A stretch of 59,901 nucleotides of DNA, filler included, from Rhabdomonas costata (Eukaryota): NCBI GenBank assembly GCA_019059605.1. It is 11 parts of 11 records of this genome, joined end to end, with 100 filler letters (N's around TTAATTAATTAA, not from the genome) between each part and the next. Parts side by side here need not be neighbours in the genome. Positions count along the whole stretch, not along the records: positions 49,284 to 54,585 come from JAHMHO010000080.1; 10 more parts are not named here. The stretch is one strand, 5' to 3'. This document shows positions 1-59,901 of this stretch, in pieces. Each line of letters begins with the position of its first letter. Position 1 is the stretch's first letter. Both the position numbers and the translations under genes were made by a program. The notes below the pieces were generated by a model, which made no database searches, was not told the DNA's origin, and saw only the letters and a list, made by a program, of their open reading frames with translations.

Positions 1-94
1 GGGGGGGTGGGGGGGGTACCAGCTCAGTGATGACCCCCTCTCACCCAAACGAACAAAATCGTCCGATTGCGTCTCCTTTTTTTTTCTGTTGCAG

Positions 95-3000
95 TGTGCA
101 ACATCACTGTCCTCGGGGGGCGTTGGCCACATTCTGGTATCAATGGCGAGTATATCCCGTGTGGCCTGCAGAAATTCCGCCCGCAGTACTGCCAAATCCC
201 CTGGAGACTGTCGTTCGTTTCCGACGGGCAGTGGCAGATCTCTCGTGATTGGGACCTTGAGGCTTTTTACCGGAGCACTGTAGCCACCCCTGACCTTCTG
301 AGCGCGTCGTGGCATGTGGTCAGTGGCCGGTGGTGGGGGTCTTATGTGGACCCCAATATAAGAACGACCTGCTCTGGTCTTTTTTTTTTGGAGCTTTGGT
401 GTGATAGATATGCGGTGTCTTTGCCCAAACCATTTCTTACCAAAACTCGAAGAATCTCAAGAAATTTCGACTATTATGAGAATTTTTAAAATTCGAATTT
501 TGGAAGATGCCAAGACAAAATTCTGCAAAGGTCTGCAAAGCTTACTTCAAATTAAAAGAGTGAGTTTAGTCCGCTCTGCCAAAGACATTCCTTTCCGCGA
601 GCCCAACGGAACGAGATCAGCAAGCAAATAGCTTCATCGGTTTTGCTAATCCCATAAATCCTTGGTATTACCGACTTTACGGCAATGTCATTGTGTTTTT
701 TGAGAGCAAAAGGGGACGTCGTCAGTCAAAAGAAACCTGCACATGACCACAGCAGCAAATTGTATCATGAACAGTTGGTTTCTGTCCCCTGTCCACGCAC
801 AATAACTCTACAAATACAGGTCACCTGTTTCCCGCTCGTATCGTACTTCTCACGTAAGTTACCTTCGTGTAAATTCCTTGAGCTACGGGTGGGGTGAATT
901 CCCTTGCGCAGAGCAACCTCGGGATGCTTTGCTGAAGTTCAGCCGGAGGCTTTCTTCCTGCGATCTCTCTTCATGGACCTTTTCCAGCACTACCCCGTGC
1001 GGCGGGAAATGGGTGGGGGTCTCCTGTGACACCAATGACCTTGTGGTGGGCCTGGACCTCTCCGGGATGAATTGCTCTGGGTTTTTGAATGATTTCGGGC
1101 TCATCCTGCTGAGCGCGCTGCCTCTTCAAGTGCTAGACCTCAGCGGGAACAGTTTGCAAGGCCTTTTGTATGTGAGCTTTTTGCCGCAGACACTGCAAAC
1201 GTTTTCCATTTCTGGCAATCGTTTCCTGACGGGCAGCGTTGACCTGACCGTTCTGCCTCCCCAGCTGGAGACCTTGGACCTGAGCCATTGCTCCTTCTCT
1301 GGTTCTGTGGAACTCAACCATATCCCTACGTCGCTGCGTACCCTAAATCTGTCTTCCAATATGTTCACGGAGGTGCAGGGTTTTTCCTACCTTCCTTCGG
1401 GCCTGCAATTGCAAACGCTTGACCTCAGCAACAATGCAGTGGAGGGGAGTATCTTGGTTGTTCAGCTTCCCCTTTCGCTCAGCTACGCCGATTTTTCTTC
1501 GAACTCCCTGACCTGGAAGCTGGGCGAGGGTGCCCGCTGGATGAAGCGCTTGAGCTACCTTGACCTCAGCGGGAACCCGTGCAGTGAAGCCTTTGACGGC
1601 AATCTCTTCCCTTCATCCCTGCACGACCTTCGATTGTCGGGGTGCTATCGTGGTGGTGAACTGGACCTGACCTCTCTTCGGGTCATGCTCACGCATCTCG
1701 ATCTCGGAAAGAATGGATTCCGGTGCAATGCACGAGGGCTTGACCTAACCCGCCTTCCCGGTAACCTGGAGTGGCTCTCGCTTCGCTTCAATTCCTTCAG
1801 CTCTACTGCGGACCTAACCAATCTCCCTCCAAAGCTCTCCTTTCTAGACCTCAGCTACAACGAGCTCTTCGGGACTGTGGACCTCTCCTATCTTCCAAAT
1901 AAGCTCATGGAACTGCATCTGGACACCAATAACTTCACTGGGAACCCAAACCTGAGCTCACTTCCCGATACCCTTAGCGCGCTCTCCGGCTCCTTCAACA
2001 GGTGGAATGGCACTCTGGACCTGAGCGCTGCTCCTTTCTCGCTGCACTCGGTGGACTTCTCGCACTGCCAGTTCACTCGGCTTGTTCTATCGGAGCTTAT
2101 CCTTTTCGGCTCGGGAGAGATGAAGATGGATCTTTCGCACAATCCCTACGTCTGCCCGTTGCCTCCTATTCCAGTCTGGGTAAAGATCACTGATGTCTGT
2201 GAAGGTATTTTATCTTTTGATTGTTAAGGAAAGAAGGACGCACAAATGGTGTACTGTGAGTAGGAGAGTGCGTCTTCGCAAATTGAGTGGGAGAAATTGG
2301 GTGTTTGCAAGGCGACTTTATGATACGAGTTAGTTCTGGCAACGCCTTGGAATGTATTGCGAAGACATTCCTTCCTCAAACCGTGCGCAGGATGTTTTCG
2401 ATCCTGGACACGAATACGGAATGCCGAGTCGGGTGTCTTTCCTGTCCTGGTTGGCTCCTTGCGGGTTGGGATCGTATCAGTGGAAGTGCCTTTAGCTGCA
2501 TCTTGTCTTTTGCATGTCCCGCGCGTCCGGGAGGCTTCCGTTCCTGCAGTGCCTTTCCAATTCCAAGTTTGCTGTCCTCAGAAATCGACCCGCTTGCTGT
2601 TGCGGGGCAGCAGCTGCGGTACTTCGTCTCCATGCTGGTTGGGTGCGACTCGGTGACCATTTCCTGGGCGCTTGGGTATGGCCAAAGAGCCCCTCCGTCC
2701 CTTCGCCTTTCCTTTTGTGCGCTGTTTGCAAAGGTGCCGACTATCACCCCCAGGACGTAGCAGTTGCCACCCCAAAGGCAAGATTTACCTCCCCCTAGAT
2801 GTGCTCAGTTCTTCATCTTCTGGCTAAATTCCTGGCGTGCAAGCTTTGCTTGCACGTAGCTGGGTGTATGTGATGGGTCAAGGGTTCTTGCAGTTGCCAT
2901 TTACACCTTTGCCGATGCTAGTTAGCTTGCCTTTTCGCCTTGTTTTTTTTTACTTGCGCATCAGTTCAGTCAGGCATGTTGTGGTGTGTTGCCTTTTTGT

Positions 3001-4139
3001 ACTTTCACTGCCTATTCATCCATTTCTCTGAGTCCCATCGATCAATCCGTCCCTCTCCTAATTTCTCCAGTGCTCAGAGCAGAGTCTCACTTCTTCAGTG
3101 CCTACGCTTGCGACACGGGCCCCTGTGCTCCCCGCTCTTCATCCTAGACACTAGATTCGTTCGCTCTTCCAATCGTACGCAACTCTGCCCACCATAGGCA
3201 TCTTCTTTTGCTTTTCAAAGCAACCTGTTCAAAGCAAACAGTTGTCAACGGCCATGGCAGCTGTTCTGTTTGCTTTTGGAATCCTCAGATACCCTTGCGA
3301 GCAGCCCTGGTTGGGTCTGATTTGTGGCCCTGGACCGTCCGGAGCAGTCGTCCCCACTGAGCTGTACCTTTCGGCTCCCATTTGCGCGCTGTCTGCCGCG
3401 CTGCCCTCCTCCGCTACCTCCCCGCTGAACTTCAGTGCGCTCGCTACACTTCCTCTTCTCTCGCTCCGCTTGGAGTCTGATCTGTTCGGCGGGACTGTCC
3501 CACTGGATCAATTGCCCCACACCCTAAAGGTTGTTCTCCCTGCGATATAACACCATTCATTCAAGAGTTTTCCCTTAGGTCAGCCTGACCTGTGACGTTG
3601 ATAGGCGAAGTGGCCGAAACCTCGTCTTGGGGTGCTCGTCTCCGCACCTGCAATTTTTGGGGTTGTGCAACCCTGGCTCCAGGGGAGGGGGGCGGTTCGC
3701 GGCTTGGGTTTCTTCCAAATCTCGGCATTTTGTCGCCGGGTGTTCCTCAGGACTCCGTGTTTGGGTATGGAACAGGAGCTGACTCTGCAGGGCTGCCGCT
3801 TCACGGGCACCGTGGACCTCAGCCACGCCCCGGCGGGATTGCAAACGCTGTCGTTGGCGGACAACGCCTTCACGGGCACCCCCAACCTCACCGCACTGCC
3901 CTTCTCGGCGGTGGCAGTGAGTCTCAGCAGGAACCACTTCAACGGCACTGTGGTGCTTTCTGGGCTTCCGCCTAACCTCACAGTGCTTAGCCTGTCATGG
4001 AACCAGCTGACTGGTCTTGTGGTGGGGAACGACACTGCGGGTGTGTTCGCGAGGAACAATCTCAGTCTAGACCTTTTTGGCAACCCCGGTTTGGCCTGTC
4101 CTGTGGAGCCGCCATCGTGGGTCGCGATACCCTGCACTG
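95..4139 (+). CDS. Partial multi-exon extracellular leucine-rich-repeat protein with at least two capped LRR modules
   Basis: Frame-compatible GT-AG exons at 95-376, 912-2204, 2582-2675, 3289-3529 and 3776-4139. The last donor is a possible GC (GCATGT); alternatively the frame reads on to the stop at 4372. N-caps are DALLKF...SW...PCGGKWVGVSC and ...ISWALGYPCEQPWLGLIC. There are many LxxLDLSxNxxxG repeats. C-caps are NPYVCPLP and NPGLACPV. Confidence 0.85.
703..748. repeat. Short dispersed repeat, second copy at 33372-33418
   Basis: AGAGCAAAAGGGGACGTC(G/T)TCAGT...AAACCTGCACATGACC occurs in non-coding sequence of two different contigs. Confidence 0.75.
2779..3540 (+). repeat. Direct duplication of about 760 bp, copy 1 (intron plus LRR exon 3289-3529)
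   Basis: Begins CAAGATTTACCTCCCCCTAGATGTGCTCAG and aligns along its length with 4615-5368. Confidence 0.95.
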
Positions 4140-4614
4140 GCATGTTACCTCCTCTTGCTCCTTGGCGATTTCCCTTGACGATACGCGGTAAGGTATGGTG
4201 GCAATGCCCAGTGTATGGTTCAGCAAAGCATGCCGTGGTATTCGCGCTTGCGTTTTTTTGCACGAGTTCTATGTTGTGTGTATCCATCGGAGAGGCAGGC
4301 CCCAGGAGATGGTATATAGAAGCCTGCGATGGCTCCCCTCCCCACACAGACACGCACACACCCGGTGTTTAATGGCCGACCCGACGAAGAATATCGGTAT
4401 CAAAACTTTCTGGCGAAGCCGTTTCGTTACGGTTCCTTTTTCGGGACCACTCAACAAGGGTGAACTTGTTCATTGACCCCCCCCCCTTGTAATGGAGAGC
4501 GAAAATACAGCAGAGGAATCAGCTTCTTCTTCTTCTTTCTGTTTCTCTTTTTTGGTGATGGAATCTCACCCTCACTTGGGGGTGGTAAACAGCCCATTGC
4601 GAGTGGTTCTTCCA

Positions 4615-5368
4615 CAAGATTTACCTCCCCCTAGATGTGCTCAGTTCGTCATCTTCTAGCAAAGTTCCTGGCGTGCATGCTTTGCTTGCACGGAGCTGGG
4701 TGTATGTGATGGGTCAGGGGTTCTTGCAGTTGCCATTTACCCCTTTTGCCGATGCTAGTTAGCTTGCCTTTTTGCCACTCAGTGAGTTTTTTCTTTGCGC
4801 ATCAGTTCAGTCAGGTGTGTTGCGGTGGGTTGCCTTTTTGTACTTCCACTGCCTATTCATCCATTTCTCGGAGGCTTCAATCAATCCGTCCCTCTCCTAA
4901 TTTCACTAGTGCTCAGAGCAGAGTCTCACTTCTTCAGTGCCAACTCTGGCGTCACGGGCCCCTGTGCTCTCCGCTCTTCATCCTAGACACTAGATTCGTT
5001 CGCTCTCCCAATCGTACACACCTCAGCCCACCGTACGCATATTCTTTTCCTTTTCGAAGCAACTACAATTGTCAACGGCCCTGGCAGCTGTTCTGGTTTA
5101 CTTTTGGAATCCTCAGATACCCTTGCGAGCAGCCCTGGGTGGGTCTGATTTGCGGTCCTGGACCGTCCGGAGCAGTCGTCCCCACTGAGCTGTACCTTTT
5201 GGCTCCCATTTGCGCGCCGTCTGCCGCGCTGCCCTCCTCCGCTCCCTCCCCGCTGAACTTCAGTGCCCTCGCTACACTTCCTCTTCTCTCGCTCCGCTTG
5301 GAGTCTGATCTGTTCGGCAGGACTGTCCCACTGGAGCAACTGCCCCACACCCTAAAGGTTGTTCTCCC
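4615..5368 (+). repeat. Direct duplication copy 2, carrying a duplicate 241-nt LRR exon (5117-5357)
   Basis: Same start sequence as copy 1. The exon YPCEQPWVGLIC...LPHTLK keeps its AG/GT borders and differs by scattered substitutions. Confidence 0.95.
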
Positions 5369-5377
5369 CACCAAACC

Positions 5378-5477
5378 NNNNNNNNNNNNNNNNNNNNNNN
5401 NNNNNNNNNNNNNNNNNNNNNTTAATTAATTAANNNNNNNNNNNNNNNNNNNNNNNNNNNNNNNNNNNNNNNNNNNN
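5378..5477. other. Artificial contig linker N44-TTAATTAATTAA-N44; also at 11006-11105, 16506-16605, 21968-22067, 27431-27530, 32893-32992, 38367-38466, 43785-43884, 49184-49283 and 54586-54685
   Basis: Ten identical 100-nt spacers with stop codons in all six frames. Confidence 0.99.
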
Positions 5478-6259
5478 GTTGTGGGGGATCAAGCGCGTTG
5501 AATAAGGCGCCGTGTTGAGGCGTTCGATAATAGCCCTGCCTGAAACTGCGCGTCAGAAGAGAGCACGCTGGAGACGACCGCAAAGGTGTTTCAGTCAGAG
5601 TGCCATGCACGCGTGTCCCCGTGATACGTCTGACCTGAGATAAGATCGATGGATCGGATGGAATGGACGCATCTAGCATCTACGAGACACAGCTGACAGC
5701 AACATACGTGGCTGGTCTGTCAAGCAACCGCTAGATTGGAGGAGAAATGATTACACATTGCAGTCTCAATGGCTTTCGAAGGCGGGGGTACCATTGGCTC
5801 TCTATGGCGTAAGTGGAATCATCATGGGTGCCTATGTGGCTACTCGTCATGGAGGTCTTAATCTTTTTTCGTTGCGCTGATTCTGGGGCTCTTTGCGCTT
5901 AGGATTATTTGTTCTTCCCACTGAGGCAATGGTTGTAATCGCGGTGGAGGCTTTTTTAACAAATTGGATTGCCATTGTCCATTTGGCTTCCATGATATTG
6001 GAGCAAAGTACTGTACTTCCAAACCTCTTCCAAACGGACCGAAATTGGGCAAAGAGAGCTCATATGTCATTCCGTGGCCGAAATTGAGTGAGCAACTAGA
6101 ACCGCGAATGCTCCATGTCTGGTCCAACTCAAGTCAGGCAACGGTATCATGCCGGTTCGCGACATCACCGCTCCTCTGGCATCCGTTATGGACCAGTGCA
6201 TCCAAAGTCCTGTCACCATTGGTAACTCTGACTACTGTGGTGCATTTTAATCTTGATAT

Positions 6260-9200
6260 CTGAAGTTTTAATGTAATTAAGAATGCCATATTTATTTGCA
6301 TCAACTGGTACTGGTTTGTTTTGATTACAACGTTTCTCAGCGTCATCAAGTCTAAAATGATGTGAATGCTTGTTTGTAATGTGTACTAATCCAAAAACAC
6401 GCAACATGCTCGCAAGTGCACTGATATACTTGCGCAAAAAACCACCATGTTGCATGACATTTTTACCAGCAAATATTTGCACTATCCAGTTGCTACAAAG
6501 CCTTAATTATAATAATGTACAGTATAATATACTATTTTTATTTTAAACCACACAAGCCCACGACACACCACCACGTTTTTATACATCCAAACACTTTTGT
6601 CAACTACACCCACACGCGCACTAGTATTCTCTCGGTTTCGAATTAACACATCAACTACTCCACGTGCACCTTAGTTTCAATAGTTCCACACATCCATAAA
6701 AACTTGAAACTTAGCATATATGTATTGTTTACAAAAACTACTAAAGCATTTACAATAAAGCATTAAACACCTTTCCATTTTCACGAGATCTAGAATTATC
6801 GACTCAACCAAAAGCTGAGAAGTCATGGTCATGGGACCATCAGTTGGCACATCAAATGCAAATACCATCAAATACAAATACCATCAAATTTAGTGGTTTG
6901 GTTCTAAACAGCACCCAAACATTTCCTATAATTAGCATTACCAGACAATTGGCATAATGTTTTTTTACAAGATTAGAGTGAAACAATTATGGGACTGCTG
7001 ACCATCAGACATCATCCCTTAATACAAATCTGAACACTAGTGTCGCGCAACTATTTAGATCACACCACACATCACACCACAAACGGAAGTTGACTTGGAA
7101 AAAAGCACTGTGCCGGGTGGACACANNNNNNNNNNNNNNNNNNNNNNNNNNNNNNNNNNNNNNNNNNNNNNNNNNNNNNNNNNNNNNNNNNNNNNNNNNN
7201 NNNNNNNNNNNNNNNNNNNNNNNNNNNNNNNNNNNNNNNNNNNNNNNNNNNNNNNNNNNNNNNNNNNNNNNNNNNNNNNNNNNNNNNNNNNNNAAAGGTG
7301 CATAAAATATACAGAGGCAACATAACACAACTTGCAGTCAATTAATGAAGACATAAAAATCCGCTGAGACAAATATAATCTAACTGACATGCTCTCAAAA
7401 CGCCCCAATCTAAAGAAACATTTACCGAATCAGATTAGAATCTCCTGCGGAATATCAGCACATCAGATGTAGAGCAGAAGCTAAGGGCACTTGGAAGTTA
7501 CCAGAAAGACTGCATTTTACTAATTTACTGCATTTTTACTAGTGATAAGTCATCTGTAAATGCAAAATAGTAGAAAATCTTAAATATCAAACGTGCTGCT
7601 GCTATTTGGGTTTTATACTCATCCAAATGGGATACACTCCAAAAGTTTATATGCACTTCTATGACTAGTGACTTCGATCAAGCTGGTTAAGGATCATCTT
7701 TTTCAAAGTTGTTAATTTTGACCGCATCCGAACAGCCCACAGAGCAACACCACGTTGGCAATCAAATCATCAAATCATCATGCACTTTTATACAAGCAAC
7801 CACATTTGCTTGTTTAGATGTTAGAGCCTACCAGCTGTCATGGGGCCGAGACTGAAGAAAATACAGCTTTGCCGCCTACAGATATGATAGATACCTAACA
7901 CCAGAAGTACTATTTAACGCTGTTTATTTTGTCAACATTGAAGGTCACTTCATCCACAGAAGTCAATGACGTATCACTATTTTTAACCACAAGAGGTCAA
8001 AGCCACACACAATTGGAGCAGAAAATCTGGTTTAATTTCCGGTAAAGCTCTCCAATTTATATTTTCGTGATTTTCTTGTTTCATACTATGTAAACAGTTC
8101 TATTTAGAAATCAATGGCTGAATGTATCTACATGAATAAGAACTTACTCACTAGACAAATATATGCATCCTGTGAACGGAAACATGGTGCCATGGTGACT
8201 CTTACGTACAATATGTTATACTTATTTGAGATTTATACACTGTGGCTATCTTGAACCTGATTTAAAGTCATTTAATGATGATTATCATCTACTACTTTCT
8301 TTTTTATTTACGAGCTCAAGATAATTGGTCAACCAGCCTGTTTACCGTTTATCAACTGGTCCAGCATTACACTGTACATGACCAGTCGTCACCGATCTGA
8401 GGTACAATTTATTTGACTATGTGGGGACAATCATTGCGAACACAGTTGTGATTGCAAGACAAGATCTTCTACCAAATAACACCACAATGCAACATCCGGT
8501 TGTAAGTCACTTGGTGATCAGTATAGAGGCCAATTAACAACTTAAATTCAGAAAAATGCAATTGACGGGTTTTATAGACGTTAATTCCTGTGATATTTCA
8601 TTACAAGCATGAAGAATTTGTGGACAAAATGAAGATCACAACTTGTAAATAGAAATCAATTAAAATGAATTTATAGTCAAGCTGCACATATTAAACAAAT
8701 ACTGAAGACTTGTAATTCAGATTTGACTGTTAACGAAAATGGCTAAGAATCAAATATGGCTATCCACTCTTCCGAGCAATATTGGGAAACGGAATCCCAC
8801 TGTCAGTTATTTCTGATTAGACTCTTGATTTGCGTTATTTTTTGTTAAACACTTTGTTTGCACACAAACATTTCCCGATTTGAATCCCATTTTTGCAATT
8901 CAAGAAGAGTTATCACAAGTTACTTGCTAAAGCGTTGCTTTTGCTACCACTTGTATCGTATGCGTGTTCAAAATTTGCTCTAATGAGACAATCTAAGTGC
9001 TGAATACATTGGCCATTGCACATTCAAGCTGACATTTTTTGAAGAAAAATTCACTATTCGAAGTTTTCGTAATTATTTTTATTCACACCATAACCGCTGA
9101 TAAATAGCAGTATTGTGAATGTAAACAGGATAGATTGTACACCCATGCAAATGATTGACCTAAAAATCAATGTACGGAGGTGGATTATTGGGCTAAACGT

Positions 9201-9370
9201 TGCACACTGGCCCTTTGACCGCTGTAGACTCCAACAATTTAAAACAGCAGATGTTAAACAGCGTCCTGTGCACGACACGTTCGGAGCACGACAATGATCA
9301 GCATGGTACAAGAGACGTTTTTTTGCTGCATTAGTCAAGAGCTCCTAACGGACTGAAAGTTGCAAGATGA
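6260..9370. other. AT-rich, ORF-poor region with an internal N gap (7126-7293); possibly a decayed foreign or mobile sequence
   Basis: Visibly more AT-rich than the genic contigs, with no ORF of 60 aa or more between 7408 and 9054. Confidence 0.4.
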
Positions 9371-11105
9371 ATTTTAAATTCCGAGTACCCGAGCCAGAAA
9401 ATTTGTTAAGGTTTGGATTTTTCTGCTCCCATCAGTTTTTTCAAACCAACAAACGGGCTTTTGGAAAGGCGGGTTTTGAAAGCGCGGCATTGGCGACAAA
9501 AAGATTTGAAAGAATTTGAGAAGATCCCATGAGACACAACGGCACGCGGAACTACGCCAATTCGTCCAATTCGCCTGGATTTCGACGTGCCAGCGCTTTG
9601 CCGCGCGCAAAGACAGGACTTCCCCGAATCACCGTTCATAAGCGGTTGCGGCGTGGGCTTGTGATGTTCCAAGAGGGTAAGTCGTTGGTCAAATGTGCTG
9701 TTAAAAGCAGAAATACGGTATGGGTATATGGAATTTTTGGGTTCGGAGCTAAAATGATTGCTCCGAAATAGCAACCGCCTACGGTCCGAGGGTATGCAGG
9801 GACATTCCTTGGTCAAAGCGGGTGGACCTCGTCCAAGTCCAAGTCCAAGTAGACAGTTTGCCAGGGTTCAAGTCACCCCGGTACCTTTTGAGAAGTGAAC
9901 TTGTTTCAGCATGGCGCGGCGGGTCCCGTCCGGTCTATGGCAGCTCTTCCGGTGGGGGTGCTTTCCCCTCGGGGCCCTGGGTCAGCGGACCACCGTCCGT
10001 TGGATTTTCCACATGGGGTTGCATTTGTCCAGCCAGACCCGTCCCCATGTGCACTCGCGAACCGGTCTTGCTGAGGCCATCGGCAAACCCTCTCGGCGAA
10101 CCTTCTCGGGGGTCGCCGCTGTGCACGTTGACGGGCTACCGCGTTGCCGGGAACCACGTTTACAACACAATTGTCAACCTTACCTGAATTGTTCTTTTTT
10201 GTCGGCAACCCATACAAATCCCCAGCATTAGATTCCTCGCGTTTCGAGTACCCACCACAGTTCTGCTCTTGAAATTCTTTGAGCGCACCGATCCAAAGCC
10301 CCCCTTTGCTCTGGACAACACACAACCAAACTGCACTGTAACCCTTTCGATCTAGTCCAGCTTAGGTGCACGTTCCAAGATCGCACTCTCCTGCTGTTTC
10401 TCTTCCGCTTCCTCGGCCTCAGCCGCAGGCCCAGCCCCTCTGTGGCGCGACCGGGCCTTCCCTCGGGAGTGTGGCCTAGTGGTGGTCGCCATGTCCCACA
10501 GCCGCACCACACCCGCGGAGGCCCCTGCCAAGGCAACGGCAGCCAAGCAGTAAGGTCATTTGAGCTCTACCGCGTGAAGATTGAGGTGCTGTTTCGGCTT
10601 TTTTCTTTTGCAATGGGTGGATATCTTTAACCTACTCGTTTAATGAGCACGCATACGTGCAAGTCCTTCTCACGGGTGGTTAGGGCGGTCACAATCTGTC
10701 TTTCAACCCACTTAATAATTAAATCCGCCTATTTAAGGACGGAAAACAGTATATCTGACCATATTTTGAGTAAAAAAAAGTATCTGAGTGAGTTTAGGGG
10801 TAATTGACACCGCTCACCTAACTCCAGTGCAAAAATAACACCACCAAAAAGTGACGGGTATGGTCGTTAAGCACTGCTGACCAGAGCCTCACAGCTATGT
10901 GAAACATTTCAACCGATTCGCCCGCTCCTGCCGAGCCGCGGACTGACCTCCCCAAAAAAACGTGTCTGTCCAAGCCCAGCAATTTTTGAATTTGCAAAAC
11001 CCAACNNNNNNNNNNNNNNNNNNNNNNNNNNNNNNNNNNNNNNNNNNNNTTAATTAATTAANNNNNNNNNNNNNNNNNNNNNNNNNNNNNNNNNNNNNNN
11101 NNNNN

Positions 11106-12164
11106 CCTGTGCTTCACTCCAAAGTGGACTGTTTGTGTTCTGAGATTTTTCCAGGCTTGATGAGATTTTTGTTGGAGATGCACCAGCATTTTGAGATACT
11201 GCTTTACACTTTCTCGACAAGACCTTAAGCAGAGCAACTTGCCAATGCGATTGTTGCCCTCGTCCCAGATGGACATCAGGTAAGCCTCTGGTTAGTTCGA
11301 TGTTGTACCGCTCTGCAATTTTATGAATTTGGTATTCAGTATGGGCGCTTCTTTGGTGGGGGTCTTGCAGCTCCGCTTTCGGACCCTTTTGACCAGAAAC
11401 GAGTGCTTGGACAAGTGCCGCAAAAGCCTTCAGGAGCTGTTTCCTGTTCAGTCCATGGTGCTTGCTATAGACGACAACAAGGGCGCGGTTTGGGCCGAGA
11501 AGGACAATTTGATAAAGGTGATGTTTGTAAATCTTTGTGTTTTAATGTCAGCTTATTCAAGAAAACCAAAAATTACATTTTCGGATAGATGGTACTGTTT
11601 CTTGGAGCCAGTAAATGACCGTTTCCTGTTTGATTGTGATTTTTATGTTCGATATATTTGCTTAGCAAATATTAGAAACGGTTGGCAGCGTCACTTTTAT
11701 GGCTGCGGACTGAGAGACTGAAGGGTCGGTGGGCTCTCGGCCAGGTACCCCCGTATTATTATTTTGGTAAGAAAGCTCGTGGCTCTGCAGACGACTGCCA
11801 CCTTTCCTCTCTCGCGGTGTTCTTGAAGAAGCTGCACCAGATTTTCTTTGAGCAGGTGGAGTTTTATGTTCTTATTGCCGATGCTTAATGTTTTTGGGTT
11901 TGGGTTTTGTCACGTTGATTATTACCGGCTCTTTGGATTGTTCCGCGTCCTCTCCAAACCCAGCAGACCTGTGAGATCCGCGTGCTGCTTTTCAAGCTGC
12001 GGGAGATGGCTGCTCTGCAATGCCCTCAGGACATGCTCTCGATTGAGCAGGAATGGGAGCGGAAGCGGAAGCGCCGACGGGAGAAAGCCAGACGAAAGCA
12101 GGAAAGGGCCCGCAGGGAGGCCGAGAGAGTTATGGTGTGCCACCGTGAGTTCCGGGTAGATTAG
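11106..12164 (+). pseudogene. FCP1/CPL-like HAD CTD-phosphatase, partial, with an in-frame TAA
   Basis: Exons 11106-11279, 11371-11517, 11745-11855 and about 11967-12164 (GT-AG) give PGLMRFLLEMHQHFEILLYTFSTRP*AEQ...LTRNEC...KSLQELFPVQSMVLAIDD...VWAEKDNLIKVPPYYYF...DDCHL. This matches the FCP1 phosphatase domain. The TAA is at 11226-11228; the DxDxT motif lies off-contig. Confidence 0.7.
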
Positions 12165-13743
12165 TGGGAATTAAAAAGGAGCGATCGGTGTGGGGTGAAG
12201 TGTTGAAGCGGCAGGAACCTCTTTGCGCAAAGTGGTCCAGGAAAATTCATACCACTGCAGTGGTTCCGAAATGAGACGGTGCTGGGGTTCGGGGTGTTTC
12301 AGAAGAGCAGGTGAGTTCAGAAACGCAACTACGAAAAAGCAGCGACTGGTTTACAAAGCGGGCAGTTTCAGCAGGATGATGGGCAGCTTGTCCTCTGATA
12401 AGGTCTTCCGGATTTCCCCGAGGAGGAGCGGAGGTGTCGCCGCTGTCTTATCTGTTGTATACGGAAACGCAGGCAGCAGAGTATTGCTCCGAAGCTTCGG
12501 CCGCCAAGGCCTTTGTAGCTGCTGACACCGCAGCAGCGTTGGCGTGCCTGGAGAGGACCGCAGTGCTTGCCGTCGCCGGATGCTCTGCAGCAGCAGCTGC
12601 TGCTGCAGGAGCAGCGGCGTTGGGGCTCGCCACCCCTGCGACCGCTGGAGGGATATACTCTGCTGCGTCTCCGCCTCCAGCGGGTTTGGCGTGGCCTGTG
12701 TATTGCCCTCTTCCAGGAGTTTCTGATGTCAGCTGCAGCTGCGCTGCGGCGTATGCTCGTTTCTCTTGCTGCTTCGCTGCTCTCTAGAACTCACGTTTCT
12801 GTCCAAATGGCCCACGCCCGTCCCGTGTAGCTGCTCCCCTCGCTTTTTATAGGAGTATTGTTGTCCTGTTCATTTTTGGATCAAGTGTGTTGCCCAACAT
12901 GATAATTTCAGGTGTGTCATGGTTCAAGCCGTATGCATCTCTAGATTTCGGTGATTACGTTGTTCTGGAAGCCTTATGCGTCGACTTACTTGGATGGTCC
13001 GGATGGCGTTTCCTTAAGTGCGAGCACCTTAAGTTCATGGATGCCGTGCGTTCTTCTTGTTGAGAGTTATGCCAATTTGCGGCGTATATTTAATATACCA
13101 CAGGATTATCTCAAATGAAAGCGGATATGCATCGAGGCGCTCTGTGGCCTCGGCCGCCGATGCAAAGCGTGCGGGCCGATGGCTGCAGCAGATGCACTCC
13201 ATGCTTCACCCCGAGCTACGAGACCCTGCCGCCTGCAAGGTTAGGGCGAGATCAATGCAGAGCAATTGTACATCCGGTGTCCCACAGCAATTGCTTTTGT
13301 TCCCACAACTAAAGGAAGTGAGGTACGAACGAGGTGTAGTGTAGGTAGGGTTAAGCGTGCTCCCGAAACGAAACGAACGAGGTGAGGAACGAACGTAGTA
13401 AGTTGAGGGTTTAGCACGGCCAACGGGAAAATGGCCATGGGTCTGTGCGTCTGTGGACAAATTGACCTGCGCTTTTTTCCATAGGGCCTTCAAGGGCCCC
13501 AGGTTCCAATGGATGCTGCTTCGAATGGAAAAAGTCCCGGGCAAAAGTCGACGATTTAGATTTTTCGAATGACGTTTTGAGTAATAGCAGACTTCGAGTT
13601 GAAGTCTGAAAAGGTGACCTATCACCTCCTTTTGGGGGTCATAAAACATGAAAGACACACTTTGGATGCTCATAACGAGCAATATTAGGCAGTTTTCAAC
13701 CTAAATGACCACGTTTTGAGCCCTACAACGACGCCCCAAATTT

Positions 13744-14530
13744 ACCCAAATTGATGTTTTGAAGTCGGGGGTGCCGAAAAACGCGTTTTTACGCCGATTT
13801 GAGCCGTTGTTTGAGGTCGTTTACTGCGGTTTTAGCCCAATGTTGCGTTTAAGACGGCCTTTTTGGCACTGAAAGGCCCTTCAAAAGGGTCGAAAATGGG
13901 CTCACCGGGGTGAAAAAGTCGACCCTCCGGAAAGGACCCAAATTAATGTTTTTGAGATCGGGTGGTTCGAAAAGGGCGTTTTTTCGCGGAGTTGAGTCGT
14001 TAGAGGTCGTTTACTGCGTTTTTTAGCCTACTTTTGCCTTAAAAACAACCCTTTTCAGCACCTAAATATGGCCATTTACAATCCAATGAAGACGACCCGA
14101 TGAAGGCCGCGCCCCAAGGTAAGCGTCAAGGTTGACATATCTAGCTTTTAGCTTGCGATTCATTTCTGGTGGCGGAGGAGCTAGAGACGAATGGACACCG
14201 ATCAACCTTGAAGAAAACAATCCAAAATGAACGCAAAAAAAATGAACACACTGCCCGGAATCAGTGCGGTGCCACCTTGACTTATTGCTCCATTTTTGGG
14301 ATTGTGGAGCACTACAAACAGTCTTTAGAAGTTTGATTCGAGTGTTTCGATCCTCATCTGGCAGATTTTGATGCAAAATTGGGGCGTTTTGAACCTTCAA
14401 CGGGTCCACAGGCATGGATCCAAAACTGGTATCATCGGGGTGAAAGTATCGACATTCCGGAAATCGACCCAAATTGACGCTTTTGAGGTCGTGGGTCAAA
14501 AAATGCTCTTTTGCGCCAATTTGAGCACCT
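13744..14530. repeat. Degenerate repeat with a unit of about 190 bp
   Basis: ACCCAAATT(G/A)A...TTTGA... blocks at 13744, 13936 and 14467. The first two share GAGGTCGTTTACTGCG. The second and third are preceded by CGGGGTGAAA...TCGAC...TCCGGAAA. Confidence 0.7.
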
Positions 14531-14899
14531 TATGGGGTGGCTTCTACTCTTCCCATTTCAATGCCCTTTTCTGCTCATAAAAACTTATGCAAATCAGAAA
14601 AATGGGCGATTTCGATTTCGAAGAAGTCGTAGCGGTGCGGAAGTCCAAAACTGCATACCCAGACCGTGGAAGTTGTTTATTGTAACCGTGTGAAACCGTT
14701 TCGTTTTGTGCAAGCGCCTGCGTTCAGCGCCCCTTCTTGTGCATTCTGAGCATCTTGGGCGCCAAGTGGACTTGATGTGTTGCATTTTTCGCAGAGTGCG
14801 GTCAGCGCCCGAGACCTGCCAGCTGGTGCGTCTACTTAATGATGTGAATATTGCATGTTCGTTACGAGGTAATTGCAAACCATGCTAATGGTGGAAGGC

Positions 14900-16505
14900 C
14901 CCGAACTTTTTCCCACGAATACACTGTCACGTTCTTTCCATTTTTTTGAGTCAGAGTTGGGTTGACTGGCTTTGTACTCCGCTTAGTCTTCATGAGTACC
15001 TGTGTGTCTTCCTGAGACTAATGCATGGCAATGTTTCTATGTTTCTTGCCCAACATGTGGCTAGTCGCATGCTTGTTTTCTGTGCGTCGGAGAGAGGCTA
15101 GCACAGGTCTGATGAATTCACGCCTGGAGCATGCAAATGCTTCCCTATTGCAGCTGCGCTGTCCTATCGGTGACTTCCAGTCTCTGGATGTTTGGATGGA
15201 TGGATGGATGGATTGATGGGCATGTGCTCCATATGAATGTGCCTTGTCTGCGGCCACGCAAACAAAACTCCCTCCAGTGGGCCATGCTGATCCTTCGGTT
15301 GCCGCGATGGCTGCAGGTCAAGTATCTGCAGCGCGGCTTTATCGCATCCCGGAGGCGCACTCGACGGCACGGCTCCTTCAGCACCTCGCCATTACGGAAC
15401 CACATGGCAGTTTGTTAGAGGATCCTCCTCCCGAGGAAATGGCCATTTCTGTAAGCTCATGAAGTTTCCTCCCCTGCTCCTCTTCACCTCCTCTATTCCC
15501 CCGCTTACAGCTGTGAAGCTTCGAATCCACCCTGCCCCCGTCGTCGCGAGAAAACCTGGATGAGGTTTGGCTCGATCAGGAAGTCGAAGTTCTATCATGT
15601 TTGCGTGAAACCTCTCTGTTTCTGGCATCGTACGCAACACCCCATCCCCTTTTCATTCTATTGCCATGCTTTCGCGTGCTTGTTTATACTCTTCTGGTGC
15701 ACCTTCTTCCACCCTTCTTGAACCATCCCAGAGTTCTTGCCTTCCCACCACCACGATGTCAGTGCAACGATATCTTTGGGTGGCTTCAATGTCAGCAGCC
15801 TTTGCGCCAAACCACCAAAATCCATCCACAACAAACCTCTGGTTAATGTTCAGTTACAGCCCTACCCTGGTAGAAAGGAAGCTAGGCTGCTGCAGGTTTG
15901 AACTCTGGGTAGACCTTTTTCTCCAAAAATTAGGCCGAGTTGAAACCGCTTCCACTGTTTCAGAATCTCAAATATCATCCAGCTCAGGACATCCGCTTTT
16001 CGCTGCAGAATTGCAGAATTTTTCCCAAAGCTGCTGGAATACCTGCTGAGATACCAGTGTCTCATCAAAAACAAGGTAATTTACTGAGTGTAATCATAGG
16101 GCTGAGTTGACCCCCGCCGCCTTTCGAGCGGGCCTGCGCTGGATCATTGGCATTCCACTTCGAGGAGGCGACTATAGATGCCCCACGTGCCATGCTCTGG
16201 TGGATGCCGCGGGTCAGCATGCGGTTGTGTGCCTCGGTTCTGGAGCGATTGGCAGAGGACACACCTTCCTCAGAGACGTCGTTTTCGAGGTGTGTACCTT
16301 CGCAGGTCTGGCCGTTGAGAAGGAGCAGCGGCTTCCTCAGCACCCGGAACGGAGGCCAGCCGACCTCCTGCTTCGCCAGTGGCACCACGGACGTGATCTG
16401 GCCGTGGACATGACCATTCACTCCTCCAGCTTGCTGAGCGCCCCGACAAGATTCTCGGAATCGGCTACCACCCCCCACCTCGACAAGGCGGCTGCACACA
16501 ACCAC
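14900..16505 (+). mobile_element. Decayed non-LTR retrotransposon with a restriction-like endonuclease (CRE-clade-like), cut at the contig end
   Basis: ORF 16107-16505 has a CCHC knuckle (CPTC...H...C), then H-x-x-L-R-D, E-K-E, RRPADLL and LAVDMT, typical of the RLE endonuclease. Frameshifted remnants upstream (for example LQCQQPLRQ, resembling QASLPLR) look like the post-RT region. The left boundary is approximate. Confidence 0.75.
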
Positions 16506-16605
16506 NNNNNNNNNNNNNNNNNNNNNNNNNNNNNNNNNNNNNNNNNNNNTTAATTAATTAANNNNNNNNNNNNNNNNNNNNNNNNNNNNNNNNNNNNNNN
16601 NNNNN

Positions 16606-18934
16606 CGAGCTGTTGCTTCCGGATTCTCAGCGACTCTTGGTAGAGGGGCTCTGCTTCAGAATACTTGCCTTGAGTCATGTGAAGCCTCGCGATTTTGCTC
16701 AGGCTCAATGCCACATCAGGATGCTCCGTACCGAGCTGCTTCTTACATATCCTCAGCGACTCTTGGTAGAGGGGCTCTGCTTCGGAATAGTTCCCTTCAT
16801 CCGTGAGGACGTTGGCATACGCGTTCTTCCCTCGGGAGACTTCCAGGTGATCTCTGCCGTATGTCTGCTCATCGGCCCGGAGGCGATTCATGATTACCTG
16901 TTTGGCCTCCAAAAGGTTGCCCCCATCCGTAAAAAAGTCATTGGCCAGCTCCCAAAACTCATCCACCGCCTCCATTTCAACTAATAGCACCTCACTCTCA
17001 ATTTCAGGAACTCCAGTGGAGGGTTCGGATTGTCCTTTACCCTCAGGCAGAAGTAAAAATTCTCTCAACCTTTTCGCGCATACTCGCTGGCTTCGAATCA
17101 AACGAAACTGCTGCCCCATTGGGTAAAGCGCCTCCTCTTCCTCGGGATACACGGAGACCTCAGCAATTTTTGTAGCACAGCATCGGGGATTCTCGGGGTT
17201 GCTCACTGCAATCATATACAAGGTATTGCCGTGCCACTCCTGCAGAAGGCTCAACGCCCTCTCTGCGGACATAGTGCACGATAGGAACCCCTCGAAGGAG
17301 ATGATGTTGAGCTTTGGGTCCTGCTGGGGGGCGTACCGCGCTTGCATCTCTGCACTCAGGTTCAGGGAGCGGTAGCACTTCCCCTCGTGAGGACTGCGAA
17401 CGCCCAAGTGTCGAACAGCGGTCTGCAGCAGTCGCACAAAGGGCGCCAGATGGCGCTGTGACTCCTCTCGGTTGCGCAGAATCGCATTGATAGCGCGGTA
17501 TACGAAGCACTCCATGGTGTACACGGTCACTGCAACCTCATACAGCTTCTCTGGAGTGCCGCTATCTAGAGCCTCTTTGAGGATCTCGTGGACCTTTTCT
17601 GGAGTGGGGTGGCGTCCCCAAAAGTTCGCTTCCAAGTGCTCTTTCTTCTGAAGGTGCTCCGCGCGCAGCTTGTTCCACTGCGCGTACTTCACCCTCCCGG
17701 AAAGAAAGGCCGCTCCTTCCTTCAAAAGGCCCTTCAGAAGCTCCTCTACACTTGCGGCGTCGCGCTCAAATGGGACATTTCGGTCCCCAATTAAAGGGCT
17801 GATAGCAACCAATCGAGCAAACCCTTTGTTGTAGGTCCGCAGCTGAGCTCCCTCCGTGGCACTCCCTAACCCTCCGCCTCTCTCTTCGCTGCCCTCCCGC
17901 AGGCATAGCTCGCAGCCCAGGTAGGTCTCCATCACTTCTAGGCACCGTTTGCCCGCCACGGGCAGATATCCACAGGACTCTCCCCAAACTTGTTCCGCAG
18001 CGTGCACACGTCAAAGGTCCGCTTGCTGCGGCTACCGCATCGCTCCAACAGCCAAAACAGAGCCTCATGGTGCCCCCGATCTGCCGCCGTGTGCAACGCT
18101 GTGCTGCCCGTATCGGGGTCGTTCCAGTACAGACAGGGCTCCCCACACCATTCATAGACCTAAAAGACATTGTGTCTTTGTGGAGGGGGGGTCAACGGCG
18201 GGCACAAGCTGTGCGGAGAAGAAGCCTCTCAGAGAAATCAAAACCGACCTATCCCACACTGATGGCCGCATGAAGGCCAGCGACGCGGCGGAGCCGGCGG
18301 CTGGGGAGGGAACGTAGAACTGGGGGTCTTTAACGAATATAGTCGCACAGAAAAGATTGTTACCAGCAGTAACCGTAACCACACACAACCTCCAGAGCAC
18401 CCAATATTACGCCTCGCGCCCCTCCTCGGGTCACCCACTATTTTTTTAGCACTAAATGATCCGCGGATCACAGATAAATCGACAACCGCGAAGGAGGGCT
18501 TCTGGTTAACCCCGAGACCCATAGAGTGGTGCCGGGGAGTAGGGGTAGCACACCTTCTCCATCACCTCCACGTGGCCTGCTCGGGCGGCTCGGTACATCA
18601 TTGAGCAGAAGGGCTCCTCCTGAAGCTGCTCGCAAGAAGGCTGCCGTTGCGACAAAACCTCATTAAGCTCTGCTGCGCTGCCCTTCTCAATTGACACGCA
18701 AATCTCCCTTCCCGCATCCGTTTCCGGGTGCTCTGCGTTTTGGCGGACGGAGGGAGAAGCATCCACAGCAGTGGGGGGTGAGCTTGAAGATTGGGGTAAG
18801 AGCGGTGGGGGATCGTCATGTCCTGCAGCACTCAGCGCAGGCGCAGCAATCGGCGTAGAGGTGCTGACGTTGGGTGGAGGGGTGATGTCGTGCACATTGT
18901 TGGAGCTCTTCTGTTCACTCATTATGCACCCCAT
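16606..18934 (-). CDS. MGC N-terminus + ankyrin repeats + R-S-E clade ADP-ribosyltransferase domain + 42-aa TPR repeats; one frameshift near 17960; 3' end off-contig
   Basis: Exon 1 (18934-18554) reads MGCIMSEQ...YRAARAGHVEVMEK. A GT-AG intron follows. Exon 2 from 18159 reads TGSTALHTAADRGHHEAL...NKFGESPVD, then (shifted frame) YTMECFVYRAINAILR, KCYRSL, FLSCT, YPEEEEALY and the TPRs GNYSEAEPLYQESLRICKKQLGTEHPDVA. Confidence 0.85.
16626..16783 (-). repeat. 126-nt period coding tandem repeat (TPR units)
   Basis: An identical 32-nt block CTCAGCGACTCTTGGTAGAGGGGCTCTGCTTC occurs at 16626 and 16752. Confidence 0.9.
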
Positions 18935-19661
18935 TCTCTCCCCCTCTTTTTCAATTATGTCTTGGTTTTTGTTTTTCCTTCTCAAACAAAATACGACAAC
19001 GTGCTCCACCTTTGGGAAAATATGGCCTCTGTCATGTCAAAGGTAAGAAGCAAAAGACAAAAACTCCCAGAAAAACGGAACGACTGAGCGGAATTAGTGG
19101 CTTCCACAAGAAGCGATTGTGCTAACATGGATTACAATGGACACATTTTTCCTTCGGACCTCGGGTAAACCCAATGAAGTGGTGCGCGGGTGCACCAGCG
19201 GTAAATCCCGACCCCTCCACAAACATTCAACCCGAAGGCCCCTGTGCTTCCCAGGGTAAAACCATCGACCACAACATTCTATAAGGACAAAGACGAACAG
19301 CGCAGTTAGTGATACGTGGTCTCAGCAAAGGCAGTGTTTCCGTCCCGGGAAGCTTACTCTGCCTGGAGTCTGGAGCCTGGAGTCCACCTCCTTAATCGTT
19401 CCCACTTGCCCCCATTGAACTGCGGTGCTTTGGAGCCCAATGGGGCACCGCTTTGCACGCTTGCGAGAGCTTTTATCAAAAAATTGCCCAACCTGGTAGG
19501 AAGCGGTCGTTTGGGTTTCATAAGGATAAGGGAAACACTGCACTTCACGTTACATTATTTTGCAGCCGCGCCCGACTTCATCAGTTAACGTTATAACGCT
19601 CGGACCACACGAATGCAGGCCAACCGTTTCAATTCAAAGACAGTTCTGTGTACCCCCCCCC

Positions 19662-19688
19662 CAACAACAACAACAACAACAACAACAA
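19662..19688. repeat. (CAA)n microsatellite
   Basis: Read directly. Other simple repeats: (TGGA)n about 15193-15219, (GT)n about 46479-46503, (GATT)n about 56754-56793, (CT)n about 56935-56958. Confidence 0.95.
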
Positions 19689-22600
19689 ACACATACACAT
19701 AAACACACGAGCACTGCCTCCTGAACCACTGCGACACAATTGATCTCTCCGGATGACCACAGAGAAGACGCTGGGGAGGGAAATCCGGATCGCTAAGACT
19801 TTAGTCAACCCTCCCGCTTAGCCGCGACCTGACCCTGACCTGATGGATTAGCATCGCCGATAAAGAGATGGATGGCGGCAATGGGTGCGCAGCGGAGCAG
19901 TAAGCCTGCATCAAAGCTCTCGCTCAACACGTCAGCAGGCCTGAAGAGGGAACAACACAGAAGGATCTTTGCAGGCCACACACCCCGTCGCCGGTAGGTT
20001 CCCAAGGCCCAGTAGCACAGGGAGTGGTCCCCGACGCAGTCGTTGAAAACACCCCACAATCGAGGCAGTCCCTCTATTCTAAACTCTATACTACACACGC
20101 ACCTCGGGAAAAAGGAAGGGGAAACCAGCCCTGCCCTTCTGAATTGCGTGGGCTCTGTCCAGGGTCTGGGATGGGAACCATCTTCGCTCTGACACCCAGC
20201 ATGACACTCATTTCAGGTTCTTACCTCTTTTTGTCTTACGCTGGTGATATTTTGTGATTAACACGATCCAAAATTTCGTTTGGCGAGGCGTTGTGGTTTG
20301 GGAGAACATCAGCAATGTACCAAGAAAAGAAAGCAGCCCAACGGGAAGATCACGGAAAGTGCACGCAGTTCAGGAGCAGGAACGATGTGTACACAGTCAA
20401 CCCCACTGTGGATTGGTCCAAAGGGAACACGGGGCAAATGGCGGGGAAGGCGGGCACGGCGGACAGGAAAGTTTTCCGTGCACGTGACCCAAGTTAGACG
20501 ATGACCCGAATGAGGGAATAAACCGAAAGAAGGCCTTTCGGTGATGCATCGTGACGTGCAGCCTGCGTAGGGCAAACTGCCTGTCTTGTCTATCTGAACA
20601 CTGCAGCTCATTTGACACAACACACAAATTTCGCGAGCTCTAGAGAGAGAGCAGAGCAGGCAAGGCGCTGCATGTGTGTGGATGTGTCCAATAGGGTTAC
20701 CGCTCGGGAGGGGGGGGGGCTGGTGGATGCCAACTCATAGCAGCCATGGAAGATGAGTATGCGGAAACACCCCGAAAAGACACCCAAGGGCACAATACAG
20801 CCGCATCCCAGAGAAGCGGAGGCAAAAGTAAAACCGAGCCCACGCGGGCTATGCAATGCAGCCGTAGAGCGCTCAACACAACGAAACAGCACACCAATGT
20901 ACACCATTGCTCGCACTGTCCCGGGGAGTGTGGGGAGTGCCTCCTGGTTGTCCATACGTCGGCGTCGGCGTCGGCGCCTTCGCGTGCAGTTCCAGAAAGG
21001 AGGCGGTGGTGAGCGAACAAACAAAAGGTAACACAATCCAATGGCAACACGGTAAAGTGAGGAACAAGGGGAGAGGAGATCGAAGGCAGTGGAGGGAGTG
21101 GGCAGGGCAAACGAAGAGAGGGCAGCCCAACCGTCTCCTGACGTCCGTTTTTTCCCAAAAGGTTGAACACGGGACGCGGTGCATCACACAATGGCACACA
21201 AGAAGGGCACAGAGACGAAGTGAGAGAAAAGGGAGCAGAAGTGGCAGGCGGTGCTCTCGTTGAGTAGCGCAAGAGGGATGCTGCACCTCCACTTTTCACC
21301 CTTGCTCACGTCGAGGTTTTCGAGGGGAGCCCGAGCCCCCCACGCAGGAAGACCACCACCACCACACCTTCTATGGGCCTTGGAGTGGCGGCACCCCCCT
21401 TTGCACAGCAGTAAAGGGAGCAAGCAAAGCATATTACAGGACGATCGGAAATTTTCCCATCCACACGAACACGGCTGGTGAAAGGTCTGGGTTGAGGTCC
21501 GTTCCAGATCCTAACTCCCTGAATATCGGGATAGTATTGCCTTGAAGTAGCTGCAAAGAAGGCGCAACACTGGCAGCTCCCAGCTGCACCTGGAGCAATC
21601 ACAAAACTGCACACAGTGCCTGGCGTTGTGCTTCGATTCCTTCTTCGTCAAAAAGCACTCGCAGCCTGCTTGAGCGCCCACAATGGTACAATATTTTCTC
21701 ATGTCACGCACTTTTTACACAGGCACGTGGAGGTGGGGAGCGACTACCACTGTGCACCCCGTTAAAGCCAAATGCAGATTTTCCCTCCGGGCGGAGAGGA
21801 GGAGCAACCGTATTCCCATCAATCAGCAAAATACAGACAGAAAAGAGATTGTAATGAAACCCCAAAACCCAAGCTGTGAATCGAGTACAGCTTGAAAGTC
21901 CTCCCCTGAATCGGCTTGCCATAAAAACATCCGCTAATTCGGGGCAACACAATGACAACCGTATGAGNNNNNNNNNNNNNNNNNNNNNNNNNNNNNNNNN
22001 NNNNNNNNNNNTTAATTAATTAANNNNNNNNNNNNNNNNNNNNNNNNNNNNNNNNNNNNNNNNNNNNTGTGTTGGGGAGGGGAGGGGAGCCGAGGTTACC
22101 GATGGTAACGATTAGTCTTGTTCTTGGCAATTCATTGAAGAGTCTTCTCTGTCTTTTTGTATTTCTGCTATCAATTCCGTTTCCCTTGAGAAAGGATGGC
22201 AAGTTGAACCCCCTGTGGGGTGGAGCCTGACCATGGACGGTAGCTTTTCGAGGCGCTGGGTGCTTGTGCCTCTTCCCGCCGTTTGGCCAAATTCTAGTGC
22301 TGCCGCTGCCGCGGCGGTGGTAGGTAGTGGGATCAACCTCTCCGGTGGACTGGGCCCGGCTTCCCCCTGGTTCGCAAGGACCATTGCGACTCCCCCTCAG
22401 TACCCAACCCGTCCCTCGGCCACTCGCAGGGGATCATACCAGGGCACTCCGAAGGGCTGGCAAAGAGTGAAGGCTGCGGAAGCCCGTGGTATGCCATTAT
22501 CACCCAACTCTTCTAACCGACCTGCATCCCACGTCCACCCCAACCAGGTCACTGTTATGCTTAGGGACGGCAAAAAAGCTGGCAAGAAAACCGGAAGTCT

Positions 22601-23844
22601 AGCGGTGAGCGGCTGCCTCCCCAGATACCGAAAAAAGTATCGGAACCGCATCGGATGCTCATTTGTTGATGATCGCTACCGAAGAATGCAATCCCTTTTT
22701 CCGTCGTACGCGTTCATGTCACCTATTCACCTGTTTGTCTTCGGCATCCAGCCCAATCCTGGGCCGACTTCAACCCGACACTCTTTGGCGGACCCAATCG
22801 CAAGCACGCACGCGCACGCACACAATCGCTGCATCGTTCTCCGTTGTTTTACACACTGTGCGTTCGCAGCCTCCTACTTATGTCCATGATTATGCTTGAT
22901 GACCCTTTCACTTTCTATTTCCCGTTCTTGTCGGGTGGATCGTCCTAGCTCGGGAGCGTTGAGCAAGAATCTGCAACCTTGGTCTTGCACGAGATCCGTG
23001 CCCAATCACTGCAAATTGTAACCGCAAGTCTTTTTTTCACTTTGACTTTGTAAACGACATTTGTCAATAAAGTCACTCATAAATGCTCTCTGCGCTTCTT
23101 CTCACTGAGCGGTTGCCTTTTAGGACGCGCCTACTGTGGATGCAAGCCCTCTACCAGGGAGAAGCCTCCACTCTTGAAGAAAGGTATGGGTGGACAAATG
23201 GGTTAGGGTACTTGTGCGTTTCCTGTGAGGACCTTCTTCTTGGAGCTTTCACCAAAGCATGCCAATTAACAGCTCGCGAGCAGCATCCCAAATCATTCTG
23301 CTCCAGAAACCGTTGTTTCAAGACCGATCAGCAGCATTTAACGAGGATGAGTGTTCTACCGTCACTCATGAATAACGTTTGCAGTTCAATCGAACACATA
23401 AAAATGTTTTCTATGGTATCATCTTTCCCATTTCCCAGAGACTCTTACGCCGGCATTTGCAGAGACGTTTGCACTTGGTGGGGCATGCACACACGGGGGC
23501 CGACATTTCAAAAGAGGAGCAAAGAAAAACTGAGAGCAACTTGATAGAAGTGCACGAGAAATAGGACCCAGTAGCAGGCGTAAACCGCTTTCAACGTGGG
23601 CCAGCGCGCCGCGGCCTGAGCCAAACACTTGACCACCGTCATGTTCCTCTGGAATTCCAACAGGGGCTTAAGGTGGTGATCGTAAGGGGGGGTCCGCTAG
23701 GTCCGTTCTGAATTCCGAAGATTCCTAAACCCGAAGATTGCTACTCACTCAGTTCTCAGAACGCTTCTCACGGAGGTGAATAGTGGGTGGTATAAAGGAG
23801 TCCAAGTCCGGCCTCTTTGTCAGTTTATGTCCATTGCCCCTCAG

Positions 23845-24119
23845 GCCCGTGCACGCGAAGTGTCGGTGTTCAAGTCCCGGAGGGCCTGTCGGGAGAGGGC
23901 CTTCCCCATGGCGCTTCCATCGGTGGAGCCCTCCCTGAGGGGCTGTGCGTGCTGTGCCTGGAGCGCCCGCGCCGGGCGTGCATTGTAGACTGTGGGCACG
24001 CGCAGTTCTGCATGGAGTGCCTGCGGGAGTACGTCGCGGTGAGCCGGCAGTCCGGGCTGCCCCCGCTGTGCCCGGTGTGCCGAGTCGGGGTGCGGAAGGT
24101 CATCACGATCTTTGTCTGA
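23845..24119 (+). CDS. Terminal exon encoding a C3HC4 RING finger (putative E3 ligase)
   Basis: CVLC...CGHAQFCMEC...CPVC followed by a TGA stop; AG acceptor at 23843-23844. Confidence 0.85.
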
Positions 24120-26625
24120 AGCCCGCTAGTGAGAATGATGGCAACTCTCAGGATACGTCGCAAGGATCACTCTCGAAAGAGCCTGCAAGGCAGAGGGGGA
24201 GTGCTTGTGTTGGCCTGTGGATGTCGGAGGCTTGCCGTTCTCTTTATGTGTGGTATCGCATGTGCGCTACAGGTTTCTAACTTGTATGTGCTGCCGCATC
24301 CAGGCGGGAGGGGTGAAGGTATTCACAATCCTCGGCGCGGAAACGCCGTAGGACCCTGTGCCCAAGAAGCGCAAGAAACCACTCGCCTGCATATCTTCCC
24401 ACCATCCCATTGAGTTCAGGTCTGAACCTTCCCCTTTCAATGCCTCTTCCTGTTTTGAGTCTCTGTGTCTTCCCCCATATCTCCTGAGCCCCTATCTCTT
24501 CATCGTGGATGGCACGCCTCAAAGGTCAACTTGCGCACCACCCGTTGTTGGGCGATGTGTGAACCCGTTTATCACACTCGTGCATCCTTCATCTTAGCTG
24601 ATGTTCCTGCCTGGATTTTTCTGTCTTCGTCTGTAACCTTCTGGGGATATCTATCTGTGCTTTCGCGTTGGTCTTTCTGCATTCAACGTATCCTTGTGAA
24701 GCAGAGCCGCTGAGTGTGGGTGTGCTGGGTTCCTACCGGTTGAGGTCTCTCCACCAACGATTTGCGTCTGACTTCGTTCTTGTTGGTAAGGTATACTAAC
24801 GTTTTACTGGACAAGGGTAATACACCGCATCAGATGAGAGTTATTTCTATCTTATTTTTTGCATCGTCCTATGGCGAGCAGCTTCCGTACTGCAAGGGAT
24901 TCTCCTCTCTTTGGGTGTACTTTGCATATTGCAGGTGCCCCTCCTCTTTTCCGATGTGCTTATTTTTGTTTCCCCATATGCGTTGTGGAGTGGTGGTGTC
25001 TCGTGTGGACCTTTTGCTAATCGTTGCCATTTGTGAACCGGGGCAGTCCTCTTCGTTTTGCGATTATGCAATTTTGGTGAATCGTGATACAATGCAGAGC
25101 ATTTGTTGGCAGGATAAAATTCAGTCTTAAAACAAATAGAAGTGATCCCAATGAACTCAGGAACCCTGTCGTTTGGCGAGAGGTGGGGGGAGTGAAAGTG
25201 GGTGGAATCCAAATGCGCAAAAAGTCATGAGGAAGCTGGATACCTGGTAGTTGATCGTATGAATGGTTGACTTCTGAAACAGAAAGAAACGTTGAAGAAT
25301 TAAAGAAGTGTCAAGAAGAAGTCAGGGGATACAAGATCTGGGGAGATGCGGTGTTGCGCATGACATGTCAGTCGGACCTGCAGCTGTACCCCGCAGTGGC
25401 AAGATTTCATTGAGCCGCATACAATAGTGAATTCTTTCATTTCCAAATGTCCTCTTCTGCAGACAGCCACTGTGTACTATACTACTCTCTCTCCCTACTC
25501 TCCTTTTTCGTCTCCAAAATGATGCGGTGCACGACAAACGCTGCCAGCTTCGCCCGGAGGTCCTCTCGCCTGGCAAGCGCTTGGCAAGCGGCGTTGCTGT
25601 GCAGGTATCTCGCGGCTGTCACCCATGCAACAGAGCGACAACTTTGCTCGTTCCTGTGGAAGCCGCAATCGTCAATGCCCTATTGTCTATGAACCCGGAA
25701 TGATTTAGAAAAATAGGTAAGCCCAGGTGGGGGTGGGGCCTACGAAAGGTAGAAGTTTGCTTTCATTGGGTTTGCAAACGGATGCGAGAATTTTAATTGG
25801 TTGCTGTACGAAAGAAGATTTTCATCTAAAATGGCCTGGCTCAAGGTGCTGTGGGCTATTGTATATTTTAGCCCAGGTAAAATAATAGAGTTTTTGTTCC
25901 CGGATCACTACATCTGAGAACAGCAAACACTTTTCTGCGAAACATGTCCAACTCTACGCGCCCAATATATGGGTCCAAACTTCTGGATCCATCCGGGTGA
26001 AGCACTGCCATCAGAAGGCTGCCCACATCAAAGCAGTGCATCAGGAGCAGTGGAGCGAGAGAATCAAGGAATCAAGGGGGGGTGGATACGGTTTCACCTC
26101 AATACAGGGCCGGTCATTTTGCAATTGCAACAAAACGCAAAGAAAAGAAACATATCAGGGTTTTGTGTGTACCAAAACCGGAACATGGGAGGGCAGGATG
26201 TGGTGCCGAGCCTGTGAATTTCCCGTGCGTTATGATCTCCCACCCAACATTTGCAAAATATCATGCAGCGCAATGTGGAGAATACCAGTCGCAAGGGCTT
26301 TCTCCCTGTGGCACCAGCATGTGTTCGTCCTTCGCTGCTTCGCAGCCGTAGTCCACCTCCTTAGTGCCAGCTCTCCATGCTGAATGCGTCTGTCAATGCG
26401 GTACAGCACCTCACTCCCCCCAACGTCCAGTGAAAAACGCCCTTTCGGTTTTGCGAAAAAAATCAGCGGAAATTGCAAAGAAAGAAGGGCCGGCGCTGCT
26501 CAGGTAGAGCACAACAGGGCAAGAAGATTGGCAGGGAGCCTAGGCTGTACCCAATGCCACACTGAGTAGGACTCCAGAAGATGGCAGAAGCATGCTGAAA
26601 AGCTGAAGAGAGTAGATGAAGAGGA

Positions 26626-26802
26626 ATGGCCGGATGCACCTTGCGTTATGTGCGCAGGCTGTATGCGACTCTCCCCCTGAAGTACACCAACCTGGTCCGG
26701 CTGCAGCAGAACACCGTCCAGGAGCACGCCAGCCGGAACTGCTTTGGGGTGCGCTCGGGGAACACCTTCAAGTGGATCACCTATGCTGAATTCGGGAAGA
26801 TG
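26626..26802 (+). CDS. First exon of a long-chain fatty acyl-CoA synthetase (AMP-binding enzyme), possible mitochondrial presequence
   Basis: MAGCTLRYVRRLYA...NLVRLQQNTVQEHASRNCFGVRSGNTFKWITYAEFGKM, followed by a GTACGT donor. FG...KWITY is typical of ACSL N-termini. Confidence 0.7.
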
Positions 26803-27530
26803 GTACGTGTCTGTTAGTATTTTGGTACGTTAAGGTGTTGAGACGTGTGTAGTAATCTGATGGAGATCTCTTGGTCCGAGTGATGTGGTTGCTGTTTGTG
26901 TGATGTCTCAGCGATTCTTGAGAATTGAGATTTGTTGCACCCCTTTTCTCACCATTTCCCTTCCCTTCCTCTTCCTCCCCTTCCCCTTCCCTCGGGGAAA
27001 TGGGGGGAAGGAAGGATGAAGGGGTGTGAGGACAGGAAGGTAAGACACGGGTAATGCAATGGAAAGAGGCCTGAGAGAGTGAAGCTGCAGAGATAAGAAA
27101 ATGCGATGTGCACTGATGCAAGTGCGAGTCCACATCAAACAAGAGTGCGCAGGATGGAAAGAGTTCCCTGTCTCCCTTTCACTTGGTTTCTTTGTTTAGA
27201 TGTGTACCCCCCCCCCGCCGGTTTGACGACTTTGGACAACCTCTCAGGCTGAACTTGAGAATCAACAATTGCAAAGGCTTTACCCCAGTATATCTCTGTC
27301 CACAATTCACGTCAAACCAGGTTTCCCGGTATTCCATACACCCAAAGCCAAAGCCAAATCCAAAATCTATTGGCGCAATGTTCCCCCACATCCTTCTAAG
27401 GTAGGCTGCCTCTGAATTCCATGCGAGCTGNNNNNNNNNNNNNNNNNNNNNNNNNNNNNNNNNNNNNNNNNNNNTTAATTAATTAANNNNNNNNNNNNNN
27501 NNNNNNNNNNNNNNNNNNNNNNNNNNNNNN

Positions 27531-30500
27531 GGTGTACAGTAGGAGCAGCCTGAGATAGGCCCGGGCATTGAAGGCCTTGAAGCCGCTCATGCGGAACGCC
27601 TGCACAGCGGCACGGGGCCGCAGCATGCGCTCGGCCAGGCGGCCGCGAAGGTACCAGTCCACGCTGGGGCGGTTGTGCACATCAAAGACCCTTTCCACCG
27701 CGGTGGTGGGGTCTGCGCACAGGGCAAGAGTTGTGTGGCAGGGAGCTGAAAGGGTCGCAGGGAGCCCAAGTCTGCTTCCTGACGTCTTTTCAAAAATAGC
27801 GGAATGAAGCTAACCATCGCAAGGGACGGGAGGCCCTTGATGGACCTTTGATGAACCCGACAAACCACTGCTTCTCGCTCATCGCCCACTTGACAAGCGG
27901 GCAGCCACGCATGAGGCAAGGACATACGCACGCACACACACAACGAGCACAAGGCATTGTTTGGTGCATTTGGTGAGTTCTTCTCTTCCTCCAGCAGGCT
28001 TTCTTTCCTGCTGCCTTGCCGCTTCACACACACATGAATACAATAAACACATATATAGCCATGAGACACGCAGCCACGGGGACCACCCTTCTACCAAGTC
28101 GGGCCGGAGGGAAGAAATGGAGAGGGCTCAGTACCTATGGGCTTGCGGCCAGCACGAGCCCCGGTCAGCGCTCCGTCCGTGTCGCGGTGGCGGCGCTCGA
28201 ACTCTTCCTCCTCGAGCCTCCACCGGTGGTACTGCCGCAGGTCTTCAAACAGGAGGTGCACCAGCGCGTCCAGCCACTTCGCCGCCAAAGCTTTCCGCGA
28301 AGGCCCACTGCCACCACTGCCCCCTACGGGCACCACAGGGGCACCACCGCCCAAAGTGTGATCCGGCGAGGGAAGCACAGAGAGGCGATCAAGAACATTC
28401 CCTGAACAGCCCAGCAGGGTGGGTGGGTGGACATAACTAAACAACGTGAACGCACATATGCGAGCCGAACCAGTGCGAAAAGTGGATCGCGCTAGATACC
28501 GCGCTAGATGCTTGCCAAACTGTACTGGCAAGAATGTCACTGATGTCCTCGTGAATCGGCATCACCGGGGCACACGCTGCTCGGCCCCTCACCTAGCTCG
28601 GATCCTGGGCCTTGTGTTCCGGGCCTTCATGCATCACCGGTCCGCAACCAACCGCCAGTGCGACTCCTCCTATTCGTCCGTCTCGATCGCACGCGTCTCT
28701 GAATCTGGGCGGCCACGTACGTCACCGATGGCTTGCCAGCATTTTCGGGGAAAGAAGGAATTTGTTCCTGACAGTTATTTGCACAGATTTAACATAATGC
28801 ATGTTACACAGGTCTTCTCCACTCTGGCCTTTCTGGCAATACGTGCCATACGGGTTCCGTTGTGTGTAGAACGTGCCTCCGAATTCCGACATATGCAACT
28901 CTTCTATCATTGTTCTCCCCATTCTATTCTCGTTTCATCTTTCCCAGTCAACTCCGAAAGGGGCGATGCACCCGCTAACCCTCTTAGATCATGCAGACGC
29001 CCCAACTCAACCTTTCTCCTCGGGGTTCCGCTGCGCGGCCTGCGCCAGCGATGGCGGCAGCGCAGACTCGTCCTCGTCAGTGTCCATTAGAAACACCGCA
29101 GACCGGAGCTCCAGAAGGCCCTCCCACCCCAGTGCCACGCACAGGCGGGTCAACACGGCATACACTGCCGAGGCGCTGCGCGTCAGGTAATGCGCCTGGC
29201 CCCCCCCAAATGCACACCTTCGCACACCCAAATGACCCAACTGAGGGAGGAATCCGGGGAGGGAACTTTCTAAGGATGCGCGTCACCTTCAGAAGTCGTA
29301 CACTCTTGAAGCGGCAAACTCAAACAGACGTGGAAGTGAAGTAGCAAAGAAACACGAACACACCGAAAACAAAGGAAACGCTCACTCCGAGGGTTTCCTT
29401 TCCGAGGCAAGTTATTTACAGACACTCCCGTCATATGTCACGCGTCACATTTAGAGTGGAATTCTGTGACATTCAATGTTATGGAGAACAGGCAATGTCA
29501 GCGCAACGAAGAAAGAAGAGTGCAGAAATACAAGTTGAATTTGTTTTCATTTTCATCCTTTTTTTGAGGTCTAAAATTGCCTCTTTATTGATACACGAAG
29601 AAACGGGCATAACACCGATGTGGAAGGCCAGAGACCTGAAGCTGCCTGAGGTCGGGGTCAGCCTCCTCCTCATCATCGTCCACCTCGGCCTGCTCGTCAT
29701 CCGCGGTAAAGTCGTCCTCGCCTCCACTCTCCAGGTCCCAGAACAACCGCAGCGGGCAGTCTTCCGGCGCGGTGACCCGACCATCCCCACCGAACGGAGC
29801 AATCTCCTGGCGGGAGGGTAACGACACCGACGCGATCCCAATGGCAACTCCTCTTCGCGAAATCCTTGACCTCCTATTCCGCAACAAAGAATCCTGTGGC
29901 TGACGAATTGCACTTACGCACGCTAGTTCGAAAAGAGCATATGCGAGATATTCGCAGGCACACACAGCACCCCAAGTGATTGGATTCGAAAGTGCAGAAA
30001 GAAGCAATCCAATACACAAACCTCCCATGCTCTGGGGCTCGTATCTCCGAAGAGAACGGCGGCTGTAATGTCCCCAGCCGGGCGGACCTCCCTGAGGAAG
30101 GGAACCGGGAACCCAGAGAGAGACAGGCCGCCTGTGCTTAACTCTGTTCATTTCACTCCTCCACAAAAGATGAAAACCACAACCCTCTTTTTGTAAAAGA
30201 GGGTTGTGTCTCTCGTCATTTTCCCAACTTGATACCGAATCCGCGCACTCTCTGTATCACTCCAATGGGTTTGTAATGGGCTTATGAAGACCATATAAAA
30301 ATGCACAGTGCTCCATTTCTGCGCCAACAACGTCTTCTGGGGTCCAGCAAAATGGTGAGGGGTGTGAGTGATCGCACATCGCCAACGCCATTTTTGGAGA
30401 GAAGCGCGGGATGTCAATTCGTGGGTTAAGCCGAAACACAGGAAATAGGATGAGCATTGCCCATCAAAGGAGCGAGCTGAGCAAGAGAGAGAGAGAGAAG

Positions 30501-32870
30501 CAGAATACCCCAGCATCACGGGCACCGGAATAGCGTTTAGCGCCATCAGGGCCTCGCCGTGCGCCCCCACTGCGCAGCAGACCTCTGCAAGCAGCAAATG
30601 GGCACTCAGCCGAGTCGGCTCCGCGGCCACCCCAGCCCGGGCATCTTCCACTGCGCGCGCCCGGAGTTGTGGACTCACTGCAGGAAATGGGGAGCTACCG
30701 CTGGGGCCAAGAGCCAGTGAGGCCGCCCCAGAGGTGGGGCTTCCGGAGAAGGCCGAGAAGGCCGAGTCTGCTGTGGAGGGCTGGGCAGGGGACCACCCCA
30801 CATGTCTCTCCGTGCGGGGAGAGGCAGGGCCAAACGGGGCTCACCAAAAAAAACCAAAAGGGGCTAACGTTTCTCTTGGTGTGCAAAATAGGTTCACGGG
30901 GTGTTTGTCGGGTGAGAAAGTGAGAAGTCTGAGCGTAGAACCTATCGCTATCTAATTGGACGACAAGACTCATCGAGTTGGGAGGCCAAGAGAAAATGAA
31001 GGCGCATGCGCGCATGCGCGAAATCATAAGTTTCCAAACCCTGTGTTGTGCACCACCCCTTCTCTACGCTTCTCATAGGTTAGGTCAGCAGGGCTCTGCA
31101 GATCGGAGGAAGAAGTACCTTTCTGTTTGGACCCAAAACAGATTCCAGTAAATCCTCTTAGATCCCTTAGATTCAAGTCTAAGAATTAGAACCTTTTCAT
31201 TCTTTAGGGAAAAAGACCACCCGCAAGCCACCAGGAATTCAGGTTTACGATACCCCGTCCTTCCGTTTAACCCCTTTTTGTGTCCACGCGCCCCGTGCTG
31301 CCTGCTGCTAAGGCTGTTGGTGGTGCCAGTGGGGGGCGTCCCGGGGGGCTCTGAACCTATGGGGCAGTACGCGGAGAGTGCCCTGGCAGGGTGCTTCAGG
31401 AGAAGCCGGGAACGGGCCACCAGAAGCTCGGCGCATCGCGGGGCCAACCTCAGGCCGTCCTGCAGGACGTCCAGCGCGGCTGCCCAGTCCCGCTTTCCCG
31501 CCAGTGCTGAACACAGGGCAGAAGAGGCTTGGGCGCTTGGGTGAGCGAGCGGTTCGGTGAGTGCGTGCATGTTTTATCGGTGGGAAAGAGGAGGAGAGAG
31601 CCAGCTGAAATGAACTATACAATCCATGACTTTGGAGCGGATGAGTTCGGTTTCGATGGTTTGACGGTTCTGCCAGAGAATGCCTCCCCATGCCACCAAA
31701 AGATCTCAAAACGCCGTGATACGACATGCCACGTCCAACGAAAAGAAAAGAATAATACCGGAAGTGCGAAGCTCTGCCTTCGGGTATTCTACCACATCAC
31801 GCACCATGCTATATCAGTCTTGCCAAAACCCATCAAAGTAGAAATTTTCCGTTGCATGGTTAAGCACGGTCCTCTCATGGTCAAGCCGGCGCCGAGAAGG
31901 TACCCGGGGCGCACTCACTAAAAGGATTTGCATTCCAAGTGGAAAATGTTTGGCTGAGTCAGACCTTCCACCAGATGCGCCTTCAGGGCGTGACAAGTGT
32001 AGGTGAACGGAGTGATGAAGTCGATAAAGTCGTCGTAGCGCGCCCGGGACAGAAAGTAATCCTTCAGCGTGCACACAAACAGGTTGTTCACATCTGTGGC
32101 CTGCGAAGACAGACACAATTGCCGGTGTAATTCCATAAGCACCCAGAAGTTAAGGAAAAGCCAAGGGATAAGAAGAAAAAATAGAAAACTCATCACTTTG
32201 CCAATGACGTTACACGCGATTAAGCACTGCTGCTATGAACACCTTTGCGACTTAATGCAGTTCTATTTTTTGTACTTCTGGCCGTTTACTACTCTTAGGC
32301 TTCAGCTTCGGTGATAGTCTAGTGTCCCAAGTCCAGCACAGCAGCAGCAGCGCAATCGGCAACAAGGGAAGAGAGAAGAATTCTAAAACGAGAAGAGTGC
32401 GGGGGAGAAGAAGAGAATAGCAAAAAAAACTTCGGGAAAGACATGCTGGGCATTTGCTCATTGGTATCCTTACGTTTTTGTGTTTTTTTTGCCCGTTGTT
32501 TGCATTTTGGAAACGGGCAATGAACTGCAGTGAGTGTCAGGAGAGGGACAAAAAGGCAGACAAAAAGGAAGCCTGATTCGAAGAGCATTCCTCAGGTAAC
32601 CCAAGAGAACCGGAGCATATGGCGTGCACCATAAACGACAGTGAAGATCACTCCAAGCCAAGCGGAAAGGTACAGGACCTGGGCGCCCTCCCTGGGACCC
32701 AGGGCTTTGCCCTGCCAGAACAGCTCCCGCGCCACCTCCAGCGCGGCGGCCTCCCCAGCCAGGGTTAGCGTCGGCCGAAGCACCTTCACTGCGGGAAGCT
32801 CCGTGGCAATTCCAGACATCCCCCGCAGTACAGAACACAGGAAGGCCTGGCGCCACTCCTCGGGGCTGAC
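27531..32870 (-). CDS. ChAPs (Bch1-like, exomer cargo adaptor) family protein, partial, 7 or more exons
   Basis: Frame-compatible GT-AG exons give EEWRQAFLCSVLR, ELFWQG...LG, NNLFVCTLKDYF, EALMALNAIP, VYAVL...LGWEGLLELRSAVFLMD, KWLDALVHLLFEDLR and DWYLRGRLAERM...FNARAYLRLL, in the order of the ChAPs conserved blocks. Confidence 0.8.
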
Positions 32871-33524
32871 CTGAGGGGGGCAACCCCAACACNNNNNNNN
32901 NNNNNNNNNNNNNNNNNNNNNNNNNNNNNNNNNNNNTTAATTAATTAANNNNNNNNNNNNNNNNNNNNNNNNNNNNNNNNNNNNNNNNNNNNGGTTGTTT
33001 TTACGGCCTTGGGGTACAGCGTGGATTATTGTATCTTACAAAGCATTTGCACGTTGAACTTGATCGTCAAGTTCTTCTTGTGGAGGAGGGTCAGGATATC
33101 ATACCCTGTCATCAACCAATTCCTTTGACTATTTTCTGTCGATTGTATGGTTAAGATGTGAAGCTGCTGACGGCGTCTTCTTCCGTAGTGTTATGTATGG
33201 CATCTTAGAAGGGAGTAAGTATCTACCCTGTTGGCAAGTATATCTTCCGTAGGTTTGGATTCTCTTGGTGCGTGCCCAATCACTCCCTACCAAAGCGCTA
33301 TGGCCAGCTGCCCAGGGATCCGGACACCCTCTTTTTCCGTGGTGGTTGCTCTTTCGTCTCACCGGAAACAAAGAGCAAAAGGGGACGTCTTCAGTAGAAA
33401 CAAAACCTGCACATGACCCTCACACCCATCTTGAGAGAGTGAGAGGGAACGAAACTGGGTGAGAGCTGACCGAGCTCCACTTTCGACAAAGATACATACA
33501 CTCTCACTCGCTGTACAAACACAG

Positions 33525-36500
33525 GAAGTTCCTCCCCGTTGGCCTGCCCCGTGGGCACTTTCTCCGATGCCTACCAGGCCTTCAATGCCAGCACCTGCCA
33601 GGCCTGCTTAGGAGGGTACTACTGCCCCCAACCAAACCTGACCTCCCCCGCAGGGCCTTGTGACGCCGGGTGGTACTGCAGCGGAGGCTCCACGGCAAGG
33701 CAGCCCTCCGACCCTGCGATGGGCATGTCCCGCCTCTGCTTTTTTTCTCCTTTTGTTCTGCGCAATCTTTAGCCGACATGTTTTTCCAGCATGCAGCGCA
33801 ATGACGGACCTGAACCGGAGACAAGGGGGGCTTCATACCATTCCATATTTTTCCATACCACTCCATATTTCATACCATATGGCTGATGTGGTGGTGAACT
33901 GTTGTTTTCTTGCGGCTGAGTCGCCACATCCACAGCCCTGCCGCCCGCCCCTCCCAAGACGCAGGGAGCCCGCGGCAGCGTTCATGGATTCCAGCTCATC
34001 ACATTGTCACTGCACCTGCAGTGGCGGTGCCCCATTTCGTTCCCCGTTCGTCGACTCGTTTTGATTGACTGTGCAGAAGCTCAATCAACAGCTATGCCCA
34101 AGACACCTTTTCATTGTGGTCACTATTAGGCGCAAGAATAGATGGGCGCGCTGCACAGCCTGTGTGTGGTACACCTCCAACAACGTTGTGTTGCACAGGG
34201 GGGTCGTGCGTCGCGGGTCAGTACTGCCCCCAGGGCAGCGTCTCCCCTCTGACGTGCACCCCCGGCCAGTACTGTGCTCTGCCCAAGCTAGGGTCTCCCT
34301 CCGGCCTGTGCTCTGCGGGGTGGTCTGCCTCGGCGGAGCAGTCGTCTCACAGCCGTCGGACAATATCACAGGTGCGTATTGGGAGTTTTGAGGGGTGTCC
34401 TTCACCGCGGGGAAATCCCCGTTCCCCGTTTGGGTTATCTGGTCGTGGTGTTTTGCGTGGTATGCCACGCGGTACGGCGCGTGTGGCAGCTCTTACATCC
34501 TCGCCTTTCTTTGTTGCCTGTTTTTTTTTCCGCACGGTTCGAGACGCTGTGAGACTTCTTCCTCTCACTTTCTTGTACGATTGTTTGTGTGTGTGGGGGG
34601 GGGAGGTGCAGGTGCGATTTGCCCCCGGGGGCAGTACTGTGTGCAGGGCAGCGCTGCGCCCCAGGCCTGTCTCGTGGGCACTTACCAGCCCTCCCTGGCC
34701 GCGCCCAATGCTTCATCGTGCCTGCCGTGCGACCCCGGGAAGTACTGCGCCGTTGCGGCGGCCTCGGCAACCACAGGGTATGCGATAGCGTGGGTGAGAG
34801 CGGTGAGAACGGTCCGGTTGCAGTGTGTGTGTGGCGTGGAGCGTTGGTAGTGATTAACCGCGGTAATCATGACTAGTTGATTGCTGGCTCTAATTGTGAC
34901 TAATTCTGATGGTCGGCAAGCGGATTGACGTGAGTTTAGAGAGCGATGCACGTGCCTCCTGTGAACGTCGCTCACCGCCCCCCTCCCCCATTCATTCATC
35001 GCATGGTGTTAGGTGGGGGGACATGTGGATTTTTTCCCTGCGCCCAGGAACTGCTCTGTGGGCTACTACTGCCCCGGAGGGGTGACCACCGCGCAGCCCG
35101 CGCAGTTCGAGTGCCCGGTCGGCTTCGCGTGCCCCGAGGCGTCCAGCTTCCCTGGGGTTTGCACCAATGGTTCATACCAGGATTTGCCGCTGCAAGGCCT
35201 ATGCAAGGTCTGCAGCTTACTACAATCCCCCATAGAATGGGTGTGCGTGTATGATTGGTGCTCTTTGAACATTGATGTTTCACTTCAGGTGTGTCCACCA
35301 GGGTCGTACTGCGTGGCGGCAGATCCCTGCTCGGCCAACATTACAGTCCCAAGAGACTGCCCTCCAGGTTTGTCCAGAACTACTTCGTCGCTAGTGAGTT
35401 TCTTCGGAGTGAAAACGACGAGCGCTGTATCCTTGCTCTTTGTTTGCCAGGGTACTACTGCCCCAGTGGCACCGCCCAGCCCTTCAGTCACCCCTGCCCT
35501 CAGGGGACCTTCAACAACATCACCACTCGAGCCCTTCCCTCGGACTGCCTGCCTTGCCCTGGTGTGGCTGCCCGTGGCTTCGTCAGTTCTATTTCACACG
35601 GGAATGCATTCATTGTGTTTGGAACCCCCTCTTGTTGAATTAAGTCCAATTGACTCCTTGATTCATTATTAACTACCGCCCCTTTGGTCGTTTTGCAGTG
35701 TGAAAGCATTTACTATCACAGGAAACTTTCTGACTCGACCGCCCGCTCCGCTCCCCGAAACAATGTTACCACACCCCTAGACTTTCCCATCATCCAAAGC
35801 CCAAAATGGTAAGCAGTGCAAAACGCTCAACGCCTCCCGCACCAAAGGCGAGCGATCGTCCCTTGCCTCAGCTGATATTTACACGGCTGTCGCAGCTGTG
35901 TTCTTTTGAGGGACGAGTTGGCGCCAAAACCTATTTGCTCTTTGGTAAGCATGCGACGTCAACAACCGATGCTCCTCTGTTTTCCTGCATGGCACTCTTT
36001 TATTGGGGGCTCAGGTGGGCTGTACTGCGACGCCCCCGCGCTAAGTGTCCCCTCAGGCCCGTGCTCGGCGGGGTACTACTGTACCCTGAACGCCACCACG
36101 GCAACCCCAAGGGATGGGGTCACGGGCAACCGCTGCCCCTGTGGTAACTATGCCTGTACTTGCGTTTGGCAGCATGTATTTGTATTCACGTGGGGTATTT
36201 TTTTATGCTGTTGATCGCAGAGGCAGAAGGCCCTGGAATCATTGAGCCCAACATGTTGTAGTTGTATAATTAGGCAGACGTACTCCACTCGGGAAACACA
36301 CAGCTTGCAGCTGAGGGGGGGGAGACGGCATTGTTCTGGGAACAGGGCGATTTGAGGGTCATGGACTGAGAAATTGAAAGAAACGCTTTTAGTCCTTCCA
36401 GGTCTTTTAGATTGGATTTTTTGTTGGTAGGAACTCATTTCTTGCTGGGGATTTAGGCATAACGCCGTTCTCTCCCTAGCATGAAGAGGAACGACAAAAG

Positions 36501-38056
36501 ACGAGCGGCCCTGCCCAATTACACCCTCTTCACTATTCCTGATGCACTGGACGCATACCCTTCCCAGGATCGTGGTGCCCGATGGGCTCCGCTCTGCCCC
36601 AGCGCTGTGAGCCGGGCAGTTACAACCCCTTCGTGGGCAGCGCCAATGTCACTGCTTGCCTGGCCTGCACCCCGGGTACGTACTGTGCCGGCCCTGGGCT
36701 GTGCTCTGTGAGCGGGAACTGCAGCGCGGGGTACTTCTGCCCCCCTGGGCAGGCGGTGCCCACCCCCGCGCTGTCCCTGTGCCCTCTGGGATTCTACTGT
36801 CCTGTGGTGTGTGTATGTGTGTGGCATGCGTTTGTCGGGGGTCTCTTTGAAGTCAAGATATTTGCTTTGATGCATTTGTAAAAACAATAAAAGAGCTGAA
36901 AGCCGAAAAATGGAGCCAGAAAGGAGCCAAAGCAGGAGTGGCATGGCTGATATCGAATAGGCAGAAATGGCTGTCAAAGAATAACTGCAGAAGAAGAGGG
37001 AGTGGGGATCGTACTGCGAAATTGGGAAGACCGAAGACTTCCTCAAACCCAGTCGGGACGTGGAGCAATAAACATTAATGCGCATTCAACATGCAGCGCA
37101 GTAGGTTGTATGCAAGAATAAACACCCGTGGACATACGACGAGAGGGCAGTTCATATGAAGTGATTACATTTGCATTATGGTCTGCTCGTGGTTGCCCGT
37201 CACTCTCAGGGCTCCTCGATGTACCTGCAGCCCCCACTGGGATACTTCTCGAACGCCTCTGGGCTAGCCGCACCGTTACCATGCCCTCCTGGTGTGTGTC
37301 ACGTTTGTGACAATCGTGATTTTGGTGGTTTTCGTGATTTTAGTGATTTTAGTTCAATTTTTTTTCTAGAAATGAGGGTGGCTTTTTTCTCCTTCGTTCT
37401 CAGGATACTTCTGTAACCCGGGCGAGCCTTGCGACTTCGCCAATTGCAGCATGATCCCGCCGGGGCAGCTGTTCGCAGTGGGCAACTTCACAGTCCCGCG
37501 GTGCGTGTGACGGGTGGAGTGGGGTTTGGTCTGAGAACTGCGTCTTTTACCCAAGAGGGCGTTGATATAGATCAGTCGTTGCGGATATCGGGGCGGACAT
37601 CGATAACAATAGGTACAAGAAGGCGAGGAGAAGACTCGTGAGGAGGATGCAGTGCAGGGGTGACCTGGAAGAAAGGCGAAGAAGGATACGGGGTGCCAGG
37701 GTGACGTTAAATTGTGAAGCTTAAGGAGGAAAATCACGGTAGCTCAACACAGCTGGCCCCCGCCTTCAGTTTACCGTTTCCATAGCCTCTCCCTTGTCCA
37801 TGTGTTGTTGGTTTGGGAGAGGTCACCAAGCAGCGCTTCTTTGCTTTGCGCTGCTGATGGAGAGCTAATGAATGCTGTGTGCCTAACCACAGTGTGTCCC
37901 ACGCAGACTGTTTTACCCTATCATGTCCGGGTCCGACGGTACTGCGTACGTGATCTTCCGCCCTTGCATCTATTTCCCTCTGTTGCAGGGATTGCCCGGA
38001 GGGGTACTATTGTCCTCTGGGGACAGCCTTTGCCCAGAGCCATGCCTGCCCCCCAG
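33525..38056 (+). CDS. Cysteine-rich repeat extracellular protein (CPxGxYCP units; GCC2_GCC3/ephrin-receptor-like), partial, 10 exons
   Basis: Exons such as ACPVGTFS...CLGGYYCP, CVAGQYCPQGS, CPRGQYC, CSVGYYCPGG, CPPGSYC, CSAGYYC, CSAGYFCPPG and CPEGYYCP join in frame. The first intron is GC-AG (33723-34198). There are many NxS/T sequons. Confidence 0.88.
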
Positions 38057-38466
38057 GTCTGCAATGCTACTATCCTCTGTGAAGGGAGGAAATACAGTCT
38101 GCGCGCTGGAGCGCGCTGGAGCCTGGACGTCATAGTGCTCGGATCTTGCAAACGTTGGCTTCTAATCTCCGCAAGAAGACGTGTGTTTTGGCCACAGCGG
38201 AATGTAGGGCATGCGGAGGATGTTACCGATGCAACCTGGGCGTTTAGATTGATAGCATTTTTATGTAATATTTGAAAGTCTCCCTCTCCCCCTCATCGGT
38301 TCGTATCCTGCCTCGTCTTCTTGCGCTCGTGTATGCAGCATTTTCCATTCAATTCGCAAACACAAANNNNNNNNNNNNNNNNNNNNNNNNNNNNNNNNNN
38401 NNNNNNNNNNTTAATTAATTAANNNNNNNNNNNNNNNNNNNNNNNNNNNNNNNNNNNNNNNNNNNN

Positions 38467-39260
38467 GGTGGGGTTTGTCAAATGGCCCCCCCTTTTGATA
38501 GCAACGCTATAAAAATTTGGCACCTGTGGAGCAGTGTATTCACCTGCAGGAGGACGAAATAAATAGATTTCGCGGGGGTTTAGGGAGATTTACATGAAGA
38601 GGGGGGGTCCGGGGGGAACCCTAGGTTCCCCCCCCTGGAACTTATTCCGTTTTACTGTTTTTCCACAGCTTTTATTTTATAGACAATCCATGGTGTTCTC
38701 TGATGTCGTACATTAAGGCTGGACACTTCCATTATTGACTGGTTCTCTTTTGCTCGTCTTCGTTCTGGGTGGATACACTCCTCCACATATGTCAATCATA
38801 CACATATACATAATGTGTATGTATATATCATAATTACATGTATTTCATAAATGCAAAAAAAATATATATCGGTGCTAGATAATCTTTTACAGCGGTTATG
38901 TAAAAATTTTCCAAAATCGAAAATTTTTATAGCGGTGATATAAAATGTCTAGACATTTTCGACGTTAACTGTTGGGTCGAGTCGCCGAAAAGGGTCCCCG
39001 AAGTGAGCTTATTTTGGTCTTGCAGGGGGTCAGGGGGCGATGCATGTGTTCTGGCTTTTTTTTTTGCAATGCCATGAATTTTTCATTAAAAAATTTTTAG
39101 CGCCGCTATAAAATTTTGGAATTTTCTATAGCGGTGACGTAAAATTTCTAATAGCGATCACTAAAAATTTGAATTTTTAGTGGTCGCTATAAAGTTTTTT
39201 TGAGGGAAATATTTATATCACCGCTTAAAGAGGGAGGGGGGCTGCTAACAAACCAAGCCC
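38467..39260. mobile_element. MITE-like non-autonomous element with imperfect terminal inverted repeats and repeated palindromic subterminal motifs
   Basis: Left end GGTTTGTCAAATGGCCCCCCC resembles the reverse complement of the right end, GGTTTGTTAGCAGCCCCCC. There are about 8 copies of a TTTTATAGCG..(C/G)NTATAAAA-like motif and a perfect hairpin GGGGGGAACC-CTA-GGTTCCCCCC at 38611-38633. A related fragment lies at about 41605-41680. Confidence 0.55.
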
Positions 39261-39810
39261 GTACCTGTGCTTCTTCCAGTCAGAAATTAAGTTAACATTC
39301 GGGTTTATCAACAAAAGTTCCTCGGCGAAGACGTAAAGCGAATAATTTTATAGAGCGAAGCTGGTTCGCTGTTCTACTCAAAGAGAAGCAAAACACACAC
39401 TTTGCGCGAAGCCCAAGTTGAGCACAGCACCCTATACTCATGAAAAAAACGTCTGCCGCAATCCCAACTCGTATCAAGCTGCCGCAATCGTCTGTAAGGC
39501 ATTTGATCAAACGCTCAACAATTTACGCAGAGAACGAGGGATTCCCTCGAGACTAAACCTCCCAACCAATAAAGGTCTCAGAATCTCTTGAAATGGAACT
39601 TCCGAAAAGGAAAAAGAGGTCTTTGCACATTGTTTACCTTGCACGCATTGGCCCCAGGATGTCACATTAGTCCTTCAAGCACAAATTACGCCAATAGTTC
39701 ACGAAGTCGGCAGAGTTTGTCAGGTGCGAGGTGCCGGGGGTCGGTATGTGCAAAATACACGTGATCAATGCAGCCCTAAGAGAGGGAGAATGAAAAATGG
39801 AGAAAGGGAC

Positions 39811-42800
39811 CATGAAGGACACGGTGAACTCCTTCTTGTTCATCTGGTCGGCCAGCCAGTCCACTTTCCTGCGGGTGTTGCAGAAGATCACGGACTGCGC
39901 GATGGACACGCTGTCGTAGAGGTCCATCAGCGTCTCCAGCTTGAACTCCTCCTCCACGGCGACGTAGAACTGCTTGATACCGTCCAAGGTCAGCGCCTCC
40001 TGCAAGTCCCCACACACCGACCGGTGGGTTGGCCAAGGTTCTTCATTTCTCATGAAAAAGTCACTGTAGACGGGGATCATTCATTTTGATATATGAGGAA
40101 AGAGTAAAATTTTGCTTCCTTTTGCAAAATAGCCGACAAAATAGCCGTACCACGCCTTTAGGCAAGAGAGCCCGGGTAACCATGTGCTCAACTGAAAATT
40201 CATGGAAAGGCACTCGACAGACAAAATTCAAACAAAAGGCAGGAAAGTCCGGCGTGCGCGCCTTCTGCACGAGGATCCTGGTGGGGTCTCGCATGAACTT
40301 CTGGGTGAGGTCCAGCACCTCCGCCGGCATCGTGGCGGAGAACAGCGCGACCTGGATGTCCTTGGGGAGGAACTTGAAGATCTCATAGATCTGCTCCGAG
40401 AACCCTAAAATAGCCATTATTACGAAGAGACGCAAAAGCTGTAATCGCTCGCTGAAACATCCTTCTCCTTTCACAGAGCTCCTATTTTTAACTTATTTGT
40501 TTACATACACAAAAAAGAACAATTTCTTTTTGCGTTCGGCCCGGTTCTGGTCCCAAAGACTCACAAGGGATGCCATCCAGCAAATCGGGTCGAGACTTGA
40601 GCCTAAGCCAGTGGGACAAAATCCTACAGCCCTCGTCCCGCAGACTCCGCAGAGGATAGAACCCTGATTATCATATGCGTGGAGCATGGATGACAAAATA
40701 ACCCCACGGTTCTCGGTAGGAGGGGAAAGGTCCCAGCAGCCTGCAGCAGGGACTTAACAACTTTCAACGGCGTGGAGAAGAACCTACCATTGAAAAAGGT
40801 TGTGGGCAGCGGAAAGGTGCTTCCGGACCCGCCGACCAGCCGCATGATGGCAGGAACCAACAACTTCTTCCAAGCTCTCCCACTTTTTCTTGTAGTTCGC
40901 GCAAGCAGAAAGGATTGTATGCGTGTTTTCCAAAAAGCCTGAGACCTGCGGGGCTGGCGATGCGTCCTGGCCTGTGTGAGCTGCCTGATAGTGCTATAGG
41001 ACGCCCCCGTGCACGCACCGTTGGGAGGTGAAAAGGTATTTAGAAAAGGGAACGGGGGCTCATTTTTCAGCAACAACAATGTCATAACCTCCATCCCAGC
41101 ACAAGTAGAAGGTTGGAAAATAAAGGTAGAAATAAAGGTGTCGTAGTCAGCTTAGCCTGGGTGACGCTGTTAAGAGGGCGAGGCTTCGACATTCCTTGAG
41201 AGAGCATCTCATCAGCCTCGTCCAGCACCAGAACCTTGAGGGAGTCCGTGCGCAGCGCGCCTCGCTTGATCACATCCCACACTCGGCCGGGGGTGCCTAC
41301 GGCGACCAGAACTCCGGCCTGAAGCTTCCTCAAGTCATCCGCAACTCGGGTCCCCCCGACGAAGGTCGCGCAGAAGTTGGTGTGTCCCTCCGCCAAGAAG
41401 TCCCCGATGTGGGAGACCACCTGCGCCGTCCCACCACAGGCAGACTTCTCTATAACTCGAGCTAGCCAAACAATGCGCACAGTCGTGCACTGAATTGTGA
41501 AAGCGAACAATGCACCATAAATCCAAAGCTTTTGCAAACTCCCGTGTTTGTGCATGTTATCGTACGAGGAGACTGGCGAGCAACGGCGAATATCGGCTAA
41601 TCCGTTAGTGCCTGCTCCCCCCCCCCTGTGTTAAGGCGCCGCTATAATTTGCGCTATGATTTGTTTTAGCGGCGCTATTACTGGGTGTCCACGATTATTG
41701 TAACCAAAATGAATTCCCTCTAAAATTCTCAAAAATGTAGAGTATTTTTTTGTGAGATTTTTTTCGTGGCAGACCCAGCTGCTATTGGTTGTGGTCTTGT
41801 TGCAAAAACACCCCTCAAAACTGACCCAAACACGATGGTTTGGATTACGCCAAGGCTGTGAGCGCATATTTGCTCGAGGTCCCCAGTGCTTACGCCCCTC
41901 TGCGCGACATTTTCCCGTGGACTCAGGCGGTTCCTGGCCGTTGGCTGTTTCCATTTCCACCTTGAAAAGCAAAAATTTCCGCTGGGAAACGAGGGTTTGA
42001 ACCCTCGCAACGGTTATCCCTGTGGGCTCCCGTGCCCTGCGCCCCCAGGTTCCTGCGGCCCCTCTTAGGGACCATAAGCCGGGCAAATGGTGTCTGGCTG
42101 TTCGAATGGGTGCAGAGCGTAGTACAATTTGCAATAAATCTTACGTAGGCACTTGCGTATGTGTATAAACTCCAGTTGGTGCAACGACTGAAGCGGGGGA
42201 CAAAGCCAAGAGGTTGCGATTCCACAGTTGGGTCTTGGCCAAGTGACGGTCGCCCCTTCTTGCAAAATGGCTGACGAGGCGCAGTTCTGCATGTCAACAA
42301 GCATGTCAACAGTCAACAAGCAGAACTGCGCCAGAAAGAGGGGAACCGAGAACCCCCATGCCATTATAGAGCAAGAAGGGCAAATCTTCAATAACGGCAC
42401 GGTGCGGGGTTAGGGCCAAGACAATTCTTCCCTTCTTCATTTCCAAAATGGCGGCTCAAAAACCCTGACAGGGCCACAGTGTGCGAAATTGCAGAAGCCG
42501 TGAAACCGGGAGGTGCACTTTACCAATTACCACCGAATTACCAATTTTTTTCATTAGAATACTTCGATTAGTAGCAGAGGGGTTGCAGACAAGTACTCGG
42601 ACCGCCAGAGCGGAAGGGATGAGTAAGGTTGGATCAGGGGTGGCGAGGGGCCTGACCTGCTCCGTCTGCAGGGCCAGCTCTCGCGTTGGGGAGAGCACCA
42701 AGGCCTGGCAGACCCGGTTGCTGAAGTCCACCCGCTGCAGCAGGCCCACGGTGAAGGCTCCCGTCTTGCCCGTGCCGGACTGCGCCTGGGCGATGATATC

Positions 42801-42848
42801 GCCGCCCTTGATGAATGGCACAATGGCGCGCTGCTGGATTGCAGAGGG
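39811..42848 (-). CDS. eIF4A: Eukaryotic initiation factor 4A (DEAD-box helicase), internal exons
   Basis: Exons 42848-42657, 41420-41195, 40404-40262 and 39999-39811 give [46 protein letters not shown] and IFCNTRRKV. The sequence closely resembles kinetoplastid eIF4A ([17 protein letters not shown]). Confidence 0.97.
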
Positions 42849-43303
42849 CTGTGGGCGACAAAGGGAGAGAACAAGGAAGGAAACTCGAGGAACTGCAGCG
42901 GACAAGGTGCAGAAGCACAATCACACGTGCTGAGAGTTGTGTGCACAGCGTAAACACTTTAATGGGAAACAATTACGAAACAAAGGATGTGAGAAAGAGG
43001 GGTGAAAACCATTATCCTCCAGGACCAGGTTTGGTGAATGCGCAGGTTTAAGAGTGAATGAGACAAAAATCAATGTTGCTGGGCTGGGGTGGGGTTGGGA
43101 TTGGGGTTGGGGTGAAACAGAGACAAAAATCAGTGTTGCTGAAGTTGACGAATTTTTCTGCCTCCAATATCCGGCAAGGAGAATGGAGAAGGTTAGGATT
43201 AAAGATGCCTTAAGGTTTCGCAATCCCTAGTTTTCGTAGTGCGAGTTTTCCGGCACATTTTCGACTTGAGCAAAATCTGTAGTAGTCTTTTCTGTTTATT
43301 CAG

Positions 43304-43542
43304 CGGCGCAGCGTGTTCCGAGCCACAGCAATGGCTGCAGTGGGGGATGTGCTGTAGTGGCAGTTGACCGCTGTGAAGAGATGCTGCGGCTTGCACTGAT
43401 TAAGGCCGAGGCGTGGAAAGAGAATAATGCCCTTGGGAGTCGGCAGGCGTTAAGTTTTGTTGCAGGAGACGCCGCCGCGCTGCCTTTTCGCAGCTCTTGC
43501 TTCGACGCGTGCACCGTTGCCTTTGGACTGCGCAACTTCGAG
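43304..43542 (+). CDS. Isolated internal exon of a UbiE/MenG/COQ5-type SAM methyltransferase
   Basis: An AG...GTAAGT-bounded open exon encodes VVAVDRCEEML...FVAGDAAALPFRSSCFDACTVAFGLRNFE, matching the family motif GDAxxLPFxDxxFDxxTxxFGLRN. Confidence 0.75.
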
Positions 43543-44115
43543 GTAAGTGTGCTCTTCCGTATTTTATTCAGGCAAACGTGTATAAGTTGTTATCCCCTAT
43601 ATCCATGCCGCTGCAAAGTGCACATATGGCACTATTCTTACTATGGAACTATACTTAATGCACCCCTCCTCCCTCCTTTCCTGGAACCCATAAGTGCGCA
43701 CCCACAGAGCACAAAAAACCCAAAGTACAGAAAAAGTAGTCCACGTATCCAGGGGGATGGGCCCCCGGACCCCCCCCCCCCTGCNNNNNNNNNNNNNNNN
43801 NNNNNNNNNNNNNNNNNNNNNNNNNNNNTTAATTAATTAANNNNNNNNNNNNNNNNNNNNNNNNNNNNNNNNNNNNNNNNNNNNGTTGGTTCCTTTGCTT
43901 CAAAGAGGAGGCGGTATTACTGTATTACGCTGGGCATCTGGTTGGAGAGATAGAAGCCAGATGGAGACCGCTGGCGAAGTTTAGGTAATAACGCGACCTT
44001 GGCAAGCTCCTGCGAATTTTGGCGATAATCGTCTGCACCGTGGAAGGAAATGCTTTGCCACTTGAGCCTCTCCTGTACAATCAGTTTTGCCATGAGTGCG
44101 CTTTTTGACTGCAAG

Positions 44116-47100
44116 GCGAGGGATCTGGAAGGCGAGGAGGTTCGCGGCGGGGATACACAGGTGGACAAGTTCGCGTATGCCACGGATGTGCTGTACGCGC
44201 GGGCGCTGCGACTAAATGGGCACCTGCTGTGGGGAAGCTCACGGGCGCGGCCCGACCTGGGTGGGTCCGAAGCCGACGACAACGCCTTCACAGCCTGCGA
44301 GGAGGTCCTGGCTGCCCTTCAGCCCATCGATACCAACAGCAGCGGTGCTTCCCTCTCCACTATTTATATTTTCTCTGCCTTTTCCCTGGACACGGCCCAT
44401 TGCCTGGACCAGCCGATAAATTTTTGGGTACCCCTTCTCTCCCTGTTCCTAATCAGCTCCACGAGGAACGGAACAAAATGCGGTTATCTCTTCCTGTGCG
44501 AGCGGTGATGGTTATCGATATCACTTTTCAGAACTGTCATTTTTCCGCCAGGGCAGTTCCTCCCGATGGGTGCCCTAGGGCACTCCCGAGGGCACACTGG
44601 AGCGGAGCAGAGAGCCCCTCTTTGTCTTTTTTCTGTTCGTGAGCGTGCGGCCATCAGCTTTACCACTGTTTTTCATGGGCAGGTGGGTTTCACACCTACA
44701 CGGTGGAGCTGGAAATCGAGCACCTCGAAGTTAAGGCCCTGGTGTTTTCTCAGTCCCTTTTGGACAACGAGATGCAGTCCCTCGCCGTGCAGGTCGAGTC
44801 CAGCCAGGTCCTTTCCTTTTACGTTTTCTCTCCGGTAAGAGAGACGTAGACAGATTGTGGGTGCGCCGTCTTCGCCTGTTCTCAGGTTCTCCCCTCGGAA
44901 GTACGGTTTTCGGAATGATACGAAGGGAGCGATATTGAATGATATTCAATTCGAAACAGAGGGGGACCGGGGACGCGGTTTATACCACCGCCTGTGTCTC
45001 AGGAACCGCACCACTCGCGCAACTGCTCTTCATACTCCGACACTGCTTCGTTCCTTCGTTCGTATATCAAATGATTATTTGGTTTGAAATGCTTCCGAAC
45101 TGCGAAAATGATTCCTCCCGATCCTTTCCATTCACAAGCACTGACCACTGACAGGCAAGCGCACGGGAGAGTCTAATTGTTCCGTTCGCACACCCGAAGA
45201 CCAGAGGTGGTGGGCCAACCCACGTGACGTACCCTGTGATTGAGATGAGTACCCTGTGGCCAGCAACCATTATGCAACCGGCGGCAACCGCCCTTCGGAT
45301 TCCGTGCTCATACATAGCTCACCAGTGCACAAGACAAGGGGTATCCCCAGAGGACCCGCAGGACCCGCCTGCCGTGTCAGGCACACGTGCACGCGTCGCA
45401 GGTGCTGAGCGCGTTCCAGGTACTGCGGGAGATGCTCACCCTGTGGTATGGCACCGTGGACCGCAGAGCTGAGGGTTGCGGGGCGGCGGACCAGCTGCTG
45501 CAGAACCTTTTCCGGTGGCTGCGCAGCCACACCTCCCTGCTCCACGACCCGGCCCTGTACCGCTTCGCCCTCTCGGTTTGTGAAGTGCGTCTTCAGATCT
45601 GCTCTGTGGCGTTTTCCAAGAGAGGGGCAAGTGCTTGGGAGTACGGCGCCTGTAGTGATCCGCGTACGATTTTTCCCTCAAACTGTGATTTGAATTTTTT
45701 GAAATTTTGAATTTTCGAAATTATTGCAATCTAGAATTTTTTAAAACACCGAAAAAAGCTGAAGATAATTATGATGAATTTCCACGAGCCAATTGTGGTC
45801 GTTGCAATAAGAAACGTCTTTTGTAGATGGAAGCTTTCGGTTGCCGTTTAACTCCCACCACGAAGGACAAAAACAAAAATTAATTCTAGAGGCACAAGCC
45901 AAAGCCACAGCGACGTTTTCTGCCCACTCTCCTTTTTTCTCTTGACAATCTGAAGTGCGATGTTTTTCGCGTTGGCTTTGTTTTTCAAAGAATCACCACC
46001 CCTCGCTCCAGTTCACCGCTCCGCTTGTGCAGATCGTGAAGAAGTCCTTCCAGCGGCTGCTGCACCGGCTGTCTCGTCTGGGCGGTAGGCTGCTGCATGC
46101 TAACTTCCAGAGCGTTCTGGTGAACACGCCAAAGCTGAGCTTTACCGACGCCGTCGCATATGTCAGCTTCTTGAGGTGAGTGCCTTTGCGAGCTTTTGGA
46201 ACGGAAGTGTAGAGTCTGTCATCCCCAATTGGTGGACTCATGCCACTGCTGTGCTTTGGAATGTCGCGATCCTTCATTCTCTGTTTGTGGTTGGTTGTCT
46301 TCGGCCGTAGGAGGAGCCAACCGTGCTGAAGAGAGTAGCGTGGACTGCCAGAGAAAGGGTGTGCAAGCAACGGAAGAAACTAGTGTGTTACACCTGAGGA
46401 CAAGACTGAATGCCAGGGTGTATCCATTCAGAGAAACGCGAGCCTTTCCCGGAAAAGTAACCCCTGCAAAGTGCAGCAGTGTGTGTGTGTGTGTGTGTGT
46501 GTGCGGGATGGGTGGGAAGATATGCAATTTCCTTTTGCTTGCATCAGGAATGCGCTGAGGGACTGCCCCATGCTGCGCGCTCTGAAACTGCGGCCCGCTC
46601 GGTTCTTCACGGAGCTGGTGTGGTTAGACCGGACGAACTACTCGGGGGTGCGAGTTGCGGACGAGGTGCTTTCCACGCTTTCGCCTTTCTCCTCCTCACC
46701 TCTCACTCCCTCACACCGCATCCGCACACCTCATCTCAGAAGCCGCAGAGCTCGACCCATCCCCGAGTTCAGATGAGAAGGATTGTGAAAAGCCGGCCTC
46801 ACCCCCGCCCCCCTTGTCTCTAAGAACCAGACGAGGCATACCCGAGGTTGTGCCTTGCTGATGAAATCCCGACCACTCCCCGGAAGTCGAAACACCCGTC
46901 ACACCCGAAGCGGATCAAAGCAATTCAGTCACCTGCCCAGCTAAGAGTTAACCTTCTTCCACCCTAAATTACACACCCACCCACCCGTACAGACACAGAT
47001 CAGCATTCCACTTCACGTCTCCTCGGACCCTCGATCGATCCCCTCTCATTTGTTTTATCCCCATGGGATCTGTGCTTTCTGCACCCCCTGTCGTGCCCAA

Positions 47101-48744
47101 TCCTGCCCACCCTACACACTGATATCATTCGTTCGTCAATGGCTGGTGGCAATATAAACGCACAATCTAAAAGTGGATTTCACCAAGTGATCAACCTGCA
47201 CCGCAAAAATTTCAGGCACTCTGCACACGCACTCGCTGTCCATACGATGAACACTCGGCCCCGTAGGCCGCTGCCGCGGCAGCTGCGCTGGAGGGCCCGC
47301 CTGAGGGCTCCCTCCCCGAGGGCCCCTTTGTGCCCGACCACCGCGTGAGCGTTGTGGAGTACCTTCCCCCTGAGGCCGCGCTCCGATTGCTTGCACGGGT
47401 CGCCCGGGTGCTTCAGGCCTGCACTCAGACCAAGACGGCCCTGCTGCTTCAAGCCCAGGACGGTGCGGAAGCCCAGCTAGCGCCACGCAGCTGCAATGTA
47501 TGTCGATGTCTGATGTGTTGTTGTTCGTATACATGGGAAAGTATTTATCCCTATTCTCGTGTGACGGTCGTTGTGCTGTTTTGTTGTCGTTTATGTCTAA
47601 GCGCGTGAAGATATTCAGGTCCATACTTCATATCTCGGTTTAGATGTTGTAGAGATGAGTGGGTGGGGGTAATGGTGCGGGTTTTGGTGCACTTACACAG
47701 CTGAGCAAGGAGGACCTGTTGTCCGAGTGTGACGCTCAGCTGCGGGGCCTTTTGCAAGGCCCCACCCAACGCGAGCTACTCGATGATGTCACCCGTCTGA
47801 TGCGCGCGTCAAAGGAGACTTCTGTTGCTGCCAGGTAGCCTCCCTTGAAATCTCTCTGGGTCGGGAACCTCCATTAATTATCTGAATTGAGCTCTGCACG
47901 TATTTGCTGGATTCCAGGCAGACGATTGGTTTTGGGTTTAGCAAAGTTATCAATGGGAAGATGAAAAAGAAGGAACTTGAATTTGGTCTTTGAACTTGGA
48001 GGTTGGGTAAAATGTGAGTGGTTCTTCGCGGCTGTTGTTGTTGTGCATTGTTTTGGGATCTAATGGTTCTTCCTGTTGCTGCGCAGGCCCGGCAGCGATC
48101 AGCTCAGCTCGGACGTTGCCCTCGAGTACGTGAAGATGGTGTGCGCGCTGCTGGCTTTGCTGCCGAACGTCTCTCAGGCCATGCTGTCTGTGAGGACGGC
48201 GCTTTTGCAGCTTCTGCACAAGGAGCCGTTTGACCCCGCCACGCAGTTCGCTGACCCCACGCGGTGTCTTTTCTCTATTGAGCCCGTTTCCGATGGGGCA
48301 CAATGGGATGCCATAAATTTCAGTTGAGATTCAGGTTCCAGCTCTTCGGAGACGAGGTGGCCCCTACCCCCTTCGTTTTCTTCCCTCCGCGCTTCCTCCA
48401 CACCTCACGCCACTGACAGCCACCTTTCTCTGCCCGTTCCAGAACCTACGTAAACTGTCGTTTTGATTTCTCTCCCAGCTGCCTTCAGGCAATGTTCGTT
48501 GAAGACTTGAAGGCTTTTGAGCGAAGCTCTACCTTTTTTTTTTGCCCTCTTCAGGACGTTTGTGTTGTCGCGGGTGATGTGCGTGGTGTGCAACGCGGTG
48601 CTGGACGTGGACTTGGTGCGGGACCCCGCCTTCGCGCCGTCTTCCGAAGAGTGGGGCTGCCCCTTTTGCCGCACTGCACTCAGCCGGGAGGCCATTGAGG
48701 CCCAACTCGTGGACTACGTCAACCTGAAGCTGGTGGCCTACCAG
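44116..48744 (+). CDS. POLE: DNA polymerase epsilon catalytic subunit, C-terminal region (DUF1744 and CysA zinc finger), 9 exons
   Basis: GT-AG exons give HLLWGSS..RPDLGGSEADD, YTVELEI, FRWLRS..SLLHDPAL, KKSFQRL...LHANF, LVWLDRTNYSG, ALEYVKMVC, F.DP..TFVL..VMCVVC...DVDL.RD...WGCPFC...IEAQLV and AYQ. Confidence 0.93.
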
Positions 48745-50486
48745 GTCTTTGCGCACCCCTAACCCCGCACTCCACTGTGTGGGCCTGTGCATTTTGTTGG
48801 GGTGGGGTGGGGTGTCGCTTTTGCTGCGCATTTCTACATCAACTCACCCCCTCCCTGGCAACGTTCCCGCCTCAGCCGCCCGCTCCGGCGCCGCGGGCTC
48901 GGCTACGCGGCCGCGGCGTTAGCCTTCGCCACTAAAATAACTGTTCCTTTTGTTTGACTGGGGACCGTTCATCACAGGTCCCTGCAAACTCACCGAAGTC
49001 AGCCTCTAACACACCAGAAAAACCGAGGAGGCGCCCCGATTGTAACACACCGTTTAACAACGTCAAACCGTTAATGTCATTAAACCCTTTAGCACCCCCC
49101 CCCAAAAAAAAAGAGAGAGAGAGAGAATTGAGTTTGTGTGTTCGGTGGGGTGGGGTCGGATACAGCCCAACGTCCCCCCAACCNNNNNNNNNNNNNNNNN
49201 NNNNNNNNNNNNNNNNNNNNNNNNNNNTTAATTAATTAANNNNNNNNNNNNNNNNNNNNNNNNNNNNNNNNNNNNNNNNNNNNGGGGTGGTGTTGAGGTA
49301 ATACCGAAGTCCACATCGATCGGGTCCTCACTGTCACGCCCTCTTTTCTGAGAAAAAAAAGAAAAAAAAGAAAAATAGAAGAGACCCAAATAGAATAAAT
49401 ACCAACTGAAAGAGTCACCTCCCCTGCTACGACACCCATCTGTAAATGCTCATGCGCGCGCTTTATTTCCCATCCGTTCGCTGCGACTGTTTCAATTTCC
49501 TTTTACCTAGCAAGGAGTTCAGCAGAACTATTGCCTCTGTAAACGAATGAGCCTGGTCGTTGCAGCACAACCCATCTTCGATTCCTCTTCTTTTGTGGGT
49601 CTGCTGAAAACGTAAACAAAATCGCACTCCACTCTCCTCGTTTGGGACGCATCGTGTGTGTGTGTGTGTGGGAGTTCTTTGAAAACGTTCTTTGTAAAAG
49701 GAAGGCACGACGACAAAAGCGTCCCAAAAATTGAAAAGTACAAAAACGTAATGCAAAACGAGGGGGCAAACCGAGACGGGAGTGGGGGAGAGCACCAGAG
49801 GATTGGGCCTTTTATGCAGAGACCGGCCACGGAACGCGGGCAGTACAGGTGGCACTGCGTGCCCCGGCACTGAGCACGGGGGCAGCGGAGGAGGATAGCA
49901 CGGGGTGCCCCTCTCGTCGGCAACTCCACTCGGCATAGCCTGCAACAACCAGAGACGGGAATGAAGGGAGTTGGGTGGCATCCGAGAGATATCGTCACAG
50001 AGGATGAGAGAAAGGCTGAAAGAGGGGGCGTATGAGGTGTGGGTGTTTTGTGCAGGGCTTCTGTCAATGGGGGCCAAGATTCTTCCCAGGGATGATTTCC
50101 CAATGTGCGACTCTGATCACTCTGGGGTAGTGAGATGGATTGGGGGTCGGTGATGCTTGATGTTTGGCTTGACCCCAAAAATTAGATAGCAGAGTGAAGC
50201 AGTTCGAGTTCGGTTATTTTCTCAGGCGATTGCAACGAGGGGCTCCCATGGTTTAGCCTCAGGATAATATTAAGAAATCCTTTGAACACTGCGTCGCAGC
50301 TGTGTCACTCTCTGTGTCTGATTTCCTGCTGCATGTGTCTTCCCCACGAACATAGACACACAAACACGCACTTCGTGCACTTGGCAAGGGCGCACGCGCA
50401 AACACAAGGACAAATATAGCATCCACGTCAACCCAAAATGACACTGTGAGAGTGTGTATGTGTGTGCCTCTCCGTGGTGTGGGGTG

Positions 50487-51119
50487 TCATGCCATGGAGG
50501 CGTTGCTGGAAACCGCGGCTTCGGCCTCGGCCTCAAAGTCGGCCAAGAAGGCCGCGGGAGGGCCAACCGGGCGAACCTCAACAGCGCCCCGACGGGATCG
50601 TGGGGGTTCCCCAAGGAGCGAATCATGGCTGGGGTCCACGAGGTACTTCAAGGGCGGCGGCCCAGGCCTCTCCGCAGGGATCTTTGAGAGCCACAGCTGA
50701 AAAACAAGCAATGAAAAAATACTTCGAGAAAACCGCAGGTTAGCAAAAATGTTTACAGTATGCATGGAAGCAAAGAGATTCAGCAATACTTTACAGAAAG
50801 TTGAAAAATGAAGTAATTACACAAAAAAGCAAGAAAGGTGAAGATCACAGGAAGTCCTATCATAAGGGAGGAGGGGCGAAAAAGAGAAGGGCATTGGGAT
50901 GACTGGGAAATGGGGAGGAGGAGGAGACGGCTTTCCACAAAGTCCAGAGGTCCTAGCGGCACGGCACACACATGTTAAGTGAGGAAGCACGTGGACATGC
51001 ACCTGCCTGAGTTCCATCACAAAGTCAGCTCTATCAAGCTCTGTCTGTCCCCACATCTCCGGAGTGATCGCTCGAATCAGACTCTCCACCGTGCGGCGGG
51101 CAAACTCATCGGCTTTCAT
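50487..51119 (-). CDS. Small two-exon (possibly more) gene whose N-terminus resembles the TFIIA large subunit helical region
   Basis: Exon 51119-51003 plus the exon from 50696 give MKADEFARRTVESLIRAITPEMWGQTELDRADFVMELRQLWLSKI, resembling the TFIIA-alpha pattern VExV...D...LxELxxLWxxKL. It either stops at 50487 or splices at GCATGA (50492) to a Pro-rich exon near 49939. Confidence 0.4.
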
Positions 51120-51613
51120 TCAGCGGGCAAATGATGTCAGTAGTGAGAGCGGAGAATCGAAACAAAGGGAGAAGATGCAAGGTTCTGAAAGCAGACAAAG
51201 CAGTCAAGTCGAAAAGCTAATTGGCATATCCATTATCAAGCTTGGTTTGACAAACCCATTGGGAAAACGCTCCCTTTAAGGTACCACGCATCATTTGGAG
51301 CCCAACTTCTGCAGACCATAAACCGTTGCGGCCAATGGGCTTCAAAAAACAGATCCATATCATCTGCCCGTGCCTACCCCCGAACTCAACTTCGATGGAA
51401 ACCACTCCAGAACACAGAAGAGCAAAAGTACAGCATCACCTGTTCTGCCAGACATTGCAGGACACAGGACACGAGTCGTTTCGAACCCCCACCACCCATC
51501 CGCTTTGTGCGCTCTTCGGGTTGAAGGCCCAAAGGGCACAGGTTCAGTGGGGTCAACATCCACCTCTGATGTCCAGAGATTAAAACCCAGCATCCGCGGC
51601 AGAGCGGCGCTCG

Positions 51614-54170
51614 TCAGCAGCTTCCCGCAGGGGCCGAGCGCAGGACGGCCAGCCGGGCAGCCACCATCTCCACAAACCTCGCCGTGGTGACATAATTCTT
51701 CATCGTCACCGTGTTGAACGCGCTGAGCTGGATCGAGCCCACGGTCTGTGCCAGGTCCTGGGTCATCGTGTGCGCCTCCACGGTGGAGACCGCGGCCTTG
51801 GGTTGAGCAGGGGAAGACCGCATCGCACCTCATTACAACGGAACGCAACACCCATTAAAGCGAATATAGACTGTACCACAAATTTCAGATTAAGGGAAAT
51901 GATCGTGATGACCATGAGGGTTCAAGCAATCCCTTACTCACCAAACAATAAGTTATGACTCATTTTAAACGGAAGAGTGATTCAAGAGCATTAGATCCTG
52001 GCGATCCACAGGGGATGCTAATACAAAAAAACTAGCGGAGCAATGTTCTGCTCTTCGTTTGAGAACTGACAGTGACATGTTGCTAGGCCCCCGCTGACAT
52101 GCCCGAGCTCTCAACAACCTTTTCCACGTCGTTGGCAAACTTCACCAGCTCGGCGCTGCCATCGACAGTGCCGCGGCGTCTCAGGGCGTTGGTCCAGCTA
52201 AAGATCGTCGGAAGGGGATTAGTACTGGGCTGCCTTCCCGCGCGGTAGGCCTTGTAGTGTCGTGGCACCGTGCCGTGCGTGGTGGTGGTCAGGCAGACCT
52301 TACCCTCGCAGGATAGCAGCTTTTTGGTTGGTGTCACCCCCAATGTAAAAAAAGTGTGAGCCCACTGACGGGACACTGAAGAGACCCATGTTAACAGAAT
52401 GGAACAGAGAGCACACATTTAAAAACCAAAGGATCCTGGAAGAGTGAGTTGCTGAGATCGGGAGCATATTCTGAAACGGCCTCGCAGGGGCGACTGGCCA
52501 CAGGGACGAAAGGAGATTCGCAAAAAAGATACGCAACTGCGGCGATGAAATGAGTAACATGAGCACATGGAAAGGCCCGCACCGTGGATGTCATCAGCCC
52601 GACGGACCCGAAGCCTTGCCCAATCAGGCTGGAGGCGTTCATCCCGTCATGGCTCTTGCAGGCCCACACAAAGTTTCCTGCGTTGCGCCGTGCAAAGGGA
52701 AGCAAAGTGCGATGGTTGCAGCCGCAGCGGCGCAAAGGCGCAAAGCACCGTGCGCTTCGTAATATTCACACACTGTGCACTAAGCACAGAAAGTCGTGCG
52801 GCACAACGGAATTCATCGATACAGGTCTAATTCAACTGGCCGAGCCACGGGCCTGGACGATTCCGACACGGTCATCTGTGGTCGTGTGTCCCAAGCTGTG
52901 GACAGCACCCAACCACTAAACTCTCACACGCAAAGAGACGCGACGAAGAATAGAACCGAAAAGAGGGAAGGTGACACACCCTCGCTTCGGAGGCAGAGTG
53001 CGACCATGTCGTCGATGAGGTGGTGAGAGTAGGTCAGTCCGCGCCCTTCATACTCCGATCGAAACTCCGCATCGTAGATTTTCTGAGACCATCCGCAACC
53101 CGGAAAATAGGGCAAAACTTCAGTCTCCACTTCCATCTATGTGTGAATCATCAAGAAAAAAGAGAGATAAAGGGTCCTTGACAAATACCAGAGGTCGGGG
53201 GTGCAATGCTGACAAAATGAGCTGGAAGCTGGAAAGCTGGCAAAGCAGCAGAAAACATGCGAGAGTGAGAGAGCCTTAGGAAGGTAGCCCCGACCTGGAA
53301 AGTGTCCACATAGAGGCCATCGTAGTGCGTTAGAACGGTGCACTTCGTGCTCAAAAGCACCGGCAGCCCGCGCTCCAGCCCGTACCGGAACACGCACCGC
53401 GCAAACTCCGTGACCCAGGCCACGGTGTTGAAGCTCCCCATCGCTATCCCCGCGCCCGGGTACGAGTACAGCTCTTGGGTCACCACAGGTGATCTGTTGC
53501 GGGAACGCGCATCAACAGGAGCCGCGCGTATTCTCTAGTATGGATTTTGCATGCTTGGTTGGATCTGCCTCTTATTGTGTCGACTTCGTCTCGTTCTGTC
53601 GTGGTCAAGATATCGGATGGTGTACCTATGGTGCCTTATGGTGCCTCGGTTTTGAGATGCCAATCATGGGATAGTTTGGGTTTGTGGGTTCTTGCTATAC
53701 CAGTTAAATGCAAACGCACCTGCAGTGCGGTTGCACCACCTCACCTGACAAAGCACAGAGAGCTTGGTTAGTTTTGAATCCTTGACGTGGGAAACCTTAT
53801 AAACGGAAACCTGGGTAGTCTGCCTCTCAGCGTGCTGCTTGATGGCAATTCCCCATGAAGAAACGTGTTAATAACCTACAACCTGGGGGGTATTGTCATT
53901 GAGTGTGGATCTTGCACAGCAAAGAAGGCGGCTGCCAGCGCACACGTGTGCTAGAGAAGAGAGTTGGGATAAAAAATAGGCGAAGGGTGGATGCATACCC
54001 ATCTGTCGGGGTGAAGCGCATCTGCATCAGCCCCGCGGAGGACACCGCAACTTGCCTGGCGTTGGTGCGCTCGCCATGAGCGCAGCAGGCAATCACAATA
54101 GGGGCCTTCCAGGACTTCACCAGCCGAGGGATACCCCGGATAACGATAGGCTGCCGAAACTCCGTGCCCC
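51614..54170 (-). CDS. NADP-dependent isocitrate dehydrogenase homologue with a degenerate active site (probable pseudoenzyme), 5' part off-contig
   Basis: Six in-frame GT-AG exons give GGTEFRQPI...IPRLV..W..PIVI, LSTKCTVL..YDG, HLIDDMVA, WACKSHDG...QGFGSVGLMTS, HGTVPRHY, STNP..IFSWT..L..RG and MTQDLA, ending in a TGA at 51616-51614. Confidence 0.92.
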
Positions 54171-55209
54171 CTGGGTAGCAGATCCAAAGGCCCAATCCCA
54201 ACCCCGCGCCACGACAGCGTTAAGCCGGCATAAAAAGAGACCATTCGTGCACACCAGGTTCGTGCACAAATTACATGCATCTTAGAGCGAGCCAACCTTA
54301 AGATTTCAAGAAAGAAGAAAAAAAAGGGGGGGGGGGGACGGACGATGAATGAAGTTACGGAGTTGCGACTGCCGTGTTCGGATAGAGCACATACGTACAG
54401 CATCTAACAACATAGAGGAACGTCTTTTGCTCAAGATTGTGTGTGGCAAATTCACCACTTGAACATCCGGTGAATTAAGGTTCAAGGTTTGGGGATATAT
54501 TATCATAATTTCACCACATTGCACACGACTTCAAAACGATTCTACAGAAAACGAATGAGCACCACTCCCAATGAACCCACCACAANNNNNNNNNNNNNNN
54601 NNNNNNNNNNNNNNNNNNNNNNNNNNNNNTTAATTAATTAANNNNNNNNNNNNNNNNNNNNNNNNNNNNNNNNNNNNNNNNNNNNACCCGCGAACCCCAC
54701 ACGCACAACCTTGTGCTTTTCGAAGGTGTTGGGCGGAGAGCAATGGACACCAATGGTGGAAAAGCGACAGCTCTTTTGCAGTATCGCCCTTTCTTGGGTG
54801 TGCAGAGCACCATCGGTAGAGAACCATCCGGCACTTGAAAACTAGGTTCAAATTGGACTTCAGCAGTGGGTCTATTCACCACCTAACTCGCCAAGGTGTA
54901 CCGTTAGATTCAAGGAGATTATCGCAATTGTCCTTACCAAGCCCATTCACAACGAACTGCTAAAGGAAGGTCGTGAAAGGAAATAGGCCAGTCATAGGCA
55001 ATCAGAAGAACACTGGTACACCGAACCTGATACACACATGCACCGAACCTAGCTGGGAAGCAACTATTGACACCCTGGCACCAAGCTGCAGGCAAACGCC
55101 GAACACTGCCGATCACACACTTTGGCCACAGCTACTGAAGGCCAATGTGAGCGGCAGGTATGAACCAGATCTAGTTGTCACAAGGGAGGTGCGGGTGGCC
55201 AGTTCAAAC

Positions 55210-58200
55210 CTGCTCATTCTCGGCACGTGCACTCTGCTGCTTAATTGTCCTTAGCAAGTCCTCCTTCTGCATGGAGCGGGCGTAGATAAAGTCCTGAACC
55301 TGCAAACGGCATGAAAAAAGGGAGCGAGATGTCCGAGGCAAGAGTAAGGGCAAATCAAATAACCGCAAGAAACACCAACGCCTTTCCACAGCTGGGTATC
55401 CAAAAAAGGTCAACGCAGGGAGATAGATTGTGGACCTCAGCGTTCCTTCCCAGAGCGCAGGCTCGCAATAGGACGTGGCCATTCACCGAACCTCTATTTT
55501 GAGTAAACACTTGTGAGATTTGATATGGATGGGGTGGGGAGCGGGAGAATGTCCCGCGAATGCCGCATGCCCGTCCGCGGTGAAGCTCCGCGGCCTCGGA
55601 GACACTGGAGTAGAAAGTGATGCCCTCCTTCAGGTTCGCCACAATCTCCTCAAACTTCTTGCAGGTTGCCTGCAGTGTGGCAACGGCCTGCGGAAGAGAG
55701 GAGATGCCCCAACGTACCCATCATAGTGCAACAGAGCTTTGGAGATGCAGAGAGGGTTTCCGTGAGTGAGAGAGTGCATGTGTGTCACAATGATGGGTCT
55801 ACTGCAACAAAATAGTTGCATCACTACAGTTTAGCGCGGGGGCTTAATCTTCCGACAGTGGGCGTGAGCCTTTCCGCCAAACGGTTTGTCGACACCCCGA
55901 GCAAGCTGAGGCTCGCAGCCGAGGCGTGCAGTGCAACTGGTTGATGTGGACCAAATGTTTTCGTACGCTGGTTGTTTGTTCTGATCAGCTCCTTCCAACC
56001 GCTCTGTCACAGCGATGCCACGAGGTGCCGGCTGACCGCCACTACGACTTCTCTGCGTCAACGTATGTGCGGACCTGCTCTCGGGAGCTGATCATGGCGT
56101 CTGCCTTGCGGCTTTTTGCAACCTCCTCCATGGCGGCGGAGGCCCGGCCCAGCAGGGCATCCCCGGACGCCACCACGGTAGCCAGCTCCTTCTCCTTCTC
56201 CTCGTACTTCTTCAGGGTCTGCGACAACACCGCCTCCTGACCATCCCTGGGCCAATGGGGGGAGAAGAGGGCTGGGGTGGTTGAACGGGATGAAGGCGAA
56301 CAACCATTGCCGAGAGGAGCGCTTGACCGAAACCGCGTCACGAGGCTGGAAATTGTTGCTCCACGAAGCCGTCTCAGCAAAACATCAACCAGGTTTGGGC
56401 GCGCTCCCAAAGAATGTCAGGAAACGAACCACAGGAACGAACGAGATGAGGGATAATGGGGGGAAAGGCTATGACATTTCGTCTGAAGGTGGGGGCGTTG
56501 CACGAGCAACCCGCCCTTCTCAACGCAGAAGAGAGGCCAGCACAGCGTACGTTCCGGCGGCAGCTAGCTTCAGGGCAATCTCCTTGTTGTCTTGCTCCTG
56601 CAGCTCGCGGACCTGGTTCAGCACAGCCTGCATTGCGGGCGGACCAGGGAGAGAGTGAGAGAAGCGGGTGAGCGGTGTGACAAACCGCTCAAAGCGGCGT
56701 GACCACGATGATACGATACCTCTGGGCACGTGGTCCATTCCGAGAGATTGCTTTGATTGATTGATGATTTATTGATTGACTGATTGATTGATTGCAGGAT
56801 CGACAATAGACGTTCTTTGAACAGCATTGGAGCGGGCAAAAGTGCCAATATCTTTGACTGACGTCACTTCATGGAGGGAGTGGTATGTAGAAACGCCCCA
56901 GCAGATAATTGGCACGGAGCCTGGGGTATATATTCCTCTCTCTCTCTCTCTCTCTCTCGTTAATGGGGTGTGAGAAATTTACCAGGCAAGGCTGTTTGCT
57001 GTTCGCTCCAGTAATATTTTCCACGTGCTGCGCTCTGAATAGATTGATATGAGGTGTGATTTGCCCAGCTTCGACTTCTACAGGAGATAACTATCAATCT
57101 TGAGTCGCCGCTCTCTATTTGCCTTTCGCTTAACGCCAGTCACTGAATATGTTTTGATGACCGATGCTCATCGACAGGGAAGGCTTTTTCCCTGCCGTCC
57201 CCACCTGCTCCGCAGCATCGCTGGCCTCGAACTGCTTTAGCAGCTCCTTGAGCTGCTGCACAGTGGTGAAATACGGGCGGGCACCGCTCCCGCCGCTGCT
57301 CTCCGAGGGCAGCTCCGACATTGCTTCCAGCCTGGAAACGACACGTGGAAGCTCCAACGGGGAGGGATGGGAGGTTTTCCCAGTCAAAACGAAAAGCAAG
57401 AGCACCACGGATCACCGAGATCAAAAAAAAACAAATCACTGTTCCCAAAGATTATTGGCAGCCCACCCGTCTCAAAACCCCTTCGGAGACCGGAGACTTC
57501 TGATTTGGTGATAAAGTTCAGCTGAACCCCCCACCGAACCACAACATGCTTTGAAGGGCGCGTTGCAAAACTTTGGGATATGGACGGATGGGTTCAGATA
57601 GGAATTTATCACTTGCATAACCCCTCACTCATGACAGGCACCTGTCCCGAGGCCAGTTCAGCTGCATCAAAGCCTCCGTGCTCTCCGCGATCTTCCGCAG
57701 TATCACGGCATCCCCTATTCAAACCGTGTGCAAAACCTAACGACAAAACCGAACCACCATGATAGATCTGCTATTGAGCTTTCCATTTGTTGTTTATGAT
57801 CATGGAAAGAAGTCTCCGTGTGACAGAGCAATTCAGTAGCAGACCAAAGAAAGACCAGAGTCGTTGTTCAACGTTCCAGGAGAAGGGCTGGGGGCAGCAG
57901 TACACACCACCAAGAGGGCAGAGGATGAAAGAAAGTGCATGGCAAGCACACGGGAAAGGTGACTGGACTACCATTAATCACTCCTTTTGTCAGCTTTGGA
58001 AAAGTTTGACTGAACAATCGTGTTTCACATTGATGTCCAATGCTGGGCCAGCAAATCGCGGTGGAACACCAAACTAATGGCTTGGTCGCGAAGAATAGCA
58101 GAAAGCATGCAGTGATATCGGCCCTCTCTCGTTTCTACAAACCAGACTGCGCTTGGGCAATCTTCAGGTTGAGGTCAGAAAGGGCCTGGGCGAGGTCCCG

Positions 58201-59630
58201 ATTGATGACCTGCAAGACAACCCACGCACGTCCCACAAACGGAAGAGAAAAAGTCATTACTGCCTCCCACTCTGTCACCAAAACCGCGAATTTGTACTGA
58301 ATAACCCTTTCTCTCTGGGGAGTGGGGTAAAGAAACCGTGAGCGAAGGCGCTGCTGCGGCACCCAGAATTGACTTCCTTTCCTCAGATTTGAAGGACAAA
58401 CGAAGATAGGAAAAGTTGTGCCCGTGGTTGATGTGCGGTGTCTCTCACATCATCGGAGCGGGAGTTAGCTCTGAGTCACTACAAGAAGGCACAGCTCAGA
58501 AGATCTCTGTGCGCATTGCGGGCCAGGCTCACCTCGGAGGGCTCACGGGTCCACTTCCCGCCGTACTGCTGCCGCAGCTCGGCGTCCGCCGCGGCCTCGG
58601 CCTCGAGCTCCCCCGCGAGGGAGCCTAGGGTAGCCCGGGCCGCCTCGGCCACTCCGCTGAGGGTCTGACTGAGGTCCCGCAGGTAGGCCACGCAGTGGCC
58701 CCCGCACTGCGCGTTGATCGCCGCGATTCGCTGGTGCAGCTCCTCGGGAAGCCTACCAAGAGAATCACAGGCACACAAACAAAGACAGAGAGAAAGTGAG
58801 ATATTGTGCGTGTGTGTGTTTGTTTGTCCTCAAAATAATGTGGCACATGTTCTCATTTGGCAGCCATTGGGAGCTAGCTCATCGCCTGTGATTCTTGCTT
58901 TGTCGGTTACAAAGATGTGTTTCGACACCATGGATGGCATGCTGTGTAGCTGGTGCAGCTGTCACCGCTGCCTCCGCCCCGTACGGCTGTTCCGCTGCGC
59001 CTGGAACGAGGTATTTGATCGCTAGGAGCTCTGCTGACCAAGAATGAGTGCCACCGGAGGTGTTTGTATGTGTTTGAGGGATAGAAAGCGGAGCTGCCCA
59101 TCAGTAGAAAATCCGCATTTGACCAAACTTCGGTCCGAACGGTTTGCGCTTCAAACAAGACAACGAGGGAGTGATAACTCAGGGTACTATTTTGGCGTTG
59201 ACCAGCTGTGAACTGAGGGAAAATAGCGTCCCCAAACTCTGCAAATACCTGTCCATCCCCACTGAGGTTCATTGGAAATACACAGAAATAGGGGGAGATT
59301 GAAGGGGACCACAACATTCCGAGAAGACGTCTTCACATCGAAAAATCTCAGGAGAGATGACATTTTCGACAAGAAAGAAGTTGCATTCCCCAACACATGT
59401 GTGGACTGCATGCCCTGGTGCAGCCTCTTTCTCAGCAGCTGCGATGGCAGGGAGAAGCCCCAGCCGGGTCAGGGCTGTTCTGCGGGACTCGCGATGCTCC
59501 CGCACCGTGGCGTGCATCCGCGCCACCACGGCTTCCGTGTCGTCGTGTAGCGTGGTCTGGGCGTCCAGGATGTGCACCGGGGTTATGTTGGTGAAGGGGT
59601 CGGCCACCGTGCTGAGCTCCAGCAGCCCGG
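55210..59630 (-). CDS. ALIX/BRO1-family ESCRT accessory protein (end of Bro1 domain plus V domain), 8 exons, partial
   Basis: Exons give DPFTNITPVHI, LTRLGL, ELEAEAAADAELRQQYGGKWTREPSE, LKKYE, ANLKEGITFYS and DFIYARSMQKEDLL. Two introns have GCATGC donors (59413, 55570). Confidence 0.85.
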
Positions 59631-59901
59631 CTATATTCCAGAAGACGCATGATCTCCAAACTTGGGGTATGGGACGCAGCACAACACACAGCGATCCTGC
59701 GTTCTTCTTTTCTTTCGACTCTTTCGGTGAGGTGGTTCAAACGCCCAGTTCGCAGACCCGCGCGCAGCGATCGCTTCCGTATGAAAGCACCTGAGGAAGC
59801 GGAGCGGTTCAGAACAATTCGGAAAATTTCGCTCCCAGGGTACACGTGCATTGCCGCCCATAAAATTAGAGTCGTACTCGAGTCCCAGGGGACACACACC
59901 C

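Follow-up and report, generated by a model that had tools for sequence, protein, structure and literature searches.

An Ank-ART-TPR locus on the minus strand of Rhabdomonas costata contig G000:C74 (5,362 bases; window 16606-21967) is interpreted here as a recently broken or mis-assembled copy of an expanded euglenid subfamily, which belongs to an old protist family with intact members that are probably defensive ADP-ribosyltransferases (ARTs); for this reading as a whole, confidence and doubt are about evenly matched. The family architecture comprises, in order, an acylation motif or other anchor, ankyrins, a helical lobe, an ART domain of the R-S-ExE type, and an array of 42-residue TPRs. The family is a genuine and apparently undescribed variant of a known enzyme class, and an immune role for it is plausible.

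The window, that is, the whole stretch of 59,901 nucleotides analyzed, consists of contigs of about 5.4 kb each joined by N linkers, so genes that adjoin in it are not true neighbors. The genome assembly from which it comes comprises 97 Mb in 104,289 contigs. The features of the locus are as follows.

18554..18934, minus strand: exon 1 (127 codons), with the MGCIMS start, a Pro/Ser/Thr-rich linker and the first ankyrin-like helices
18917..18934, minus strand: putative N-myristoylation and palmitoylation motif M-G-C-I-M-S (Gly2, Cys3, Ser6)
18160..18553, minus strand: GT-AG intron of 394 nt, phase 0, interrupting the ankyrin region
17941..18159, minus strand: first frame of exon 2, ankyrin repeats (73 codons, then a stop at 17940-17938)
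17944..17961, minus strand: frameshift region, where sequence present in the paralogues is deleted; it separates the last ankyrin from the ART body
17525..17839, minus strand: N-terminal helical lobe of the ART, specific to this family; RTYN..F and SPLIGDR are conserved in it
16919..17524, minus strand: R-S-ExE (ARTC-type) catalytic domain, terminating in the family motif AVDEFW..DFF.DGG
17524-17474, minus strand: YT..Y..IN..LR helix of the ART domain
17377-17363, minus strand: R of the ART catalytic domain, in CYRSL
17287-17273, minus strand: S of the ART catalytic domain, in FLSCT
17149-17120, minus strand: ExE of the ART catalytic domain, in YPEEEEALYP
16606..16849, minus strand: two 42-residue TPR units, truncated by the contig end at 16606

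The start codon at 18934 is the first ATG downstream of an in-frame stop, and it opens the MGCIMS sequence, which by its motif is a putative myristoylation and palmitoylation signal. Pro, Ser and Thr make up 51% of the 49 residues of the linker. Exon 1 has 72% DNA identity to paralogue L064 along its entire length; L064, L065 and L066 resemble the locus up to just past the same intron donor and then diverge, and in L022, L003 and L025 the intron is absent and the frame runs straight through. Because of the paralogues whose similarity ends at the donor and those that lack the intron, the gene model is well supported even without transcripts. Exon 2 scored above the Pfam cut-offs for ankyrins (Ank_4, E = 3.4e-5; Ank, E = 2.1e-4). 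The ART-TPR open reading frame (ORF) occupies 18010-16606 on the minus strand; its ART domain matched PF01129 (E = 1.9e-8, 34.3 bits with a cut-off of 22.3) and its TPRs matched Pfam TPR_12 (E = 1.6e-18), while an NCBIfam scan of this copy returned TPR matches only, all below cut-off. A sequence-only reading of this DNA had proposed an N-terminal MGC, a Pro/Ser-rich linker, ankyrin repeats, an ART domain with R, S and ExE residues plus a YT...Y..IN..LR helix, and 42-residue TPRs leaving the contig, and each of these elements was recovered, the ART motifs at the places claimed. The intron at 18160-18553 was limited to one subgroup of paralogues, and its interior contained stretches of 45-120 nt matching five other contigs at 73-89%, perhaps a small dispersed repeat.

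Elsewhere in the window, positions 806-2227 contained a 473-codon leucine-rich-repeat (LRR) ORF whose N-cap is of the plant LRR type (Pfam LRR_4, E = 6e-16; LRRNT_2, E = 1.2e-6), downstream of which lay a second LRR-like frame at 3605-4372. A C3HC4 RING finger exon was found at 23796-24119 (E = 6.5e-10). On contig C73, which is not the contig of the ART gene, an open frame at 16080-16505 carried a Cys/His cluster and had no Pfam hit; together with a downstream segment, this cluster recalls the zinc finger and endonuclease found C-terminally in retroelements.

In the assembly sequence of the G000:C74 copy, the ankyrin frame closes at its stop codon and the ART-TPR part lies in another frame. 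DNA alignment at the break, near 17945-17960, revealed a 16-nt gap relative to L004, the closest paralogue, and a 10-nt gap relative to L022, L003 and L025. The ankyrin/ART junction is in a single frame in 15 of the 16 own-genome contigs that cover it, C74 being the exception, which makes either recent pseudogenization of this copy or an error in the assembly probable. An intron was considered as the cause of the frame switch; all frame-switching GT-AG pairs of at least 25 nt delete at least 10 codons, and it was rejected because the deleted codons are coding in the paralogues. Splicing across the frame break may produce a shortened isoform. The earlier claim that the parts form a single protein thus has to be divided: the architecture is uninterrupted in the intact paralogues P0002 and P0004 and in EukProt euglenid P0006, and the claim fails for the frameshifted G000:C74 copy.

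The dN/dS of this copy against its paralogues was 0.14-0.28 on either side of the break (0.14 against L004), values that fit a lesion that is either very recent or an assembly fault. On the latter explanation the gene would be intact in the organism and encode the full four-part protein. The low ratios on both sides, the single lesion visible in the copy and the very fragmented assembly all fit such an artifact. However, the gap of 10-16 nt lies in nonrepetitive sequence and is no homopolymer slip, and lesions in 12 of the 34 family contigs make broken copies common. A search of the assembly found neither a second, intact haplotype nor a contig extending this copy, the best other matches being paralogues with 76-82% identity, and no near-identical protein was found outside it (at best, 192 residues of the 454-residue body are identical). 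From this comparison of sequences, we consider an intact gene distinctly unlikely, and the G000:C74 copy is very probably truly broken, as a very recent pseudogene.

The genome was queried with the ART core, the ankyrin region, exon 1 and DNA, which yielded 24, 18, 12, 9 and 13 matches. The family set, from which intron-only and TPR-only matches were excluded, spans 34 distinct contigs and represents at least 15 copies, a lower bound counted from contigs that span the ExE region; the gene is thus multi-copy. Among the 12 contigs with stops or frame changes is C14358, and some of these apparent lesions may in fact reflect introns or faulty assembly. Intact Ank-ART-TPR frames were represented by P0002 (868 amino acids [aa], seven TPR_10 matches) and P0004 (788 aa, with an MGC start). 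In 12 of 12 pairwise comparisons between paralogues dN/dS was 0.14-0.44, and the Ank-ART-TPR paralogues are under purifying selection.

Rearranged copies were also observed. In L005:3-1598 the helical lobe of the ART restarts after two TPRs, a tandem internal duplication (ART-TPR-ART). An in-frame TAG interrupts L008:1458-2732; EukProt P0006 is identical to this locus at 423 of 425 residues after the TAG and at 118 of 215 before it, and the ankyrin part of P0006 is 94% identical to L027. These identities point either to recombination between paralogues or to a transcript assembled as a chimera. The genome also contains other R-S-E ART groups outside the family clade (loci L035-L059), with at least 30 PF01129 matches; six ARTs were placed outside by the tree. 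A P-loop-like segment comes after the ART in L048 and L056; the domain that comes after it in L039 has no clear Pfam match.

A word-index protein search identified one relative; the remaining relatives came from a profile of 11 paralogues searched against 1.84 billion representatives, which gave 975 matches at E ≤ 0.001. Among the best 150 of these 975, the top relatives share motifs on both sides of the ART, SPLIGDR preceding it and GQQF and AVDxFW..DGG following it, and the SPLIGDR segment occurred in 0 of 116 generic ART hits. In a midpoint-rooted tree of 66 ART domains, from which rows shorter than 130 residues were omitted, the 44 family rows formed a clade with 100/100 support and six other own-genome ARTs fell outside; own-genome copies grouped with P0006, P0007 and P0164 in a subclade at 100/98. 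Source lookup of 30 proteins gave euglenids for EukProt entries P0006, P0010 and P0015, Euglena longa P0014 and E. gracilis P0018; the other labels were Picozoa for P0170, which clusters with P0024, and MMETSP transcripts for P0160 and P0165. The EukProt entries P0010 and P0015 match own-genome loci L006 and L025 at 98% (458 residues) and 100% (297 residues), respectively. Many entries are fragments; among the 34 proteins scanned, 23 had TPRs and 10 had ankyrins within their top five hits, and the family ankyrin profile matched 13 of 28. By sequence, then, the Ank-ART-TPR family is old and present in several protist lineages, including euglenids and Picozoa, so that the euglenozoan system originally proposed does occur in euglenids but extends beyond the euglenozoans.

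N-terminal MG starts were found in seven own-genome family contigs, six of which read MGC, G000:C74 included. Across Met-initial proteins, MG starts occurred in 7 of 25 family members and 8 of 106 generic ART hits (Fisher P = 0.009, a test that ignores kinship). P0002 and P0015 do not begin with MG, and the N terminus of P0005 is instead a weak RIIa-like segment (E = 0.013, below cut-off). The putative N-terminal MGC anchor, from which membrane tethering was first proposed for the locus, is common in the family and not universal.

The AlphaFold model of the G000:C74 ART body (pLDDT 89.4, pTM 0.89) gave HopU1 (Z = 15.9), XopAI (15.0) and ART2.2 (12.4) as structural matches, and the top 20 matches (Z = 15.9-9.7) included these together with SpvB, Vis, ExoS, VIP2 and C3. 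The predicted structure is thus the split beta-sheet ART fold of the ARTC or R-S-E clade, as had been proposed from sequence. Between the ankyrins and the catalytic core lies a segment that the model assigns to the ART itself as a helical lobe; it can be aligned with the N-terminal portions of HopU1, XopAI and ART2.2. For an intact paralogue, a model of 561 residues (pTM 0.90) suggests that ankyrins, ART and first TPRs are packed as one rigid body. In the alignment of the paralogue profile with HopU1 (E = 4.5e-4), the R, S and ExE residues coincide with the HopU1 motifs YRG, FMST and SEEE. In place of S-T-S the motif is S-C-T, and the residue following R is not Gly.

Conservation was counted over 52 aligned rows, including six near-duplicate row pairs. 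Of the rows with a residue at the site, the catalytic R was present in 40 of 48, S in 35 of 46, E(-2) in 43 of 46 and the catalytic E in 36 of 46, and the second Gln of GQQF in 44 of 44. Catalytic residues were partly lost in Euglena longa P0014, E. gracilis P0018, P0030/P0031 and own-genome L008, L010 and L005; P0014, P0018, P0030/P0031, L008 and L010 lack R and/or S. P0014, P0018, P0030 and P0031 keep the flanking family motifs and are candidate pseudo-ARTs; members without R and/or S fit regulatory or scaffold roles. The description of a toxin-type R-S-ExE enzyme consequently applies to the G000:C74 copy, which has the full set, and not to some Euglena members. Excerpts of PMC3102197 describe ExE, with its Glu two before the catalytic Glu, as a mark of arginine specificity, and arginine is therefore the predicted acceptor.

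Hydropathy scans found no signal peptide or membrane stretch in the G000:C74 copy or the intact paralogues (N-terminal maxima of 0.72 for exon 1 and 0.66 for P0004; the C terminus consists of TPRs), and the family is therefore predicted to be cytosolic. Pfam scans found no NACHT or NB-ARC domain, and no NTPase match was present for P0004, among the matches listed for P0005, or in the 25 families shown of 28 for P0002. A Walker A pattern occurred in 1 of 15 sequences scanned (P0028) and was absent from the G000:C74 copy and its intact paralogues, consistent with the NTPase-less character proposed earlier.

The TPRs have a period of 42 residues, and their closest solved structures are kinesin light chain TPRs. 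Variability is highest at helix-A positions 6, 13, 16 and 17, where pN was 0.56, versus 0.23 elsewhere, with pS of ~0.62; pN/pS at these four positions, which were picked post hoc, is ~0.9 and not clearly above 1. The variable positions thus appear to be relaxed or weakly diversifying, which is no proof of an arms race. TPR number and variable positions differ among copies. Mean identity between the repeats of one array was 0.68-0.79 in L076 (0.74), L012 (0.79) and P0005, and 0.34-0.57 in seven other loci; repeats of L076 are up to 89% identical to each other. Highly similar internal repeats are reported for fungal NLRs in excerpts of PMC4986451. For a variable TPR sensor with an immunity role, as the sequence-only reading had it, the variable positions and repeat numbers speak in favor, whereas the pN/pS value does not, and the case is circumstantial.

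In the mechanism that we propose, intact members would be cytosolic, and many would be anchored at the inner membrane face by myristate and palmitate on Gly2 and Cys3. Through its variable face the TPR array would bind a protein that is either target or trigger; next to it, the ART, rigidly packed with the ankyrins and first TPRs, would move one ADP-ribose from NAD+ to an arginine, either on the TPR-bound target or on a nearby host protein. Birth and death of copies would have enlarged the family. The catalytic step assumes active transferases, and the ART domains might instead be mainly NAD+ hydrolases or inactive NAD/ADP-ribose-binding pseudo-enzymes that serve as decoys or sensors. The repeated loss of R, S or E among members, the noncanonical S-C-T motif, and a GQQF Gln that is invariant where the catalytic residues are not would all suit this explanation. 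Against it, E(-2), which specifies arginine transfer, is kept in nearly all rows, and most members, G000:C74 included, retain the full catalytic set. We regard hydrolases or pseudo-enzymes as very unlikely and, judging from the conserved residues, find it highly likely that intact members are active arginine ARTs.

As to what such enzymes would do, a role in defense or conflict, with symbionts, viruses or ingested bacteria as the opponents, is a proposition for this lineage on which we are evenly divided. We favor it because the family combines birth-and-death expansion with variable repeats that resemble the fungal NLR repeats described in excerpts of PMC4986451. The broader form of this idea, a pan-protist NTPase-less immune receptor-enzyme in which detection of an invader protein by the variable TPR array directly activates a membrane-sited cytosolic arginine ART, is unlikely. 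A serious competing explanation, which we nevertheless rate as somewhat unlikely, is that the flagellar or pellicular membrane has in this family a housekeeping scaffold or signaling enzyme that ADP-ribosylates a conserved host protein, with the expansion being drift in a repeat-rich genome. Dual acylation sends euglenozoan proteins to the flagellar membrane (excerpts of PMC5617996 and PMC3220528), MG(C) starts recur in distant family members, and the weak RIIa-type match of P0005 is of a docking kind. The retention of family motifs across euglenids, Picozoa and MMETSP entries, the age and partly pseudo-enzymatic nature of the family, and purifying selection without clear positive selection are likewise what a housekeeping protein would show. 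This explanation is countered by the number of divergent copies, many of them broken, by the differences among copies in repeat number and variable TPR positions, and by the further, unrelated ART expansions of the same genome. A viral origin of the ART was also considered and is unsupported, the BFVD matches being distant ARTs with 10-20% identity.

No published description of the family, its three-domain form or its rotifer look-alikes was found in a search that covered mainly open-access literature; the 2015 review of ART natural history by Aravind and colleagues may list such architectures. The family is not mentioned in the portions consulted of PMC3482391, PMC9503650, PMC8195603, PMC7955679, PMC6321704, PMC12220480 and bioRxiv 10.64898/2026.09.21.753143. 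In a placozoan immunity paper the string "ribosyl" occurs nowhere in the text, and no ART-TPR proteins are reported there. Because the G000:C74 copy is probably dead, the value lies in the family and in intact members, which include G000:C1160 and G000:C1071.

Compared with known systems, the closest solved folds are the plant-pathogen type III effector ARTs HopU1 and XopAI (PDB 3u0j and 6k94), for which 196-200 residues align at rmsd 3.4 and 3.2, respectively, including the N-terminal helices and R-S-ExE. These are, however, injected bacterial effectors without ankyrins or TPRs and share 14-19% identity with the family ART, whereas G000:C74 carries a gene of a nuclear family, with a spliceosomal intron. 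The vertebrate ecto-ARTs (ARTC1-5; ART2.2, PDB 1gxy) share the PF01129 family, the fold and R-S-ExE. Mammalian ARTCs are GPI anchored or secreted, according to excerpts of PMC9027952; in contrast, neither a signal nor a membrane stretch was seen in the Ank-ART-TPR family, which has repeat domains and a predicted cytosolic location. Automatically annotated rotifer proteins come close in domain content: Rotifera-dominated ESM Atlas clusters, in large expansions, combine ART with TPRs (ART-TPR part, scores of 0.93-0.95) or ankyrins with ART (Ank-ART part, 0.94), and therefore the pairwise combinations are not new to databases. None of the rotifer clusters among those listed has all three domains, and they are look-alikes compared by features and not by clade. 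Fungal NLR-like STAND proteins, as described in excerpts of PMC4986451, likewise join an effector enzyme to internally similar repeats that vary in number and positions; unlike them, the present family has no NACHT or NB-ARC domain, its enzyme directly precedes the repeats, and its variable positions gave no clear sign of positive selection. By fold and motif, the family is a member of the ARTC/R-S-ExE clade that is neither an ecto-ART nor an NLR.

Excerpts of PMC3102197 and PMC9027952 place the characterized eukaryotic R-S-E ARTs in extracellular or luminal space and describe intracellular arginine-specific ARTs as not pinned down. A cytosolic, repeat-guided arginine ART family across euglenids, Picozoa and other protists would, if true, supply a tractable example and, as a candidate, a form of protist immunity that dispenses with the NLR switch; should the immune receptor-enzyme reading hold as well, it would count as an intracellular ARTC endogenous to eukaryotes.

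Follow-up and report, generated by a model that had tools for sequence, protein, structure and literature searches.

An expressed IDH1/2-type paralogue of Rhabdomonas costata with a dismantled isocitrate/metal site, probably kept as a pseudoenzyme

Few metabolic enzymes have been studied as closely as IDH1 and IDH2, owing to the cancer alleles at R132. A gene of this type in Rhabdomonas costata, a free-living euglenid, naturally encodes R132C together with replacements of the catalytic tyrosine and of two metal ligands. What purpose could such a protein still serve? The original prediction offered a selected pseudoenzyme (an NADP(H) sensor or a regulatory subunit) or an enzyme with new chemistry. 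Our analysis favors, with a probability of roughly 0.6, an expressed pseudoenzyme that is kept by selection, has a dismantled isocitrate/metal site and is probably a cytosolic dimeric binding protein. A maintained and expressed paralogue with a dismantled isocitrate/metal site thus stands from that proposal, as does its assumption of a euglenozoan source, but the specific mechanisms attached to it gained no support.

The window, that is, the whole 59,901 nt stretch of DNA that was analyzed, is a chain of approximately 5.3 kb contigs joined by linkers of the form N44-TTAATTAATTAA-N44. The gene lies on the contig at 49284–54585 and runs on the minus strand from 54170 to 51614 in six exons (Table 1). 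Every exon is open, all five introns are of the GT...AG type, and an AG acceptor precedes 54170, which bears out the predicted six open exons with canonical splice sites. The model covers residues 105–414 in human IDH1 numbering, equivalent to residues 111–426 of RCo004576 (P0001 in our protein set), a transcript-derived full-length R. costata protein of 426 amino acids. A tblastn search of the whole window with the full RCo004576 protein found the six exons only and nothing for residues 1–110. Because only 415 nt separate the first visible exon from the upstream end of the contig and approximately 110 codons are absent, the gene model of the window is not demonstrably intact; the homologue had been called intact, which RCo004576 bears out but the window does not show.

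Residues were placed by HMMER alignments to solved IDH chains, which were ungapped over the critical stretches (exon 53999..54170 to residues 105–160 of 1t09, and exon 52583..52677 to residues 265–293). The alignments put R132C, H133C, Y139T, D275M, and D279S at exactly the codons assigned to them in the original prediction. They also confirmed that R109, K212, D252, and the HGTVxRH (here HGTVPRH) and STNP motifs are kept, to which T214 can be added, and that EAAHG has become TTTHG (LTTTTHG in the window vs. EAEAAHG in canonical enzymes).

Table 1. Features of the R. costata IDH1/2-type gene in the window; residue numbers follow human IDH1 except where residues 1–110 of RCo004576 are meant.
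Feature	Position	Strand	Remark
Truncated intron, 415 nt	54171..54585	minus	Cut by contig end; exons for residues 1–110 beyond
First exon in window, phase 1	53999..54170	minus	Approximately residues 105–161
R109, kept	54156-54154	minus	First exon in window
R132C	54087-54085	minus	Exon 53999..54170
H133C	54084-54082	minus	Exon 53999..54170
Y139T	54066-54064	minus	Exon 53999..54170
Exon with clasp region and LSTKCT motif	53295..53493	minus	N213 is Cys
K212, kept	53345-53343	minus	Exon 53295..53493
T214, kept	53339-53337	minus	Exon 53295..53493
Exon with LIDDMVA	52980..53082	minus	D253 kept, K260 is Arg
D252, kept	53013-53011	minus	Exon 52980..53082
Exon with WACKSHDGMNASS	52583..52677	minus	D273 kept
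D275M	52642-52640	minus	Exon 52583..52677
D279S	52630-52628	minus	Exon 52583..52677
Exon with LTTTTHGTVPRH and STNP	52119..52319	minus	T313 is Pro; H309, R314, H315, N328 kept
E306 to Thr in window (Ser in transcript)	52286-52284	minus	Exon 52119..52319
Last exon with stop codon (51616-51614)	51614..51796	minus	C-terminus ...APAGSC

The R. costata protein set was predicted from the transcriptome, and the genome was published without gene prediction (PMC8219788). Of the 316 residues in the window model, all but two are identical in RCo004576; the exceptions are residue 122 (G/A) and residue 311 (T/S), and both fall on columns that are invariant in canonical homologues. The entry for RCo004576 in Table S8 of that study gives "Splice leader present" as Y. 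A contaminant or a mis-assembly would find some footing in the very fragmented assembly and in the bacterial contaminants reported in the transcriptome (PMC8219788). However, independent assemblies of the genome and the transcriptome concur at 314 of 316 residues and at each of the five splice junctions. The introns are spliceosomal and the transcript bears the R. costata spliced leader, so that an artefact is barely credible. In the same Table S8 entry, the protein is listed as an ordinary TCA-cycle IDH (NADP+); the Euglena protein given as its orthologue is one enriched in the mitochondrial proteome, and RCo004576 itself has no TargetP or MitoFates score. The C-terminus of RCo004576 has no SKL-type ending. 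Without a targeting signal, the protein is probably cytosolic. Table S8 contains four further K00031 transcripts (RCo032279, RCo007826, RCo040025, and RCo050230), and the isocitrate step therefore need not depend on RCo004576.

RCo004576 scored 411.8 bits against NF006156/PRK08299 (cut-off 335) and 92.1 against Pfam PF00180 (cut-off 27; the match spans residues 194–391 only). Its score against TIGR00127 (nadp_idh_euk) was 380.1, which is under the curated cut-off of 397.15. There were 47 PDB matches at E≤1e-20, namely 46 IDH1/2-type chains and 6lkz. We take the locus to be the 3' two thirds of a nuclear gene that would have descended from the homodimeric NADP-IDH family (subfamily II, IDH1/IDH2 type). 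Homology to canonical members of this subfamily (human IDH1, 1t09/1t0l; mouse IDH2, 5h3e; T. cruzi, 6ajc; T. brucei, 6aj6; M. tuberculosis ICD-1, 4hcx) is full-length, with E values of 1e-100 to 1e-112 and approximately 40 % identity. The AlphaFold2 model has a pLDDT of 90.1 and a pTM of 0.90, with pLDDT falling to 74–78 in the rebuilt loops. Foldseek matched it best to mouse IDH2, T. cruzi IDH, yeast IDP1, and human IDH1 (TM 0.91–0.96; rmsd 1.6–2.4 over approximately 413 columns). The IDH1/2 fold, with its large, small, and clasp domains, is thus predicted to be intact. The protein shares its length, this fold, and the HGTVxRH and STNP motifs with the canonical enzymes, but it replaces R82, N96, R100, R132, H133, Y139, K260, D275, D279, E306, and T313. 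It is 41–46 % identical to the canonical homologues, which are 62–100 % identical among themselves. Its terminal branch measures 1.83 changes per column compared with 0.045–0.34 for the canonical rows, that is, 5–40 times longer.

The published roles of these residues allow the losses to be read. Isocitrate is bound by N96, R100, R109, R132, and Y139, the metal by D275, and NADP by R314 and H315, with K212' and D252' as members of the active site (PMC3521221). K212' is catalytic, D275 binds both ligand and metal, and R100, R109, and R132 coordinate the substrate (bioRxiv 10.1101/2020.04.19.049387). The N-terminal third of RCo004576, derived from the transcript, adds R82E, N96S, and R100W to the losses seen in the window. 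Together with K260R, E306S/T, and T313P, these are replacements beyond those first predicted, and all are at columns that are invariant or nearly so in the canonical set. Each replaced residue is present in all 119 canonical homologues aligned, except T313, which is present in 118. The active-site replacements are far beyond chance, as R132, H133, Y139, D275, and D279 are each found in 119/119 homologues. Of the substrate residues R100, R109, R132, and N96, only R109 is kept. Y139 is lost from the catalytic pair Tyr139/Lys212' (K212 is kept), and D275 and D279 are lost from the metal aspartates (D252' is kept). For NADP, residues K72, T75, T77, H309, T311, R314, H315, and N328 are kept, and positions 82, 96, 306, 313, and 260 are altered. 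The damage on the nicotinamide side (R82E, N96S, E306S/T, and T313P) leaves NADP(H) binding uncertain.

The IDH1 R132C cancer enzyme keeps Y139, R100, D275, and D279 together with the metal, and it makes 2-hydroxyglutarate. Cys132 of this allele (for example 7pjm) is common to RCo004576, but these four residues are all gone from the latter, and the shared cysteine does not therefore imply the same chemistry. We considered 2-hydroxyglutarate production of the R132C kind and regard it as unlikely because the metal ligands D275 and D279 are lost. With R100W, R132C, Y139T, D275M, D279S, and the loss of N96 in a retained fold, metal-dependent isocitrate oxidation and 2-oxoglutarate reduction would no longer be possible. 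RCo004576 would most likely act as a dimeric binding protein. It may use what remains of the pocket, namely the adenosine-2'-phosphate side of the NADP site (H309, R314, H315, N328, K72, T75, and T77), together with K212, T214, and D252.

Is the gene maintained, or is it on its way out? The alternative is a redundant duplicate under relaxed selection that is transcribed, functionless, and heading for loss. Changes at 57 of 147 near-invariant columns (39 %) would suit decay, as would the two genome/transcript differences at formerly invariant columns, the other IDH transcripts in Table S8 (PMC8219788), and the failure of protein searches and metagenome scans to find an orthologue. The changed columns and the two differences also fit a broadly relaxed constraint. 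Against decay, the frame is open over 316 codons in the six exons of the window, and over 426 in the transcript, despite the 1.83 changes per column on this branch. In a simulation with substitutions only, a neutrally evolving frame remained uninterrupted 5 times in 400 runs at 61 % identity and once in 400 at 50 %; these odds of 0.25–1.25 %, which ignore indels and refer to the 316 codons only, are small but not overwhelming. GC3 of the window exons is 0.795 compared with an intron GC of 0.496. Invariant columns are replaced more often in the pocket segments (35 of 70 columns vs. 22 of 77 outside; Fisher p=0.006), although these segments were delimited around ligand residues after the data had been inspected. 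The mean BLOSUM62 score of the replacements is −0.77 in the pocket and a mild +0.50 outside. The open frame, the GC3 contrast, the confident predicted fold, the replacements in the pocket, and the spliced-leader transcript (Table S8, PMC8219788) argue against a young pseudogene, in agreement with the original prediction, and we consider gradual decay very unlikely. The frame is probably held open by selection in a gene that is transcribed and trans-spliced.

A search among proteins of similar length gave 7856 of 8000 candidates at E≤0.001, and the best non-self match among the best 120 was 46 % identical. Among longer proteins searched with exon 5, one of 55 candidates matched, and this was RCo004576 itself. 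Shorter proteins gave 275 matches from 1219 candidates; among the best 120, identity did not exceed 52 % and query coverage did not exceed 56 %. From 1.84 billion cluster representatives, 4148 matched at E≤0.001; among the best 150, the best full-length non-self match had 41 % identity and the best short stretch 53 %. A metagenome scan with six 8-residue peptide patterns returned 154 stretches, none of which was confirmed. A metagenome DNA scan for WACKxxDGM returned 94 loci, of which two (L087 and L018) were IDH-like, and no orthologue. These two were rejected as relatives; each is a canonical-like sequence with a frameshift, and the Met is created at the shift. An intron-bearing orthologue represented by exon-sized pieces would fall lower in the ranking than the matches listed, and the lack of orthologues is therefore weak evidence. 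No close relative was found in these searches. In a 41-row tree, made by a quick method and without euglenozoan canonical sequences, RCo004576 was not placed, owing to long branches.

Could the pocket have been rebuilt rather than dismantled? The IDH1/2 scaffold might have been turned into a metal-independent NADPH-linked enzyme for another substrate, working with NADP(H) and K212, or into a thiol-based redox or metabolite sensor. A Cys-Cys-Met-Trp-Cys pocket (R132C, H133C, D275M, R100W, and N213C of the partner chain) would then replace the Mg2+/tricarboxylate pocket and adjoin the retained adenosine-2'-phosphate site and Lys212. The clustering of the replacements in the pocket, rather than an even spread, is consistent with this, as is the retained adenosine side of the NADP site. 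RCo004576 has 12 cysteines, compared with a median of 4 (range 2–8) among the 119 homologues. Of the 57 changed invariant columns, five have become cysteine, including R132C, H133C, and N213C; the chance of at least five is 0.002–0.02, varying with the background Cys frequency. However, R82, N96, and E306 on the nicotinamide side are lost, the rebuilt loops are those with lower pLDDT, and no conserved orthologue was found in our searches that would establish fixation of the new residues. To our knowledge, all known enzymes of the IDH superfamily use an Asp-bound metal. We therefore regard a rebuilt pocket as distinctly unlikely.

Non-catalytic subunits of NAD-IDH (yeast Idh1p and mammalian IDH3 beta/gamma) have a degenerate site and are paired with a catalytic subunit. 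They are a model for a heterodimer of RCo004576 with an active IDH1/2-type subunit, but they belong to a different subfamily, in which hetero-oligomers are well established. In such a prozyme-like partnership, K212, T214, and D252 would be donated across the interface to one complete site, giving a half-active, regulated enzyme. The trans-acting residues are indeed kept (3/3), whereas 3/9 of the cis residues are; yet this contrast is not significant (Fisher p=0.09), and 61 % of the invariant columns are kept anyway. The neighbors of K212 are replaced (N213C and K217T), and helix alpha10 (residues 276–287), which we take to lie at the dimer interface, is strongly altered. A possible partner is listed in Table S8 (PMC8219788): RCo032279 is a second IDH1/2-like transcript. 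Its entry has weak mitochondrial predictions, whereas that of RCo004576 has none, and the two may therefore not share a compartment. Dead paralogues that activate live partners are established in other Euglenozoa, as described for the trypanosomatid prozymes of AdoMetDC (PMC5201418) and DHS (PMC3663545). These are retained dead paralogues, as RCo004576 would be, but they have unrelated folds and their partner activation is proven. We consider such a partnership for RCo004576 unlikely.

The euglenozoan ATP synthase stalk subunit ATPTB3 (reference: E. gracilis, 6TDV chain B) is an IDH-superfamily protein in a non-enzymatic role in the same phylum. It is of the homoisocitrate/NAD-IDH type, unlike RCo004576. 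We rejected RCo004576 as ATPTB3; in Table S8 (PMC8219788) the R. costata orthologue that holds this role is RCo012196, and 6tdv was absent from the PDB matches at E≤1e-20. A full-text literature search turned up no account of a non-catalytic protein in the homodimeric NADP-IDH family, in line with the original prediction, which knew of none. The databases nevertheless hold several degenerate IDH1/2-type proteins of protists. They include proteins of Ichthyophthirius (P0177), Paulinella (P0146), and a dinoflagellate clade of EF-hand+IDH-like proteins (Polykrikos P0124, Noctiluca P0393/P0394, P0139, P0150, and P0153), as well as P0197 and P0241. These belong to the same subfamily and have several of eight core residues replaced (seven of eight in P0177), and P0153 shares R132C with RCo004576. 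However, their identity to RCo004576 is only 29–38 %, and it clusters with none of them in the 41-row tree, where the EF-hand clade forms a group of its own (SH-aLRT 99). The differing sets of replacements point to independent events. This comparison of sequences suggests repeated origins of dead NADP-IDH paralogues, in ciliates, dinoflagellates, Paulinella, and R. costata.

For R. costata, the TCA-cycle IDH (NADP+) label of RCo004576 in the published metabolic map probably needs correction. If the reading as a sensor or a new enzyme were true, this protein would be the first case to be worked out from a broader, unrecognized set of repurposed NADP-IDH paralogues in protists. A natural, expressed R132C combined with the loss of a tyrosine, two arginines, and two metal ligands bears on what the IDH scaffold tolerates.

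Single-exon HMMER alignments of the IDH-like locus to solved isocitrate dehydrogenase (IDH) chains contained no gaps over the critical stretches, with exon 1 aligning to residues 105–160 of human IDH1 (1t09) and exon 4 to residues 265–293. The active-site replacements of the original prediction, R132C, H133C, Y139T, D275M and D279S, fell on identical codons. R109, K212, D252 and the HGTVxRH (here HGTVPRH) and STNP motifs are kept, as it had claimed, and so is T214.

The stretch is an artificial chain of 11 contigs of 5.3–5.5 kb separated by linkers, so synteny across any linker is meaningless. The gene in the next contig is a separate matter for the same reason, and is uninformative for the IDH-like locus. 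The six exons are open with canonical splice sites, as predicted: all five introns (505, 212, 302, 263 and 322 nt) are GT...AG, and translation of the exons gives 316 residues before the stop. The gene had also been called intact. This is not readable from the window, because exon 1 starts at human residue 105 (the contig ends 415 nt upstream) and a tblastn search of the whole window with the full transcript-derived protein matched the six exons and no further one; the full 426-residue protein is, however, in the transcript set.

Coordinates of the features in the stretch (residues in human IDH1 numbering)
Feature	Position	Strand	Remark
Contig with IDH-like locus	49284-54585
Exon 1	54170-53999	-	open; AG acceptor before 54170
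Exon 2	53493-53295	-	open
Exon 3	53082-52980	-	open
Exon 4	52677-52583	-	open
Exon 5	52319-52119	-	open
Exon 6	51796-51614	-	open; stop codon closes coding part
R132C	54087-54085	-	HMMER exon alignment
H133C	54084-54082	-	HMMER exon alignment
Y139T	54066-54064	-	HMMER exon alignment
D275M	52642-52640	-	HMMER exon alignment
D279S	52630-52628	-	HMMER exon alignment
Linkers	5378-5477, 11006-11105, 16506-16605, 21968-22067, 27431-27530, 32893-32992, 38367-38466, 43785-43884, 49184-49283, 54586-54685		N44-TTAATTAATTAA-N44
Gene in next contig	55240-56260	-	three exon-like open pieces, Lys/Glu-rich; probably coiled-coil protein
Open frame, 473 aa	806-2224	+	LRRNT_2 domain and leucine-rich repeats
Second LRR frame	3605-4369	+	same contig as 806-2224
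Open frame	41085-41630	-	DEAD/DEAH box helicase domain match, E 4e-10
Low-GC region	6001-8000		GC 0.35 vs about 0.52 elsewhere; encloses 168-N gap 7126-7293

Exon 5 as query returned a single protein, P0001 (eukprot:RCo004576; 426 aa, 99% identical). Of the 316 residues of the gene model, 314 are identical in P0001; residue 122 is G in the window and A in the transcript (54133-54135), and residue 311 is T in the window and S in the transcript (52284-52286). Both are invariant columns in canonical IDHs, and the differences could reflect allelic variation, a second copy or error. The identifier is from the R. costata protein set, so the original prediction was right in pointing to a euglenozoan. 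According to PMC8219788, this set was derived from transcripts, as fragmentation of the genome draft (143,763 contigs, 153 of them ≥5 kb) was considered too severe for predicting genes. Table S8 of that paper lists the already public sequence as an ordinary enzyme, 'Isocitrate dehydrogenase (NADP+)' of the TCA cycle (metabolic map number 12), with EG_transcript_9064 as Euglena orthologue, a spliced leader (Y) and no TargetP or MitoFates score; the main-text passages in which 'isocitrate' occurs leave it undiscussed. A recognisable leader is reported for only 15.3% of R. costata transcripts. Since the transcript-derived protein agrees with the model and the leader is present, the gene is both transcribed and trans-spliced, and its introns are removed at the inferred junctions. 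Expression, whose lack under neutral evolution was to count against the original prediction, is thus found. RCo004576 is not a contaminant, and the agreement and the leader make an artefact extremely improbable.

P0001 was aligned with 119 canonical homologues, which are mutually 62–100% identical (mean 72%). Its N-terminal third, seen in this protein alone, adds R82E, N96S and R100W. R82, N96, R100, R132, H133, Y139, K260, D275 and D279 occur in all 119 homologues, T313 in 118 and E306 in at least 118; P0001 has replaced every one. It retains K72, T75, T77, S94, R109, K212, T214, D252, D253, D273, H309, T311, R314, H315 and N328. In IDH1/2, D279 is a metal ligand, and R82 and E306 lie on the nicotinamide side of the NADP site. 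Metal-dependent oxidative decarboxylation requires an Asp-bound metal, carboxylate-holding arginines and a Tyr/Lys pair. Because of D275M, D279S, R100W, R132C, N96S and Y139T, we infer that P0001 would be capable of neither isocitrate oxidation nor the 2-oxoglutarate reduction of R132C enzymes. Roles of residues other than D279, R82 and E306 were taken from a table in PMC3521221 and from bioRxiv 10.1101/2020.04.19.049387. Among substrate and metal residues, 3/9 acting in cis are left and 3/3 acting across the dimer. A heterodimer ('prozyme') partner of an active IDH would fit this pattern, and the phylum has AdoMetDC and DHS prozymes and an IDH-fold ATP-synthase subunit, ATPTB3; the cis/trans contrast reaches only p = 0.09, and we regard this role as doubtful.

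P0001 is 41–46% identical to the canonical set, with 57 of 147 near-invariant columns changed. In a 41-row tree its position is unresolved, and its terminal branch measures 1.83 changes per column against 0.045–0.34 in canonical rows. The changed columns concentrate in pocket-lining segments picked post hoc (35/70 versus 22/77 elsewhere, Fisher p = 0.006), where replacements are also harsher (mean BLOSUM62 −0.77 versus +0.50, p = 0.013). The AlphaFold2 prediction has a pTM of 0.90 and a pLDDT of 90.1, dipping to 74–78 in the rebuilt loops, and Foldseek matched it to IDH2, T. cruzi IDH, yeast IDP1 and human IDH1 (TM 0.91–0.96). P0001 passes the cut-off of NCBIfam profile NF006156 and misses that of TIGR00127. 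Slow decay of a redundant copy is very unlikely: no stop interrupts the frame, GC3 (0.795) exceeds the GC of the introns (0.496), and a simulation with substitutions only left the 316-codon frame open in 22, 8, 5 and 1 runs out of 400 at 80, 70, 61 and 50% identity, respectively. Judged by its sequence, P0001 is a divergent orphan, not a wrecked gene. An excess of cysteine (12 against a median of 4) hints at new chemistry or thiol sensing, and of the 57 invariant columns with a replacement 5 now have Cys, R132C, H133C and N213C among them; we consider this reading unlikely.

No closer relative appeared among the matches listed in a word-indexed search of similar-length proteins (best non-self 46%), among shorter proteins (≤52% over about half of the query, among the matches listed) or among the matches listed when 1.84 billion representatives were searched exhaustively, a set in which P0001 is the representative of its own cluster. 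Two metagenome scans confirmed none. In L087 and L018, contigs from the scan for WACKxxDGM, frameshifts interrupt IDH genes of canonical-like sequence; both were rejected because the Met of the pattern is created at the frameshift. The lack of a closer relative is weak evidence, as sampling of heterotrophic euglenids is sparse and orthologues split by introns would easily be missed.

The representative search also matched other IDH1/2-type proteins with degenerate sites, verified by L-INS-i alignment. In P0177 of Ichthyophthirius multifiliis, 7/8 core residues are changed, despite its source label 'mitochondrial isocitrate dehydrogenase, putative'. Most core residues are replaced in P0146 of Paulinella chromatophora, and P0197 and P0241 are further cases. 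Dinoflagellate proteins of 650–850 aa (Polykrikos P0124, Noctiluca P0393/P0394 and MMETSP transcripts; also P0128, P0139, P0150 and P0153) have an N-terminal extension fused ahead of the IDH1/2-like domain, with EF-hand matches in P0124, P0128 and P0150, and most have several catalytic residues replaced. A clade of P0124, P0128, P0139, P0150 and P0153 is supported at SH-aLRT 99, and P0153 shares R132C. None of the degenerate proteins groups with P0001 in the tree. Separately, P0125 is an 817-aa Clostridia IDH-domain fusion whose cluster includes UTP-glucose-1-phosphate uridylyltransferase fragments, and P0142 has a PNP_UDP_1 phosphorylase domain ahead of its IDH domain. A literature search found no published account of a non-catalytic IDH1/2-family member, and section 8 of the euglenozoan IDH review PMC9512073 mentions none. 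The original remark that no such member is known for this NADP homodimer family agrees with the literature searched, but has to be qualified, as the databases contain several degenerate protist proteins of the IDH1/2 type.

Of the two outcomes originally proposed, a pseudoenzyme or new chemistry, we prefer the first, the gene being expressed with an open frame; the second is kept only as a rival. Catalytic and metal residues are lost, yet RCo004576 retains the predicted fold, the part of the NADP pocket that faces the adenosine-2'-phosphate, and the residues K212, T214 and D252. It is therefore probably (about 0.6) a pseudoenzyme kept by selection, in this one species. The presence of the spliced leader makes a complete 5' end likely, and a presequence is not predicted; for these reasons RCo004576 would most likely be found outside the mitochondrion, acting there as a binding protein in dimeric form.
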